Source: Candidatus Bathyarchaeota archaeon
Lineage (GTDB): Archaea; Thermoproteota; Bathyarchaeia; 40CM-2-53-6; CAVXDP01
Reading direction: 5' to 3'
Assembly: GCA_963760485.1 (NCBI GenBank)
Contig: CAVXDP010000002.1
Location: forward strand, 2,362 to 66,361
DNA: 64,000 bases
Part shown: positions 1 through 64,000 of the stretch, piece by piece
Position numbering within the stretch: the first letter of the stretch is position 1
Layout: every line of letters begins with the position of its first letter
Translations under genes and position numbers: made by a program
Notes under the pieces: generated by a model
Seen by the model: the letters and a program-made list of their open reading frames with translations, nothing else
The model's database searches: none
Told to the model about the DNA's origin: nothing

Positions 1-108
1 ACGATGCCCTGAGAGCAGGCTTCCCGAGAACCTATAATCGCTACCCTAGGCCCTGGAAGTGGAATGCTTTTCCCACTAAGAAAAAGCTTGGAAGGAGCGA
101 ATTTCTGT

Positions 109-405
109 TCAATTTCGTTGAGAGGTCTGCCTAGCAATTCTTCTGGAGAGGTAGATATGTAAAGAGGGCGAGCAGCCTTTTCCATTACAGCTCCCTACAC
201 ATAATATTCTTAGAGGTCTTATATGAATTTCAGCGTTTTGGGTTCTGATAGGATCAAGGATGATGCGATAGAACAAAGCCGATACCGTGTATGCTGCGCT
301 CGGTATGAGATAGAGTTTCTGATCAAAATGGCGGCTATCATTACACAGCTCTCTGTACTCATCAACAATCTCCAACCAAACGCCCTCTTTCCTTGATTCC
401 ATCAA
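109..405 (-). CDS. hypothetical protein
   Basis: 98-aa ORF from the track. No family motif recognised. One hydrophobic segment (LIPSAAYTVSALFYRII). Confidence 0.3.
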   Translation of the reverse strand: MMESRKEGVWLEIVDEYRELCNDSRHFDQKLYLIPSAAYTVSALFYRIILDPIRTQNAEIHIRPLRILCVGSCNGKGCSPSLHIYLSRRIARQTSQRN

Positions 406-1283
406 TCAACGTCCATAGTCAAAACTTCTTGGATGGTTTTCTCGCTCATGTCTAGATCACATCATTAATACACAAACATCAGAACCTACATACGTGATCT
501 AGCCGACAATATTCATTTTTGTTCATCCAAGTTCGCCCTATTATTGCTTTGCATTGTCGAGTTATCAGCAACGCCCCTGAGAGCGTAAACCCTGAGATTC
601 TATCAGAACCACCAGAGACAACCATTTTATAGTACCTTACAGTCTGGCCAACAAGAACAGGAATGAGCCAAACAAATCTGGATGTCCAATCTGGCTATCC
701 GAACGAGCAACCCATATCATCCCCCCGCTACCAAATCTCTCTTTGTTCAATGGGGTGATTCTTCCTGTTTTTGTTCTGTTGGTTTCGATTTATCGTGTAT
801 GTTTTTTCGATCTTATTAGATTGATCTTTTGGATTTTGATGGTACGGTTTCTAGTGTTGGGTGATGGCCGTTTGGAGGAGTCTTCTTAGGTACGGTTCTT
901 GCTGAGGAGAAAAATTCCAGATTACAGCCTCCACCGCACCGGATACGGAAGCAAACGTGGAAGTAAGCATGAACGGACAGGGTTAGACCTCACCGGCAAT
1001 TACAGGCCATACATTTGAGAAGAACAGGCTTGGTACAAATTCAGCGTGTGCATGAATCTCCCCCAGGTTACCACGTGGCTTCCCCGAGGCTGTTCGAATA
1101 CGATTTGGAGGTAAGATTCCAGTTGTTTGGCTCGTGTTTCGTAGGCAAACTCAAGGGACTTAATCACCATGTGTCATTGAGGCAAAGAATTCCAATCTTC
1201 TACGTCTCTGGGTTATCTAATCCAGTTTACCCTATATTTATCTGACATGTTTTTCGCCTCGATCTAACGCTTTTGCTCAAGAT

Positions 1284-3572
1284 TCATGTAGATGGTTGAA
1301 ACTGTGGTAGATCCGCTCGTCTGACCCCGTCTTTTTCTGTCGGCAAACCAAATTTGAGAGGTTTCATCTCCCTTTCGATGAGTCTCGCCTCTTTCACGGC
1401 AAGAGCTTCTTCTATCAGTGGTGCTACAAGTATCGAGTCAGACTGTTCAAATCGACTTCTATTCAACTGCAAGAACCGTATGAAAGATTCGAATCCATGA
1501 TTGGTTATCAGGTATTCGATACCATCCAATAGCACAACGCCTCGTCGAACCTTTTCCAAGAAGCCGCCGATCAAGATGGATAGCTCTTGGAGGGAATGTA
1601 CACAGACTTGATTTTCCACTTTCTCTTCTGTCAACCATACGATAGGCGTCTTCTCTAAGCCGTACATTTCTCTAACCTTCGGCGGAAATTCTCGGGTAAT
1701 GCAGAGCCCCTTCAAGCCGCTCAGGACGTTATCCACAAAGATGTCGTAAGCCTCTTCCACACTATTTCTAACCAGGTACGAGCAACCGAATTCCAAGTCA
1801 AATCTCTTCTTGCCAGATGTTGCCATTTCTTTCATGGGAACTATTGTCAGACTTTGTCTCTCGAACAGTGTCGAAATGACTTCAGCGTATAAGCCCATGA
1901 TACTCAGATCGCTCTCGTCCAATGTTCGACTTTCTTGTCCACCAAAGGTTAGGATTCCATATGCTTGTTTTCCCAAATGTATTGGAGCGCAGTGAATGTT
2001 AGAAATCCCTAGAATGGATGGTGGGCTTTGCTCAGTCTTGGATACTATTTTGTCATCTTTCAATGCTACAAATTCAACGAAGTTGGCATTCAGTGGGTAG
2101 CTCTCGTCTACTTTGACTCCTTCTATCTTGCTCTTGAAGGCTCGTAATCTGGCTGTATTCCCTTCAGGATCGATGATCAAGACCGCCCCAACATCTAAGC
2201 CAAGGTTATCTAAACCTGCGTCAAGAACTAGATTCAACCCGGTTGACACATCAGCGACTTTCCTCAATCTTTCCCTGATTTTGGATACGTTGTCTATCTG
2301 GCTTATCTTCTGGACTAGTCGTTGCGTTATGCTTCTATTGAGCATCTTAATCTCTTCAACATGACGTCTGAGTTGTTCATCCATTTGTTTGCGTCCGGTA
2401 ATGTCGCGTGCAACTGCAAAAATCAATTGCTCCTTCTTAAATGGAAATGCGTTCCAAGATACCCACCTGTAAGAACCGTCTTTGCAGAGATAACGGTTAT
2501 CAAAACCGACTACTGTTTCGCCTCTGGACAAGCCTTCGACTGCTTTGATGGTTGCTTCGCGGTCATCGGGATGAACAAGACTTAGGTATGGTCTCGACAT
2601 AAGTTCCTGCCTTGTCCACCCCAAGGTCTTTTCCCAAGCTGGATTCATTTGCTTGAAGTAACCGTCAAAACCACAAATACATTTCATATCAATTGACAAA
2701 TTGAAAAATCGATCACGTTCCTCCTCCACTTTTTTCCGCTTGGTGACATCTCTGGCTATTCCTTGCAGTCCAATGACCTTGCCATCTATGATTTTGGGAG
2801 ATGCGTTAATCTCAACGTAACGCAGCGATCCATCTTTCTTCACTATCTCCAACTGCATCCCTTCGACGCCTTTGCCCGCCGCAATTGCGTCGAAACCTTG
2901 CGCGGCTTTTGCAATCTCCTTCTCAGGCAAGAAACTTTGCAGAGTCTTTCCAATGATGTCATCGGGTTTGTACCCTGTCATCCGCTCCACAGCTGGAGAT
3001 GCATAGGTAAATCGTCCTTCCAAATCTGTCTCGTATATCTCATCGAAGCTATTCTCAGCAATACCTCTAAACCTCTCCTCGCTTTCCTGAAGCTCCCTAG
3101 TTCTCCCTTCAACTGTCTGCTCCAAGTGTTCAGAGTATTTTCTAATCTTCTCGTCCATTCGATTGCGCTCGGTGACGTCAATTATTGATATTGCGCTTTT
3201 TCGTGTTCCCGGAATCATCGCGACCGTTAGTAATACGTCTCTAATGTTACCATGTTTGTCGATTAACTGAGATTCATAGCTTCTCGGAGCGACGTTCAGG
3301 CTGTTTCTTCGCAGGCGATGGTACTTGTTCATTCTTGCTAAATGTTTCTTAACAACGAATTCTGTCCAACTTCTCTTGCCCTCTAGCTCCTTCTTTGAAT
3401 AGCCAAAAATCCTCTGTGATTCTGTGTTTACCATAGATATTGTAGTGTCTTCGTCTACAATCATCATCGCAGTTCCCGTATTTTCAAAAATGGCTTTGTA
3501 CTTTGCATCCGATTCGCTTAGACTATTCTCCTTCTGTCTACGAGTTTCTAACATCATTTTTATCTCCCACAC
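1284..3572 (-). CDS. multi-PAS / GAF-like / DUF835 sensory protein without a recognisable output domain
   Basis: 762 aa. Three PAS-like repeats (KYKAIFENTGTAMMIVDED.., RFRGIAENSFDEIYETD.., FFNLSIDMKCICGFDGYF..ARDITGRK), a GAF-like middle region, and a C-terminal DUF835-like block (GLCITREFPPKVREMYGL..PIVWLT..VVLLDGIEYLI). Confidence 0.8.
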   Translation of the reverse strand: MWEIKMMLETRRQKENSLSESDAKYKAIFENTGTAMMIVDEDTTISMVNTESQRIFGYSKKELEGKRSWTEFVVKKHLARMNKYHRLRRNSLNVAPRSYESQLIDKHGNIRDVLLTVAMIPGTRKSAISIIDVTERNRMDEKIRKYSEHLEQTVEGRTRELQESEERFRGIAENSFDEIYETDLEGRFTYASPAVERMTGYKPDDIIGKTLQSFLPEKEIAKAAQGFDAIAAGKGVEGMQLEIVKKDGSLRYVEINASPKIIDGKVIGLQGIARDVTKRKKVEEERDRFFNLSIDMKCICGFDGYFKQMNPAWEKTLGWTRQELMSRPYLSLVHPDDREATIKAVEGLSRGETVVGFDNRYLCKDGSYRWVSWNAFPFKKEQLIFAVARDITGRKQMDEQLRRHVEEIKMLNRSITQRLVQKISQIDNVSKIRERLRKVADVSTGLNLVLDAGLDNLGLDVGAVLIIDPEGNTARLRAFKSKIEGVKVDESYPLNANFVEFVALKDDKIVSKTEQSPPSILGISNIHCAPIHLGKQAYGILTFGGQESRTLDESDLSIMGLYAEVISTLFERQSLTIVPMKEMATSGKKRFDLEFGCSYLVRNSVEEAYDIFVDNVLSGLKGLCITREFPPKVREMYGLEKTPIVWLTEEKVENQVCVHSLQELSILIGGFLEKVRRGVVLLDGIEYLITNHGFESFIRFLQLNRSRFEQSDSILVAPLIEEALAVKEARLIEREMKPLKFGLPTEKDGVRRADLPQFQPST

Positions 3573-4194
3573 CTTCTACAAAGTGGTGATTCTTGACTGA
3601 AGTCAATTCGAATGGTTTTGACAGTGAAGTGTTGATTGAGACAAGCGACTTTGTTTCGATAACGCCATCAATGCTCGACAGTATTTCCAAGACTGTATCG
3701 AGCTTATCCTGTTCAACAATCAGTACAACATCCATGTCTCCAGTAACTCTGAAGATCTCAATGGCAGGCACTGCCTCAATCTTCCTAATAGTTTCTGAGC
3801 GTTTCTGAGGTAGAATTCGCAAGGTTACAATTACAGGATCTTTGTGATAACCAATGGCCCTTAGGCCATCTTCGGTTACGTTTATGAAACCTCGTCCTAT
3901 TTGAACGAAGCCAGATTCTCGAAGCTTCTTGAAATGTAAGCTTAGGGCTTGGCGACTTATCTGTAGCTTTTGAGCAAGGTCGACTTCTCCCATTTGGACA
4001 GCGTAAAAGGTTTTACGATTGCCGATGTCTCGCAGCAACTCCAATATCTGGAGAGACCTTGTAACTGAGAATTTTGCCAATCCATGTGATACGTTCGCGT
4101 TTCGTTGCTTGTCAAGCAAAACCTCTATATTGTAAATCTCAGTTTTGGCTTTGGCTACGGAACACTCCATGGAAGTCAAGGTAATCAGTATCAT
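3538..4194 (-). CDS. HTH transcriptional regulator with Lrp/AsnC-type C-terminal domain
   Basis: 218 aa. HTH-like segment (AQKLQISRQALSLHFKKLRESGFVQ). C-terminal AsnC-type fold signature (IEIFRVTGDMDVVLIVE..IDGVIETKSLV). Overlaps the start of the PAS gene. Confidence 0.7.
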   Translation of the reverse strand: MILITLTSMECSVAKAKTEIYNIEVLLDKQRNANVSHGLAKFSVTRSLQILELLRDIGNRKTFYAVQMGEVDLAQKLQISRQALSLHFKKLRESGFVQIGRGFINVTEDGLRAIGYHKDPVIVTLRILPQKRSETIRKIEAVPAIEIFRVTGDMDVVLIVEQDKLDTVLEILSSIDGVIETKSLVSINTSLSKPFELTSVKNHHFVEGVGDKNDVRNS

Positions 4195-4454
4195 AATTCA
4201 TGAGAATTGATAAGAACACGCCGTTACTCTGAATGCTCAACATCGGTGACGACACACCGCGATCATAACAACAATGTCCATACACCTAGAACGAAAGGCT
4301 TGGCAAGGTTGGAGGCAGCCCACGGGTCGTTATTTCAAAGGAAGGAGTGGACTAGCTGGGACTCAAAGCTGGCAACATCCGTTTAAATAGCCTTTTAAGA
4401 ATCGCCGAATGAATCAACGATGGTTGCTTTGAGCCATCAATTTCGGCCTAGAGG

Positions 4455-4808
4455 TTGGGGAGGATGAGTAATCGTGGTCGAAAGGAAGTGGCTGGAGAAG
4501 GCTTCAGCGCAGTGATGTTGGAAGCCATTGATGAGGGGCTTCTCGCGCTCGGCGATAGAGATGTAATCTATTCCTACGTTGAGAGAAAGTCTCAGATCAG
4601 GCGTGAGGAAATACCTGAGAACCTAGAATCTTTTAATAGAGCCTTAAGTGGCTTATTCGGCCCTGCAGTGGAGACAATTGAGAACATTATCACAACGAGA
4701 CTCTATGAGAGACTTGGATTGAACTTCACAAAACATGAAAACTGGACACTAATCGACCACGCCGCTTACGCCAAGAAACTGTGTGAGCAACTGAAGGAGG
4801 ATGTTTGA
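4455..4808 (+). CDS. hypothetical protein
   Basis: 117-aa ORF with protein-like composition. TATA-like TTTAAATA lies about 70 nt upstream. No family recognised. Confidence 0.45.
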   Translation: MGRMSNRGRKEVAGEGFSAVMLEAIDEGLLALGDRDVIYSYVERKSQIRREEIPENLESFNRALSGLFGPAVETIENIITTRLYERLGLNFTKHENWTLIDHAAYAKKLCEQLKEDV

Positions 4809-4907
4809 TGTGAACACGGCGCGTGAACGAATGAGTAGATTGCTTTCATCCGATCGCTTACAACATGTTAACAAAGACTTTCGTCATTCTTAGAATATGT
4901 GGAATGA

Positions 4908-5691
4908 TTGATATTGAATCTCGGGGGGAAGGTTATCCAACTTCGTTACCTGATCGCTGTTGTATTATCGATCGTTTTCGCTATCTTCTACTTAGTTGCA
5001 GGTTCTTGGGGCGAGTTGCTAACTGTTTCCACGGATATACTCTTTGTACTCGTCTCGGCAGCCTGCGCAATACTTAGCTTCCTAGTACTGAAGAAGTGGG
5101 GAGCTAGAGGCAAGTTGGGAGCCACGCATCTAGGTCTGTTTCTTGCGATATTTCTATGGTTTCTAGGCGAAGCGTCATGGACGATATTTGAGGTAGTTAT
5201 GAATACCCCTATACCCTATCCCTCTTTTGCGGACGTGTTCTACTTGGCAGGGTATCTACCTCTGGTCGCCGGGACCTTCAGACTTGTCTGGGGGTTCAAG
5301 GATCAGATAAATCGTCAACGGGTTCTCATCTCAACCTTTTTAGGAATTATTGTTGTTGGCATAACAGGTGTCTTTCTATTTGGTCCGTTGCTCACGGAAT
5401 CTACAAACTTGTTGGCGTTGATCTTTGATTTTGCATATCCGATTTTGGATGTGATCGTTCTACTCATGTGCCTCTTCTTGGTGTTGAATAACCCTTTCGG
5501 GAAAAGCGTAATGGGTGAGTCTTGGTTCTGGATCTCTATCGGCATTGGACTATATACTGCTGCTGGACATCCTCTTTAGTTATGGAACACTAGCAGGTTG
5601 GTATTACTCTGGTCATCCGATCGAGCTTCTCTGGCTCTGGGCTTACGTGTGCTTGGGTCTTGGCTTTCAAACTCAGAGGAGTAAACTATGA
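4908..5691 (+). CDS. polytopic membrane protein, apparently frameshifted near 5565
   Basis: The 223-aa ORF contains multiple hydrophobic helices. A further hydrophobic segment (DILFSYGTLAGWYYSGHPIELLWLWAYVCLGLGF) continues in the +1 frame to TGA at 5689-5691. Confidence 0.5.
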
Positions 5692-6253
5692 CCATTCTCG
5701 AAAGCGTCGTCTTTGCCAAGTAAGTAACGAAAGACCGGCCGATCCGTCTTAGACGGTTTAACTCGCTTAGCTGATTTGAGAACTTCCCATCGCCATGCAA
5801 CTCGAAAAGCATGTTCTCCACAGTCTCTGCTGAAAATCCACGCAATGTCACGTAAGCTTTGATCTCTGCAAGTGTATGCAACCGTCCATCACCGATACAT
5901 TCGAGGATAACACTCGTGCAGGTATGTGTGTGAGAGAGATACTTCTTACCGCGGCCACCATCCTTCCGCAAACCTGAGAAAACTACTCCACCATAAACCC
6001 GCTTCTCCTCACCATCCAAACGGATAATGTATGGATAATCATGATACGGGTAAACTCTGCCCGCCGTGAACGCACATCTTGAAGAAGAGACTTGACCCCT
6101 CAATAACCTACCACGTCGAAAGAGCGTGTTCACCGCCCAGAACACTCTACTCACTTCAACGCCAAGCTCAGCAGCAACCTCACCAACCCTATGCGACAAA
6201 CCATCCCTGTAAAATGCTATTACGCGTCTACGAAGAGCCACATCCGACACCAA
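5576..6253 (-). CDS. hypothetical protein, possible winged-helix domains
   Basis: 225-aa Arg-rich ORF directly beside tRNA-Gly. HTH-like N-terminus (RVGEVAAELGVEVSRVFWAVNTLFRRGRL). The 3' end overlaps the extended membrane-protein frame. Confidence 0.4.
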   Translation of the reverse strand: MVSDVALRRRVIAFYRDGLSHRVGEVAAELGVEVSRVFWAVNTLFRRGRLLRGQVSSSRCAFTAGRVYPYHDYPYIIRLDGEEKRVYGGVVFSGLRKDGGRGKKYLSHTHTCTSVILECIGDGRLHTLAEIKAYVTLRGFSAETVENMLFELHGDGKFSNQLSELNRLRRIGRSFVTYLAKTTLSRMVIVYSSEFESQDPSTRKPRAREARSDDQSNTNLLVFHN

Positions 6254-6418
6254 ACCATTTCCATCGTTCCTTTAAAAAGGCGAAAGCTCGAGAATGAGCC
6301 GAATACTCGGGTGTGAACGTTGAAACGGTCGGAGGGCTCTGTCGAAAAACTGTCGGCAAAGAATACCAACCTATCGACAGAAACGACTTCAAAATGCGCT
6401 TATTCGATTTTGGAAACA

Positions 6419-6551
6419 TGGTGCGACCGCCGGGATTCGAACCCGGGTTATCGGCTATTTCTGATAAGCTTGGGAAGCCGACGTCTTAACCAGGTTGTCC
6501 GAGATTAACCATCGTCTAATCCTCTGTTTAACCTCTCTGGACAACGGCCAC
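6419..6551 (-). tRNA. tRNA-Gly(CCC) with two introns (15/16 and 37/38), CCA encoded
   Basis: Hand-folded. Acceptor GUGGCCG/CGGUCGC. D arm GUCC..AGAC. Anticodon arm UCGGC-UUCCCAA-GCCGA. T arm CCGGG-UUCGAAU-CCCGG. Discriminator A followed by CCA. A 42-nt intron (6536..6495) has a 3-4-3 BHB; a 14-nt intron (6470..6457) sits at the canonical position. Confidence 0.7.
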
Positions 6552-7175
6552 ACAGCGAAAGATACCGCCCTAGACGCTTTAAGACTTTACATGGGAATGA
6601 ATTATTTTATCTTCATCGGCAGTCACGAATAGCGGTGTGCCCTTGTTTAGTTTGGTCTTTTCAGCTAGAGCTTCTGGAATTGTAACGTCATATTGTTCTC
6701 AGAATGGATAGAGAAATTCACAGGGCAAGCTCTAGACAAGATCAAGGAATTCATCCCCTGATGTTGTGATCGTCTTTGATTACAGTGCTACTAAGTATGT
6801 GGCAAAGAAATTCGATGACCAGACACTTGCGTTCGTCTTCTGTGACGTCAACCGGAAACCCGAAGAGTACGGACTGCCGGTCAGTAACATCAGTTAAGTG
6901 ATTGAAATTCCATCACAACGTAGAAAGCATGAATCTGCTGAAACGTATTGTACCCAGAGTAAGAAAGGCTGCAATGGTTATGGACGACGGTGCCACTTCA
7001 AGGCTTTCTCGAATACATGAAAGAGGCGTCGCAATACGTTGCAATGGATTATTGCCTAAGAACTCGATCTTCTGGAGCCCACAATACAATGCTCCAGAAA
7101 CTTGGCCTCTTTCTGATGGAAGAAGGCTAGGACAACCCAGAGCTTCTGCCGATTGATGACTATTACCATCATTGG

Positions 7176-7556
7176 CTAGTTCTGCTTTGCGCCACACTCA
7201 CTACAGAATTCGAGGTCTGGAGATATCATCGCATAGCATTTCTGGCAGAAATAGTCTGAAGGTTCTGAAGACTTTACCCTGACTTCTGTCTTCTGAGGCT
7301 TCGGAACTGAGACTGTCGGAGGTGGGGCTTGTGATTTTTGCTGACGTTTGGATTGCACGACGCCATAGATAACTAACGCTGCCGCCATGGCTCCAAAGAT
7401 GATGCCAAGGATGATGATGATTGGATTTGTAGTCAAATCTATGCAATCTCCGGCTCTACCAAGAACATCCTTGTGCATATTATGTTTTTGGAAGGGTTCG
7501 TCAAAGAATGATTTATGATGCGTAATGTTAATCTCTGGCTTACTGGGTTGGGTCAT
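7176..7556 (-). CDS. single-pass membrane protein with C-terminal zinc ribbon
   Basis: TM segment IIIILGIIFGAMAAALVIYGVV. CxxC..CxxC pattern (CQKCYAMISPDLEFCSECG). Confidence 0.5.
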   Translation of the reverse strand: MTQPSKPEINITHHKSFFDEPFQKHNMHKDVLGRAGDCIDLTTNPIIIILGIIFGAMAAALVIYGVVQSKRQQKSQAPPPTVSVPKPQKTEVRVKSSEPSDYFCQKCYAMISPDLEFCSECGAKQN

Positions 7557-7565
7557 GTGGAAAAC

Positions 7566-7841
7566 ATGCCATACATAAGACCTGATGAGAGGCCAAAGTA
7601 CGATAGCCTAATTCGCCAAGTTGCAGGTGTTTTCGCTGATGTGCCACCTGAAAAGATGGACGGTCATCTTAACTACTTCATCACAAGACTTCTTGTAACG
7701 CTTTACAAGCCAAGCTACTTCGATTACAACAGGGCGCAGGGTCTTCTAGAATGCATCAAACAAGAGTTCTACAGAAGACAAGTAGTACCCTACGAGGACA
7801 AGAAAATGCGGCAGAATGGCGACGTCTACCACAATACATAG
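7566..7841 (+). CDS. conserved hypothetical protein
   Basis: The ORF track gives 7515..7841. The internal Met (MPYIRPDERPKYD..) is preferred because it avoids overlap with the divergent gene. No function recognised. Confidence 0.45.
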   Translation: MPYIRPDERPKYDSLIRQVAGVFADVPPEKMDGHLNYFITRLLVTLYKPSYFDYNRAQGLLECIKQEFYRRQVVPYEDKKMRQNGDVYHNT

Positions 7842-8027
7842 ATCATGTTCGCTAGAGTCATGCCAACTGGTCGAAACTAGACGGCCTCTTGCCATCGAAT
7901 TAGTTACATAATTGTCAGTATTCTGTGATAGGAACACAAGGGAGACGGCATAGTTCACGACGCAAACCATTTATTGCTGATCTGTAATCGTTACGGACCA
8001 AGCTATCAAGATGGAGGTGCTCTATGA

Positions 8028-8222
8028 ATGGTCAAAGTCGTTGTCGACCCTAAGAAATGCAACGGAGACGGAGTCTGCGTAGGCGTTTGTCCAGTATCTG
8101 TCTTTGAAATGCAGGATGTCTCGGGAGAACAAAAGTCAGTGGTTGTCAATAATGACGCTTGCATTGTCTGCCGAGCCTGTGAGGCACAATGTCCGACACA
8201 AGCGATAACAGTCACAGACTGA
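8028..8222 (+). CDS. small ferredoxin (CxxDxxCxxxCP plus CxxCxxCxxxCP)
   Basis: 64 aa. Motifs CNGDGVCVGVCP and CIVCRACEAQCP. GGAGGTG lies about 10 nt upstream of the ATG. Confidence 0.85.
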   Translation: MVKVVVDPKKCNGDGVCVGVCPVSVFEMQDVSGEQKSVVVNNDACIVCRACEAQCPTQAITVTD

Positions 8223-8296
8223 CACTCTCGCAGATTTGCAGACTCTTTTCCCAGATTTTTCGCTGCTTGTTTTCTTTTTATAAAGCATATGCTTAA

Positions 8297-8707
8297 ATGG
8301 CTGGTTCAAAATTCAGAGCTTGTTCTGAATCCTTTTTGGGGGTACAGAAGTTCTTGGACAAGGATCAAGTTTTAGAAGTTCTGAAGAAGGTATACGACCC
8401 AGAATATCCGATGCCTATCACTGATCTCAAGATTGTTGAAAAAGAGGACATCACCATCACCGATGATTCAATGAAAGTGGAGTTCAAGCCCACCGCACCA
8501 TATTGCCCTATGGGCGGCATCATTGGAATCATAATAAAATATGCCTTGGAGAAGAAGTTCGGAAAGAATGTTGACGTGAAGGTGAAGAGCGGAACCCACG
8601 CCCAAGAGTCTATGCTCAATCAGCTATTCTCAGACAGAAAGAAGTACGAAGATACTCTTGAACGCCTAAAGCAATCAGGAATGTTAGAAAAGTGCGTAGC
8701 CGAATAG
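8297..8707 (+). CDS. DUF59/MIP18-family Fe-S assembly-related protein
   Basis: VLEVLKKVYDPEYPMPITDLKIV and PTAPYCPMGG are typical of the DUF59 (SufT/PaaD-like) fold. Confidence 0.7.
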   Translation: MAGSKFRACSESFLGVQKFLDKDQVLEVLKKVYDPEYPMPITDLKIVEKEDITITDDSMKVEFKPTAPYCPMGGIIGIIIKYALEKKFGKNVDVKVKSGTHAQESMLNQLFSDRKKYEDTLERLKQSGMLEKCVAE

Positions 8708-8849
8708 ATCGAACCTAACGCATTTGTCATATAATAACTCTCGCAATCTTGAGCTCTGGGGCCCCACTCCGAACTCCAGTTTAGAGTTTTCGCGTAGGAC
8801 ATAAATACCCCCTGTAGGTGATACAGGGCAACTCTGGAGAAATAGTCTA

Positions 8850-9323
8850 TTGGCCGAGGTTTCGCAACAAAAGATCTTGGTCTTTGACAAACGCGTTTGC
8901 ACAGGCTGTAGACTCTGTGAACTTGCCTGTTCTTTCGTGAAATTCAGCAATGTCTGCAGCTATGAAAGGACGAATATCAGGCACGTCATAGAGTTCGAGC
9001 GAGGCGAGATAGAATGTCAATACTGCCAACACTGTGAGGATCCATTATGTATAGCATCTTGCCCAGTTGACGCCATCCATAAGGATGAAAAGACAGGCAT
9101 TGTGAAGATCAACACTCTCGAATGCATCGGTTGTCAAACATGCAACATGGTATGCCCAACACACATACCGAAGTTCTACGCAGACCTCAAGATCTCCACT
9201 AAATGCGACCTCTGCAATGGTGACCCAGAATGTGTCAAGTATTGTTCACCCTGGGCAATATCCTACGTAACCAGAGAAGAAGCCGATAAGATTTTGAAAG
9301 AAGTCTATGATGAGAGGCAATAG
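8850..9323 (+). CDS. polyferredoxin with four [4Fe-4S] motifs (HycB/DmsB-like)
   Basis: Motifs CTGCRLCELAC, CQHCEDPLCIASCP, CIGCQTCNMVCP and CDLCNGDPECVKYC. Confidence 0.85.
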   Translation: MAEVSQQKILVFDKRVCTGCRLCELACSFVKFSNVCSYERTNIRHVIEFERGEIECQYCQHCEDPLCIASCPVDAIHKDEKTGIVKINTLECIGCQTCNMVCPTHIPKFYADLKISTKCDLCNGDPECVKYCSPWAISYVTREEADKILKEVYDERQ

Positions 9324-9735
9324 TGACTTGACAGTTACATCCAAGATAAGCCAACCAGAGATCAGTGAGGCCCTGCGCAATGAGTTGAGAGAGAAACTCA
9401 TAGGCGAATCAAATATGTTTCCAGACAGGCCCGTGTTCAATATTCAAGAAGCCGGCTTGAGTCAAGCTGTGAAGTTGCTCCTTCAAAAGTTCGATGCGAG
9501 ATTCCTAACGATCACGGCCTACGATGATGGAGTTGATTTTGAACTAATCTATCACATTGACGTTAAGGGTACAGTATTGAATCTTAAGGTGTTAATTCCG
9601 AAGGAAGAATCGCAGATAGCTTCGATCACGAATATTGTACCCGGAGCCTGCTCAGCAGAGAGAGAAATATGGGATCTTTTCCAGATCAAGTTTGAAGGAA
9701 TAAGCGATTCAAGAGCTCTCGATCGCTCCATATGA
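9307..9735 (+). CDS. NuoC/EchD-like hydrogenase subunit; C-terminus continues in another frame
   Basis: FLTITAYDDGVDFELIYH..AEREIWDLFQIKFEG matches the 30-kDa subunit family. The family-typical ending PYEWRDTNAPLRK is read in the frame of ORF 9770..10006, so there is an apparent indel near 9725-9733. Confidence 0.8.
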   Translation: MMRGNSDLTVTSKISQPEISEALRNELREKLIGESNMFPDRPVFNIQEAGLSQAVKLLLQKFDARFLTITAYDDGVDFELIYHIDVKGTVLNLKVLIPKEESQIASITNIVPGACSAEREIWDLFQIKFEGISDSRALDRSI

Positions 9736-9769
9736 ATGGAGAGACACCAATGCCCCATTAAGGAAACCG

Positions 9770-10006
9770 ATGGGCGGCATCGTCGCAAGTTTTCAGAAAC
9801 CCACCGTTGAAAAACTCATGCAGCAGGGCATGGTATTCCCCATATCTTCCATGGTGAACAATCAGAGGGCTGCACTCAAGCTTCCCCCGATCGTGTCGAC
9901 AATAACGAAGCCCGAAGCTCTCAAGGAGATCCATGAAATAGCATCAGAAGTAGGCTTCGACAAGAGAATAGGATACTCTCTGGGTAAAAACAAGTTCAGG
10001 TACTGA
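9770..10006 (+). CDS. Cys-free 78-aa segment, either a separate ORF or a C-terminal extension of the NuoC-like subunit; possible HdrC-arm analog
   Basis: The frame is open from 9704 and in frame with the PLRK ending of the NuoC-like protein. It lies directly upstream of hdrB, where hdrC normally sits. Any similarity to the HdrC C-terminus is from memory only. Confidence 0.45.
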   Translation: MGGIVASFQKPTVEKLMQQGMVFPISSMVNNQRAALKLPPIVSTITKPEALKEIHEIASEVGFDKRIGYSLGKNKFRY

Positions 10007-10009
10007 ACA

Positions 10010-10908
10010 ATGGAGCAAAGAAAAGAATACGCCATGTACTGGGCTGCTGGGTCGAAGCGAGACAACATAGCGTTGAAGCTGCCTGCCGAGGGGTTTTGGA
10101 GAGATTTGGAATAAACGCACGAGACATGGAAGGTGCTTCGTGTTGCCCTGACCCCGTGGTCACGGAGAGACTTCAGCGTGAACTGTGGCTGGCATTGGCT
10201 GCAAGAAACCTTTCCATAGCAGAAAACATGAAAATGGACATGGTAACCGTCTGCAACGGTTGCTACGAGACACTTTTTGAAGCAAGAGAGATGTTGAAGA
10301 CAAACCAGGAATTCAGAGAGAAAACGGAGAAAGCTCTCGCCAGAGTTGGAAAACCATTTCCAGCAAATCCAGGACTGAAGCACATTATTGACGTGTTGGC
10401 TCATGATATTGGAGTTGAAAAAATCAGTAAGTTGAGTGCCAACCGCCTGAACAAATTGAATGTTGCAATTCATCCGGGTTGTCACTTGCTTAGGTCGCAT
10501 AGCCGCGAGAGTTCCCGCGAAAGACCGAAAATGTTTGAAGACATTGTCACTGCAACGGGCGCCGTGGACGTGGACTATCGGTTGAAAAGGTTTTGCTGTG
10601 GATATCCCCATCGTGTCGTTGAAGAAGAATTCTCACTGAAAATGATGCTTGCAAAGAAGTTGCATAGCATCTGGATGAAGGCGGCAGATTGTATAGTAGT
10701 CTGCTGTCCAGCATGCAACATCCAATTTGAACTGGGACAACTTGAACTCAAGAGGAAATATCAAATTGATTTTGGTGAGGGAGGGATAGGAATACCCGCA
10801 ATCCATATTGCTGAACTCGTTGCCCTAGGCATCGGAATGAAACCTGAAGAATTCGGCCTACGAAACCATCGAGGCCCGGTCCAAAACATAATCTCAAAGC
10901 TGGGATAG
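10010..10908 (+). CDS. hdrB: heterodisulfide reductase subunit B (HdrB) homolog, N-terminus frameshifted near 10039
   Basis: Two CCG-type Cys motifs: (Y)LGC..DMEGASCCPDP..VCNGC and HPGCHLL..FCCGYP..CCPACNIQFELGQ. The N-terminus MEQRKEYAMY joins LGCWVEA.. only after a 1-nt correction. Confidence 0.85.
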
Positions 10909-10912
10909 AGAA

Positions 10913-12082
10913 TTGTCAACAATCATACCTATTGGCCCATTTCATCCAGCACTCAAGGAATCGGCATTTTTCAAACTTGAGATTGATGGTGAAAAGATAG
11001 TCGGTGGCGACATAAAGTTCGGTTACATGCATAGAGGAATAGAAGACCTCGCCACAAAGAAGACTTATCATAGCAATATCTTTCTGGCAGAAAGAGTATG
11101 CGGAATCTGCAACACCGTTCACTCTACATGCTACACCCAGACGGTAGAGGCCTTGATGGGTATGATCCCCCCTGAAAGGGCTAAGTACATTAGGACAATC
11201 ATTTTCGAGACTGAAAGAATTCAAAGCCACCTGCTTTGGTTCGGAGTCGCAATGCACGAGATAGGCTACGACACAGCGTACATGTACATGTGGAAAGAAA
11301 GAGAACATGCCGTGGAAATACTCGAGGCAATCTGTGGAAAAAGGGTCAACCTTGGACTGAACACGTTAGGTGGCGTAAGAAGGGACATTACGCCCGAACT
11401 GAAGAAATTCGTAGCCACAAAGATGGACATACTGGAAAAAGTCGTTGAAAAGGTTGGAAAAATAGTCACCGAAGACAGAATCGTGAAACAAAGGGTAAGA
11501 GATGTTGGCGTGCTCACAAGAGATAATGCCAAGAAACTCTGTGTCGTCGGACCCACGGCCAGAGGCTCCGGTGTTGACATAGACATAAGAAGGGATGATC
11601 CATACGCTGCATACGCGAACGTCGAGTTTGATGTTCCAGTGCAGGAAGGTGGAGACGTCCTCTCGAGGACCCTGGTTAGACTAAACGAACTTTTCCAATC
11701 AATAAGAATAATCCGTCAAGCTTTGAAAGATCTCCCAGACGGCCCAATTGTTCTTGACGAACTTCCTTTTCCTAGAGTTGGAGAGGCCTTTGGAAGGGTT
11801 GAGGCTCACCGCGGTGAGCTCCTCTACTATGTTAGGTCAAACGGCTCAAACCGCCCTGAACGAGTCAAGATTCGGACACCGTCTGTGGTTAACAACAATG
11901 CTTTGTTGCCAATGATGCTGGGAAACACGATAGCGGATGCCCCGATAATACTCGCAAGCATAGATCCATGTATGTCTTGTACGGACAGAGTCACGTTACT
12001 TGACCTTAGAAAGAACTCCAAAAAGGAAGTTAAGCTCTCAAGTCTGAGAAGAGATAGCAAATCAGGAAGGTGCTTCACCTAA
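10913..12082 (+). CDS. [NiFe]-hydrogenase large subunit, group-4 (NuoD/EchE-like) type
   Basis: 389 aa. N-terminal Ni-ligand motif RVCGICNTVH. C-terminal motif DPCMSCTDR followed by a tail of about 30 aa. Confidence 0.9.
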   Translation: MSTIIPIGPFHPALKESAFFKLEIDGEKIVGGDIKFGYMHRGIEDLATKKTYHSNIFLAERVCGICNTVHSTCYTQTVEALMGMIPPERAKYIRTIIFETERIQSHLLWFGVAMHEIGYDTAYMYMWKEREHAVEILEAICGKRVNLGLNTLGGVRRDITPELKKFVATKMDILEKVVEKVGKIVTEDRIVKQRVRDVGVLTRDNAKKLCVVGPTARGSGVDIDIRRDDPYAAYANVEFDVPVQEGGDVLSRTLVRLNELFQSIRIIRQALKDLPDGPIVLDELPFPRVGEAFGRVEAHRGELLYYVRSNGSNRPERVKIRTPSVVNNNALLPMMLGNTIADAPIILASIDPCMSCTDRVTLLDLRKNSKKEVKLSSLRRDSKSGRCFT

Positions 12083-12630
12083 CCTTGAAGAAGAACATTG
12101 TAATAGAAGCTCTCAGAGGACTTGTGAATCCCGTTACTACAAAGTACCCGGAGCAACCGTATCTTCCCCCAGATGGATATAGAGGCGCAGCTGAATACGA
12201 CTCAGAGAAATGTGTGGGTTGCGGCGCGTGTGCTCAGGAGTGCCCTCCTGGAGCTATCACATACACGGATACTGAAGAAGCACGAAAAATCAGATTGAGC
12301 TACGGACTCTGCTCCTTCTGTGGACGCTGTGAAGAAATCTGTCCGTGGGATGCAATCCACCTAACCAAGAAATATGAGTTGGCCGTCTACGATAGAAAGG
12401 ATGCAGAGACAGGAATCGATGTTCCCTTCTTCAAGTGTATTGAATGTGGAAGACCATTCATTCCATCTCCACAGATGAAAGCTTCACTTGACAGAGTGAA
12501 GGAGACCCTCGCAAAATATGGAATTTCGGAACAGGACCTAGCGGGTCTAGCCTCACTTTGTCCCACATGCGCGTTTAGCGTTACAGGGATTCCCCAAAGA
12601 AGAATGTTCATGCGAAAACTGGTCAGGTAA
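12070..12630 (+). CDS. NuoI/EchF-like 2x[4Fe-4S] subunit with extra C-terminal Cys pairs
   Basis: TTKYPEQPYLPPDGYRG, CVGCGACAQECP and CSFCGRCEEICP, plus CIECG..CPTCA. Confidence 0.85.
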   Translation: MLHLTLKKNIVIEALRGLVNPVTTKYPEQPYLPPDGYRGAAEYDSEKCVGCGACAQECPPGAITYTDTEEARKIRLSYGLCSFCGRCEEICPWDAIHLTKKYELAVYDRKDAETGIDVPFFKCIECGRPFIPSPQMKASLDRVKETLAKYGISEQDLAGLASLCPTCAFSVTGIPQRRMFMRKLVR

Positions 12631-12635
12631 CACAA

Positions 12636-13055
12636 ATGTTAGAGAGTCTCAAGTCTTTCGCGAGAAGAAAATCTCCGTGGATAATGCATTGTCCATGTGG
12701 AGGCTGCAATGGATGCGACATAGAAATAATTGCGGCGTTGACACCCAAATACGATTTGGAGCGGTTCGGCGTTCTCCAAAGAGGGACCCCCAGACATGCT
12801 GACATACTGCTTGTCACGGGCGTAGTCACTCAACAAGTGAAAGACCGACTCAAGAGAATTCATGACATGACGCCGGACCCTAAGCATGTTGTTGCAGTAG
12901 GCTCTTGCGCATTGGATGGTGACATTTTCCATGACGGTTACGGATATGCTGGCCCATTGGACAAGATTATGCCGGTAAGTGTGTATATACCTGGATGCCC
13001 TCCGAGACCTGAAGCCATAATTGATGGCATTAGCAAACTCCTGAAAAAGATCTAG
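12636..13055 (+). CDS. [NiFe]-hydrogenase small subunit, group-4 (NuoB/EchC-like) type
   Basis: Motifs GGCNGCDIEI, PRHADILLVTG, VGSCALDGDIF and PGCPPRPEAI. Confidence 0.9.
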   Translation: MLESLKSFARRKSPWIMHCPCGGCNGCDIEIIAALTPKYDLERFGVLQRGTPRHADILLVTGVVTQQVKDRLKRIHDMTPDPKHVVAVGSCALDGDIFHDGYGYAGPLDKIMPVSVYIPGCPPRPEAIIDGISKLLKKI

Positions 13056-13123
13056 GGCGCTAGCGACCCTACGGTTTCTACATGGAATACTTTATGATGC
13101 ATCCCACAATGGCAGACAGATGC

Positions 13124-15345
13124 TCAAACCCTGTCCATGAAATCTTCAGCCTTCTGCGGTTCCGGTGGGAGACCTTTCCTCTTCCTAATATCTGTCATTA
13201 CCTGAGTGAGCATTGAGACTGGAACTGGAGACCACCTAGCGAATTCTAGACCCCAGAAAGCTCTTCCAGCCGTTGCACCTCGCAGAATTTCTGATAAATC
13301 GAATGTTTCAGCCGTCGGCATTTCTCCAACCACATACATCAAGTGACCTTTCTGATCAACCGACACGACCTTGCCTCTCTTCTGTGATATCACACTCGTG
13401 ACTTCGCCAAGTAGATCAGGCGGAATCTTCGCAGTCATCCTCTGAACGGGTTCTAGGAGAGTAGGCTGCGCTGAAAGGAAAGCTGCAAACAGGGCTCTTC
13501 TCATCATAGGCATTAGCTGGGCGGGGCCACGATGGACAGGATCCTCGTGAAGACTAACATCCGAGATCCTGGTTTTCACTCCCCTTATCTGCTCATAGGC
13601 TAGAGGACCCTCTTTGATACCCCATTTGTAACCTGCAATTATCATGTCCTTGCCTTCCAGTAAGTACTGGGCACCCTTTGTCACTTCAGTTAGAATGTTG
13701 CAGGTATCGTCAAGTGCCCAGATTCCTCGTGACTCGTCCGTGTCCCATCCCTTTTCTCTTAGGAGTTTTGCCATCGCATGTTTGTCCATGTACTCGCTGA
13801 TCTTGCCTGTCTTCATCATGTCGACAACTTCTTCTTGGAGTGGCTCAACGCTAACTTTTACCTTATTGTGTTTGTTAGGTGACTTTCCTTCGAATGGTCC
13901 AGCTGAGGATTTTATGCTCTCTCGGTAAAGAACTATGGGTTCTGATGTCGTCACTTCGAGACCTGTCTTCGTTATCAGGGTTGTAGCAATCTCGAGGTGA
14001 AGTGTACCCATTCCGGAGATGAGATATTCCCCAGTCTCCTCGTTTATTTTTGTGACAAGGTTAGGATCTTCTATCGTGAGCTTTCTCAACGTCTCAACGA
14101 GCTTGGGCAGATCACGGCTATACTTCGGTTCAACTGCGATTGTGACAACGGGTTCCGTGACATAGCTGACAGCTTCGAACGGAGCCACGTCCTTTGTGCT
14201 AGCTAACGTTTCTCCAGCTCTTGCCGCTTGGATACCCAAGACTGCAGGGATGTTTCCAGCTCCAAGTGAACCAATGACTTCACGGTATGGCCCCATGTAG
14301 ATGCAAACTTGCTGAATCCGCGCTTCGGATTTCGCTCCAATGAGGTACACCGTTTCGCCTTCGCGAAGTGTTCCTGAGAACAATCTTCCAGTCGCTCGCC
14401 ACACCGGCCTGCGGATCCACCACTATGTTTACAATACACATAACCGCGGGGCCATTGTCATCACAATTCATCATCGACTGTCCAATTTCACTGTTCACGT
14501 CTCCATGCCATATCTTGGGAATCCTATACTTCTGGGCCACATGTGGCGGTACCATCGATCCGATACACATGTTCAGTATAGCTTCATGTAACGGACTTTT
14601 GTCACGAAGTTCCTCAACTTTACCAATGTTGTAGGAGTCCACGACATCAGAAAACTTGACTCCTTTGGATTTTGCAATCTCACTTGTAAAACCCCATCTG
14701 TCTTTCGCTGAGCCCATGGCGACGGTGTTTGTAGCAAAACTAACCTTCCAATTCTCTCGAAACTCGGGTTCAGCGTAAAGTTCGATAAGATCGTTGAAGT
14801 CCTTAATTATCCTCGCGATTCTTTCCTGAATCTGCTCCGCAGTCAGTTTCAGTTCCTTGATCAGACGATCTATCTTGTTTATGTACAGAACTGGTCTAAC
14901 TCTCTCTTCAAGAGCCTGTCTAGTCACCGTTTCTGTCTGAACCATGACTTCCTCAACAGCGTCAACCACCACCACAGCTCCGTCAATTGCTCTGAGTGAT
15001 CGAGTGACTCTACCCGAAAAATCAACGTGACCAGGAGTATCGATAAGGTTGATCACGTAGGGCGTGCCATCTTTCTCGTGAAGCAAGCTAACGTTGGCGG
15101 CCTTGATCGTCATCTGTCGCTTCTGTTCTTCTTCCATAAAGTCTAGAGCCAGAGCTGAACCAGCCACGGATGGCGATAACATCCCGGCAGCAGCAAGGAG
15201 AGAATCGCTCATCGTGGTTTTTCCATGATCAACATGAGCAATGATACCAATATTATCCGGACGTGGAAAACTTCTACGCCTTTCGGATTTGGTCCTTGTT
15301 CTGTATGATCTTCATTATCTCCGTGGTTGTTTTGTAACGAACCAT
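13124..15345 (-). CDS. fusA: translation elongation factor aEF-2, interrupted by a 28-nt insert and one +/-1 shift
   Basis: AHVDHGKTT, DTPGHVDF, NKIDR and the diphthamide loop LHEDPVHRGPAQ. Exon 1 is 15345..15282 (MVRYKTTTEIMKIIQNKDQIR). The insert is 15281..15254. The gene then follows the frame of ORF 14280..15212 and shifts near 14395 into ORF 13124..14404. Confidence 0.9.
15254..15281 (-). other. candidate BHB (splicing-endonuclease) intron within the aEF-2 coding sequence
   Basis: 28 nt containing an in-frame TAG. 3-nt bulge AAA, 4-bp helix UCCG/CGGA, 3-nt bulge UAA, flanked by 5-bp inner and 6-bp outer helices. Excision restores IRN-IGIIAHVDHGKTT. Confidence 0.6.
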
Positions 15346-15649
15346 TTCCTAAATCCCATTCCAATATTTGAACCAGCCACCAAAGCGCTGGTTTACTTTG
15401 GTTCCTTCTCAAAAGGAACCGCGCTAGTAGAGCTTCTTGAGGTTTTTATAGTTTTAGTCAAGCCTAGCCAATACCAAATGAACTGTGAAGGACTTCGAAG
15501 AGCAATTCCAGATTCTTCGGCGATCGATGAGCGCAGTCTGAGATACATAGATTTTCAAGAGTCAGATCCACACTTTCATTTGATTACGAGTTAACGCTTC
15601 CATATGAGCTTGAACCAATCTGTATCTGTCAAGTGGGCTGGAACAATAA

Positions 15650-17258
15650 ATGATTCAGAATGGAGAACTTCCATTTACAGTGCTTGCAGAACTTTGCGCA
15701 AGCTTAGAAAAGACAAGTGGAAGAATTGAGAAAACACGCCTACTCAGCGCTTTCTTGAAACTCTTACAACCTGACGAGATTGAACCTGCAGTCGCAATGA
15801 TCAAGGCAGAACGTTTCCAGAATCAGATCCTAGAGTGCTTCAGATCGGTGGCAGAATCATATGGAAAAAGATCGTTCAACAGGCACGGCAAACTGCACTG
15901 GTTCAATCAACTCTTACTTTGAAGAAGGTTCAGAAGATCTTCGATGACATAGCATCCGCCTATGGTGCAAGGCTCAAGAGACAAGAAGGAGGCTTTGGTC
16001 GACGCCCTACTTGGTCAGGCCTCGCCCTTGGAGCGGGAGTATGTTACAAGGATAGCTCTCGGAGAGATGCGAATAGGTGTCGTTGAGGGAGTCATGGAAG
16101 AGGCCATCGCGAAAGCGTCGGATGTAGACGTTGAACTTGTGAAAAGGGCAAACATGCTTTCTGGAAATCTTGGCACTGTTGCCCGAATAGCACTGGAAAA
16201 AGGTCGAAACGGTTTGAGACAGATTTCTGTGACCCTTTTCAATCCAATCAAGCCTATGCTCGCAGAAACGTCAAGCCTAATCGAAGTCTTGGCTGACAAA
16301 AGGGGCAAGGTGGCGTTCGAATACAAGTTCGACGGAGTGCGAATACAAGCCATAAGAATGGCGAGCGGATTTCAATATACACGAGGAGACTCACAGACAC
16401 AACCATTAGCCTACCAGATATTGTTGAGGTTATTCGACAAAAAACCTATGCAACCAAGGCACTCTTAGAGGGAGAAGTTGTTGCAGTCGGATCGACCGGC
16501 AAACCACTTCCATTTCAAGACTAATGCGAAGGTTCAGAAGAACAGTTGACGTCGAGAAGATAGCCAAAGAGATTCCTCTGAAGCTGTGCCTTTTCGACAT
16601 ATTACTGGTAGAGGACACTCCGTTGTTTGATCTGCCGTACCAAGAAAGATGGAGTATTCTGAGCAGGATCTGTAGCGAGGATCTCTTGGCAAGAAGGATA
16701 ATAACGGACCAGCTTGCCGAAGCTGAACGTTTTCTCGTCGAAGCCATAAAGGCTGGACATGAAGGGCTAATGGCCAAATCACTTGATGGAACATACGTTC
16801 CAGCCGTCCGAGGGAAGAGATGGCTCAAGATCAAGCCCCCGGAAAGCCTAGACGTTGTTATCGTCGCAGCTGACTGGGGATCTGGCAGAAGAAGAAATTG
16901 GTTGAGCAATTATCATCTTGCTGTCAGAGACCCAGAGAATGGCCGGTTTTTCGATGTTGGGAAAACCTTCAAGGGTCTAACCGATTCCGAGTTCCGAATG
17001 ATCACTGATAGACTTCAAAGCATCAAAACTGGTGAGACAGATTACACAGTCTTCGTCAAACCAGAGATCGTCGTAGAAGTTACGTATAACGAAATTCAGA
17101 AAAGTCCACATTATGACTCTGGCTTCGCACTAAGATTTGCACGAATAACTCGGATAAGAGACGATAAAGGCCCGGAGGTGATTGATACAATCCAGAGCGT
17201 CAAAAGATTATACGAAAGGCAGTTTGAACAGAAATCAAGGCGCACAATACAACCCTGA
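15650..17258 (+). CDS. lig: ATP-dependent DNA ligase, read through four apparent +/-1 frameshifts
   Basis: Fragments in five frame segments give a continuous ligase: ELCASLEKTSGR.., ..SPLEREYVTRIALGEMRIG.., adenylation motif EYKFDGVR, LEGEVVAV, LFDILLV, WLKIKP. Shifts lie near 15801, 15969, 16350 and 16521. Confidence 0.85.
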
Positions 17259-17267
17259 GGAATCAAG

Positions 17268-17951
17268 ATGAATGTTGCTCTATTGTTTAGTGGTGGTAAA
17301 GACAGTTGCTTCGCACTGTGGCATGTACTACATCAAGGCTGGAATGTCGTCTCGTTGGTAGCAGTTCATCCAAAGAACCGCAACTCGTACATGTTTCACT
17401 TTCCAAATGTTGAATGGACCAAGCTTCAGGCGGAAGCCCTAGACTTGCCGATCGTAGTCTGCGAAACTGAAGGAGAGAAAGAAGAGGAGGTTATGGATCT
17501 TGAATATTGTCTTTCAACTATCAAGAAATCCACGAAGATAGATGGAGTCGTCTCCGGAGCCGTAGAGAGTGAATATCAAAAGACCAGAGTTGACAGGATT
17601 TGCGACAATCTGGATCTTGCGAGTTTCTCTCCTCTATGGCGGAAGGCTCCTGAAGTCATTCTCACACAAGAGATTGACATAGGCTTTGAAATTCACATAT
17701 CAGCTTGCATGGCCAGAGGCTTTAACGTCGATTGGCTATGGAGAAAAGTAGATGCAAGCTCGTTCGACGAGTTGAAGGAGATAAATCGAAAGTTTGGAAT
17801 TCACTTGGCTTTTGAGGGGGGCGAGGCCGAGACATTCGTGACTGATGGCCCAATCTTCAAGAAGAGAATAGTAGTGACAAGTTCAGAGAATATTTGGAAT
17901 GGTGATGCGGGATACCTTCAGATAAGAAGTGCGGAGCTCCGAACGAAGTGA
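17268..17951 (+). CDS. dph6: diphthine-ammonia ligase (Dph6/MJ0570-family ATP pyrophosphatase)
   Basis: N-terminal PP-loop ALLFSGGKDSCFAL, plus GVVSGAVESEYQKTRVDRIC and FEGGEAETFV. Confidence 0.8.
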   Translation: MNVALLFSGGKDSCFALWHVLHQGWNVVSLVAVHPKNRNSYMFHFPNVEWTKLQAEALDLPIVVCETEGEKEEEVMDLEYCLSTIKKSTKIDGVVSGAVESEYQKTRVDRICDNLDLASFSPLWRKAPEVILTQEIDIGFEIHISACMARGFNVDWLWRKVDASSFDELKEINRKFGIHLAFEGGEAETFVTDGPIFKKRIVVTSSENIWNGDAGYLQIRSAELRTK

Positions 17952-17982
17952 TGCTATAAACCGCAATTTGCCCGGAGCCAAA

Positions 17983-19347
17983 CTATCGGAGAATCGCTGC
18001 TGCGGCTTCTTCTGCTTTACTGTAGACTTCGTTCTCATCTAGAGAGGTAAATTTCCTGCCGACCATGATTGGCCTTCCTTCGACTATTGTAGAATCGACA
18101 TCACTGCCCTTGGTTGAATATACCATGTCCGAAACTACCGTGTCCTTTCCGTGGATCGGAGCTAGGTTTGGTGATCGCAAGTCGATTAGAACCATGTCGG
18201 CGAGCTTTCCTACTTCAATGCTTCCCACAGAATCGGCAATTCCTAGTACACGAGCCCCTTCAATGGTTGCAAGGTCCAAGACCTTTTGGGCTGGAAGAAC
18301 TGTTGGATCCCATCTGTTGGCCTTGTGAACGAGTGCACAGATCTTCATGGTGTCGAACATGTCTAGGGAGTTGTTGCTGGCAGCGCCGTCAGTTCCAAGG
18401 CCTACTGTGACATGACTTTCAAACATTTCAGGCAGGGGAGCAACTCCGCCCTCTGCGAGCTTCATGTTAGAAACAGGACAATGTGACACTTTTACACATC
18501 TCTTCCCAAGCACGTCGACTTCAGACCTAGTCAACCATACACAATGAGCAGATACTAGGTTCTCGCATAGAAATCCAATTTTATCGAGGTACTCCGCTTC
18601 ACGCATCTTATACTTTTTTTCGAACGTAACCTGCTCCAAGCGAGTCTCTGCCAGATGGGTGTGCAGCGGAGCCTTCTCCTTCGCGGCTAGTTCCTTCGCT
18701 TTGATGAGAGTTTCAGAAGAACAAGTGTAAGGCGAATGAGGAGCAACGGCAAATTTGATCTTTGGGTCGTTCAAGGCTTTGATTGCTTGAATTGTGTCAT
18801 ACGCCAAACCTTCAAGTCCCTTCGTATCATTGGATACGAATTGATCAATTATTGCGTGGGAAAGGAAAGCTCTAAGCCCCGCCTTCTGTACGGCCTTTGC
18901 AACGTCCTCTACGTAGAAGTACATGTCTAGGAAGCATGTGGTTCCAGTCCTAATCATTTCTAGGCATCCAAGTAGAGCTCCTGCGTTGCAGAGTTCTCCA
19001 GTCAGTTTTCTTTCGAGCGGCCATATCTTCGTTCCTAACCATTCTTGAAGTGGCATGTCATCGGCGTACCCTCTCAAAAGAGTCATTGAAAGATGTGTAT
19101 GCGTATTCACCAGCCCCGGAAGAACCACTTTTCTCCGTCCGTCCAGCACGTGCTCTGCCTCGCAGGTTATGTTGCCGCCTATCTCCACGATCCGCCCATC
19201 GTCAATGTATATGGATTGATTGCGCAGTATCTCTCTGGGGGCGTTCTGTGTCAGGATCCATTCACAATTGTCTATCCTAATGGACAAAATCATTCCACCG
19301 TAACTTCTGCGACAATCAATATTCGATTGTTCCCCGTATAATAGCAC
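17983..19347 (-). CDS. mtaD: amidohydrolase, 5-methylthioadenosine/S-adenosylhomocysteine deaminase-like
   Basis: LPGLVNTHTHLSMTLLRGYADDMPLQEWL, HLAETR and GLGTDGAASNNSLDM. The true start is probably the internal Met (MILSIRI..). Confidence 0.85.
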   Translation of the reverse strand: MLLYGEQSNIDCRRSYGGMILSIRIDNCEWILTQNAPREILRNQSIYIDDGRIVEIGGNITCEAEHVLDGRRKVVLPGLVNTHTHLSMTLLRGYADDMPLQEWLGTKIWPLERKLTGELCNAGALLGCLEMIRTGTTCFLDMYFYVEDVAKAVQKAGLRAFLSHAIIDQFVSNDTKGLEGLAYDTIQAIKALNDPKIKFAVAPHSPYTCSSETLIKAKELAAKEKAPLHTHLAETRLEQVTFEKKYKMREAEYLDKIGFLCENLVSAHCVWLTRSEVDVLGKRCVKVSHCPVSNMKLAEGGVAPLPEMFESHVTVGLGTDGAASNNSLDMFDTMKICALVHKANRWDPTVLPAQKVLDLATIEGARVLGIADSVGSIEVGKLADMVLIDLRSPNLAPIHGKDTVVSDMVYSTKGSDVDSTIVEGRPIMVGRKFTSLDENEVYSKAEEAAAAILR

Positions 19348-19360
19348 CGAGTTGAGTTAC

Positions 19361-19966
19361 CTATTCGATAGTTGCATGTCTGCTGAGCATGTCTTTCTCA
19401 GTCTTTCCTAGCTTACGCATCAATTCAACTATGATACTGTCAAAAAAGATGAGAGCCGAAACTTCAAATATGGTTCCAAGTGGCGCCAAGGGTTCATGGG
19501 CACCCGTGATCTGTCTTAGGAAATAATCCGTCTCGGCGGCAATCTTGGTTCTTCCTTTGACCAAGACAATGTGATCTGCGAGTTTCCCTAGGTCAGAATC
19601 TGGGTGAGACGTCACAGCAATGATTCTGGCTCCAACTTCCTTTGCTATCTCAGACGCGGTTACAACCAATTTTGTCGTACCTGATCCTGAGATCGCAACA
19701 ATGAGATCGCCCTTTCCTATTGCGGGAGTTATTGTTTCACCCATAACATAGACGTTAAAACCGAGGTGCATCATTCTCATGGCAAATGAACGGCCTACCA
19801 GTCCACTCCTACCGACACCTATGATGAGGAGACGCTTTTCTTTCGCCTCGATAATCCACCTCACCATCGTGTCAACCTCATCAGGCTGGATTTGCGATAG
19901 TGCTTCAGTAGCGAACCTCATTATCTCTTTCCAAGCATTGCCGAAAGTTACCAGAGCCAATTCCAC
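19361..19966 (-). CDS. hxlB: 6-phospho-3-hexuloisomerase (SIS domain)
   Basis: IIGVGRSGLVGRSFAMRMMHLGFNVYVMGETITPAI..VAISGSGTT and LAPLGTIFE. Confidence 0.8.
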   Translation of the reverse strand: MELALVTFGNAWKEIMRFATEALSQIQPDEVDTMVRWIIEAKEKRLLIIGVGRSGLVGRSFAMRMMHLGFNVYVMGETITPAIGKGDLIVAISGSGTTKLVVTASEIAKEVGARIIAVTSHPDSDLGKLADHIVLVKGRTKIAAETDYFLRQITGAHEPLAPLGTIFEVSALIFFDSIIVELMRKLGKTEKDMLSRHATIE

Positions 19967-20093
19967 GTGCCCCGCGCACCTAGATTCATCAGGACTGTTT
20001 TTCTAGTTTGCGGTCGTGGGCTGTCTCTTTATGCCAAGTAACGTTTTCCAGGCTTTCGCAGAGAATTTCGCTCTCCCTGTGTTTCAGACGAGT

Positions 20094-20918
20094 TTACCAG
20101 CTGATCCAAGACCATATGGGAGGCATTCGTATTGGAATGTCAAGAGTAGGCAATCGAACGTAGAGGTTAATATAGACAGCAACGGCAATAAATACAAACG
20201 TGACAAGTACAGTAAGATAATCTGGGGTTTTCATCTTCAAGGCTATGAGTGGTTCTCTTCTCTCGGTTGATCCGAACGCTCTGGATTCAAGCGCCTCGGC
20301 CAGTTCAACGCTGCGTCTTATCGCGTTCACGATCAAGGGTATTAGAACTGGAACATAATTTCTAACTCGTTTGAGTAGGTTTCCTTTGTCGAGTTCGAGA
20401 CCTCTAGATCTTTGTGCGTCAACAACGGTCTGAGCGTCGATTGCCATCGTTGGGACAAGTCTTACAGCAGTTGTGAACGTGAAACATAGGGTGTATGGGA
20501 TTTTCAGGCTCTCCAGAGCCAATCCCAAGTCGTCTGGAGAAGTAGTCATGAAGAATATTGAGAAAGATGAGATTAATGCAAGAAACCTTATCGTCATGGC
20601 AAGCGAAAAAGTGAATGTTGTACCCGTTATGAAGTTCATTGCGAATATTAGTATGGCTAGGAATGCCCCTCCTTTCATCGATTTCATCCATCGCCTCGTC
20701 GATTTGGCTAGAACCACGAGAGGCACCTGAATCAATAACACAGTTAGTAGTGCGTATATGTTGAAGAACATAAGCGCAACGACGAAGAGCCCGAGTGTTA
20801 GGATGAACTTTGCCCTTGGATCTAGGTTATGTAGAGGAGTGGAAAGTTTAGTGAACTTGAAGCCCTCGAACATCCTTATGCTCATTTTTTCACCTTCTTG
20901 AAAAGCTCTAGAATACAA
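20094..20918 (-). CDS. ecfT: ECF transporter transmembrane (T) component
   Basis: Polytopic membrane protein. CbiQ/EcfT-type signature ..ARRSRGLELD.. (here DAQRSRGLELD). Overlaps the ecfA stop. Confidence 0.85.
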   Translation of the reverse strand: MYSRAFQEGEKMSIRMFEGFKFTKLSTPLHNLDPRAKFILTLGLFVVALMFFNIYALLTVLLIQVPLVVLAKSTRRWMKSMKGGAFLAILIFAMNFITGTTFTFSLAMTIRFLALISSFSIFFMTTSPDDLGLALESLKIPYTLCFTFTTAVRLVPTMAIDAQTVVDAQRSRGLELDKGNLLKRVRNYVPVLIPLIVNAIRRSVELAEALESRAFGSTERREPLIALKMKTPDYLTVLVTFVFIAVAVYINLYVRLPTLDIPIRMPPIWSWISW

Positions 20919-21706
20919 GCCTTGGCTGTGTAGATGTCGATGACATCTTGGCTCAGCCCAAGGTCTTTAAGTGAGCTCATGAGGCTCGTTACTTGAGGGC
21001 GCATCAGGGAGCATTTTTCCAATAGGGCTTCATCAGCCAGGATCTTTCGCGCGGGACCATCAGCGACAAGGTTTCCTCTCGAAAGTAATATCACGCGGGG
21101 CTTACACTCTGCTACGAATTCTACATCATGAGTGACTATGACAACCGTCTTTCCTTGTGAGACAAGTTGCAGAATGAAGTTACGTAATCGATCCTTCTGT
21201 TGGTAGTCCTGACCTATTGTGGGTTCATCAAGAACCACATGCTTTGGGTTCCATACGAGAACTGAAGCCAATGCAACTCGCTTCCGTTCTCCTCCGCTCA
21301 AAGTGAATGGGGAAGAGTCCAGATACTGGGATAAGTCGAGTGTTTCGAGTATACTTCGGGTTCTTCGTTCAATCGTCTCCTGATCATATCCAAAGTTCTT
21401 CAGAGAGAATGCAACTTCTTCCTTGACAGTTTCGCAGAACAGTTGATGGTCGGGATTTTGGAAGACTAGGCCTACGTCCCTAGCGATAGATGCAACGCTT
21501 CGTTTTCTTGTGTCAGTATTGTCAACTAGGACTCGACCTTCTGCAGGTTTGTGTAGCCCATTGAAATGTTTGATTAGTGTTGTCTTCCCTCCACCGTTTT
21601 CACCCATTATTGCCACAAATTCTGAATCTCCAATCTCGAGGTTTATTCCTCTCAAAACTTCGTCTCCAGTGGAGTAAGCGAAGTGGAGATCCTCTGTCTT
21701 GATCAT
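20882..21706 (-). CDS. ecfA2: ECF transporter ATPase component
   Basis: Walker A GENGGGKTT, signature LSGGERKRVA, Walker B VVLDEPT. Confidence 0.9.
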   Translation of the reverse strand: MIKTEDLHFAYSTGDEVLRGINLEIGDSEFVAIMGENGGGKTTLIKHFNGLHKPAEGRVLVDNTDTRKRSVASIARDVGLVFQNPDHQLFCETVKEEVAFSLKNFGYDQETIERRTRSILETLDLSQYLDSSPFTLSGGERKRVALASVLVWNPKHVVLDEPTIGQDYQQKDRLRNFILQLVSQGKTVVIVTHDVEFVAECKPRVILLSRGNLVADGPARKILADEALLEKCSLMRPQVTSLMSSLKDLGLSQDVIDIYTAKACILELFKKVKK

Positions 21707-22581
21707 GGGCTGAGACTTCTCCTCAGGGTGGCTGAAGCTTCTTTTACAGTTACGGGAATCGTTGGAAATGGCATTCCATCTTTCTGTAGTAACTGGGCTA
21801 GAAGAGTTATGCGTGGGATTCCAACACCGATGAGGCGTGCCCTTTCATTGAATACATCTGAAGGTTTTCCATCAAGAATTACTTCGCCCCTGTCCATGAT
21901 TATGATTCGATCTGCATATTGTGACGCGAGGTCTAGCCGGTGCTCGACTAGCACTATGGTCATGCCTAATTCTCTGTTCAGGCTGTGAACGACTTTGAGT
22001 ATCTCAGCTGCAGATTTTGGATCTAGGAACGATGTTGGTTCATCGAGAACCATGACTTCGGGTTTCATCGCTAGGACGGCCGAGATGGCTGCTCGTTGTT
22101 GCTGGCCTCCTGAAAGTTCATAGGGAGCTCGGTAACGGAGATTCGATATGCCCGTCACCTCAAGCGCCCATTCAATTCTCTCCCGAGTTTCTGATCGAGA
22201 CAGACCCAGATTCTCAGGTCCGAAAGCAACATCCCTCTCTACACTGAGCGAGAAAAGCTGGTTCTCAGGATTCTGAAAGACGAAGCCGACCTTCTTCGCA
22301 AGTTCGCTTGTAGATTTTTCCCGTACGTTCAATCCACAGACTATGATGTCCCCACGGAGTTCACCTGAGTAAAAATGCGGGATCAGCCCATTCAAACATC
22401 GACAAACTGAAGTCTTGCCGCATCCACTTGGCCCCGTCAAAACAACAAACTGACCCTCGTCAATTGAAAAATTCAATTCAGATATTGACGGCTTAGCACT
22501 CCCAAGATATGTGAATGTGAGATCTCTTACGTCGACAGCCGCCAATCTAGGCTTCATCTCTAGAACTACGGAAACCTTCAC
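21703..22581 (-). CDS. ecfA1: ECF transporter ATPase component
   Basis: Walker A GPSGCGKTS, signature LSGGQQQRAA, Walker B MVLDEPT. Confidence 0.9.
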   Translation of the reverse strand: MKVSVVLEMKPRLAAVDVRDLTFTYLGSAKPSISELNFSIDEGQFVVLTGPSGCGKTSVCRCLNGLIPHFYSGELRGDIIVCGLNVREKSTSELAKKVGFVFQNPENQLFSLSVERDVAFGPENLGLSRSETRERIEWALEVTGISNLRYRAPYELSGGQQQRAAISAVLAMKPEVMVLDEPTSFLDPKSAAEILKVVHSLNRELGMTIVLVEHRLDLASQYADRIIIMDRGEVILDGKPSDVFNERARLIGVGIPRITLLAQLLQKDGMPFPTIPVTVKEASATLRRSLSP

Positions 22582-22727
22582 ATCTACAAGATCTATTTAA
22601 TCTGGTGGTTTTTGCTACTCTGGTTTTTATTTGTCCTTTAACTCCTGACTACATTTCTAAAGCGCATACTTGTTGGGAATTAGAATAATAGTATGACAGA
22701 TGATGTGACCAAGGAACCTCAGCAATC

Positions 22728-23631
22728 ATGATCATTGCGGCGAGTAAACGCTTCAACATGCTTCTAATGCGAGTCCTGATCTTTTTTGGGGAAGTTCATT
22801 TGTCGTTATGAGAATAGCGTTGAACGAAGGATTGACTCCTATCGCCACTGCTACATTAGATTTGTAGTCGCTGGATCGTTATTCACTGGTGTAGCTTCAA
22901 TCAGTAAGAGAAAGTTCGGTAGATATGCACTTGTAAGAAGAAGAGATCTACCGATGCTATTGCTTCTATCATTGACTGGCGTGACCTTCTTCTACATATT
23001 TCAGTACCAGAGTATTCAGATGGCAGGCGCGTCTATTGCCTCAATCCTTGTCTGTTTGCTTTCACCAGTTCTCATTTCTACTTTGTCTGCCATCATATTG
23101 AAGGAGCGCCTATCCAGAAGATAGGTTATCGGCATTGGAGCTGCCTCTATAGGCACTTTCATCGTTGTTACAGGGGGCGCCATGGATTTGGGAGGTAGCC
23201 CTCAATTCCTTTCCGGGACTCTGCTTTTCCTTCTCACATCCTTCCTCTGGGCCACCTACAGCATAGCTGGAAGGGGGATGATGAGAAAGTATCACCCGTT
23301 CCTCATTGTGACGTATGTAAAAGCCCTAGGCGCGTTGTGTCTAGTCCCATTCTCATTGATTGACGGGTCTTTTTTCCAAGTCTTCAAAATCACTTTCGAA
23401 GGATGGCTGGCAATCCTCTACTTGGCCGTGACCTGTTCACTGTTCGGATACTACATTTGGCTCTATGTGATGAGACGACTAGGAGCCACTGTTACCTGCT
23501 CATTCATGTTTGCCGAACCACTAATTACGGTGTTGCTTGCGATAGCTTTTCTGCGAGAAACATTGAGTCTTTTCACTATACTGGGTGGCCTTCTGATCTT
23601 TGTAGGCGTCTATGCAGTTGTCAAAAAATAG
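22728..23631 (+). pseudogene. EamA/DMT-family transporter with two apparent frameshifts and an in-frame TAG
   Basis: WGSSFVVMRIALNEGLTPIATATL is read in another frame between about 22785 and 22858. TAG at 23122-23124 sits where the family usually has Gln (ERLSRR*VIGIGAA). The second EamA repeat (23182..23631) is intact. Start is 22728 or 22758. Confidence 0.65.
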
Positions 23632-23938
23632 ATATTGGGTAACACCTTTTTGGGCCTGAGTTAGGAAAGGACGCGTTGCGCCCCAAAACTTTTTACTATG
23701 TTTCTTTCGCCAATGGCATTCCCGTAACATGAAACAGTATTACACTGGCCGGGCGGACAAGGTATTCCACAGATGGTAAACCGGCGCTTACTTGAGCTTG
23801 CCGTACTAATACGCGTACGCAGATTCTACTAGGTTTCCAATGAGGGCGTACGCGCCCAAATAAACACTACACTGGAGGTGTACTAAGTATTTTTTGCTCT
23901 GACGTGTCGAAACCTGAATTCCCTGTAAGACCACCTAG

Positions 23939-24941
23939 CTATGCATCTTTTAGCCGTTGTGAAAGTAGTTCGTAAAACTTGGCTGGAACCATGTCTAGTT
24001 CACCTGTTCCGTTCACTCCTGCCGCTGACTCGTGTCCACCTCCCATTCCGGCTACGGCTTCTCCCAGCGGCCTAGCCACGTCCCTTCCTAGATGAACGCC
24101 CGTCTCCTTGCTAAACTGTCTGTTTGATCTTAGACTGATTCTCAATTTTCCCTCTTTCTCTCCCGCTGCCATCGCGACATGCGAGCCCAGCCCTACTAAT
24201 GCTCTACTGCTGATGCTTGATGGGAACTGATCATTGTTGTTGCTATGATCCATTTTCCGATTTTTCTAACGTCAATTCGTTGAGCCGCCTTCAACCTCGC
24301 CATCCTCTCAGAATCACTCATCGGATAAGTGAGGGTGGATATCGCCTGCTGAAGATCTGCCCCCCGTCGCGTGAGCAAGGCAGCATTTTCAAACGTCTTC
24401 GATCTTGCAATTGTGAAATGTCCATTGTCGTAGGTCATTCCAACGAGAAGAGCCTGCGCGCATCTCTTATCAATTTTCACCTTCAACAGCTCGTAGAGTT
24501 GAATAAGAATCTCGCATGTCGATGTTGATTTGTCGTCGATCAGCATTAGAGATGCTATCTTAGATGTTTCGGGATGACGTGCGTGATGATCTATGACGAC
24601 GACAGGTTTCTTTGTATTCTCTACTCGATCTTTCCAGTCTCCAAGTTGTCGGGTCGTGTTCGTGTCAACTAGGAATATGAGATCACTATGCTCGAACCTT
24701 TCTTCATTGTCGAATTTGACGCCGATTCTTTCTACAAATATCTTTGAGATTCCACTCACGCCGTCCGGTGCAAGAAGATGTGATTCGATCCTGTGATTCA
24801 ACTTCTTCAATAGTCGCTGTAGGCCGTAAGCTGAACCTACGGCATCAGGGTCAGCGTTGTGATGACAGAGAATCGTTGCGTCTTTGGATGATCTAACTAG
24901 GCGCGCGAGAGTTTTGGCTTTCTGCAGAGTCCCAGCTCCAT
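23939..24941 (-). CDS. DHH/DHHA1-family phosphoesterase (NrnA/RecJ-like), two apparent frameshifts
   Basis: ILCHHNADPDAVGSA, VIDHHARH and GGGHESAAG. Shifts lie near 24931-24933 (G run) and 24234. Confidence 0.8.
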
Positions 24942-24951
24942 TACCTTATCT

Positions 24952-25215
24952 TCAGCGAGCTTTGAATGCAGCATCTGTCGCCTCTCGAACAAGTTCCTCC
25001 ATATCTTCGTCCCCGGCGGATAGATTTGCTGAAACGTCTACCTTCAATCTTAGAGGTTTGGAGCCCGAGGCCTCCACCAGAATGTTGAGATCTTCAAGCC
25101 TCTTTGCCGGTATCTTATTGAGTACGGCACTTCTCGCCGCATTCTCAGCGGCGTCGCAGATCTTCTCATTCTGCTCCGCGGTTGGAGCCTTCTTGAGCGA
25201 TATGCTCAAGTGCAT
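24952..25215 (-). CDS. small conserved archaeal protein (DUF3194-like)
   Basis: 87-aa ORF immediately downstream of pfdB in the same orientation. The family assignment is from memory of this synteny. Confidence 0.5.
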   Translation of the reverse strand: MHLSISLKKAPTAEQNEKICDAAENAARSAVLNKIPAKRLEDLNILVEASGSKPLRLKVDVSANLSAGDEDMEELVREATDAAFKAR

Positions 25216-25251
25216 TCACGTCTGTGAAATGATTGAAAGTGGATGAGCATG

Positions 25252-25611
25252 TTATTCAGCTGATGCAGGTTTCAGCCTTTCTTGGAGCTTCTGCTGTGTT
25301 TCTTTTGCCCTCTCGCGCATCCTTTCTTCCTGTTTACCGAGGACCGTTACTCTTGTGTTCAGCAGTTCCTTTTTTTCCCTCAATTCTGTCAACAACACCT
25401 GTCTGTCAGCCTTCAACATTAGGCTTCCAACGGACTTGTAGACAGGTACGGCGTCGGTTATTTTGTCCAGCTCCGTGATTGCTTTGTCGGTTTCTGCAAG
25501 CTCAATATCGAGCTGCTGTTTCTGTGTTACTATGGCTTGGAGTGTCTGCTGCATCTGTTGAAGTCTCGCTAGTTGCTCTTGAATCTGTGGTGGAAGCTCG
25601 CTTTCACTCAT
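25252..25611 (-). CDS. pfdB: prefoldin beta subunit
   Basis: Coiled-coil/beta-hairpin/coiled-coil layout: QLARLQQMQQTLQAI..PVYKSVGSLMLKADR..ELLNTRVTVLGKQEERM. Confidence 0.9.
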   Translation of the reverse strand: MSESELPPQIQEQLARLQQMQQTLQAIVTQKQQLDIELAETDKAITELDKITDAVPVYKSVGSLMLKADRQVLLTELREKKELLNTRVTVLGKQEERMRERAKETQQKLQERLKPASAE

Positions 25612-25703
25612 TCTTCATATCTCCAGAATAGATTTCAGATTATCGACTTGTGAATCGGTCGCCAGATTATATCCCCCTTCAGATAAATACTATTCGGAGG
25701 CCT

Positions 25704-25988
25704 TCATTTGGAGCGTGGCTTTGGAGATTCTCTTTCCAACTTTTTGAGCGACGCCGTGGTTTTCCAGAATCCGAGCATGTACCTCAGAATAGCATTCATC
25801 GAGGCTCTCAACGCCACAATGTCCTTTGCTTCGAAGGCCACCTGAATTGATCTTCCCTTTCTACTGATTTTGACACTTGATCTTTGAGTCGGAGGAAGCA
25901 TTGTTTCTGGCTTGAGAGCGTTGAACGCTGCACGTGTGCATCGGATGCTCTTGAAGTTCACGAGCACCTTAGCCAATGTACTCTTCAT
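25704..25988 (-). CDS. pcc1: KEOPS subunit Pcc1-like
   Basis: 94 aa. The pattern ..IQVAFEAKDIVALRASMNAILRYM.. is typical of the Pcc1/CTAG fold. Sits at the conserved superoperon position. Confidence 0.65.
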   Translation of the reverse strand: MKSTLAKVLVNFKSIRCTRAAFNALKPETMLPPTQRSSVKISRKGRSIQVAFEAKDIVALRASMNAILRYMLGFWKTTASLKKLERESPKPRSK

Positions 25989-26524
25989 TCTGCGGTATCC
26001 GCCGGTCCCCAGTCAATTCGACTGATATCGTATGAGGGCCCTACTGTTTCAGCTGAAGGGGAGATTACTGCAACCCTAATCGTATTCGATTCTTCTGACA
26101 TGTGAATTGAAGCATTGGTATTGCTGGACGATTCTGAACTTAGTCTCACTGCAAAGAGCTCGGCGTACCATCTGGCAAACTTGGCGGTATCAGAACGCAT
26201 GTTCACTGGCACCGTGACAATCATTGGTCTACAGGAGTGGCGAGTACCGTATTCTCGGCGTAGTTTCACCGCTTTCAGGTATAGAGTGAGTTCGAGCAGA
26301 GCAACAGGGTTAAGCTTTAAAAAATCTATCCTGCCGGGCCCTCCCATGAACCGTGAAATAATCGCTACGTGATCCGATTTTAGACTACGGGCCACTGCCA
26401 CCAAATCCACTAGGCCCATCTTGCCCCGAGTTAGTAACCTAGTGGTTGGATGCAAATTCGAAAGGTCTTTGGTAAAAGATCTTATCCTCTGAGTGGGTCT
26501 TCTACATGTGGTAAGGACAATCAC
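25985..26524 (-). CDS. Brix-domain ribosome biogenesis protein (Imp4-like)
   Basis: N-terminus IVLTTCRRPTQRIRSFTKDL and the conserved superoperon position. GTG start overlaps the upstream stop (GTGA). Confidence 0.8.
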   Translation of the reverse strand: MIVLTTCRRPTQRIRSFTKDLSNLHPTTRLLTRGKMGLVDLVAVARSLKSDHVAIISRFMGGPGRIDFLKLNPVALLELTLYLKAVKLRREYGTRHSCRPMIVTVPVNMRSDTAKFARWYAELFAVRLSSESSSNTNASIHMSEESNTIRVAVISPSAETVGPSYDISRIDWGPADTAE

Positions 26525-26793
26525 TTCGACTCTTCCTTGGAAGCCCCCTTCTTGGGCTTCTTTGGCCGTTTTGACTCAGTCTTATGCTTCTCTTTTCTTG
26601 CTCGTTTCACGGTGGGTTTCTCTGCAGCCATTGCTTTCTCTTTTCGGCGTTTCTTAGGGACGGCCTCCTCGACTTCTTCAGCTTCGATTTTCGTCTCTAC
26701 CACTGCAGGTTTGAAGCTCGCCTGTAACTCTCCTAGACGTATCACCCAGTTTCGTGAAGGGCGAATAAGCGCCACCAGCGAATTTGTATCCAC
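26521..26793 (-). CDS. lysine-rich ORF: separate small basic protein, or frameshifted tail of L37Ae
   Basis: ORF ends ..KKRRKEKAMAAEKPTVKRARKEKHKTESKRPKKPKKGASKEESK. Its stop overlaps the Brix GTG start (GTGA). It overlaps the L37Ae 3' end in another frame. Confidence 0.35.
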   Translation of the reverse strand: MDTNSLVALIRPSRNWVIRLGELQASFKPAVVETKIEAEEVEEAVPKKRRKEKAMAAEKPTVKRARKEKHKTESKRPKKPKKGASKEESK

Positions 26794-26962
26794 ATTTTCT
26801 ACATAACCATACTCCTACGCTCAGTCTTCTAACGGATTTGATTCTACATCTCGGACACTCATGCTTCTGCCGCATTCCTGTGACTATTTCCACGTAGCGT
26901 TTTCTGGCTACAGTTCCGTACCTGGCTCCGAAAGCTCCTCCAAGTCCAACTTTCTTTCCCAA
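26678..26962 (-). CDS. rpl37ae: 50S ribosomal protein L37Ae
   Basis: GAFGARYGTVARKR plus the zinc ribbon CPRCRIKSVRRLSVGVWLCRKCGYKFAGGAY. Confidence 0.9.
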   Translation of the reverse strand: MGKKVGLGGAFGARYGTVARKRYVEIVTGMRQKHECPRCRIKSVRRLSVGVWLCRKCGYKFAGGAYSPFTKLGDTSRRVTGELQTCSGRDENRS

Positions 26963-26964
26963 CT

Positions 26965-27777
26965 CTATGTTGCAGCCTCCATGACTCGTGTCCTCATCTC
27001 GCCTGCTTTGGCAACAGCCATGCCTACCGCCTTTTTGAGTTCATCTATAGATAGCTCACCGAGTCCGGCCATCTGCATGGCGCAGATGTTCCCATCCTTT
27101 TCTGTTGTGACCGTAAGTCTGGCAGTCATCACCTGTTCTTCCTTGAGGCTGGGATCAATTATCATGGAGTTTCCAATCTTTCCCATGGTTATGGCTATTG
27201 GATAGTTCTGGATTGGTAGCGGTATCAACCCTTCCTTGTAGACGACTTCGCCATCTTTGATTTCATAGTTCCTCATCTTGGCGTTTATGATCGCTGATAG
27301 AGCGCCTAGTGCTGAGGCGTCGATCAAGTTGCCGTCGTAATCCAGTACGTAAATATCTATGAATACTACGAATACTTTCTTTCCAGGCTCTATGCAGAGT
27401 CTCTTCACGTCTATAGCCTTTGATTCCCTTATGCCTCTGTCCACAACTCTAGCCAGCTCAATTGAGTTTTCACCAGGTGGGCCTGGCTCAAATGTTGGGT
27501 ACGCTAGAGGAAGTAGCTCTGCGCTAACCGTCAGGATACCTTCCTCAGGAGTGTCTGGGAATGGGTCGCCTAATTCTACTTTGACCCCAACCAAGACTTT
27601 TGTCTTTCCAAGGTGAACCTTGGCTGAACCATTTGCTTTGTCTATGACACCTACTTCGATCTTCAGTTCTCTGTAGTCCGTTAGCGTTCGATCATCTAGG
27701 CGTCGGTTGTTGGTCATCAGATCCATTATTGTTTTGGATTCTATTTTTGCAATTGATGGTTGTCGTGTTGATGACAT
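26965..27777 (-). CDS. rrp42: exosome complex subunit Rrp42
   Basis: RNase PH-like fold (DDRTLTDYRELKIEVGV..GSAKVHLGKTKVLVGV). Sits immediately after rrp41. Confidence 0.9.
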   Translation of the reverse strand: MSSTRQPSIAKIESKTIMDLMTNNRRLDDRTLTDYRELKIEVGVIDKANGSAKVHLGKTKVLVGVKVELGDPFPDTPEEGILTVSAELLPLAYPTFEPGPPGENSIELARVVDRGIRESKAIDVKRLCIEPGKKVFVVFIDIYVLDYDGNLIDASALGALSAIINAKMRNYEIKDGEVVYKEGLIPLPIQNYPIAITMGKIGNSMIIDPSLKEEQVMTARLTVTTEKDGNICAMQMAGLGELSIDELKKAVGMAVAKAGEMRTRVMEAAT

Positions 27778-28568
27778 TATTCACCCTCCTTTGAATCCTT
27801 GTCTTCTACAGCATCTTTGATGACAAGGTACTTGCGTTTGAGCGCTTCTTTCTGCATCTCATAGATTTTCCTGCCACCGTCAACCGCCATTGAGAGAGCC
27901 TTTTCGAACTCTTCTGGGGATAGATCGCCGTCCATTTGAACCAAGGTTATCGCTCCGGTTGAAGGGATCATTGCTACGGGCAGATCGGCTTCTCCAAGTT
28001 TGTCTTCCTCATCGCATAGATCTAGGACTATCTGACCGTCAATTTTTCCTGCTGCGCACGCTGCCACAAGATCTCTCATGGGCACTCCAGCGTCAGCCAA
28101 AGCCAGGGATGCTCCCGTGATGCCGGCCGATCGAGTTCCTCCGTCGGATTGGAGAACTTCTACCGAGATGTCGATTGTACTTCTTGGATAGTACTTCGAA
28201 AAGACTGCTGGTTCAACTGCTTCTCTGATAACTTTGGAGAGCTCCATGTCTCTTCTTGATGGAGCAGGCGACCTTCTTTCTTCCGTTGAGAATGGTGCCA
28301 TGTGATACCTGCAGCGGATCGCTGCACGATCTGGAAGAGCCACGTGTCTTGGATGTGCTTCTCTTGGGCCGTAGACAGCAACCAAGATCTTGTTCTTTCC
28401 TTGTTCTACATATGCCGATCCATCGGCCTTGTCGAGTACACCGACTTCCATCTTTATTGGGCGTAACTCATCTGGTCTACGTCCATCAATTCTTAGGCCT
28501 CTATCATCAATCAACTTTTCAGGCTTGTTTTGTTGGTTCAATGTTTCCACTTCCCTTTGATTTTTCAA
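27777..28568 (-). CDS. rrp41: exosome complex exonuclease Rrp41 (RNase PH domain)
   Basis: [39 protein letters not shown] and [23 protein letters not shown]. Confidence 0.9.
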
Positions 28569-29259
28569 TCATGTCATGTATTCTAACTGTAAGACCCTGA
28601 GTGTGAGCTTCTCTCTCTATCATGTTGATGGCCTCTATCGCCAGCTTCTCATCAATTGGCGAACGACCCTGGACAAGGACTATCCCATTCTGTCCAACTG
28701 AGATTTGACAGTTGGTCTCCCGCTTCAACATGCTAATCATCGACCCTTTTCTTCCGATTAGCCGAGGTATCTTTGCAGGCGATATCCGCATCAATCTACC
28801 TGAAGATGCCTTGCCCAATCCCGGGTCCTTTGCGGTCAACAATGGATCTCGAGTCCTATCGAATGAGATCACCCTCGCCAATACCAAGTCTCCCACATCG
28901 AAGGTTTTGCTGAGATCGGTTCTCGCGAATGGTTGGCGTGGGCCGAAAGTTTCAGACGAAGGTAACATGGCTCGGTATGGGGCACCTATGTCAACTTCCC
29001 ATCCAGACATTCCAATGTCGGTAATACGCCCTATTACTGGGTCTTCCACTAGAGGCACGTACGCGCCTTTGAGTGGTACAACGTATACTCTGTTTCCAGA
29101 AAAGTCAACAAGACCTACTCTAGAGGCGTATACTTTTCCGTCTAACTTGTATGTATTCTCTCCCGGAGAATAATCGTTCTCTGCAAGTTGTTCCCCAGGC
29201 ACTACGAGCTTTTTCTTTTCCACAAGTGCAGTCAATAGACTAAGCCTCCAATCATACAA
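28519..29259 (-). CDS. rrp4: exosome RNA-binding subunit Rrp4 (S1 + KH)
   Basis: VVPGEQLAE.., S1 domain ([18 protein letters not shown]), KH domain ([29 protein letters not shown]). Confidence 0.9.
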
Positions 29260-29280
29260 AGGTAAGATTACTAACGTGTC

Positions 29281-29970
29281 TCATTTCAATATCTTTGTTT
29301 GAATAGTTCCCTGCGACAGTTTTCCCAGTCTGTCGATGAATGGGCCATAAAGGCCAGCGGGCATTTCTAGTATGCCGACCCAAGATCCGTCGGATTGCCA
29401 CTCCTCCTTTCCTATCGTGCCGAAGTTTTTCAATGCGCCGTAGGCTTTGGCTGTGTACTCTGCAAGGATCTTAACCGCCACGCGCATTTGCTCGATCTTG
29501 AGTGGAAGCAGGATTCTCAACTCTTCGATGACAAGTTTCGCTTGTTCGTCTGCACTCTTGAATGGGTCTATTGTAAGTCTGACCTGCTCCATGGCCTGTT
29601 CAATTCTGAGTGGCGGATGTGGGGCACCGCTCCTTGGATCTATACAGTTCCTTGATATGAAAGCCACTATCTGTTTCCTCTTGTCTTCAACGAGTTTCCT
29701 TCTTTGATCGGTTGTTAGTTGAAGTTCTCCGCTCTTAAGGATTTGTTCGGCAATTTTCAATGTGTCGAGTGTACCAAAAGACTTCTGAAGCTTTTCAGTT
29801 GAAGCGCGCGTGCCCTTGCTAGCATCGGAATAGATTTCATCTATCAGCAGAATCTCCGAGATGCCTCGTGGTTTTCCAACTTTGTAGTCTAAGGCCGGTT
29901 CAGGTTTGACGAGAATTTCGAATTTCTCGCCTTCAATAGAGATTCTCGCTGTTGTGTGCTTGTCACTCAT
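29281..29970 (-). CDS. SBDS/Sdo1-family ribosome maturation protein
   Basis: ARISIEGEKFEILVKPEPALDYK.. and the conserved superoperon position. Confidence 0.85.
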   Translation of the reverse strand: MSDKHTTARISIEGEKFEILVKPEPALDYKVGKPRGISEILLIDEIYSDASKGTRASTEKLQKSFGTLDTLKIAEQILKSGELQLTTDQRRKLVEDKRKQIVAFISRNCIDPRSGAPHPPLRIEQAMEQVRLTIDPFKSADEQAKLVIEELRILLPLKIEQMRVAVKILAEYTAKAYGALKNFGTIGKEEWQSDGSWVGILEMPAGLYGPFIDRLGKLSQGTIQTKILK

Positions 29971-30713
29971 TTAGCTGCAGCCCTCTTATTGGGCTCAAGC
30001 TTTTTGAGATACTTCTCCACTTCCTCGGTAGTGAGTTTCTTGAATTTCTTCGTATCGGCTGGGATAACGGCTATTCGAGTCTTCTGTGCATCCGCCTTGC
30101 CTTCCATAACCTTACCCATGCATTTCAATGCAAGGACGGTTGCATCGTCAAGGGTCATCTCATCACTATACTCGGCTTCTAGGACTTCGTTAGCTGCGTC
30201 TCCTCCAGCTCCGATTGCCCAAGCCTTGTAAGCGAGAAACGCACCACTGGGATCCGTCCAAAACAGACGACTCCCCTTCGAATCTACGCCTCCGAAAAGG
30301 ATTGAGAGACCGAATGGTCTTACGCCCGCGTGCTGAGTGTACAACTGCTTTATTTCTCCAATTCTCTTTGTCAGCAGCTCGACGTCTATCGGTTCGTCAT
30401 ACATCAGTTTGTTACTCTGCGCGTAAATCCGAGCCTGATCAACAAGAATGTGTGCATCGCAACTCAAACCTGCAACGGCGGCACCTACGTGTTCGTCTAT
30501 TTGAAAGATCTTCCACATGAACGATGGATCCTGTAATTTTGATGTGGCCCTTTCCTCAGCCGCCAGAACAGCCCCCTCTTTGCAGACGATCCCGAGAACG
30601 GTAGCGCCCCTCTTCACAGTCTCGGAAGCATATTCAACTTGGAAAAGCCTTCCATCCGGTGAGAAAACGGTAATAGCTCTATCGTAACCTCCCGGGGCAG
30701 CAAACATAGACAA
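29967..30713 (-). CDS. psmA: proteasome alpha subunit
   Basis: YDRAITVFSPDGRLFQVEYA and GATVLGIVCKEGAVLAAE. Confidence 0.95.
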   Translation of the reverse strand: MSMFAAPGGYDRAITVFSPDGRLFQVEYASETVKRGATVLGIVCKEGAVLAAEERATSKLQDPSFMWKIFQIDEHVGAAVAGLSCDAHILVDQARIYAQSNKLMYDEPIDVELLTKRIGEIKQLYTQHAGVRPFGLSILFGGVDSKGSRLFWTDPSGAFLAYKAWAIGAGGDAANEVLEAEYSDEMTLDDATVLALKCMGKVMEGKADAQKTRIAVIPADTKKFKKLTTEEVEKYLKKLEPNKRAAAK

Positions 30714-31050
30714 ATCCTGAATACACCTCGTTCTTTACTTGTTCTCCCTGTCAATTCAATGTCTCAACTAAAAACCTTTTGCAGAATCGAATTTTCCTGT
30801 CACAGTAAGGTTTCACGACCAATATGATATTCTCGGAAAAGCCAGCGGATTGTTCTCTCTCTAGGAGTTGATTCAGGACAGAAGTGATTGGGTCGGTCCG
30901 TCGCAGAGCCTATCATACCTTCTGCATCTGAAGGTCAATCTGGGACTGGCGTCCTCATTCCCAGTAGCTTTTTGGAGTCCGTCACTATTATTCCTTCTTC
31001 AACTAGACTGTTTTTCCCCGAGACGCGGACATGCGTGTCCATTCAAAACG

Positions 31051-31393
31051 CTAGGTGTCTCTGCTCCGACTTTGTCCTCTTGTTTGGAGTGCTTTCGAAG
31101 TGCCAGATGCAGCCTGCACGTAAGCAGACACAGGTTTCCCAGCACACGTTGAGATCAATGCAATGGCTCGCTCTAAGCTTATCAACTGAGCCACGTGTGC
31201 ATTTGACGATTCCAGTGAGTGTCTTCTCATCGTAATCGAAGAGCCTTGGACTGATCTCTGCCAACCCGGTCTCACCGAATAGGGTCAAAACAGATTCCGT
31301 CACGGACAGATGAATTGCTTCCTCTGGAATTGCATCGTCAGTCTCAACTTTCAGCAATAGGTATCTTGACGGTTTCCTAGGCATTGGCCTCAT
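31051..31393 (-). CDS. rnp2: RNase P protein component 2 (Pop5/Rpp14), apparent frameshift near 31170
   Basis: RYLLLKVETDD..LTLFGETGLAEISPRLFDYDEKTLTGIVKCTRGSVDKLRA continues as AIALISTCAGKPVSAYVQAASGTSKAL in the frame of ORF 31051..31275. Confidence 0.8.
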
Positions 31394-32098
31394 TCACCTT
31401 TCAATCTTCACGCCTGTCGTGACATAGTCGTGGCTTAGTTTCTTTCTGTTCAGTTCCACGATTGCAATGGGAGTTGTTGAGACGGCGTCAAGTGCTTCAG
31501 CACTTTGCATTCCTAGTACTGTTCCTATTGCCGCGATCTCTCTAGGCGCCCTTAGTAGTAGCGGGTTGTCGGCGCCACTTGAAAGAACAATCGGTATATG
31601 ATTACTCTTGACTTTCGAAACTACATCTCTCAGCCTCGATAGAACTACATGTCTGGGCAAGTTTCCTGTAGAAATGAGTTCTGCTACGTTGATTTCCAGT
31701 GATGCTCTATAGCGGCTGCCGAGAGACATGCGGTAAGTGATCCGCCGGTTGTTAATCGGAAGTGAAATGATGTCAACTCGACGATCTCTGCACGCCACAG
31801 CCGCAACTTCATGCGACCTGCATTCCACAGCGACTATCTCAAACCTCTTTCTTACCGACCGTAGATCCGAAAGCAGCTGGTTTCGGTTTTTGGGATTCAG
31901 GTCAACTCTGGTGGCAACATTGATTCCCGTTTTGGTAAGGACCGTCCTGATTCTCGACATTTCGAATTGTTTCAGAGTCTGCGGTACGACAATTCCAACG
32001 ATATCTATCCCCATGTCTCGGATGAGTTTCGCTGTCCGTGTCAGTACGGCATCGTTCATCTCAAAGAGCTTAAGATGAATGTCAGCGAACTTTCTCAT
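31394..32098 (-). CDS. rnp3: RNase P protein component 3 (Rpp30)
   Basis: PHP-like TIM barrel pattern (FADIHLK.., FEIVAVECRS.., DIISLP.., IPIVLSSGA). Adjacent to pop5. Confidence 0.85.
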   Translation of the reverse strand: MRKFADIHLKLFEMNDAVLTRTAKLIRDMGIDIVGIVVPQTLKQFEMSRIRTVLTKTGINVATRVDLNPKNRNQLLSDLRSVRKRFEIVAVECRSHEVAAVACRDRRVDIISLPINNRRITYRMSLGSRYRASLEINVAELISTGNLPRHVVLSRLRDVVSKVKSNHIPIVLSSGADNPLLLRAPREIAAIGTVLGMQSAEALDAVSTTPIAIVELNRKKLSHDYVTTGVKIER

Positions 32099-32537
32099 AG
32101 GAATCGATCAATTCCCTAACGGCATCAATTAGCAACTTTCCTCTACCAAACTCATCCACAAGTTTCATCCTAATACGAATAGGATCTTCCTGTTTCGATC
32201 GAAGCTCTCCCATGTACGCCGCTTGTTTGTCCAGTCTGATGTAGAGGTTCCTCTCCTCGTCAACGTACGTCTCCAAGTTTCTCATCATGTCCTTGAGATC
32301 TTCAGCATTGAGTTTTGCGAATATGTTGTTGAAGAACTGGTCGATCATTTTTCGTTTCGTCAGATTCGTTTTCAAGATCTTGATCGGGTTTCCATAATGA
32401 CCCTCGGCATGTTGAGTTGTGAGTTTAACGTCGTTATTTATCGAATCTGGAAGAGTGTTCCTAAGAGCATAAGATACCTTCGCTTGATCCTCTGTAGCAT
32501 GAACTATGACACTAACTTCGGCAGATACGACCTTCAT
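32082..32537 (-). CDS. predicted RNA-binding protein of the exosome superoperon (DUF54/COG1931-like)
   Basis: 151 aa with N-terminus EVSVIVHATEDQAKV. Position upstream of rpp30 matches the known superoperon. Confidence 0.65.
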   Translation of the reverse strand: MKVVSAEVSVIVHATEDQAKVSYALRNTLPDSINNDVKLTTQHAEGHYGNPIKILKTNLTKRKMIDQFFNNIFAKLNAEDLKDMMRNLETYVDEERNLYIRLDKQAAYMGELRSKQEDPIRIRMKLVDEFGRGKLLIDAVRELIDSYEKVR

Positions 32538-32577
32538 TCTCTTGCCCGACCATACACGACGTTTTGGAAGGCATACT

Positions 32578-33928
32578 TTAGGTTTTGGAAACCTCTTTGA
32601 TCGCGCCTTCCATAATATCCACTGCTACATCTACCTGATCGCGTGTTATTATGAGTGGGGGCGCTAACCTTAGCGTTGATTGCCCGCATAGAACCACGGC
32701 AACGCCTCTCTTCCAGCTTTTCAACATTATCTCATTAGCCTTTTCTCTTCCGAAAACTTTCGTCTTTCGATCGTCAACTATCTCCACACCTATCATCAAC
32801 CCTTTTCCTCGAACATCCCCGATCACGTCGCATGTTTGCTCGCATCTCCCTGAACCGTTTCATAATGTGATTTCCTTGACGCGCCGCGTTCTCTAGCATA
32901 TGTTCATCCCTCATGGCTCTTATTACTTCAAGGCCTGCTGCGCAAGCAACCGGGTTTCCACCGAAGGTTGTTGCATGAGATCCAGATTCCCAATCCATGA
33001 TCTCCGATTTTGCTACGAGTGCACCCAATGGCAATCCTCCGGCGATGGATTTTGCGATTAGCATCATGTCTGGTACAGTCTGGAAGTGTTCTATTGCGAA
33101 CCATCTTCCTGTTCGCCCCATTCCCGTTTGAACTTCATCGTCCACGAGGAGCAAGTCATGCTTGTCAAGAAGTTTCTTCAACCGCCTGAAATAATCGTCA
33201 GGTGGAACAACGTAACCATCCTCCCCTTGGATTGGTTCGATAAAGAATGATGCAACATCTTCAGGTGGAAGATATTTCTGAAGTACATATTCATCGATAT
33301 AGTCCACACACCAAAGATTACATTCGGGATAGGTCAGTCTGAAAGCGCAACGATAGCAGTAAGGGTATGGGACGTGTTCAACGCCTAGCGAAGGCAGAAA
33401 GTGCCTTCTATGCACTGGTTTGCTTGCCGTCAGGGATAGAGCCCCCAAGGTTCTACCATGAAAAGCGCCTATGCAGGCTAAGAAAAGATGCTTGCGTGTG
33501 TACCATTTTGATAACTTAATGGCAGCTTCTGTGGCTTCGGTTCCACTGTTGCAGAAGAAGACTTTCTTTTCAAATTGGCCGGGAGCAATCTTGCATAGCT
33601 GTTCGGCTAGTTCAACGATCTCATTGTAGTAGAAATCGGCGTATGAGTAGTGTAGGAATTTCTCAGATTGACGTTTTATGGCTTCAACTACTTTCGGATG
33701 GCAGTGCCCTACATTCAAGCATGCTATGCCTGAGTTGAAATCGATGTACTCATTGCCATCCAGGTCTCTTATGATGCAACCCTTTCCAGACTCTATGGCG
33801 AGAGGATAGTACCGCTTCATGGAGTGAGATAGAACCTTATCGTCCCTGACTAGCAGTTCTCTAGTCTTAGACCCTGGAGGAGTTACTATGATTCTTGGGG
33901 ATTTGTCGGTCAAATCGACATCACACAT
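32578..33928 (-). CDS. class-III (PLP) aminotransferase, 4-aminobutyrate/acetylornithine aminotransferase-like, apparent frameshift near 32835
   Basis: FCNSGTEATEAAIKL, LLVDDEVQTGMGRTGRWFA and ATTFGGNPVACAA. The C-terminal IGDVRGKGLMIGVEIV is in the frame of ORF 32578..32826. Confidence 0.85.
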
Positions 33929-34006
33929 AAGTTATACCTGGTAGACATATTCAAGAGTTCGTGTTGACCTCAGGTTCTTGAACGTCATTTAGGATGATGA
34001 CCTCCG

Positions 34007-34381
34007 TTGAAACCAAATCCGTCTGACTTCAAGTTCAAGCAGGTAATCGTGGTTAGAACTGATTTGGGCATGAGTCGTGGCAAGACAGCTGTGCAGGTCG
34101 CTCACGCGGCAGTAACGACTTCCGAAAAGGTGAGGGTCAAGCACCGTTCTTTGTGGAAAGTATGGACTGATGAGGGTCAATGCAAGGTAGCAGTGAAAGT
34201 GAAGTCTGAGGAGGAACTGTTTGATTTGGATCAGAAAGCGAAGAAGTTAGGGTTGTTTACAACGATCGTGCAGGACAGGGGGCTTACCGAGGTCACTCCT
34301 GGAACCACGACATGTCTTGGTATAGGTCCGGGCCCCAGCCAGCTTATTGACAGGGTCACGGGCTCGTTACCACTTCTGTGA
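34007..34381 (+). CDS. pth: peptidyl-tRNA hydrolase, archaeal Pth2 type
   Basis: KQVIVVRTDLGMSRGKTAVQVAHAAV and GLTEVTPGTTTCLGIGP. Confidence 0.9.
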   Translation: MKPNPSDFKFKQVIVVRTDLGMSRGKTAVQVAHAAVTTSEKVRVKHRSLWKVWTDEGQCKVAVKVKSEEELFDLDQKAKKLGLFTTIVQDRGLTEVTPGTTTCLGIGPGPSQLIDRVTGSLPLL

Positions 34382-34541
34382 GGGTTCTTTCCCCGCAGGA
34401 AGACTATCACAGCGGAAAGCCGTCATTCAATAGTCGTCCGTACCTCTGAGAAAATAAACGTCAGAAGCATAGATATGACGAACAAGATCGTGCCCATGTT
34501 CATTTTGGCTTTTCTATGAAATGCGTGGATGACTGGTTCGA

Positions 34542-35906
34542 TTGACAGTATTGTCTGCAACTGAACTTGAAAGTAAAATTGGAATTCGTGTCTACGGAAC
34601 GTCAGAACCTGGCGTAGGCGGTTCCGTGAGGTCCACCCCTGAGGACTTTGTCGTTCAAGAGGTACTCCTAAACAATGAGGTGGCAGAAATTGCCCCTACA
34701 AGCCCACAGACTTTGGAGGGCACTGGTAACTTTCTCCTATGCACACTCACCAAGAGTGGTCATGACACACTCTCTGCTTTGCATGAATTGTCCAGAGCGT
34801 TGAACATAAGTCAAAAGAGAATTTCCATAGCCGGCCTGAAGGATCAAAGAGCACTCACTGCTCAGCACATCACTCTACGACACATGGAAGCAAAGCATCT
34901 AATGACTATGAGGGCTAGGGGACTGCGCATCACTCCCATTCGTTATGTCAACGAACCGCTAACCGCAAGATCACTTCTCGGCAATAGATTCACAATCAGA
35001 ATGAGAAACATAGCAGTCAGTCATGAAGAACTCAACACTTCTATCACTCGTCTTGTGGCTGAAATTGATCAACTCGGTGGGATTCCCAATTTCTATGGAT
35101 ACCAACGTTTTGGCACGATACGTCCAATCACACACATAATTGGAAAGCATATTGTAAAAAGAGAATTCGAACAAGCAGTTCTAACATATCTTACTACATT
35201 AAGCCTAAACGAGCTACCGCATACGAGAGATGCAAAACTCGAGTTTCTCCAGGCAAGAAATGCAAGAGCATCTCTCTTAACGTACCCACACACTCTAAGG
35301 TACGAAAGAATATTGCTCGGATATTTGTCGCGAAACCCAGATGATTATGTTGGAGCATTGAGAAAATTACCAATACGCCTGAGACGTTTGTTAGTTAACG
35401 CGTATGAATCATTACTCTTCAACGAGTTTTTGAGTGAACGAGCTTTGCGAGGGTTGCCGTTGAATAGCGTATGTGAAGGCGATTACGTCATGGATCTGGA
35501 TGATGATGGTTTGCCAACAGGTAACGTGAAAATGGTCAAGGCGAATAGTTTAGAGGCTGCTCACGAATCCATGAAAAAGGGTAGGCTAACTTTAGCTTTA
35601 CCCGTGGTCGGCTACGCAACTAGGCTTTCGGATGGGTTACAAGGTGATATTGAGAAGAAGATCCTTGAGAGAGAATGTGTTGAACCCAGGAGTTTCTACG
35701 TAGGACCACTACATGAGGCGAGCTCTTCGGGAAAATACAGACCCGCTCTTGTACGCATGAAAAACTTCGAGGCAAGGACAGAGCGTGGCGAGAATGCGCA
35801 GAAATCAAATGTGGTCTTGCGATTCTTTCTACCCAAAGAATCCTACGCGACGATTGTTCTCCGCGAAATCATGAAACCTAAGGACGTCATCAAAGCAGGA
35901 TTCTAG
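34542..35906 (+). CDS. truD: tRNA pseudouridine synthase D (TruD/Pus7 family)
   Basis: EDFVVQEV, ISIAGLKDQRALTAQ (catalytic Asp context), NFYGYQRFG. Confidence 0.85.
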   Translation: MTVLSATELESKIGIRVYGTSEPGVGGSVRSTPEDFVVQEVLLNNEVAEIAPTSPQTLEGTGNFLLCTLTKSGHDTLSALHELSRALNISQKRISIAGLKDQRALTAQHITLRHMEAKHLMTMRARGLRITPIRYVNEPLTARSLLGNRFTIRMRNIAVSHEELNTSITRLVAEIDQLGGIPNFYGYQRFGTIRPITHIIGKHIVKREFEQAVLTYLTTLSLNELPHTRDAKLEFLQARNARASLLTYPHTLRYERILLGYLSRNPDDYVGALRKLPIRLRRLLVNAYESLLFNEFLSERALRGLPLNSVCEGDYVMDLDDDGLPTGNVKMVKANSLEAAHESMKKGRLTLALPVVGYATRLSDGLQGDIEKKILERECVEPRSFYVGPLHEASSSGKYRPALVRMKNFEARTERGENAQKSNVVLRFFLPKESYATIVLREIMKPKDVIKAGF

Positions 35907-36119
35907 AAAAACGGCTCAATCGGCTCTGAGTTTACGATAAGCTTTTATATGATAATTGAACATGCTGTCGCCTTCAGAAGGAGTCACGTTGTTGCAAATG
36001 ACCTTCTCCAAGAACGTTGTTCAGTTCTTCGACTTCTTCTATTATTATTTCCATTTTGAGTAGAAAGCCAAGACGCGAAATCTAGTCTTCGAGTCTCGGC
36101 TTCCGAAAAGGAGGATCTT

Positions 36120-37385
36120 TTGAAAGTGAGCAAACTCAAAAAAAAATCGAGAAAAATCGTAGTGAAGTTCGGTGGTACAAGCCTAGCAGATAGTAAGCGG
36201 ATTTCCGGAGCCGCATCATCCGTAGCACGTGAAACAAGGAAAGGTACGAAGGTAGTTGTAGTAGTATCAGCCATGGGCAAGATGACAGATCAGCTCTTAG
36301 AAACCGTGGTGGAGTCTTCTCCATTAACCAAGTCGAATCCGAAAGCCCTAGATGACATACTCTCCATGGGAGAGAGAACAAGTGCAAGAGTATTCCGCGC
36401 TGCGTTGAAGAACAAAGGGGTAGAATCGCACTATTTTGACCCAACAGATCCAGAATGGCCCATCATTACAGATCACACTTATGGAAACGCGAGACCAATA
36501 CTTGCTGAATGTAATCGCAGAGTACGGAAGAGTATTCTACCATATTGGTCTAAGAAAGTAGTTCCCGTGATTCCAGGCTTTGTAGGTAGGACTTTAGATG
36601 GCGGAATCACGACAATAGGCCGTGGAGGTAGCGACACAACCGCCTTTGTCGTAGCTGAAGCTTTGAATGCTGACGAGATTATTCTCGTCACAGATGTCCC
36701 GGGAATAATGACTGCGGATCCAAAATTTGTTAGGAAACCCAAAGTCCTGCGAACGATTCATGCAGAGAGCCTTGCTGGACTCGCTGATTCTGGATCGAAG
36801 TTCGTGCATAAGAAAGCACTGAAATACAAGCCGAAATCAATTGACATTCGAGTGATTCCCGCTAGAGCTGGGAGACTTGACATTAGAGGGACAGTAGTCA
36901 AAGACGATTTCCGCGTCGACCTCGGAGTAAGTCCGGCATATCAAGATCCCGTATCAATAATAACAATTCTAGGCGATGGTGTCTCGAAAGAGCCTGACGT
37001 GGTTCCTGAGATTGTCGATAAATTGAAAGCGTCACGTGTTCACGCTCTGGGAATGACCGCGAACTCGAACTCATTACTCCTGTATCTGCCTAACGATCTG
37101 CCAAAGTCACTTCTCGATTCAATACACGCAGTTGTATTGAAACATAGGAGACTATTGGCAATGGCTGTGAAGAGAAACATGGCATTCCTTCGCATAGACG
37201 GAGTTGAACTTGAAGAAACCCCCGGAGTGATTGCCAGAGTCTCCGAGCCACTCCGGAATGGTGACATCAACATGTCAGGAATTTTCACGATCGCTTCGAG
37301 CATAACAGTCCTAGTAGACTGGAATGACCGGGCGAGAACGCTGGAGTTGATTGATAAATCTTTGAAGGAGGCAAGAAAGTGCTAA
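36120..37385 (+). CDS. aspartate kinase
   Basis: Amino-acid kinase fold (IVVKFGGTSLAD, VVVVSAMGKMTDQLL, GRGGSDTTA). C-terminal ACT-like region (PGVIARVSEPLRNGDINMSGIF). Confidence 0.85.
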   Translation: MKVSKLKKKSRKIVVKFGGTSLADSKRISGAASSVARETRKGTKVVVVVSAMGKMTDQLLETVVESSPLTKSNPKALDDILSMGERTSARVFRAALKNKGVESHYFDPTDPEWPIITDHTYGNARPILAECNRRVRKSILPYWSKKVVPVIPGFVGRTLDGGITTIGRGGSDTTAFVVAEALNADEIILVTDVPGIMTADPKFVRKPKVLRTIHAESLAGLADSGSKFVHKKALKYKPKSIDIRVIPARAGRLDIRGTVVKDDFRVDLGVSPAYQDPVSIITILGDGVSKEPDVVPEIVDKLKASRVHALGMTANSNSLLLYLPNDLPKSLLDSIHAVVLKHRRLLAMAVKRNMAFLRIDGVELEETPGVIARVSEPLRNGDINMSGIFTIASSITVLVDWNDRARTLELIDKSLKEARKC

Positions 37386-37419
37386 AGGTTGGAACATCAG
37401 GAACTCAAGGTAGAAGGAT

Positions 37420-38233
37420 ATGTCAAAGGAGGAGTTGTCAAAATTGAATTCTGGAAAGAGAAAGCGATTGTACAGAATAATGCCAGATGGAAAAACGGTA
37501 ATCATCCCTATGGATCACGGAGTCACCAACGGCCCGATTAGAGGGCTCGTTAACATGCAAACCATCGTAAACAAGCTCGCTTGAAGGTGGGGCAGATGCC
37601 ATGGTTGTCCACAAGGGTATAGCCAACGCCGTTGACACTGGCAAAGCGGGATTGATCGTGCATCTTTCAGGAAGTAATCAGTTTAGCCCAGACCCAAGCC
37701 GAAAGGTTCGCGTCTGTTCAGTGAAAGAGGCTCTGCGAATTGGCGCTGACGCGGTCTCCGTACACATCAATGTTGGAGCCAACGACGAGCCGTACATGTT
37801 GGAGAAGCTGGGAGCGGTAGCCGACGAATGCGACGAACTTGGATTACCCCTGCTCGCAATGATGTACCCCCGGGGAACAAAAATCTCGAGTGAACATGAC
37901 CCAGAAGCAGTAGCCTTGGCCGCCAGACTTGGGGCTGAACTAGGAGCTGACATCATAAAAACAAACTACACCGGTGACATTGAGACTTTTCGCAAGGTTA
38001 CGGCAGGATGCCCAGTGCCCGTAATCATAGCAGGAGGACCAAAAGCTAAGACAGATGCAGAGGTGCTCAAAATGGTATGCGATGCAATTGCCGCAGGCGG
38101 AGTTGGGGTCTCTATAGGCAGAAACGTCTTCCAAAATGATAATCCCGCGGCTATGACAAAGGCATTATCAGCGATCGTACATCGTGGAGTCGGAGCTGAC
38201 GAAGCTCTGAGAATTCTTGGGGTTAAAGGTTGA
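37420..38233 (+). CDS. aroA': 2-amino-3,7-dideoxy-D-threo-hept-6-ulosonate (ADH) synthase, DhnA-type aldolase; apparent 1-nt insertion at 37581-37582
   Basis: A 54-codon N-terminal part, not in the ORF track ([24 protein letters not shown]), joins [12 protein letters not shown].. of ORF 37601..38233. The Schiff-base Lys context is DIIKTNYTG. Confidence 0.85.
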
Positions 38234-39300
38234 AAGAATTCTGGGTTCGAATCGCAAAGAACTTACCGCTTGAGAAAAAGAAAGAAGTACTCAAGAAGGC
38301 TGCAACAATATGTGACGTAGTTTTCGTGTCAGACGACGACATAGATTTGGCTCGTGAGATGAACGCGCCCAAGATTGCAAGCCCATCAAAGGGCGACATC
38401 AAGATTTTTACTGTTACTGATCTGGACAGTATTCGAACCCTAAAACTTCATGAAGGAGTTACTGGAGTCGAAGTTACAGTTCTAAATGCTGATGATGAGC
38501 GTATTGTGCTGGCGGCTGCGGAAGCGGGAGCCAAATACGTTCTCATAAAGTGTCCAAACTGGAAAGTTATTCCACTAGAGAATGTTATCGCTAGAGCCCA
38601 TGGAAAGATTAGACTCATAGCTGAGGTATCAGACGCAGAAGAGGCTAAGACTGCTCTTGAGACGCTGGAGATTGGGGTAGATGGGATCCTCCTACAAGCA
38701 GAAGAGTCAAAGTCAATCAGTGAAATAGCAAACATCACGAAAACCCTAGAGAACACTTTCACCTTGACCGAGGCGAAAGTAACCAACATAAAACCTTTGG
38801 GAACAGGAGCCAGAGTCTGCGTCGACACAACCGAACTCATGAAACATGGTGAAGGCATGCTGGTCGGGTGCCAATCACTGGGACTTTTCCTGGCTCAAGC
38901 TGAAGTTGAAGTCAATCCACACGTTGAAACACGCCCATTCAGGGTCAACGCCGGCCCAGTCTCATGTTACGTCCTAACACCAGGAAACAAGACGAAGTAT
39001 CTTTCAGATTTGAAAGCAGGTGAAGAAGTTCTCATAGTCGACCGCATGGGCAGAACCAGAACTGGAAATGTTGGTAGAATAAAAATCGAGTCCAGACCCA
39101 TGCTTCTGATTGAAGCTGAAGCAAAGGGAGTCAAAATAAAGACCGTAACACAAAACGCTGAAACTATTCGATTGGTCACGCGAGCAGGCTCCATTTCAGT
39201 TTCTCAACTCAAAGTCGGAGACACAGTACTCGCTAGACTCGAAGAAGGAGGACGCCATTTTGGAACACTTGTCAAAGGCGAGATGGTGATCGAAAGGTGA
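38230..39300 (+). CDS. aroB': 3-dehydroquinate synthase II (archaeal type)
   Basis: N-terminus KEFWVRI.., about 356 aa, directly downstream of the ADH synthase as in other archaea. Start overlaps the upstream stop. Confidence 0.85.
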
Positions 39301-39977
39301 CACCAAGCGTCTGCGCATCTATCGCCGCCTCAACCGTTCAAAAGACTATGCGTTTGCTCAAGAAAGCGGAAAAGAACAATGCCAACTTGATTGAGTTTAG
39401 ACTCGATCACCTGGAAAAGAACTACAGAATAAGCGACTTGATTTCTTCAACAAGACTCCCTAGGATTGCAACCAACCGCAGTGCAAACGAAGGGGGAAAA
39501 TTCCGAGGCGAAGAAACAAATCGAGTTCAATCTCTTCTTCAGGCCGCTGAAGCAGGATGCGAATTTGTGGACTTGGAACTTGCAATGGAAAACGTTGGGA
39601 GCATAATCCGAAAGGCGAAGAGGCTTGGCGTACAAGTAATCATATCATATCATGATTTTCAACGTACGCCAGACCTTCAAGAACTCCGAAGGATATTAGA
39701 GAAACAGATGAATCTGGGAGCGGACATTTGCAAGATAGTTTCAACAGCAAAGGAGCAATCTGATAATCTGAGAATACTTGAATTTGTTTTCAATGCCAGC
39801 AGGAAAACAAAGGTTGTCTCATTCGCTATGGGGAAGCTGGGAGTAGTTTCACGCGTGCTTTCACCGATCTACGGTGCATCCTTCACGTTTGCGTCAGTTG
39901 AGCGAGGTGCTGAGTCTGCTGCAGGGCAACTGACTCTGGACGAGATCAAGAACGCCTACAGATCGATGAGGCTATAG
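39297..39977 (+). CDS. aroD: 3-dehydroquinate dehydratase, type I
   Basis: LIEFRLDHL, IISYHDF, CKIVSTA and SFAMG. Confidence 0.85.
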   Translation: MTPSVCASIAASTVQKTMRLLKKAEKNNANLIEFRLDHLEKNYRISDLISSTRLPRIATNRSANEGGKFRGEETNRVQSLLQAAEAGCEFVDLELAMENVGSIIRKAKRLGVQVIISYHDFQRTPDLQELRRILEKQMNLGADICKIVSTAKEQSDNLRILEFVFNASRKTKVVSFAMGKLGVVSRVLSPIYGASFTFASVERGAESAAGQLTLDEIKNAYRSMRL

Positions 39978-39980
39978 TTT

Positions 39981-40850
39981 TTGGATCTCTCAAGCAGGAC
40001 GAAGCTCTGTGGGGTCATAGGAGATCCCATTGAACACTCTCTAAGTCCCAAGATGTTCAACGCAGCTTTCAGAGCTAACGACCTAGATTTCACCTATGTT
40101 GCGATGAATGTTAAGAAAAACGGACTCGCCAAAGCGATCGAGGGAATGAAGGCTCTTAACATACACGGACTGAATGTCACCATACCGCACAAGGTTAAGG
40201 TAGTAGGATACTTAGATCGCGTCGACCCTGATGCGAAGATGATCGGAGCTGTGAACACGATTCTTAATGCCAATGGCAAACTGGAAGGGTTCAACACTGA
40301 TGGAACCGGAGCAGTACGTGCAATCGAAGAAAGTGGGACATCACTAGAAGGAAGAAACGTGGTACTTATTGGAAGTGGTGGAGCAGCGAGAGCGATTGCT
40401 TTCACATTCTCAAATAGAGTTGGCAAACTAACCATTCTGAACAGACACGTGCACAAGTCCGAGAAGCTCGCTACTGAGTTGACCAAAAAAACGGGAAGGA
40501 AAGTATACTTCGAAGGCTTAAGGAAAGAAGCATTGGAACGCGCCATCTCGGAGGCTGATATGCTAGTTAACGCTACGTCAGTCGGAATGTCTCCGAACTG
40601 TGATGCCTCAATCCTAGATGGTTCACTGCTCAGACGTGATCTGGTTGTCTTCGACATAGTCTACAATCCACCCGAAACCAAGCTGCTGAAAGAAGCCACA
40701 AGTATTGGAGCAAAGGCCGTGAACGGCATTGGTATGCTCGTTCACCAAGGGGGTGAAGCCTTTAGAATTTGGACTAGTAAAGAGGCTCCAGTGAGACTTA
40801 TGCGTGAAGTTGTTACGGAAGAATTGTCGAGATTGAGTGGAAAAACATGA
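39981..40850 (+). CDS. aroE: shikimate dehydrogenase
   Basis: GVIGDPIEHSLSPKMFNAAF, LNVTIPHK, NTDGTG and GSGGAARA. Confidence 0.9.
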   Translation: MDLSSRTKLCGVIGDPIEHSLSPKMFNAAFRANDLDFTYVAMNVKKNGLAKAIEGMKALNIHGLNVTIPHKVKVVGYLDRVDPDAKMIGAVNTILNANGKLEGFNTDGTGAVRAIEESGTSLEGRNVVLIGSGGAARAIAFTFSNRVGKLTILNRHVHKSEKLATELTKKTGRKVYFEGLRKEALERAISEADMLVNATSVGMSPNCDASILDGSLLRRDLVVFDIVYNPPETKLLKEATSIGAKAVNGIGMLVHQGGEAFRIWTSKEAPVRLMREVVTEELSRLSGKT

Positions 40851-41713
40851 AAGCTGCAGCGGTGGCGCACGGAGCCGTTACTGTTGTCAACGCGATATCT
40901 ACAGGTAAAGGAGCGGCGCTCGGCATTGATCTCTGGACATCTGCAAGCGTAGCTCTGAACGATGACCCAGGAAGTGTGGAGGTGCGGATCAAACCAGATC
41001 CGAGCGAAAATCCTGAACTTGCCCGCAAGGTGGTTGGAAGAATCCTTCGGAGATTCGGGAAGGAAGAGGAGTACGGCGCCAAAGTCCAGGTTGATTCGAA
41101 CATTCCAATTGCACGTGGACTAAAGAGCAGTAGCGCAGCCGCAAATGCAATAGCTTTGGCGACCGTTGGTGCCCTCGACAAAAGACTTCCTGAACTTGAA
41201 ATAGTGAAACTTGGTGTCAGAGCGGCGATCGAAGCAGGTGTTACCATTACCGGTGCATTCGACGATGCGTGCGCATCGTATTTTGGAAACATTCTTGTAA
41301 CTGACAACAAGAAACTGAAGATCGAAAAAGCCTACGACATAAAGAGACACTACGAAGTCCTAGTTCATGTTCCTGAATCGAAGAGCTACACAGCTGACTC
41401 GAACATTGAGAGAATGATGGAAATCGCTCCACTGATCCAAGTAGCACATCAGCAGGCACTTAGGGGGAATTACTGGGATGCCATGTGCATCAACGGCTAC
41501 GCACATTCAATCGCGCTCAGTTACGATCCGAGTATTGCAATGAAGGCTCTTTCCGCTGGCGCTATTGCCTCTGGACTTTCTGGCAAAGGTCCTGCAGTCG
41601 CAGCTGTTGTTCCATCTAGCAAAGTCGATTCCGTAAAGGCGATTTGGGCGCAATATCCTGGAAGACTATTGCTCGCTACTGTGAACAGGAAGAAGGCACA
41701 CATAATGGAATGA
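40847..41713 (+). CDS. aroK: shikimate kinase, archaeal GHMP-kinase type
   Basis: GHMP motif PIARGLKSSSAAANA. Sits between aroE and aroA. Confidence 0.85.
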   Translation: MKAAAVAHGAVTVVNAISTGKGAALGIDLWTSASVALNDDPGSVEVRIKPDPSENPELARKVVGRILRRFGKEEEYGAKVQVDSNIPIARGLKSSSAAANAIALATVGALDKRLPELEIVKLGVRAAIEAGVTITGAFDDACASYFGNILVTDNKKLKIEKAYDIKRHYEVLVHVPESKSYTADSNIERMMEIAPLIQVAHQQALRGNYWDAMCINGYAHSIALSYDPSIAMKALSAGAIASGLSGKGPAVAAVVPSSKVDSVKAIWAQYPGRLLLATVNRKKAHIME

Positions 41714-41719
41714 ACATGC

Positions 41720-43006
41720 TTGAGCGACATCATTATCGATCCAAGCCTTGAACTTAATGGAGTGATCAAAGCTCCACCTTCGAAAGCCTACACACATCGA
41801 TCGCTCGTAGCCGCTGCTCTCTCGGATGGTCGCTCCCAGATACTCGAACCTTTGACTAGCGACGATTCAGAAGCAACATTGGGTGCTGTGCAAGCATACG
41901 GGGCTCTTGTGGAACGTAGTGAGAATGTCTGGACCATAACTGGGCGATCAATGCTTTTGGCTCCAAAGGATATTGTTGATTGTGGCGAGTCGGGCACTAC
42001 AATTCGGTTCATGACTCCAGTTGCAGCCCTGGCTCGAGGAATTTCAATCCTAACCGGAAAGCCTCAGCTTCTGAAGAGGCCCGTGGGTCCCCTACTTCAA
42101 GCCATGAGAGAATTAGGGGTAACCTGCTATACGTCTCGAGGAGGCGGGTACCCTCCGGTCATAGTATTCGGTGGAAGAATTCATGGAAGAAGAGCATCGT
42201 TGCGAGGAGACATCAGTTCGCAGTATGTATCGGGTTTGCTGTTTGCAGCGCCAAAGGCCGTAAATGATGTTCTAATTCGCGTCACTACACCACTCGAATC
42301 ACGCCACTATGTCGACATGACAACCGATGTTCTGAAAAAGCACGGCATAGAAGTGGAGACAAGCCACGATTCGCGAGAATTTCACATTCCAGGGAATCAG
42401 ACATACAAGCCGAAGGATCACATGATTCCAGGAGACTACTCTTCGGCGGCCTTCGTTTTGGCGGGAGCCGTGATTACTGGATCAAAGGTCATTGTTAGAA
42501 ACCTTCAAAGACGATCCCTCCAAGGGGACAAGGTCATCATCGAGATACTCTCAAAGATGGGTGCGGACGTCCATGTTTCGGAAGATAGGGTTGAAGCTTC
42601 AGGAGAAGAGCTTACAGGTTTGGAAGTTGACGCGGACCAGATGCCGGATCTGGTACCTGTTATTGCAGTTCTTGGATGCTACGCTAGAGGTAAGACAGTT
42701 ATCAATAGGGCTGGTAGACTTAGAATCAAGGAATCAGACAGATTGTCTACTTTGGCATCTGAACTTGGAAAGATGGGGGCTTCCATCCGAGTTGTCAATA
42801 GCACGTTAATCGTGAATGGTGAATCACCCCTTAGGGGTACCATCATAAATTCCCACGGTGACCATAGAATAGCAATGGCCTGCTCAATTGCGGCTCTGGG
42901 CGCTAAAGGAAGCACTGTGATCAACGATGCGGAATGTGTCAGGAAGTCTTACCCAACCTTCTACGAAGATTTGGTGAAGATGGGAGTGAAAGTTCGTGGC
43001 AGGTAA
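41720..43006 (+). CDS. aroA: 3-phosphoshikimate 1-carboxyvinyltransferase (EPSP synthase)
   Basis: PPSKAYTHR, CGESGTTIRF, KESDRL and HGDHRIAMA. Confidence 0.9.
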   Translation: MSDIIIDPSLELNGVIKAPPSKAYTHRSLVAAALSDGRSQILEPLTSDDSEATLGAVQAYGALVERSENVWTITGRSMLLAPKDIVDCGESGTTIRFMTPVAALARGISILTGKPQLLKRPVGPLLQAMRELGVTCYTSRGGGYPPVIVFGGRIHGRRASLRGDISSQYVSGLLFAAPKAVNDVLIRVTTPLESRHYVDMTTDVLKKHGIEVETSHDSREFHIPGNQTYKPKDHMIPGDYSSAAFVLAGAVITGSKVIVRNLQRRSLQGDKVIIEILSKMGADVHVSEDRVEASGEELTGLEVDADQMPDLVPVIAVLGCYARGKTVINRAGRLRIKESDRLSTLASELGKMGASIRVVNSTLIVNGESPLRGTIINSHGDHRIAMACSIAALGAKGSTVINDAECVRKSYPTFYEDLVKMGVKVRGR

Positions 43007-44105
43007 CACCATAGGAAGAGAATTTTCCATCACATACTTCGGTGAAAGTCACGGAAGGTGCGTAGGAGTCGTCGTAGATGGGTGCCCTGCAGGCCTACCG
43101 ATTTCAAATGATGATATCCAAGAGGATTTGGATAGAAGGGTACCTCGTAAGACCGGCGTGGTCTCATCCCGAGTCGAACAGGACAGAGTGGACATCGTCT
43201 CAGGCGTCTTCGAAGGGTACACTTCGGGCGCTCCGATCTGCATGCTCATCTGGAACAAGGACATTGATGATTCTCCATACATTGAGATGAGATGGAAACC
43301 TAGACCCGGACATGCAGACTATCCAGCTTCGCAGAAATATGGAGGATTCAATGATTTTCGCGGTGGGGGAATCTTCTCAGGTAGATCAACCGTTTCACTT
43401 GTGCTGGCTGGTGCATTAGCTCGGAGGCTTCTTGAAAGGGTAGGAGTGGAAGTGCTTGCCCACGCGATTGAGATCGCTGGAATAAGGGTAGATCCGACTC
43501 CATCACGTGACGATATTCAGAAGCTCACCTATGATAACCCTGTGAGGTGCGCCAGTCCAACGGTAGCAAGAAGAATGGAAACCGCCATCATTGAAACCAC
43601 TAGTCAGGGAGATAGTGTTGGGGGCATCGTAGAAGGCCTTGCACTAAACTTACCGGCGGGAATTGGAGAACCCCTGTACGATTCTCTAGACGCTGAATTA
43701 GCAAAGCTATTGTTTGACATACCTGGGGTCAAGGGTGTCGAGTTCGGTATGGGAGTGGAGTCTGCTCGACTGAAAGGCTCATCGAGCAATGACGAATACG
43801 TTGTTCAATCGGGAAGAATAATGAGTCATACGAACAGAGCTGGTGGAATAGTGGGTGGCCTATCAACCGGCCAACCCGTCAAGGTACATGTTGCTTTCAA
43901 ACCAACATCATCGATACCTAGGGTTCAGAAGACAGTCAACATAGCGCGAATGAAGGATGAACCCATCGTAGTGAAAGGAAGACATGACCCATGCATTGTC
44001 CCGAAAGCGGTTCCAGTTGTTGAAGCAGTCATTTCCATTGTGTTGGCAGACCATCTCATAAGAGCTGAGATAATTCCCAAAGTTTTTGGAATAAAGAAAA
44101 CATGA
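42996..44105 (+). CDS. aroC: chorismate synthase
   Basis: FGESHGRCVGVVVDGCPAG, RPGHADY and GRHDPCIVP. Confidence 0.9.
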   Translation: MAGNTIGREFSITYFGESHGRCVGVVVDGCPAGLPISNDDIQEDLDRRVPRKTGVVSSRVEQDRVDIVSGVFEGYTSGAPICMLIWNKDIDDSPYIEMRWKPRPGHADYPASQKYGGFNDFRGGGIFSGRSTVSLVLAGALARRLLERVGVEVLAHAIEIAGIRVDPTPSRDDIQKLTYDNPVRCASPTVARRMETAIIETTSQGDSVGGIVEGLALNLPAGIGEPLYDSLDAELAKLLFDIPGVKGVEFGMGVESARLKGSSSNDEYVVQSGRIMSHTNRAGGIVGGLSTGQPVKVHVAFKPTSSIPRVQKTVNIARMKDEPIVVKGRHDPCIVPKAVPVVEAVISIVLADHLIRAEIIPKVFGIKKT

Positions 44106-45181
44106 ATCAGCTTAAGGGGTTGCGAGATCGAATCGACGAACTAGACAACTCAATAGTGAAACTTCTCAATGAACGCCTCGAAGTTTCGCGAAGAATTGGC
44201 GTCATAAAGAAGAAAGCCAAGATGGACATCTACGATCCTCGCAGAGAGAAAGAAATCCTCTCGAGAATCGTCGGACTCGGTTCAAAGTTTGGTATGAGAG
44301 AAGAAGATCTGCGAGAAACCTATGAGAAAATACTCTTCATGAGCAAGAATATGCAGGAAGAGCCAAAGAAGATAGCCTTCCTTGGCCCCCGTGGAACTTT
44401 CTGCGAACAGGCATCCAGAACCTTCTTCAGAAGTGCTCCTTTCAAATTCAGTGAGCACCCTACAATAACGGATGTCTTTAGAGCAGTGAATGTTGGTGAA
44501 GCCGACTATGGTGTCACACCTATTGAGAACTCAACAGAGGGATCTGTGAACGTTGCACTTGATCTGCTTCTAACTTCGGACCTTGAAGTCTGTGGTGAGA
44601 TCGAACAGAGAATACGACACAACTTGATCACAAGGCCTGGAACAAACTGGCATAGTGTGAAAACAGTCGTCTCTCATCCGCAAGCTCTGGCTCAATGCCG
44701 AAAGTTTCTGGAAGAGAACCTTCCAATGGCAAGGATGAAAGAGGTGAGCAGCACCTCAGCAGCCGTGAATATTGCGAAGAATTCCAAGAATACAGTGGCC
44801 ATTGGAACCAAACTAGCAGCTAAGATTAATGGCATGAAGATTGCAGCATGTGGAATCGAAGATAACCCAAGGAATTTCACTCGGTTCTTCGTTCTGGGCC
44901 GTGAAGATACGAATCCTGCGGGTGAGGATAAGACATCGATAATCTTCTCCGTGAAGCACGTTCCAGGCGCATTATTCGACGCTCTTCAAGTATTTGCCAA
45001 GAGAAACTTGAATCTGACAAAGATAGAGTCACGTCCAGCAAGAAGAGTTCCATGGGAATATGTATTCTATTGTGATTTTGAGGGACATAGAAAAGAAGAG
45101 AAATGCCAAACAGCTCTAAGAGATCTGGAGTCAAAATGCATCTTTCTAAAAGTCCTCGGGTCCTATCCAAAAGCACGATAG
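44102..45181 (+). CDS. pheA: bifunctional chorismate mutase / prephenate dehydratase
   Basis: CM helix LRDRIDELDNSIVKLLNERLEVSRRIG. PDT segment IAFLGPRGTFCEQA..TPIENSTEGSV. ACT segment TSIIFSVKHVPGALFDAL..NLTKIESRP. Confidence 0.9.
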   Translation: MNQLKGLRDRIDELDNSIVKLLNERLEVSRRIGVIKKKAKMDIYDPRREKEILSRIVGLGSKFGMREEDLRETYEKILFMSKNMQEEPKKIAFLGPRGTFCEQASRTFFRSAPFKFSEHPTITDVFRAVNVGEADYGVTPIENSTEGSVNVALDLLLTSDLEVCGEIEQRIRHNLITRPGTNWHSVKTVVSHPQALAQCRKFLEENLPMARMKEVSSTSAAVNIAKNSKNTVAIGTKLAAKINGMKIAACGIEDNPRNFTRFFVLGREDTNPAGEDKTSIIFSVKHVPGALFDALQVFAKRNLNLTKIESRPARRVPWEYVFYCDFEGHRKEEKCQTALRDLESKCIFLKVLGSYPKAR

Positions 45182-45969
45182 CGGTCGTCGGCGGAACGGG
45201 CCGTATGGGAAGGACCCTCGTCAGAATGCTCCAATCGAGTGGAGCAAAGATCGTTGTGTGCAGTCGGAACCCCGAGAAAGCAACTCGTCTCTTCGATGTC
45301 GAAACGAGAAAGATAGGTGATGTTCAAGACGCTGATATCGTTGTCGTTTCAGTTCCTATCGACAATACGGTTACAACTTGCAGACAACTATTGAAGAGAA
45401 TGAAGCCTCAATCACTGCTAGTTGACGCTACATCGGTGAAGAAAGGAATCGTCGACGCTATCGACAAATGTGTTCCGCACAATATTGAGTATCTGAGCAT
45501 TCACCCGCTTTTTGGCCCCGACGTCCAAGATTTCAGGGAAGAGAATGTCTTGGCCATTGCTCGAAGAGCTGGACCATTAACAAGGTCAATGCTGAGATTC
45601 TTCTCAAAATGTGGCATGACAACAACACACGTGACAATTGACGAGCATGACCGGAAGACAGCCGTGACACAAGCGCTACACCACTATGCATACGCTTCAC
45701 TGGCTGTATGCATGAACAAATTGATGAACAGGAAGGATTTCTGCAGATTCTCTACGAGAACTTTGAGAAAGACGATCAGATTGATACAGTGCTTTTCGGA
45801 GAATGCTGATACAATATTGGATATTCAGAGAAAGAATCCGTACGCAGCGTTCGCGAGAGAGAGTTTCGCAAAGACTGTTTCATCATTTTCGTACATGAAA
45901 AGTAAGAAGAACCGCCGAATTGCTAGCGTAATGAAAATGTTCCGAGAGCTACCTTGTGCCGAGGGCTAG
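45103..45969 (+). CDS. tyrA: prephenate dehydrogenase
   Basis: Rossmann motif IAVVGGTGRMG, plus DATSVK and HPLFGP. The true start is probably downstream of 45103, which would reduce the overlap with pheA. Confidence 0.8.
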   Translation: MPNSSKRSGVKMHLSKSPRVLSKSTIAVVGGTGRMGRTLVRMLQSSGAKIVVCSRNPEKATRLFDVETRKIGDVQDADIVVVSVPIDNTVTTCRQLLKRMKPQSLLVDATSVKKGIVDAIDKCVPHNIEYLSIHPLFGPDVQDFREENVLAIARRAGPLTRSMLRFFSKCGMTTTHVTIDEHDRKTAVTQALHHYAYASLAVCMNKLMNRKDFCRFSTRTLRKTIRLIQCFSENADTILDIQRKNPYAAFARESFAKTVSSFSYMKSKKNRRIASVMKMFRELPCAEG

Positions 45970-46038
45970 GCCACTAGGTTGGCCGCTCTCTATTCTTTCC
46001 TGTTGGAGGACGTGTGAGGCGATTCGACTATGCTGTCG

Positions 46039-46188
46039 CTACCTGGACATCTTCTTACCTATCTTGGTTAAACTTCTACCGAGCTTTCTTTTTGCTTTCC
46101 CAGCTCTTTTTCGTAGTCCTCGTCTTACTTTCGTCTTAAGTTTGGGTTTCGCTCGTCGCGTCTTCGTGAGTCTTCTACGCTTTGCCAT
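46039..46188 (-). CDS. 49-aa highly basic ORF, unassigned
   Basis: Below the ORF-track size cut-off. MAKRRRLTKTRRAKPKLKTKVRRGLRKRAGKAKRKLGRSLTKIGKKMSR. Same strand as the FAH gene and 71 nt downstream of it. Confidence 0.35.
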   Translation of the reverse strand: MAKRRRLTKTRRAKPKLKTKVRRGLRKRAGKAKRKLGRSLTKIGKKMSR

Positions 46189-46259
46189 GAACATAGAAGG
46201 GTGTTCTTAGGTCATAAGGCTTTTGATAGGATGAATTTGATGTTGAACAATGAAGAATG

Positions 46260-47057
46260 CTATGGTTCAGTTGAGACCATATTTTCTAGTGTTCCAATCT
46301 TATCTATCGTGACTTCAACTACGTCACCAGACCTAAGATACAGTGGAGGGTTTCGTCGAAAACCTACACCAGCTGGAGTTCCAGTCATGACAACCGTTCC
46401 GGGCAAGAGTGTCATGCAACGTGATAAATATGATACCACCGTCTCAACCGGAAATATCATATTGCTAGAATTTGAATCTTGGAGTAGGCGCTTGTTCACT
46501 CTGGTTTGAATTCTCACATTCGACGGATCGAGAGTTGTCTCTATGCAAGGTCCCAATGGGCAAAACGTGTCGAAGGACTTGGCCCTAGCCCATTGCATAT
46601 CCCTTTTGAACTGACAGTCTCTGGCGGTCACATCATTTCCACATGTCCAGCCAAAAACATAGTCCAGAGCTTCATTTTCAGTCAAGTTCCTAGCCTTTCT
46701 ACCCATAACGATTGTAAGTTCTCCTTCATAGTCAACTTCATTCGGAGCTAGTTTCGGTAGGAGAATTTTGTCTCTATGACCCAAGACACTAGTTGTGGCT
46801 TTAAGTAGCATCAAAGGCTCCTTGGGTACAAGCTGCTTTGTTTCTGTGGCATGAGCGTCATAGTTGATTCCCAAGGCTATTACGTTTGGAGGATCCACTG
46901 GAGGAAGGTACTTGTCGATCGTGGTTAGAGGAAGAATGTCGTCTGTTTCAGACAGCTTCCACAGCGCCTCTCCTTTGCACAATCTGATATCGTTGCCATT
47001 CACAATTCCATACGTGGGGATCTTCGTCTCAGGATGTAAAAAACGAATATACTTCAA
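46260..47057 (-). CDS. fumarylacetoacetate hydrolase (FAH) family protein
   Basis: DYEGELTIVMGR, NDVTARD and GTPAGVG. Confidence 0.85.
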   Translation of the reverse strand: MKYIRFLHPETKIPTYGIVNGNDIRLCKGEALWKLSETDDILPLTTIDKYLPPVDPPNVIALGINYDAHATETKQLVPKEPLMLLKATTSVLGHRDKILLPKLAPNEVDYEGELTIVMGRKARNLTENEALDYVFGWTCGNDVTARDCQFKRDMQWARAKSFDTFCPLGPCIETTLDPSNVRIQTRVNKRLLQDSNSSNMIFPVETVVSYLSRCMTLLPGTVVMTGTPAGVGFRRNPPLYLRSGDVVEVTIDKIGTLENMVSTEP

Positions 47058-47154
47058 AATCCAAACGCTTCCCCGTTTTCTACACTGTTGCTTGTTGGAT
47101 GGTGTGGCCCAATGTGAGAGTTTGCCTGCATAAAAAAGATTCTTGGGCTTGGAA

Positions 47155-48366
47155 TCAATGCTCGTGTCCGGCTTCTTCAGTTTTCCATATCTCTAGGTCT
47201 AGTTTCTTTCCCCAGAGCGGAGACAGCGATCTTAGTCGCGTCACCACATTCGGTATGACATTCAGTAAGTAGTCAACATCTTCTTTTGTGTTCTCGCGTC
47301 CCAGCGTTAACACCAACGATCCGTGGGCTTCAACTTCGTTAAGCCCTATTCCCATGAGTACATGTGACGGCTCAAGGGTCTTTGATGAACATGCAGAACC
47401 TGTGGCTGCGGATACTCCTTCTTCATCTAGGCGTAGTAGTAGAGATTCGCCCTCAATCCCACTGAATCTGAAGTGGGCGTTGTTTGGCAGCCTAGATTCT
47501 GGGTTGCCGTTCAAATATGATTCTGCAATGTTCGTCAAAACACCTTTGATTATGCTGTCGCGCAGCCTGATCAGGCGAGAAGAGTCGTCGCTCATTCTTT
47601 GCCTCGCAAGCTGCGCCGCTTTTCCAAATCCCACTATTTCGGGGGTGTTTTCAGATCCGGATCTCAACCCTGTCTCCTGTCCACCTCCGTGAATGATTGG
47701 TTCGATTCTTGTTCCTTGCCTCACATAGAGAGCGCCCATGCCCTTCGGGCCATACATGTCGTTGGATGATATAGTTAACAAGTTGATGTTTTCGTTTTGA
47801 ACATTCGTGAGAATCTGATGAATCGATGGGGTGGCGTCGACATGAAGTGGAACGTCGTGTTCCTTGGCTATTTTTCCAATCTCCTTGATTGGTTGAATGG
47901 TTCCGATCTCTCCATTGGCGTGTGCCAAGGTTATGAGGATAGTATTCTTTCCTATTTCGGCTTCAACCCTCTTTGGGTCGACTATCCCGTATCTGTTTAC
48001 GGGAAGATGGCTGATTTTGAAGCCGTCTTTTGTCAGATCTTTGCAGATATTGATGTTCGATATGTGTTCAATTGAAGTGGTTATGATGTGGTTACCCTTT
48101 TCTCGGTTTCTGTAAGCAACACCCTTGATTGCGAGATTGTTGCTTTCGGTTCCTCCGGAGGTGAAGTATATTTCGGAGCTCTTGGCACCGACGAGTTCTG
48201 CTACTTTTTCTCTGGCTTCCATGATTGCCCTCCGAGGTTCTGCCCCTTTGGAATGCAATGATGAGGGATTTCCAAATTTGTCTCTATAGTACGGGGTCAT
48301 GGCATCGATAACTTGAGGATCGACAGGTGATGCTGCAGCATAATCCATGTATACTCTAGAAACCAA
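47155..48366 (-). CDS. cysteine desulfurase (NifS/IscS class V aminotransferase)
   Basis: MDYAAASPVDPQV, FTSGGTESNN, PLP-Lys context SSNDMYGPKG, active-site loop SAATGSACSS. Confidence 0.9.
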   Translation of the reverse strand: MVSRVYMDYAAASPVDPQVIDAMTPYYRDKFGNPSSLHSKGAEPRRAIMEAREKVAELVGAKSSEIYFTSGGTESNNLAIKGVAYRNREKGNHIITTSIEHISNINICKDLTKDGFKISHLPVNRYGIVDPKRVEAEIGKNTILITLAHANGEIGTIQPIKEIGKIAKEHDVPLHVDATPSIHQILTNVQNENINLLTISSNDMYGPKGMGALYVRQGTRIEPIIHGGGQETGLRSGSENTPEIVGFGKAAQLARQRMSDDSSRLIRLRDSIIKGVLTNIAESYLNGNPESRLPNNAHFRFSGIEGESLLLRLDEEGVSAATGSACSSKTLEPSHVLMGIGLNEVEAHGSLVLTLGRENTKEDVDYLLNVIPNVVTRLRSLSPLWGKKLDLEIWKTEEAGHEH

Positions 48367-48390
48367 ATCCAGACACGTCTCTAACCCTGA

Positions 48391-48774
48391 TTAGAACCAC
48401 ATAACGCCGTCCGCGTCTAATACTAGATCATTCAAGGTTGCGGCTCCTACGATCTTTGCGTGTTCCACAAAGTCTCCACGCTTCAGATTCAGGAGCTGCG
48501 TACTCTGCTCGCATACCATCAATTTGACACCCGCATTGACTGCTTGATTCATCACATCACTCAGTTTGGGAAAGGCTCCCACCTGAACCTTCTCCGCCTC
48601 GCCTCTTTTGATCACTGTTATTCCCATGCCGAGGAAGTATATTGTTGCATCCAAGTTCATGGCCACGGCAGTCTGAGCAAGGACAAACGGAGAATACAAC
48701 CTTTCGGGGGTGTCCACGCCACTCGTCTGAACATACAATATCTTCTTTTTTTCACTCATCACGGTAGCCTCCAA
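48391..48774 (-). CDS. DsrE/DsrF-family sulfur-relay protein
   Basis: 127 aa with a DsrE-like layout (KILYVQTSG.., conserved Cys in LMVCEQS). Confidence 0.7.
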   Translation of the reverse strand: MEATVMSEKKKILYVQTSGVDTPERLYSPFVLAQTAVAMNLDATIYFLGMGITVIKRGEAEKVQVGAFPKLSDVMNQAVNAGVKLMVCEQSTQLLNLKRGDFVEHAKIVGAATLNDLVLDADGVMWF

Positions 48775-48844
48775 AACATCTTGTATATGATTTTCAAACT
48801 ATTGACTGTTTCGTGTTTTCCAAACTGTCAGATCTCATTTTCTG

Positions 48845-49474
48845 TCAAGTTTTGACGCTGAACTTCCGAGTTGCACGCCACATAAACCAGTTTGGAACAT
48901 CGTAAAGTAATGCTTCGTTTATCGTCGAGAAGTCGTATCGCTCATAGAATTTGACGTTTCTAGCTTTGTTTGTTTCGAGATACGCCGCGTCGCCACGCCG
49001 GTCCACATAATCGCAGACATAGTTTAGCAAGTGGCTCCCAAATCCCATTCCCTGCACTTCTGGGTCGACAGCAAAAGGTCCTAGGTGCCAGTGTCTTTCC
49101 TTTGGGTCATACTCGCTCAAGAATGTTAGGTACTTCAACACACGATTGAACTTGGTTCCACTTGCACCCAATAGCCTAGGCATTGCTTGAAGTAGTTGTT
49201 TTGTTGATGGTTGACATTTCCCTGGTTTGACCATACGCATGACTGCTACGACTCTCCCAGCATCTTTGATACACAGAATCTCGCATGGAAGGGCTTCTAG
49301 CATCAATTTGAAAACGTGAGCAAGAGTCTTAGAGGTTTTCTTTGATGGTTCTCCAAACAGACCAATAGACATGGGATCTGTCGACAAGGATCGACTAAGA
49401 AGGTCAGCGGCGTTAGATATTTCTGAAGGTAATAACGGTTCGATAATAGTCTCTGACAGTTTCATGGATTTCAT
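48845..49474 (-). CDS. GNAT-family N-acetyltransferase
   Basis: Acetyl-CoA motif VDPEVQGMGFGSHLL, plus AYLETNKARNVKFYERYDF. Confidence 0.7.
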   Translation of the reverse strand: MKSMKLSETIIEPLLPSEISNAADLLSRSLSTDPMSIGLFGEPSKKTSKTLAHVFKLMLEALPCEILCIKDAGRVVAVMRMVKPGKCQPSTKQLLQAMPRLLGASGTKFNRVLKYLTFLSEYDPKERHWHLGPFAVDPEVQGMGFGSHLLNYVCDYVDRRGDAAYLETNKARNVKFYERYDFSTINEALLYDVPNWFMWRATRKFSVKT

Positions 49475-49531
49475 GATTTGACACTCAGTAGAGCTTTATG
49501 CATGTTTCTATGTCCTTGTTGAACTGCTTCT

Positions 49532-49780
49532 CTACTTCATCTTCTTCAAAATGAATCGTATTCTCGACCCGTCTTTGCTTATTTCTAAAACTTCCTGCCC
49601 GATTCTTTTTGCAAGTCTAGCAATATCTTCTTCAGCTGCAGGATCGTCAGCCCAGACTTCCAAGATTTGCCCAATGGCAAGTTTGTCCAATTCCTCTCTC
49701 ACCTTTAAAACGGGAATCGGGCAGTACAATCCTATGCAGTCTAATGTCCGATCTGGTTTCATGTCCATGTTGTTTTGCAC
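49532..49780 (-). CDS. tusA: TusA/SirA-family sulfurtransferase
   Basis: LDCIGLYCPIPVLKVREEL (CPxP motif). 82 aa. Confidence 0.85.
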   Translation of the reverse strand: MQNNMDMKPDRTLDCIGLYCPIPVLKVREELDKLAIGQILEVWADDPAAEEDIARLAKRIGQEVLEISKDGSRIRFILKKMK

Positions 49781-49798
49781 CTGAACTTAGGCTCGTGT

Positions 49799-50803
49799 CT
49801 AGTAGAGGCGATTTGCGACGAAATCGGCCAGATCAAGGAGACATGTCTTCGCGTCTGATTCTGAAATATTCTCAAGCGATTTTTTCCCTTCGGTGACGAG
49901 TTTTTTCCCCAATTCATAGGTCTTCTGTCGTGCTTCTGTTTTTTCAAGGAGTTTCAACGCTGATCGTAGTAGAGATGGACTTACTCTTTCAGTTCTGAGT
50001 ATCCTAATGAGACGGCTACTCGTGTTCCGATTCAGTTCTTTCAGAGCGAATATGATGACAGCGTTCCCCAGTTTGTGTTCTAATATGTCCTTTCCCCGCT
50101 GTTTTCCAGTCCTCTCCCCAAAAATGTCCAGGTAGTCGTCTACAACCTGGAATGCGACTCCAACCTTCCAGCCGTACTCCGCCAATGATTCTTGGTATGG
50201 TTCTGACGCGTCTGCTGCCAAGGCGCCTGCAATACACGCCGCTCTTATCAATGTAGCAGTCTTCTTTCCAATCATGTTGAGGTAAGATTCCATTGAGACG
50301 TTCTTGCTACGATATTTGGTGAAATATGCACCTTGTCTTCCGGCTTGTTCGAAGAGTATGTCGAGACGTTCTCCTTCTATCGTCTTCTTTATGGCGTCGA
50401 TCATGATTGCACGCATCTGCTCAGGCTTGGAGCAGTCATTTGCAACTTCATCGAGAGCTTCTCTATGATGCATGCCTGCCAGCAGGGCCATAGTCTCGCC
50501 GTATTTCGCGAGGACTGTGGGTTTTCCTCTCCTCACGACGCCTCGGTCAATTATGTCATCCATCACTAGAGAGTAGTTGTGGATCAATTCGATCATAGCG
50601 GCCGATAATAGTGCTCTCGATCGTTCAGCTCCGGCGGCCTCGCAACTCAACAATGTTAATGCCGACCGAACTCTTTTTCCACCAACTCCGACTTGATATC
50701 TTACGACTTGAGCAAAGTCTCTATGCACGTCTCTCTCCAGATACTTCTCGATTATGGGATCGACTTCATGACCCAAAACCATTATTCGGTCTGTTATGTC
50801 CAA
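49799..50803 (-). CDS. idsA: polyprenyl (geranylgeranyl-type) diphosphate synthase
   Basis: First Asp-rich motif LVMDDIIDRG, second Asp-rich motif QVVDDYLD. Confidence 0.9.
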   Translation of the reverse strand: MDITDRIMVLGHEVDPIIEKYLERDVHRDFAQVVRYQVGVGGKRVRSALTLLSCEAAGAERSRALLSAAMIELIHNYSLVMDDIIDRGVVRRGKPTVLAKYGETMALLAGMHHREALDEVANDCSKPEQMRAIMIDAIKKTIEGERLDILFEQAGRQGAYFTKYRSKNVSMESYLNMIGKKTATLIRAACIAGALAADASEPYQESLAEYGWKVGVAFQVVDDYLDIFGERTGKQRGKDILEHKLGNAVIIFALKELNRNTSSRLIRILRTERVSPSLLRSALKLLEKTEARQKTYELGKKLVTEGKKSLENISESDAKTCLLDLADFVANRLY

Positions 50804-50845
50804 GAATCTAGAGCTCCCGTCGCGTGATGGATCTTCTTGAGCCAG

Positions 50846-51637
50846 TCATGCGATTATTTCTGTGCAGTCTATTTCTTCACCTTTGAGTAGCTGACTCAAA
50901 TTGCCACGTTTCGCAAGATTGAATATCGTAACAGGTGTTCGTTGATCAACTAGTCCAGCGCTCTCAGTCAATTTGCCTCGCATTCCGCCAGTCACATCCG
51001 TACCGGTAGAACCGCCGACCTTGGCAATCCACTTGTTAAGTTCGGAGTACTTGATTCTTCGAACGAGCTCAGCATTGGAATCAGACCTCGGATCTGACCT
51101 GAAAACTCCGTCAACGTCACATCCAAACATTATTTTGCTGGCGCTAAGGTTCTTGGCTAGTTGAATTGCCATTTGGTCTCCTGAGACAACTGAAACCCCC
51201 CAAGCTGAATCCACTATCAGGTCTCCATGAAGTACTGGAACATAAGCCGTGTCCACTAGTCTCTTCAATGGTTCGATCTGCATGGAGGTTATACGACCTT
51301 CTTCAGCAGTCATGAAACTGGATGGCATAAACGGTACTGCTGGGATCCGGTGGCGTTTCATCGATCTGACTACAAGGGAGTTTAGCTCCATCAACGCGAG
51401 TTTCGTTTCTGATACGCCAACTCTTCGAAAATCTCCATGACCCAAACCTATTCCATACTTTTTCACAATCGGATGGCCGAATGAGCCGGCGCCGTGAATA
51501 ATAATCAATTCATCCCTAAAGTCTGATAATTCACTGCTGATCCTGTCAATCACTCTAGGTCGTGCTGATAGTTCATGTTTCTTCTCAGTTATGACTGAAC
51601 CTCCCAATTTTACAATGACTGGACCAGACAGAGGCAT
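50846..51637 (-). CDS. ipk: isopentenyl phosphate kinase
   Basis: IVKLGGSVITEK and IIHGAGSFGH, in the amino-acid kinase fold. Adjacent to the prenyl synthase. Confidence 0.85.
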   Translation of the reverse strand: MPLSGPVIVKLGGSVITEKKHELSARPRVIDRISSELSDFRDELIIIHGAGSFGHPIVKKYGIGLGHGDFRRVGVSETKLALMELNSLVVRSMKRHRIPAVPFMPSSFMTAEEGRITSMQIEPLKRLVDTAYVPVLHGDLIVDSAWGVSVVSGDQMAIQLAKNLSASKIMFGCDVDGVFRSDPRSDSNAELVRRIKYSELNKWIAKVGGSTGTDVTGGMRGKLTESAGLVDQRTPVTIFNLAKRGNLSQLLKGEEIDCTEIIA

Positions 51638-51682
51638 TTCTCTTCACCTGAATTCATCTAGCGAAAGCAAAATTTCCTGAAT

Positions 51683-51889
51683 TTAGGTCACGGTTATTCT
51701 TCTGACGATCACCTTAGGCTTTTCCGGTTTGCGGAGCTCCTGTCCGCATGTATTGCAATATCGATCTTGAGCAGTTGCGAGCGAACCGCATGAAGGGCAA
51801 TTTGAACCTTTTTCCTCCTCTTGATCCAAATGCTCGAACATTCGAGTCATCTCAGAAATGACCTTATCATCTTCCGAAGACTTTTTCAT
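51683..51889 (-). CDS. small zinc-ribbon protein
   Basis: CPSCGSLATAQDRYCNTCG. 68 aa. Confidence 0.5.
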   Translation of the reverse strand: MKKSSEDDKVISEMTRMFEHLDQEEEKGSNCPSCGSLATAQDRYCNTCGQELRKPEKPKVIVRRITVT

Positions 51890-52016
51890 CTCAAGCAGCC
51901 TTGACTATTTAGACCTTTTTTGTCTACCTTGCACTACTTCGAGCTCATAAAGAATGTGCCATGTCTTGCTAATCAACGCATCCGAGCATCTTGCAGTACT
52001 ACTGGCTTGATGAAGC

Positions 52017-54005
52017 CTATGCGAGTGAAATACCTGTTTCCGGCACTGCTTTGATCCCGATGTTCCGTTTTTCAAGTTCTTCTAGGAATTCTCTGGATCT
52101 TAATGTGTCAAGGAAGACCTTAACAGAATCTTTCTCTAGTCGGGATCTTAGTGTTACGAAGTCGAAGTGTTCGTCTATGATTGGGATGAAATCCAATGAT
52201 CGATCTTTCGTCACCGCTCTAATAGCTACTCCAACATCTGCTTTGCCTAACAGAACGGCGGTTGCCACAGCAGAATGTGATTTCGCCTCCACCATGTAGC
52301 CTGTGATCGACGCTCTTGCTTTTTCAAACGCCAGTGCCTTCTGATCAGCGATCTTTCGGATATTTAGGTCAGTGAGAATTCTCGTTCCCGACCCAGGGTT
52401 TCGATTTACGAATGTTACATCTTTTCTGAAAAGGTCTTGAAATCCCGTTATGGATTTTGGGTTGCCCTTCTGAATGACGAAGCCTTGCTCCCGATCATAT
52501 CCTCTGAATAGAACAAGCTTTTGTGCCGCGCTTGACCTTCTAACGTACGAAAGGTTGAATTCGCCCGAAGTCTCGTCGATCAGATGGATTCCTGCCAGAT
52601 CTGCTTCGCCTCGTGAAACAGCATTCAAGCCGCCCATCGATCCTACGTTGACTACCTGTGCAGAAAATTCTGGATGAGTTCTCCTAATCACGCTGAGAAG
52701 GACATCGATTCCTATGCAGTGGCTTCCAATTATTATGAGGTTAGCTGGTCTCAGCTCTTGGTTGAAGAGATCTACAGTCACGCCTTCACCTTCATCCAGC
52801 AGTTTTCGATTCACTGGAACATCGATGAATCCGTCAGCCATAGCGTAGGACGTGATGGCTCCCGATCCACCCGTCACTGGATACGCAACATACTCTCCGA
52901 ATTCGTTGACGATGATATGGACTGGCATGAATTCTCTCCTTCCTCCAGGTGTGAAGATCTTTGTAGCAAGCGTAGCCTCAAGCTTGCTTCCACTGAATGT
53001 TCCAGTCAGCCCGACAAGCTTTAGGAGTAGAGGCCTCACGAGAATCTGGAAGATTGTCATCGCCGATGTTGGATATCCGGGGAGAGCGAAGATAGGTATC
53101 CCTTTCACCACGGCCACCACCGCAGGCTTTCCCGGTTTCACGGAGAGGCCGTGGACGATCACCCCTGGCTCGCCAAGGCCATTCAGAATTCTGTAGAGTT
53201 TGTCTCCAACGCCGGCTGATGTGCTTCCAGAAGTAATTACAAGCTCAGCTTCATTCAATGCCTTCTCAATCTTTTCAATCATGTCATCTGAGTCGTCTTT
53301 GGCTATCCCAATGTAGAAGGGTTCACATCCTGATTCGATCACTGCCCCCATGAGCGAATTTGCATTTATGTCAAATATTTTCCCATACTGTGGTTGTTCT
53401 CCCAGTTTGAGCACTTCGTTTCCAGTTGAAATTATCGCAACTTTAGGTCTTCTATATACATTGACAGATCTTAGGCCAAGTGCGGCGATGACGCCCATTT
53501 CTCTTGATGTGATCTTCTCGCCCCTTCTGAGAATGAGTTCGCCTGCCATGATGTCGGCTCCAGCGGCCATCACGTTCTCACCTGGTGTCACTGCCTTCCT
53601 CACCTCTATGGATCCATTGCTTTCATGCGTGTATTCAACCATAACCACTGAATTGGCGCCTTTTGGCATCGGAGCGCCTGTCGCAATTTCGACAACTGTG
53701 CCTGTGACAACTTCGACGTTCGGCTTTTCTCCAGGTTCAACTCGACCTGCCAAAGGGAGTATTCTCGGGCAACTCTCTTCTGCCCCAAACGTATCCTCAG
53801 CTATGACTGCATATCCATCCATCGCAGCACGATCGAATCCTGGAACGTCCAAATCTGAAAAAACATCTTCGCTGAGGACTCTTCCGAGTGAATTTTCGAC
53901 GGGTACCTTTTCCTCTCCGACTGGGGTGGGCTTGAAGAACTTTAGTAATCTTGAATTGGCTTCTTCAAGTGAGACAAGCGTTCTGAAGATTTTCCTCTCA
54001 TTCAT
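52017..54005 (-). CDS. moeA: MoeA-type molybdopterin molybdenumtransferase fused to a C-terminal periplasmic-binding-protein-like domain
   Basis: MoeA N-terminal domain (PGFDRAAMDGYAV), MoCF-biosynthesis domain (VAIISTGNEV..ITSGSTSAG), and an extra domain of about 250 aa (LIIIGSHCIG..NRNPGSGTR). Confidence 0.85.
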   Translation of the reverse strand: MNERKIFRTLVSLEEANSRLLKFFKPTPVGEEKVPVENSLGRVLSEDVFSDLDVPGFDRAAMDGYAVIAEDTFGAEESCPRILPLAGRVEPGEKPNVEVVTGTVVEIATGAPMPKGANSVVMVEYTHESNGSIEVRKAVTPGENVMAAGADIMAGELILRRGEKITSREMGVIAALGLRSVNVYRRPKVAIISTGNEVLKLGEQPQYGKIFDINANSLMGAVIESGCEPFYIGIAKDDSDDMIEKIEKALNEAELVITSGSTSAGVGDKLYRILNGLGEPGVIVHGLSVKPGKPAVVAVVKGIPIFALPGYPTSAMTIFQILVRPLLLKLVGLTGTFSGSKLEATLATKIFTPGGRREFMPVHIIVNEFGEYVAYPVTGGSGAITSYAMADGFIDVPVNRKLLDEGEGVTVDLFNQELRPANLIIIGSHCIGIDVLLSVIRRTHPEFSAQVVNVGSMGGLNAVSRGEADLAGIHLIDETSGEFNLSYVRRSSAAQKLVLFRGYDREQGFVIQKGNPKSITGFQDLFRKDVTFVNRNPGSGTRILTDLNIRKIADQKALAFEKARASITGYMVEAKSHSAVATAVLLGKADVGVAIRAVTKDRSLDFIPIIDEHFDFVTLRSRLEKDSVKVFLDTLRSREFLEELEKRNIGIKAVPETGISLA

Positions 54006-55278
54006 TGCTTTTTTCCTTCTCGATTGGACGGAAAAGGTCTACTTCAACGATTGCTCCTGCTTCAATTCCTTCCCTCTCTTCAGGAATCGCTACAATTCCA
54101 TTTGATTTGGTCATGGTTGAGAGGATGCTGGAGCCAAGAGTTCTGACAGGTTCTGCAACATATCCGTCTGAGGATTTTTTGACTAGAACCCTAGCGAAGG
54201 TTCTCATCCCAAGTGATGATTGTATTCGACGAGTCAACTTTGCCCTTAACAAGATTCTGAAGTCTTGATTGGATCCGAGCATTTGATGCATCATTGGTAG
54301 AGCGAATATGTTGAAGCCTACAATCGCGGCGACGGGATGGCCTGGTAGCGAGATAATTGGCTTACCGTTCACAACGGCTAGCCCTGCAGGCATGCCCGGT
54401 CTCATTGAGATTCCATGGACGAGCATTCCCGGTGTTCCAAGTGAGTTTATTACTTCTGGTACAAGGTCCGCCTTCCCGACAGACGTTCCAGCACTGACCA
54501 AGATTAGATCGCATTTTTCCAAGCCTTCTCGAATTCTATGGCCTATGTCATCTAAATTGTCATGGGCAATTCCAAGATCCAGCGACGTTCCACCATGTTC
54601 CTTGACGAAGTTAGAGAGTATCGGCCTGTTCACATCTACGGTTTTTCCGAGTCCTCCTAGTCTTGGAGACAGAACTAGTTCCTCTCCTGTAGAGAGGATC
54701 CCCACAACAGGCTTCTTCGCAACCTGCACATTTTCGAATCCAAGTGCAACTAGCATTCCAATATCTGGGGGTTCAATTCTCATTCCCTTTCTAAGAGCGA
54801 TTGATCCTTTCCTTATGTCATCTCCAGCCTTCACCACATTCTCGTATGGAACTACTGGAGAATAGGCGTGTACGGTATCGGTTCTGGTTCTTCTTGTGTG
54901 TTCCACCATGACGACAGCATCAGCACCATCCGGAACCTGAGCGCCCGTGGCTACTTGAACTGCTTCTTTCCTGCCAACGTGAGCAGATGAAGCGGACCCT
55001 GCTGAAATTTCACCAATAACCTGCAGCTCAGCAGGGCTTGTTTGTGACGACCCAAATGTGTCCTCGGCAACCAATGCGTAACCATCAACAGCTGACTTGT
55101 TGTAAGAAGGAACGTCGAAAGGCGAAGTGACGTCTTCACCTAGGATACGTCCCAGCACATCGCCAATTGGAATAGCTTCCAAGTTGGGTTTCAAGTTTCC
55201 AAGCGCTTTCGATATTCTTTCAAGCGCATCTTCAATTCGAGTTGTGTGTCTGAACCCATCTATTCGAGAAGTTGCCAT
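53998..55278 (-). CDS. moeA: MoeA-type molybdopterin molybdenumtransferase
   Basis: PSYNKSAVDGYAL and VGILSTGEEL..VSAGTSVGKAD. 426 aa. Overlaps the downstream paralog start. Confidence 0.9.
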   Translation of the reverse strand: MATSRIDGFRHTTRIEDALERISKALGNLKPNLEAIPIGDVLGRILGEDVTSPFDVPSYNKSAVDGYALVAEDTFGSSQTSPAELQVIGEISAGSASSAHVGRKEAVQVATGAQVPDGADAVVMVEHTRRTRTDTVHAYSPVVPYENVVKAGDDIRKGSIALRKGMRIEPPDIGMLVALGFENVQVAKKPVVGILSTGEELVLSPRLGGLGKTVDVNRPILSNFVKEHGGTSLDLGIAHDNLDDIGHRIREGLEKCDLILVSAGTSVGKADLVPEVINSLGTPGMLVHGISMRPGMPAGLAVVNGKPIISLPGHPVAAIVGFNIFALPMMHQMLGSNQDFRILLRAKLTRRIQSSLGMRTFARVLVKKSSDGYVAEPVRTLGSSILSTMTKSNGIVAIPEEREGIEAGAIVEVDLFRPIEKEKSNE

Positions 55279-55351
55279 CTAACCTACCTGCAAGAATCGA
55301 AGTGTGCGATGTTTATCTGTGTTGCTAAGACATGAATCTGTACTCGGCTGT

Positions 55352-56107
55352 TCAGTGTGTGCTTCCACACTCTAGGCAGTCGGGGTTTCTTTTGACTTTG
55401 ATCTCCGTTATCTCCATGTAGGCCCCATCAATCACGATCAGCTTTTCAGTTGATAACTTTCCAATGCCGGTTATCAGTTTAATGACTTCCATGCTTTGGA
55501 GGCTGGCGACCGTCGCAGGGGTTGGACCTGCGACTGCAAACTTAACGTTCCCACTTGGGACTTTCCCGTATAAGCAATACAGGCACGGCGTCTTTTTTGG
55601 TATGATCGTCATCATGTGCCCATTGAATCCCTCAACAGATCCGTAAACAAATGGAATGTTGTTTCTGACTGCTCCTCGGTTAAGGACGAACCTTGTCTCA
55701 AGATTGTCCATTCCATCGACTATTACATCGCATTCCTTGACAAGAGAATCAACATTTCCGTCGGAGATTGTTTCTTTGCTAGTTTCGATAGTTACGTCCT
55801 GATTGATGTTGGATAGCTTCTTCTTGGCAGAATCAACCTTGAATTTTCCGATATCTTGCTCCCAATGCAAGATTTGTCGGTTGAGATTGCTCAGCTCAAC
55901 CTTTTCGTTGTCGACAAGTTTCAGGGTCCCCACTCCAGCTGCTGTGAGATATAGGGCTGATGGACACCCCAATCCACCGATGCCTGCAATCATAACACGA
56001 GCAGATTTCAGCCTAATCTGTCCTTCAGATGACCATCCATTGATTCTGATCTGTCTGTCGTACCTTTCAAGTTCTCTTGCTGAGAGTTCAACCATTTCTG
56101 ATTCCAA
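55352..56107 (-). CDS. ThiF/MoeB/UbaA-family E1-like adenylyltransferase
   Basis: RYDRQI, nucleotide loop GIGGLGCP, NLNRQ, and Cys pairs CLYC..CLEC. Confidence 0.85.
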   Translation of the reverse strand: MESEMVELSARELERYDRQIRINGWSSEGQIRLKSARVMIAGIGGLGCPSALYLTAAGVGTLKLVDNEKVELSNLNRQILHWEQDIGKFKVDSAKKKLSNINQDVTIETSKETISDGNVDSLVKECDVIVDGMDNLETRFVLNRGAVRNNIPFVYGSVEGFNGHMMTIIPKKTPCLYCLYGKVPSGNVKFAVAGPTPATVASLQSMEVIKLITGIGKLSTEKLIVIDGAYMEITEIKVKRNPDCLECGSTH

Positions 56108-56116
56108 TCTACTTGT

Positions 56117-57613
56117 TTACTCGGCCCATTCTACCCATGAGAATTTTCTTTGGAGGGTTTTCGAGTAGAAGTTTTTCCAGTCGAGATCTATCTTGCTGAA
56201 CCACTCGCTGTAGATGCGTGGATCAATGTAGCTCTTTAGTGATGTGCCGAGATTGTAGTCACGTGTTACTTTCATTGTGTCAATTTTCACCTTCAGCTCT
56301 TTGACTCTTTCCTTCGACCTTTTTGTCTTGGTCGATTTTAGCTTCCTTAACCTTTCCACCTTCTTCGCCAAGGATTCGTGCCATTTCTTTGGAAGTTTTC
56401 TCTTGTGATTGCAGATCCTGGCGGCCTCGAGGTTGGCCATAGTCGCGGCATTTTTCTTCAGGTAATCAGGGTCGCTCTTTGAAACCTTAGCTTTTTCCAG
56501 ATATTCTCTCACGGCTTTGGTTGCATGATATGTTCTAAACACCTTAGCTGTGAGACCGGGCATAACCTCGCTGAGAAACTCTCCGACATTGTCAGATCTA
56601 ACGCTTTCAAACAACTGAGATTTCGTGCTCTTCTGGAGTTCAAGTATGTTGTTGACGACCGGTTCTGGAAGCATTATCTCTCTAAAGAATCTAACCGAGT
56701 CTTTTCCCAGAAAATCGAATGTCGTCAGGCCGTTCGGTTTGATCTTGATGTGTTCAGGTCGAAGTGTCGTTGCGCCCACTGTGTCGGCTTCATCTTTGTC
56801 CTTCTCATCACCTACACGAAATTTCAGCGCATCGATGAGATAGCATACAGTCGCGATCTTGCGCCTCTTTATGTCCTCAGATCGAAGATTCGATTCTATG
56901 TGGGATTGGATCTTTCTAACCATCTTCTCAAGTTCTGTGGCCTTATCGAATTTCTCAATCTCGCGTTCTTGTTTCGGACCCGAAGAGTCACTTAACCAAA
57001 TGTACTTCTCGTTTCCGCGAAGTTTGTCATCCCATTTGGCCACCCACATGGAATCAGGTTGCCACACTCTATCTTTCCAGTGACCTTTCGGCATCGGTGC
57101 GTCCGGAGACAAGTTTAGTGTAACGTCGCTCTCGGTTGCTCCTTTTTTCCATCTTCCTCTTAGAGGGTGTTTTCCTCTACCCATGAAGATACATGGTGGT
57201 TCAACCAAATAGTTGCCAAGTTCAACTTTGGCGCCGTCCACTTCTGCGTGGCCGTATTTCTCCTTGTTCGTTTCACGTAAGGCCTTCCGTTCCGCTGCAA
57301 GCTTTTTCTTTTCTTCTTTTGACATACTTAGTTTAAGGTTTTTTTCGTCTGCTACGTGCTTTACAATCTCAGTGAAGTCGAAGTCTTGTGGACCAAGATT
57401 CTTCACGCCAAGAGCGTCACAGAAATCTTTGAAGAAATTCTTGACAAAAACTGGATCATCAACGTATTCAGTATCCAGCTTCTTGACCCAAGCAACCGCC
57501 ATCTCCTCCTGCTCCGGATTCAAAGCTACCTTCTGTCCTTTTGCGAGTATATGGAATCCTTTCGGTTCGTATGCCTTTGGAATCAGTACGCCGCTGTGTA
57601 CAAGTCTTCGCAT
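56117..57613 (-). CDS. eukaryote-like DNA topoisomerase IB
   Basis: Catalytic pentad context: ATTLRPEH, FLGKDSVRF, VFRTYHAT, ICNHKR, and active-site Tyr in LGTSLKSYIDPRI. Confidence 0.9.
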   Translation of the reverse strand: MRRLVHSGVLIPKAYEPKGFHILAKGQKVALNPEQEEMAVAWVKKLDTEYVDDPVFVKNFFKDFCDALGVKNLGPQDFDFTEIVKHVADEKNLKLSMSKEEKKKLAAERKALRETNKEKYGHAEVDGAKVELGNYLVEPPCIFMGRGKHPLRGRWKKGATESDVTLNLSPDAPMPKGHWKDRVWQPDSMWVAKWDDKLRGNEKYIWLSDSSGPKQEREIEKFDKATELEKMVRKIQSHIESNLRSEDIKRRKIATVCYLIDALKFRVGDEKDKDEADTVGATTLRPEHIKIKPNGLTTFDFLGKDSVRFFREIMLPEPVVNNILELQKSTKSQLFESVRSDNVGEFLSEVMPGLTAKVFRTYHATKAVREYLEKAKVSKSDPDYLKKNAATMANLEAARICNHKRKLPKKWHESLAKKVERLRKLKSTKTKRSKERVKELKVKIDTMKVTRDYNLGTSLKSYIDPRIYSEWFSKIDLDWKNFYSKTLQRKFSWVEWAE

Positions 57614-57843
57614 AATTCCCTCTTCTAGTCAATTGGGTCGAAATTGAGGTTTTCTAAGATGCATTGAGCTAGTGGCACATGAATGACTCATTTTAAATTT
57701 TCGGGAACTATCTGCCTACAATTGCCGCACACTTGAAGGCCATTGACGTGCCACTGCTAGAGGCCCTTGCTGGCTTTGATTAGAGCAAAGCTTAATAGAC
57801 ATTACAGAACCGATTCTTCTCGCAACAAAAAGGTGAATTAGAA

Positions 57844-59499
57844 ATGTCATATTTAGCAGGTCAACCTGTTCTCATCCTAAAAGAAGGGGCTTCTCGAAGC
57901 AGAGGCAGAGATGCTCAGAGATCAAACATGATGGCCGCAAGGGTAGTTTCTGATGTTGTCAAGAGCACCTTAGGCCCACGTGGAATGGACAAGATGCTCG
58001 TGGACACCCTAGGCGACGTTACCGTAACTAATGATGGAGCGACTGTACTCGATGAGATCGACGTCCAAAACCCATCAGCAAAGATGATGGTTGAAGTCTC
58101 CAAGACATTGGATAAAGAAGTTGGTGACGGAACAACCACAGCTGTCATACTGGGAGGTGAACTCCTGAAGAAGGCTGAGGAACTTCTTGACCAGGAGGTC
58201 CATCCAACGACCATTGTGGCAGGGTACAAGAAAGCCTCTCAAAAAGCGATGGAGGCTCTGAACGAAATAGCAACTACCGTCAGCCTTGACGATATAGCCA
58301 CTATGAAGAAAGTTGCTATTACATCAATGCTTGGAAAAGACCTTGGCGGAGCAAGAGAGCATTTCGCAAACATAGCGATAGAGGCTGTGCGACTAATTAC
58401 AGAAAAGCGGGGCACGTCATCATTTGCTGACATTGACAATATTCAACTTATCAAGAAAGAGGGAAAGAGTCTGCTCGACACGAGTCTGATCAAAGGCATA
58501 ATAGTCGACAAAGAAGTTGTTCACTCAGGGATGCCTAAGACTGTCAAGAATCCAAAGATAGCATTGATCGACTGTGCACTTGAAATAGAGAAGACTGAAA
58601 TGAGCGCCGAAATCCGAATTAGAGACCCTACACAGATGAAAGCGTTCCTTGACGAAGAGACTCGAATGATGAAAGCTATGGCTGACAAGATAAAGGCTTC
58701 CGGCGCCAACGTCGTTATCTGCCAGAAAGGCATAGACGACACAGCACAACATTTCCTAGCCAAAGAAGGAATCATGGCTGCACGCAGAGTAAAGAAGTCA
58801 GATATGGAGAAACTTGTCCGAGCTACAGGCGGCAAGATGGTCACGAACCTAGATGATCTTAAGGCCGGTGATCTCGGAGCCGCCGATCTAGCGGAAGAAC
58901 GCAAAGTCGGCGACGACAAGAACATCTTCATTGAAGGATGCAAAGATCCAAAGTCCGTATCGATACTAATCAGAGCAGGGTTGGAGAGACTTGTAGATGA
59001 GGCTGAAAGATCCCTGAAAGACGGTCTCTACGTTGTAGCGGACATAGTAAACAAAAACAAAGTCGTAACTGGTGGAGGAGCGATTGAAGCTGAACTCGCT
59101 AAGAGACTTCGAGAATACGGTACGAAGATCGGTGGGCGTGAACAGCTAGCAATTGAAGCCTTCGCAGACTCGCTGGAGATTGTTCCCAGAACACTCGCGG
59201 AGAATTCTGGCCTCAACCCGATCGACATTATGGTCGAGCTTAGAGCAGCTCATGAAAAGAAAGATGGCGGGAACTATGGCGTAGACGCTTTGATGGGAGG
59301 AGTAAAGGATATGGAAAAACAAGGCATAATTGAACCGTTGAGAGTGAAAGAGCAAGTGATCAAATCTGCAACAGATGTAGCCTCAATGATATTGAGGATA
59401 GATGATGTTATTGCGGGGGCAAAGGCGCCTCCAGCGCCCAGGATGCCACCTGGAGGACCGGGCGGAATGGGTGGAATGGGCGGAATGGGGATGGAATAG
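57844..59499 (+). CDS. thsA: thermosome (group II chaperonin) subunit
   Basis: [25 protein letters not shown] and the C-terminal GGMGGMGGMGME tail. Confidence 0.95.
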   Translation: MSYLAGQPVLILKEGASRSRGRDAQRSNMMAARVVSDVVKSTLGPRGMDKMLVDTLGDVTVTNDGATVLDEIDVQNPSAKMMVEVSKTLDKEVGDGTTTAVILGGELLKKAEELLDQEVHPTTIVAGYKKASQKAMEALNEIATTVSLDDIATMKKVAITSMLGKDLGGAREHFANIAIEAVRLITEKRGTSSFADIDNIQLIKKEGKSLLDTSLIKGIIVDKEVVHSGMPKTVKNPKIALIDCALEIEKTEMSAEIRIRDPTQMKAFLDEETRMMKAMADKIKASGANVVICQKGIDDTAQHFLAKEGIMAARRVKKSDMEKLVRATGGKMVTNLDDLKAGDLGAADLAEERKVGDDKNIFIEGCKDPKSVSILIRAGLERLVDEAERSLKDGLYVVADIVNKNKVVTGGGAIEAELAKRLREYGTKIGGREQLAIEAFADSLEIVPRTLAENSGLNPIDIMVELRAAHEKKDGGNYGVDALMGGVKDMEKQGIIEPLRVKEQVIKSATDVASMILRIDDVIAGAKAPPAPRMPPGGPGGMGGMGGMGME

Positions 59500-59514
59500 A
59501 GGAGGAGATGACAA

Positions 59515-61170
59515 ATGGCAGAAGCATATCCTGCAACCATAGGCGGTCAACAAGTTCTAATCCTTAAAGAAGGAGCTACAAGAACCCGTGGTAAAGACGC
59601 GCAGAGATCAAACATAATGGCTGCGAAGGTCGTTGCCGAAGCTGTCAAGACGTCTCTGGGGCCACGGGGAATGGATAAGATGCTCGTAGCCAGTTTCGGT
59701 GATGTTACGATCACAAACGATGGCGCAACAATACTCAAGGAAATGGAAGTCCAGCACCCTGCGGCCAAAATGATGGTCGAAGTCTCAAAGACTCAAGACG
59801 ATGAAGTAGGCGATGGAACAACCAGCGTCGTTGTGCTAGCCGGAGAACTTGTTAGCAAAGCTGAAGAGCTTATCAACAAGGACATTCACCCGACAATCAT
59901 AGTCGACGGTTATCGACGAGCTCAGGAGAAGGCACTGGAGATACTTAACAATCTGGCTGTGAAAGTCGACCCTACTGATAAGGTGACATTGAGGAAGATC
60001 GCAAGCATATCCATGGCAACTAAACTCATCACTGAGAGCAAGACTGCATTGGCAGAAATAGCAGTGGATGCGATGCTCCAAGTTTCGGAGAAAACTCCTC
60101 AAGGTTACAAGGCAGATGTCGAAGATGTCAAGGTGGAGAAGAAAGCAGGAGAATCCATGGATGAAACACGGTTGATTCAGGGCGTGGTCTTGGATAAGGA
60201 AGTCGTTCATTCTGGAATGCCGAAGAGAGTTGAAGACGCTAAGATAGCACTTTTGAATTCCGCTTTAGAAGTTGAGAAAACCGAGTTTGATGCGAAGATC
60301 AACATTCAGAACCCTGAAGAGATGAAAGCGTTCCTCGACGAAGAAGAGAAAATGCTTAGAGACATGGTTGACAAGGTTGCCAGTTCGGGAGCGAATGTTC
60401 TCATCTGCCAGAAGGGCATAGACGACATGGCTCAACATTTCTTGGCTAAGAAAGGCATCCTAGCAGTTCGCAGAGCCAGCGAAAAAGATATGGAAAAACT
60501 GTCAAGAGCCTCCGGCGCGAGGATCACAAACAACCTAGACGACCTAAGTGCAAAGGACCTCGGATTCGCGAAGCTCGTCGAAGAGAGAAAAATAGCTGAC
60601 GACAAAATGACTTTCATTGAAGGATGCAAGAATCCGAAGGCGGTTGCAATCTTGATAAGAGGAGGCAGCCAGAGATTCGTGGACGAAGCTGAGAGGTCAC
60701 TTCACGACGCACTATGTGTCGTTAGAGACGTCATCCGGGACCCCAAAATCGTAGCGGGAGGAGGAGCCGTCGAAATTGAACTAGCTAGCCAGCTCAAACG
60801 ATGGGCAGAAACAATGTCAGGAAGGGAACAGCTAGCTGCATTTGCTTTCGCCGAAAGCCTAGAAGCAATACCCATGGCACTTGCAGAGAACGCAGGCCTT
60901 GACCAATTGGATATCATGGTTGAACTTAGAGCCAGGCACGAGAAAGGTGAAAAGTGGATGGGCGTTGACGCGGCCGACGGCAAAGTGGCAGACATGATGA
61001 AAGCGAATGTCATTGAACCAGCATCAGTGAAAGAACAGATACTCAAGTCAGCAAGCGAAGCAGCCTCTATGCTACTAAAGATCGATGACATAGTAGCTTC
61101 AGGAAAATCAAGAGAAGGGGGTAAACCCCCAATGCCACCGGGCGGAGAAGGAAGCTCCGAATTCGACTAG
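59515..61170 (+). CDS. thsB: thermosome (group II chaperonin) subunit, paralog
   Basis: [18 protein letters not shown] and VGDGTTS. The C-terminus lacks the GGM repeat. Confidence 0.95.
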
Positions 61171-61180
61171 AACAGCTAAA

Positions 61181-61215
61181 CCTTTCTTTTTCCTTTTTTT
61201 CCTTTTTCTTTTCTG
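61181..61215 (+). terminator. T-rich tract, candidate archaeal terminator after the thermosome genes
   Basis: CCTTTCTTTTTCCTTTTTTTCCTTTTTCTTTTCTG lies between the convergent genes, 10 nt after the stop. Confidence 0.45.
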
Positions 61216-61246
61216 TAATTATCTTGTCACATCAGACCAGCGTTAG

Positions 61247-62608
61247 TTACGCAGCGTATTTTGGAATCTCTATCTTCTCCGGCGCGTACTCCGTGAGTTT
61301 TCCCGCAAGGAAGCTTTCGTATGATGCCAAGTCCAGTAATCCATGACCTGAGTTATTGAAGGCTATAACCTTCTTTTCACCAGTCTTCTTGCATCTTAGA
61401 GCTTCATCTATTGCACATCTTATGGCGTGTGCGGTTTCAGGGGCAGGTATAATTCCTTCAGTCTGTGCAAGAATCTGAGCTGCCTGGAATATTTCATTCT
61501 GGTCGTATGCCACAGATCTCATGTATCCCTTGTGAATCAGGTAGGATATGAGCGGAGCCATTCCATGATATCTAAGGCCACCCGCGTGAATTGGTGGACA
61601 TGAGTATTGGTGACCGAGAGTCAACATTTTCAATAGTGGCGTAATCTCGGCAGTGTCACCGAAATCGTAGGTGTACGTGCCCCTTGTCGTATGCGGCGTC
61701 GACTTGGCCTCGCAAGCAACAAAGTCAGAGTTACTTTTGCCTTTGAGTTTATCCATCATGAATGGAAAACTGAATCCTGCGTAATTAGATCCGCCGCCTA
61801 TACATCCAATGATAACATCTGGATAGACGTCTATCATCTCAAACTGTTTCTTCGCCTCTTGCCCGATGATAGTCTGATGTAATAGAACATGATTCAAGAC
61901 TGACCCTAGGCAGTATCTCGTGTCTTCAGTTGAGAGAGTATCTTCTAGCGCCTCACTGATGGCTATTCCAAGCGTACCCGGATGTTCAGGATCTTTCTGG
62001 AGAAGGCTTCTGCCAAATTTCGTTCTCTCGCTTGGTGACGGAAAGATGTCTGCTCCCCATAACTCAGCCATTATCCTTCTGCCAGGTTTCTGGTTGTAAC
62101 TGACTCTAACCATATAGATACGGCATTTCAGCCCGAAAAGCGAACTTGCACAGGCAAGCGCGTTCCCCCACTGTCCTGCACCAGTCTCGGTAGCAAGCCT
62201 CTCAACCCCCTGGGCCTTATTGTAATACGCTTGAGCGAGCGCCGTGTTCAACTTGTGACTTCCAGTAGAATTCAAATGCTCGCACTTGAAGTATATTTTT
62301 GCAGGAGTCTTGAGGTATGCTTCAAGTCTCTTCGCCCTATACAGCGGAGTCGGTCGAGGAATGCGACGGTATGCTTCCAAGACCTCATCTGGAATCTTTA
62401 TGAATCGTTCCGTCGAAACCTCTTGGTTGATCAATTCCTTAGCAAAGATACGCATCAGTAGAGATGGGTCAACCGGCTTGAGAGTCTTTGGATCCAACGG
62501 CGGAGGTAACTTCTCCGGCAGATCCGCCTGAATATTGTACCATGACGTCGGCACATCCTCAGGATCTAGACAAACCGCATAGTCGCGTGCTATTTGATTC
62601 GATTTCAA
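61247..62608 (-). CDS. trpB: TrpB2-type tryptophan synthase beta-like PLP enzyme
   Basis: PLP-Lys context HLNSTGSHKLNTA. Long TrpB2-type N-terminus. GGGSNYAG. No adjacent trpA. Confidence 0.9.
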   Translation of the reverse strand: MKSNQIARDYAVCLDPEDVPTSWYNIQADLPEKLPPPLDPKTLKPVDPSLLMRIFAKELINQEVSTERFIKIPDEVLEAYRRIPRPTPLYRAKRLEAYLKTPAKIYFKCEHLNSTGSHKLNTALAQAYYNKAQGVERLATETGAGQWGNALACASSLFGLKCRIYMVRVSYNQKPGRRIMAELWGADIFPSPSERTKFGRSLLQKDPEHPGTLGIAISEALEDTLSTEDTRYCLGSVLNHVLLHQTIIGQEAKKQFEMIDVYPDVIIGCIGGGSNYAGFSFPFMMDKLKGKSNSDFVACEAKSTPHTTRGTYTYDFGDTAEITPLLKMLTLGHQYSCPPIHAGGLRYHGMAPLISYLIHKGYMRSVAYDQNEIFQAAQILAQTEGIIPAPETAHAIRCAIDEALRCKKTGEKKVIAFNNSGHGLLDLASYESFLAGKLTEYAPEKIEIPKYAA

Positions 62609-62705
62609 AGTTTCTCGTTCTCCAATATGTGAAGATGAACCGATAGATACATGTGAGCAATATTTAATACTTTAGTGTACACATATGTGCATTCGTTGAC
62701 AAACC

Positions 62706-63209
62706 ATGTGGAGCAAGATATCGAAGAGGCTGAGCGACTATCCTGTTAGGATCAATGTGGCCAGAACTTTCATTGAACTCGGTCTCAGCGTCAAAGAAGA
62801 TGGCAAGATATACTGCGGGCCGGTTGAGATGGCGGAGTCGAAGATTGCGCGAGCTTTGGATGTTGATAGACGAGTTGTAAGGGAAACTGCGACTCTCATA
62901 GCCGGGGATGAGATGTTGGCGCCGATATTTATGAAACTGAGGCCTGCTGGACCTTTTCTTGCGGACATTGCGAAGTTCTTGGGGTATATGGTTATCGAGA
63001 TCTATGCAGATCCTTCGTCCATCGGAATCCTGGCCAGTGCGTCATCGATAATTTCAGGTGAAGGAATCAGTATTCGACAGGCTGTAGCGGATGATCCCGA
63101 TCTGATTCCTGAGCCGAAACTCACTATCGTGGCGGACAGAGAGGTTTCCGGCGTGGCACTTGAAAAGATCCTGAAGATTGCAGGCGTGAAGAAACTCACA
63201 GCATACTGA
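62706..63209 (+). CDS. ACT-domain regulator of amino-acid metabolism (COG2150-like)
   Basis: 167 aa. N-terminal HTH-like part. C-terminal ACT-like part (MVIEIYADPSSIGILASASSIISGEGISIRQ). Confidence 0.6.
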   Translation: MWSKISKRLSDYPVRINVARTFIELGLSVKEDGKIYCGPVEMAESKIARALDVDRRVVRETATLIAGDEMLAPIFMKLRPAGPFLADIAKFLGYMVIEIYADPSSIGILASASSIISGEGISIRQAVADDPDLIPEPKLTIVADREVSGVALEKILKIAGVKKLTAY

Positions 63210-63225
63210 ACGTTGCGGAGAGAAT

Positions 63226-63546
63226 TCAACTCTTCTTGGCAGGTGTCTTGGCTCTAGACTTGTGAATGGTCTGAGCAATCTCTACTAGAATACGCAATTT
63301 CGGTCGCCCAGCTCTATCAACTATTACATAGCCAGTCTTGTCCCACCAATTACTTGGGCGACTCGCTTTTTCAACTATTTCAGAATTCAGTCCCAGTTTC
63401 TTTGCTGACTCAAATACTTCTGAGAGTTTTGGAGAGTCTAGGGCGAGTGATCTCTTGATTCTCCGGCCTTCCTTCCTGCTCCTTGAAGAGTTGATGTTCG
63501 CAGGCCAGATTATCGCTTTTCCTGCCTGCCTCAAAACTCCAGCCAA
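63226..63546 (-). CDS. srp19: signal recognition particle protein SRP19
   Basis: IIWPANINSSRSRKEGRRI is typical of SRP19. 106 aa. Confidence 0.85.
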   Translation of the reverse strand: MAGVLRQAGKAIIWPANINSSRSRKEGRRIKRSLALDSPKLSEVFESAKKLGLNSEIVEKASRPSNWWDKTGYVIVDRAGRPKLRILVEIAQTIHKSRAKTPAKKS

Positions 63547-63548
63547 AC

Positions 63549-63920
63549 CTATTGTTTGGGTCGTTGTAGAATCGCGTTTACGACTCCATCCTGCCCGGGT
63601 CTTGAAGTGACTTCAGCTTGACCAAGAGCAGTCTCAATTATTGCTCCGTGCGTGATGACGCCTCTCTTCTGATAGTCTGGGTTCGCAGGGTTCTTTAGTA
63701 CACGGACAATCTCGACTTTCTGAGATTTTCCAGTTGATGGATCAGTGACATTAGCGTTCTTGCATGCCAGGGCAACATGCTTTATGGCTCCACCTCTTGT
63801 TTTCCTCTCACTTAGTCTTGTATCAGCCAGAATAGTCTCAGCTGGTTCGCTTCCCATCTCATGTGCCCTTTTTCCTCTGTAGGCTCGTTTCTTTCCACCC
63901 GTAGCCTTTCTTTTGCGCAT
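63549..63920 (-). CDS. rps8e: 30S ribosomal protein S8e (N-terminus probably extends upstream)
   Basis: RKRKATGGKKRAYRGKRAHEMG. The in-frame upstream codons read PQWHGD, matching the S8e N-terminus, but have no start codon before the TGA at 63948-63950. Confidence 0.9.
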   Translation of the reverse strand: MRKRKATGGKKRAYRGKRAHEMGSEPAETILADTRLSERKTRGGAIKHVALACKNANVTDPSTGKSQKVEIVRVLKNPANPDYQKRGVITHGAIIETALGQAEVTSRPGQDGVVNAILQRPKQ

Positions 63921-64000
63921 ATCTCCATGCCACTGAGGCAGCGTGAGTCAACTCCTTTGAATTACTGCTGTTCGGTCCGCTTGATCATATAAGGGTTATG

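Follow-up and report, generated by a model that had tools for sequence, protein, structure and literature searches.

The locus described here raises the question of what an HdrB-type disulfide reductase subunit does in the middle of a group-4-type [NiFe] hydrogenase operon without membrane subunits. The operon lies in a 64 kb stretch of bathyarchaeal DNA (the window) and comprises six genes on the + strand between positions 8850 and 13055, essentially at the coordinates first given by a sequence-only reading, whose description of an HdrB-embedded hydrogenase module without a membrane subunit is borne out by the genes and their Pfam domains. Subunit identities were assigned from these domains together with matches to solved structures (Table 1). 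The interpretation favoured here, with a probability of about 0.55, is that the operon would encode a cytoplasmic six-subunit [NiFe] hydrogenase:disulfide reductase, derived by stepwise loss from a membrane-bound HdrB-linked group-4 hydrogenase.

Table 1. Genes of the operon and the two genes that precede it (positions in the window).
Feature	Position	Strand	Basis and remarks
2x[4Fe-4S] ferredoxin, 64 aa; candidate redox partner	8028..8222	+	Pfam Fer4 families; just 5' of the operon
DUF59 / FeS_assembly_P protein	8297..8707	+	PF01883, E=9e-11; linked to the operon by conserved synteny only
HycB-type polyferredoxin, four CxxC-type Cys groups	8850..9323	+	Fer4_11, E=1.8e-13
NuoC/EchD-like subunit fused to HdrC C-terminal arm, frameshifted	9307..10006	+	PF00329; profile match to HdrC
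HdrB, disulfide reductase catalytic subunit	10010..10908	+	PF02754 in two stretches; two CCG domains; frameshifted
[NiFe] large subunit, HycE/MbhL/NuoD type	10913..12082	+	PF00346 and PF00374
HycF/NuoI-like 2x[4Fe-4S] subunit	12085..12630	+	Fer4 families
MbhJ/HycG/NuoB-like small subunit, proximal [4Fe-4S] cluster	12636..13055	+	PF01058, E=1e-30

The large subunit holds both Ni-ligand cysteine pairs (RVCGICNTVH and DPCMSCTDR), which are present in every HdrB-linked large subunit examined, and ends in a tail of 30 residues, as first noticed. It matches HycE (7Z0S_E, 1.1e-81) and MbhL (6CFW_L, 2.4e-81), and the alignment with HycE extends across the C-terminus, so that the proposed endopeptidase-type tail proves to be a homologue of the HycE tail that HycI processes. 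An independent assembly encodes a large subunit that is 99% identical. The NuoB-like subunit aligns with MbhJ (6CFW_J, 1.8e-50), including the cysteine motifs of the cluster and, according to a hydropathy scan, lacks a transmembrane segment, in contrast to the 226-aa NuoB of locus L001. The NuoI-like subunit, which matches HycF (7Z0S_F, 2.8e-23) and MbhN (6CFW_N), starts at a TTG codon at 12085, judging from its relatives, and not at 12070 as originally assigned; it bears a C-terminal CxxC...CxxC extension whose four cysteines are kept in all three clades. Finally, the polyferredoxin is 76–88% identical to those of the relatives, and its best matches among solved structures are a hydrogenase Fe-S subunit (9MQX_E, 1e-24), the Fe-S subunit of AOR (8C0Z_C) and HycB (7Z0S_B).

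The identity of the disulfide reductase subunit is equally clear. The protein aligns over its full length with the HdrB chain 5ODC_B (E=2.2e-67), and all 10 of its cysteines are invariant (alignment A1), which, along with the Pfam assignment, makes it a bona fide HdrB with both CCG domains. The gene content had also been read as including a separate 78-aa Cys-free segment (9770-10006) and no hdrC. The segment is in fact the C-terminus of the NuoC-like subunit, reached through a frameshift, and in the relatives a single protein of 220–229 aa spans both pieces. Searched as a profile, this extension finds HdrC chains alone and aligns with their C-terminal ends (8RVU_c, 4.7e-13; 5ODC_C, 4.7e-12; 9SFI_E, 3e-10), and a search with a single sequence returns as its top match the chain that tops the profile search. 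By homology, the extension is the HdrB-binding C-terminal arm of HdrC, here fused to NuoC, so that the stated absence of HdrC holds for its ferredoxin domain and not for its arm.

The membrane arm, on the other hand, is missing. No NuoH, NuoL, HdrA, Mvh, Hyp or HycI gene is found within the 64 kb window. The earlier statement that it contains no NuoH- or NuoL/M/N-like gene withstood three approaches—tblastn with the NuoH, NuoL and HycI of relatives, a hydropathy scan and Pfam searches of the remaining open reading frames—while the absence of hdrA and mvh was confirmed by Pfam on the open reading frames. A search for hdrB adjoining nuoD-like genes elsewhere, which had been recommended, recovers the same gene order in more than 70 independent genomes or contigs, and these can be arranged as a reduction series. 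Operons from Nezhaarchaeales, Methanomethylicia and Asgard archaea hold NuoL, NuoH and HycI; sister Bathyarchaeia lack NuoL but keep NuoH, small transmembrane ORFs and a NuoB with a transmembrane tail; and the subclade of the window holds neither NuoL nor NuoH. Its closest relatives, from independent assemblies (L007/L008, L009/L010, L013 and L125), are likewise devoid of NuoH, NuoL and HycI, and their nuoI begins 3–13 bp after the large subunit gene. In a neighbour-joining tree of the large subunit, built with one outgroup and without support values, the NuoH-less loci form one clade within a NuoH-bearing grade. Clade C, with approximately 45 GTDB loci mostly from Bathyarchaeia and Hadarchaeia (e.g., L037), is membrane-less as well.

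The operon genes are under strong purifying selection: the dN/dS between the window and L009 is 0.03–0.11 for the polyferredoxin, NuoC, HdrB, the large subunit and NuoI, with dS saturated in all comparisons, and NuoB has a low dN (0.106) with a dS too saturated for a ratio. The membrane-less state is a conserved, selected feature of the lineage and not an artefact.

A plausible electron path can be drawn from these homologies, in which the six proteins are predicted to assemble into a soluble complex. The [NiFe] site of the HycE/MbhL-like subunit would split H2, and electrons would reach the NuoB-like subunit with its proximal [4Fe-4S] cluster, then the two clusters of the HycF/NuoI-like subunit and then the four clusters of the HycB-like polyferredoxin, which may link the NuoI-like subunit electrically to HdrB. 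Finally, a disulfide or persulfide would be reduced by the two non-cubane HdrB clusters, with the HdrC-derived arm on the NuoC-like subunit presumably tethering HdrB to the hydrogenase. Since the membrane arm is absent, this reaction would proceed without coupling to ion translocation. The ancestor would have been of the 'Ehd-like' type, having lost the antiporter-like NuoL first and the NuoH anchor second.

It is also conceivable, although rather unlikely, that the module is still membrane-associated and energy-converting, docking on NuoH- or antiporter-like subunits encoded elsewhere, for example in a second group-4 or Fpo-like complex, in which case electron transfer from H2 to the disulfide would remain coupled to ion translocation. 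Consistent with this, the sequences of the NuoH-less subunits give no hint that a NuoH interface has been remodelled (2 of 158 conserved columns of the large subunit are changed, and hydrophobic-to-polar switches amount to 0–1 per subunit), and L009/L010 hold a second, convergent NuoB-NuoI-large subunit cluster directly downstream. In addition, NuoL-like genes lie close by, on the opposite strand, in the NuoH-bearing sisters L014, L020 and L096-L098, and split encoding of membrane parts thus occurs in the family. However, the window itself offers no candidate partner, and each NuoH-less operon has a different neighbour (fusA in the window, a group-3-type hydrogenase in L007, the second complex in L009). 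Not only NuoH but also the transmembrane tail of NuoB and the small transmembrane ORFs seen in the sister clade are missing, and the independent clade C shares the membrane-less core. Furthermore, all 15 metagenomic NuoH genes at least 50% identical to the sister-clade NuoH lie between the large subunit gene and nuoI, and none of the 15 is an orphan.

A different source of electrons, reduced ferredoxin instead of H2, is similarly doubtful. Such an enzyme would work as a ferredoxin:H+/disulfide redox valve, in which the polyferredoxin takes electrons from the adjacent 64-aa ferredoxin and passes them to protons (evolving H2 in the manner of an uncoupled Ech or FHL), to the disulfide at HdrB, or to both. 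The ferredoxin gene, directly upstream, is conserved in the NuoH-less L007-L010 and L013 only, and not in NuoH-bearing relatives (the DUF59 gene also occupies the matching position in L007-L010). This conservation suggests that the ferredoxin may act as a donor or acceptor, and H2-to-disulfide transfer may therefore not be the sole or main electron flow. The large, polyferredoxin, HycF-like and HycG-like subunits most resemble those of the H2-evolving FHL and Mbh, and most characterised group-4 enzymes draw on low-potential donors to evolve H2, which also speaks for this possibility. Nevertheless, HdrB would be superfluous for simple ferredoxin-dependent H2 evolution, and yet it is under strong purifying selection with invariant cluster ligands. 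The published models of Ehd, Drh and Ehg favour H2 uptake. Nothing in the sequence fixes the direction.

Much less probable is that the operon is decaying and non-functional, in which case the frameshifted nuoC and hdrB genes and the absence of the nuoH that sister lineages have would be steps of pseudogenisation. Two of the six genes are indeed frameshifted within 330 bp, by a single additional base in the CTCTC run around 9716-9720 (NuoC-like) and by one G missing from a G4 run at 10041-10043 (hdrB). However, the essential genes for aEF-2 (split) and DNA ligase (in three pieces) are also broken in the window, which, with one of the operon frameshifts in a G4 homopolymer, points to assembly indels as the probable cause of both. 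All six genes are intact in the short-read assemblies of the NuoH-less relatives, every cofactor ligand is intact, and the dN/dS values are those of functional genes. A chimeric join, which had been named as a possible refutation at the hdrB borders and is conceivable also at the large subunit-nuoI junction, has only the general indel noise of this assembly in its favour and has a negligible probability, being excluded by the identical gene order in the more than 70 genomes or contigs and by an independent short-read contig that matches window positions 10588-12880 at 98.1% identity without gaps.

The proposed hydrogenase:disulfide reductase can be placed among known systems. Ehd and 'Ehd-like' operons share with it the core order polyFd-NuoC-HdrB-large subunit-NuoI-NuoB, intact Ni ligands, the HycE-type tail, the NuoC-borne HdrC arm and the four-Cys extension of NuoI, and the large subunit is 58–59% identical to those of Nezhaarchaeales and related members. 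However, they hold an antiporter-like NuoL and NuoH (loci L011, L022-L025 and L070), neither of which is found in the window, and their complexes are modelled as ion-translocating (PMC9723716). Drh from Methanocellales, compared by description only, likewise belongs to the HdrB-linked group-4-type hydrogenases and has no antiporter subunit, but it is described as 'putative membrane-associated' (PMC6046458), and its host is a methanogen of the Euryarchaeota, for which CoM-S-S-CoB is the obvious substrate. Clade C shares the polyFd-NuoC(+HdrC arm)-HdrB-large subunit core and intact Ni ligands, with no NuoH or NuoL within 10 kb. It is nonetheless a separate lineage in the large-subunit tree, with NuoB and NuoI fused into one 302-aa protein (separate genes in the window), an additional HdrC-like and HdrB2 pair and HypF downstream, HycI upstream, and an HdrB only 40–45% identical to that of the window.

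Among structurally solved complexes, E. coli FHL-1 (7Z0S) provides the best or near-best matches for four subunits (HycE, HycB, HycF and HycG) and follows the same logic of a soluble catalytic subunit, a HycB-type polyferredoxin wire and a hydrogenase, with HdrB in the position that the formate dehydrogenase FdhF takes in FHL-1. Nothing in the operon corresponds to the membrane subunits HycC and HycD, and FHL-1 evolves H2, whereas the window enzyme likely takes it up. MvhAGD-HdrABC (5ODC, 8RVU) has a highly similar HdrB (2e-67), held by the C-terminal arm of HdrC that the window matches, and the same overall chemistry, from H2 to a disulfide, is proposed for both. In contrast, its hydrogenase belongs to group 3c, and the window has no MvhD, no HdrC ferredoxin domain and no HdrA, where flavin-based bifurcation takes place; electron bifurcation is consequently not expected.

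The architecture had been regarded as undescribed, but HdrB-associated group-4 hydrogenases have already been predicted in Methanomethylicia (Ehd), Culexarchaeia (Ehe), Methanocellales (Drh) and Nezhaarchaeia (Ehg), and as an 'Ehd-like' cluster to which Bathyarchaeia belong (PMC9723716, PMC6046458, PMC12700198), and an hdrB2 within a bathyarchaeal 'fpo' operon has been noted (PMC8407382). Ehd and 'Ehd-like' enzymes were predicted in Methanomethylicia, Bathyarchaeia and Culexarchaeia by Borrel et al. 2019 (cited through PMC9723716) and Kohtz et al. 2022 (PMC9723716). Drh is credited to Lyu & Lu 2015 (cited through PMC6046458 and PMC9723716); it lacks an antiporter subunit and is proposed to reduce the heterodisulfide directly with H2, with no ion gradient. 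H2-to-disulfide chemistry was proposed earlier for both Ehd (PMC9723716) and Drh (PMC6046458). What appears to be undescribed is limited to the form without any membrane subunit and to the fusion with the HdrC arm. The operon probably represents a soluble version of an enzyme family that had been predicted before, rather than a wholly new system, and its most likely function would be that of a cytoplasmic, non-energy-conserving H2:disulfide oxidoreductase.

The operon at window positions 8850-13055 is best read as encoding a cytoplasmic H2:disulfide enzyme. Its six genes lie on the same strand, overlapping or spaced by a few bases, and the gene list of the earlier sequence-only reading proved correct, given the Pfam and solved-structure assignments, the Ni-ligand cysteine pairs, the alignment of the C-terminal tail of the large subunit, and the invariant HdrB cysteines. 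The large subunit, whose top solved-structure matches are HycE and MbhL, keeps both of the Ni-ligand pairs reported for it, RVCGICNTVH and DPCMSCTDR (the L1 and L2 motifs), and the 30-aa tail described at its C-terminus aligns with the tail that HycI removes from HycE. The hdrB gene is flanked by nuoC and the large subunit gene, at spacers of 3-4 bp, and its product has all ten cysteines (10/10) invariant in the alignment of relatives, with two CCG motifs as predicted non-cubane [4Fe-4S] cluster sites. A NuoB-type small subunit (of the type with a single proximal [4Fe-4S] cluster), a NuoC-like subunit and a NuoI-like subunit complete the set. The NuoI-like subunit holds a CxxC...CxxC C-terminal extension (residues ~117-170), invariant in all HdrB-linked clades and outside the alignments to HycF and MbhN, which may form an extra metal site.

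Features of the operon and of the remaining window
Feature	Window position	Strand	Assignment or content
HycB-type polyferredoxin	8850-9323	+	Fer4_11; top structure matches are hydrogenase, AOR and FHL Fe-S subunits
NuoC-like protein	from 9307	+	PF00329
HdrB	10010-10908	+	two CCG domains; E=2e-67 to 5ODC_B (methanogen Mvh-Hdr), full length
[NiFe] large subunit	10913-12082	+	PF00346, PF00374; HycE 1.1e-81, MbhL 2.4e-81
HycF/NuoI-like two-cluster subunit	12085-12630	+	Fer4 (Pfam); HycF 2.8e-23
MbhJ/NuoB-like small subunit	12636-13055	+	PF01058; MbhJ 1.8e-50, Cys motifs aligned
Ferredoxin and DUF59 genes	8028-8707	+	64-aa 2x[4Fe-4S] ferredoxin; DUF59 (FeS_assembly_P); directly upstream of the operon
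PAS/GAF/DUF835 sensor protein	1287-3575	-	large, 763 aa
aEF-2	13124-15212	-	split in two overlapping ORFs
ATP-dependent DNA ligase	15650-17258	+	split in three
EamA transporter	22780-23628	+	split in two
Aromatic amino acid operon	37571-45966	+	complete, archaeal type: DeoC-type aldolase, DHQ synthase II, dehydroquinase, shikimate dehydrogenase, GHMP-type shikimate kinase, EPSP synthase, chorismate synthase, chorismate mutase-prephenate dehydratase, prephenate dehydrogenase
MoeA genes and ThiF/MoeB-type gene	52020-56116	-	two MoeA in tandem, one a PBP-like-domain fusion, then ThiF/MoeB-type gene
DNA topoisomerase IB	56120-57628	-	eukaryotic type; all three Pfam domains matched

The 78-aa Cys-free segment formerly read as a separate gene (9770-10006) does not exist as such, and relatives hold in its place a single NuoC-like protein of 220-229 aa spanning the counterparts of both 9307-9720 and 9722-10003. 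The NuoC of ordinary group-4 clusters is devoid of this extension, as in the 159-aa protein of locus L092. A profile of the extension made from 25 loci and searched against the PDB matches only HdrC chains, and only their C-termini (8RVU_c, residues 110-184 of 185, E=4.7e-13; 5ODC_C, 4.7e-12; 9SFI_E, 3e-10; 7BKB_C, 1e-3). Against solved structures, HdrC is already the top match of a single extension sequence. A single-sequence search of 1.84 billion representatives returned 11 matches, the best being NuoC fusions of ~160-220 aa and none resembling a free HdrC; recognition of the HdrC homology needed the profile. The C-terminal region of HdrC, which we take to rest against HdrB in the Mvh-Hdr structures, is thus, as judged from sequence, grafted onto NuoC in the operon. 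Consequently, the earlier statement that hdrC is missing is right as regards the HdrC-type ferredoxin domain, which was not found in the operon (the polyferredoxin being of HycB type), but HdrC is not simply absent, since its C-terminal arm is present, on its own, on NuoC.

Both frameshifts of the operon are single-base events: in nuoC, a CTCTC run near 9716-9720 is one base too long, and in hdrB, a G4 run at 10041-10043 is one G short. They are read as assembly indels and not as gene decay, since essential genes of the window are split too and the reading frames of the operon are intact in the short-read assemblies of relatives; this points to an indel-rich assembly, probably a long-read one. 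A programmed frameshift was rejected, as relatives read straight through both sites. Between the window and L009, a relative 88% identical to it, dN/dS could be calculated for five genes, in which it is 0.03-0.11, with dS saturated throughout; for NuoB, dS is too saturated for a ratio and dN is low (0.106). A second close locus, L125, aligns to window positions 10588-12880 without gaps at 98.1% identity.

The absence from the window of NuoH-like and NuoL/M/N-like genes, noted from the start, holds over the full 64 kb: NuoH, NuoL and HycI of relatives used as tblastn queries gave no match, a hydropathy scan revealed no large polytopic protein, and Pfam was equally negative. None of the six operon products contains transmembrane segments, and the window ORFs that do are an ECF T-component (CbiQ), the split EamA transporter and one 223-aa protein. 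The reported lack of hdrA and mvh was likewise borne out by the Pfam scan of the other window ORFs, which gave no HdrA, Mvh, Hyp or HycI and housekeeping functions only (exosome, proteasome, shikimate operon, MoeA, ThiF, thermosomes and topoisomerase IB). Scans of the window for tRNAs and Rfam families returned none.

The neighbourhood of hdrB and nuoD-like genes recurs in other archaea, in three groups of related loci (clades A, B and C), with the best matches of the window large subunit in Bathyarchaeia. Clade B, found in Nezhaarchaeales (L011), Methanomethylicia (L023), Baldrarchaeum (L024), Asgardarchaeum (L070) and some Bathyarchaeia, has the order polyferredoxin-NuoL-NuoC-HdrB-large subunit-NuoH-NuoI-NuoB, often followed by HycI; hdrB occupies the same place as in the window in L011, L023 and other loci, and the Nezhaarchaeales, Methanomethylicia and Asgard operons, with NuoL and NuoH, are basal in the clade that includes the window catalytic subunit, at 58-59% identity to it. 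In part of clade A (Bathyarchaeia L001-L006 and L014-L021, large subunit 75-80% identical to that of the window), NuoL is missing and NuoH kept, together with a two-helix transmembrane NuoB tail, fused in L001 (12614-14543) and a separate ORF in L005 (12611-14520), and two conserved small ORFs of 2-3 helices downstream. These NuoH-only loci (L001, L005) present a membrane module without any antiporter-like subunit. Just downstream of NuoH-only operons, two to three NuoL-like genes lie convergently on the opposite strand in L014 (12972-19065), L020 (6721-10773) and L096-L098.

The remaining members of clade A, comprising the window, L007/L008 (85% identical), L009/L010 (88%), L013 and L125 (99%), lack, in addition to NuoH, the tail of NuoB and the small transmembrane ORFs, and nuoI follows 3-13 bp after the large subunit gene. 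Downstream of the operon in one of these NuoH-less loci (L007, 12278-19307) come rubrerythrin, four genes of a group-3-type [NiFe] hydrogenase and a pair resembling NfnAB/SudAB. A neighbour-joining tree of large subunits from HdrB-linked sequences, built with one FHL-like outgroup and without support values, places the NuoH-less loci in one clade inside the NuoH-bearing grade, itself inside clade B. Clade C, separate from the clade of the window, comprises ~45 GTDB loci (L028-L079, L088), mostly of Bathyarchaeia and Hadarchaeia, with HycI and an ECF/ABC transporter upstream and the order polyferredoxin-NuoC(+HdrC arm)-HdrB-large subunit-NuoB::NuoI fusion-HdrC-like-HdrB2-HypF (L037, 8206-16762). 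Its Ni ligands are intact, NuoB::NuoI is one protein of 302 aa, and neither NuoH nor NuoL is encoded within 10 kb. At least two separate lineages of Bathyarchaeia and Hadarchaeia appear to be without the membrane arm.

The main risk to a soluble enzyme is that a gene elsewhere in the genome encodes a membrane partner. In favour of such a partner, the subunits of the NuoH-less loci give no indication of a remodelled NuoH interface: between NuoH-bearing and NuoH-less loci, 2 of 158 conserved columns of the large subunit are changed, hydrophobic-to-polar switches amount to 0-1 per subunit, and essentially no signature of a lost interface emerges from either comparison. On solubility itself, this comparison is neither for nor against. 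On the other hand, when metagenome contigs were scanned with NuoH of the sister clade, all 15 loci recovered at ≥50% identity had this gene placed after the large subunit gene and before nuoI in an operon of the HdrB type, and no orphan NuoH was found among them.

With respect to known systems, the operon resembles group 4 [NiFe] hydrogenases in its NuoD/HycE-type large subunit with L1 and L2 Cys motifs and its NuoB-, NuoC- and NuoI-type subunits, but differs from them in that the NuoH-like and NuoL/M/N-like membrane subunits are missing from the operon, the 64-kb window and the operons of the closest relatives. It shares with formate hydrogenlyase (group 4a) only the HycB-, HycE-, HycF- and HycG-like parts, with neither an adjacent molybdopterin enzyme (FdhF) nor the HycC/HycD membrane subunits. 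It has in common with HdrABC(-MvhAGD) an HdrB with two CCG motifs (2e-67 to 5ODC_B), whereas the HdrA flavoprotein and group-3c Mvh are lacking among the Pfam-annotated ORFs of the window. Closest are the HdrB-associated group-4 hydrogenases (Ehd, Ehe, Drh, Ehg and Ehd-like), in which hdrB also lies inside the cluster and adjoins the catalytic subunit gene; the catalytic subunit nests among these relatives in the neighbour-joining tree, with Ehd or Ehd-like as candidate names. However, Ehd, Ehe and Ehg are described with an ion antiporter subunit and Drh with at least a putative membrane anchor, unlike the window operon, which is without NuoH, NuoL or transmembrane segments.

The suggestion that this architecture was undescribed is not supported, as the HdrB-linked group-4 family had already been predicted (PMC9723716, PMC6046458, PMC12700198, PMC8407382). 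Ehd is predicted in Methanomethylicia and Drh in Methanocellales, along with Ehe in Culexarchaeia, Ehg in Nezhaarchaeia and an "Ehd-like" cluster including Bathyarchaeia sequences (PMC9723716). Drh is described as a "putative membrane-associated" enzyme without an antiporter subunit, up-regulated in syntrophic co-culture and proposed to reduce heterodisulfide directly with H2 (PMC6046458). A cultured Methanonezhaarchaeia strain expresses Ehg (PMC12700198), and hdrB2 has been noted within an "fpo" operon of Bathyarchaeia, where fpoBDHL is stated to be always present (PMC8407382). A candidate for the Methanocella Drh locus (P0081, "Methanomicrobia") was discarded, since it proved to be a normal FHL-like cluster that has antiporter subunits but no HdrB. 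In the incomplete literature library searched, nothing relevant was found on a soluble or cytosolic HdrB-linked group-4 enzyme, nor any description of clade C, of the fusion of NuoC with the HdrC arm or of a version from which all membrane subunits are missing. The overall interpretation is supported in part: it stands as the best reading of the enzyme, but not as a new family.

By analogy with formate hydrogenlyase, the HycB-type polyferredoxin would wire the soluble catalytic subunit to the HycF-, HycG- and HycE-like parts, and by analogy with Mvh-Hdr, the HdrC arm would hold HdrB. Electrons would probably pass from the [NiFe] site to the cluster of NuoB, on through two clusters in NuoI and four in the polyferredoxin, and finally to HdrB, whose non-cubane clusters would end the path by reducing a disulfide. 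The transfer from H2 to a disulfide is exergonic (H+/H2 about -414 mV versus about -140 to -290 mV for common disulfides), and without NuoH and NuoL this energy could not be stored as an ion gradient. Flavin-based electron bifurcation was rejected and is not expected, since neither HdrA nor any other flavoprotein is present. The ferredoxin/DUF59 pair upstream of the operon is kept in the NuoH-less L007-L010 (the ferredoxin also in L013) and missing in NuoH-bearing relatives; because the ferredoxin gene is conserved there only in the membrane-less subclade, its product may be an additional electron donor or acceptor.

As for the substrate, genes for a lipoate-protein ligase, a radical SAM protein, GcvH and a dihydrolipoamide-dehydrogenase-like protein lie immediately upstream of the polyferredoxin gene in the Nezhaarchaeales locus (L011, 585-4886), a hint that a protein-bound lipoyl disulfide is the substrate in that lineage. 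TusA and NifU are encoded near the operon in NuoH-bearing Bathyarchaeia, and neither these nor the lipoyl genes (GcvH, ligase) occur in the window.

Altogether, the proposal that the peripheral arm of a complex-I-type hydrogenase has become autonomous as a soluble H2:disulfide oxidoreductase, with HdrB clamped by an HdrC-derived arm on NuoC, is given a probability of roughly 45%. Group-4 [NiFe] hydrogenases are treated by definition as membrane-bound energy converters and viewed as precursors of complex I in evolution, and a derivative that lacks the membrane arm, is joined to HdrB, and is conserved and under selection would show the redox module working alone. The natural series from NuoL plus NuoH, through NuoH only, to neither would then offer matched variants for testing the contributions of NuoH and NuoL and for examining the coupling and uncoupling of redox chemistry and ion pumping, and the HdrC-arm fusion provides a concrete, testable model of HdrB docking. 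Bathyarchaeia and Hadarchaeia are among the most abundant subsurface archaea and dominate many anoxic sediments, and metabolic models built from their genomes give genes of this kind the label of 'NADH dehydrogenase' or 'fpo-like' subunits. If the proposal is true, a widespread link that has escaped notice until now would connect H2 in these archaea with the redox chemistry of thiols and disulfides or of sulfur carriers, and disulfides would be reached from H2 (or ferredoxin) by an additional route that involves neither bifurcation nor ion pumping.
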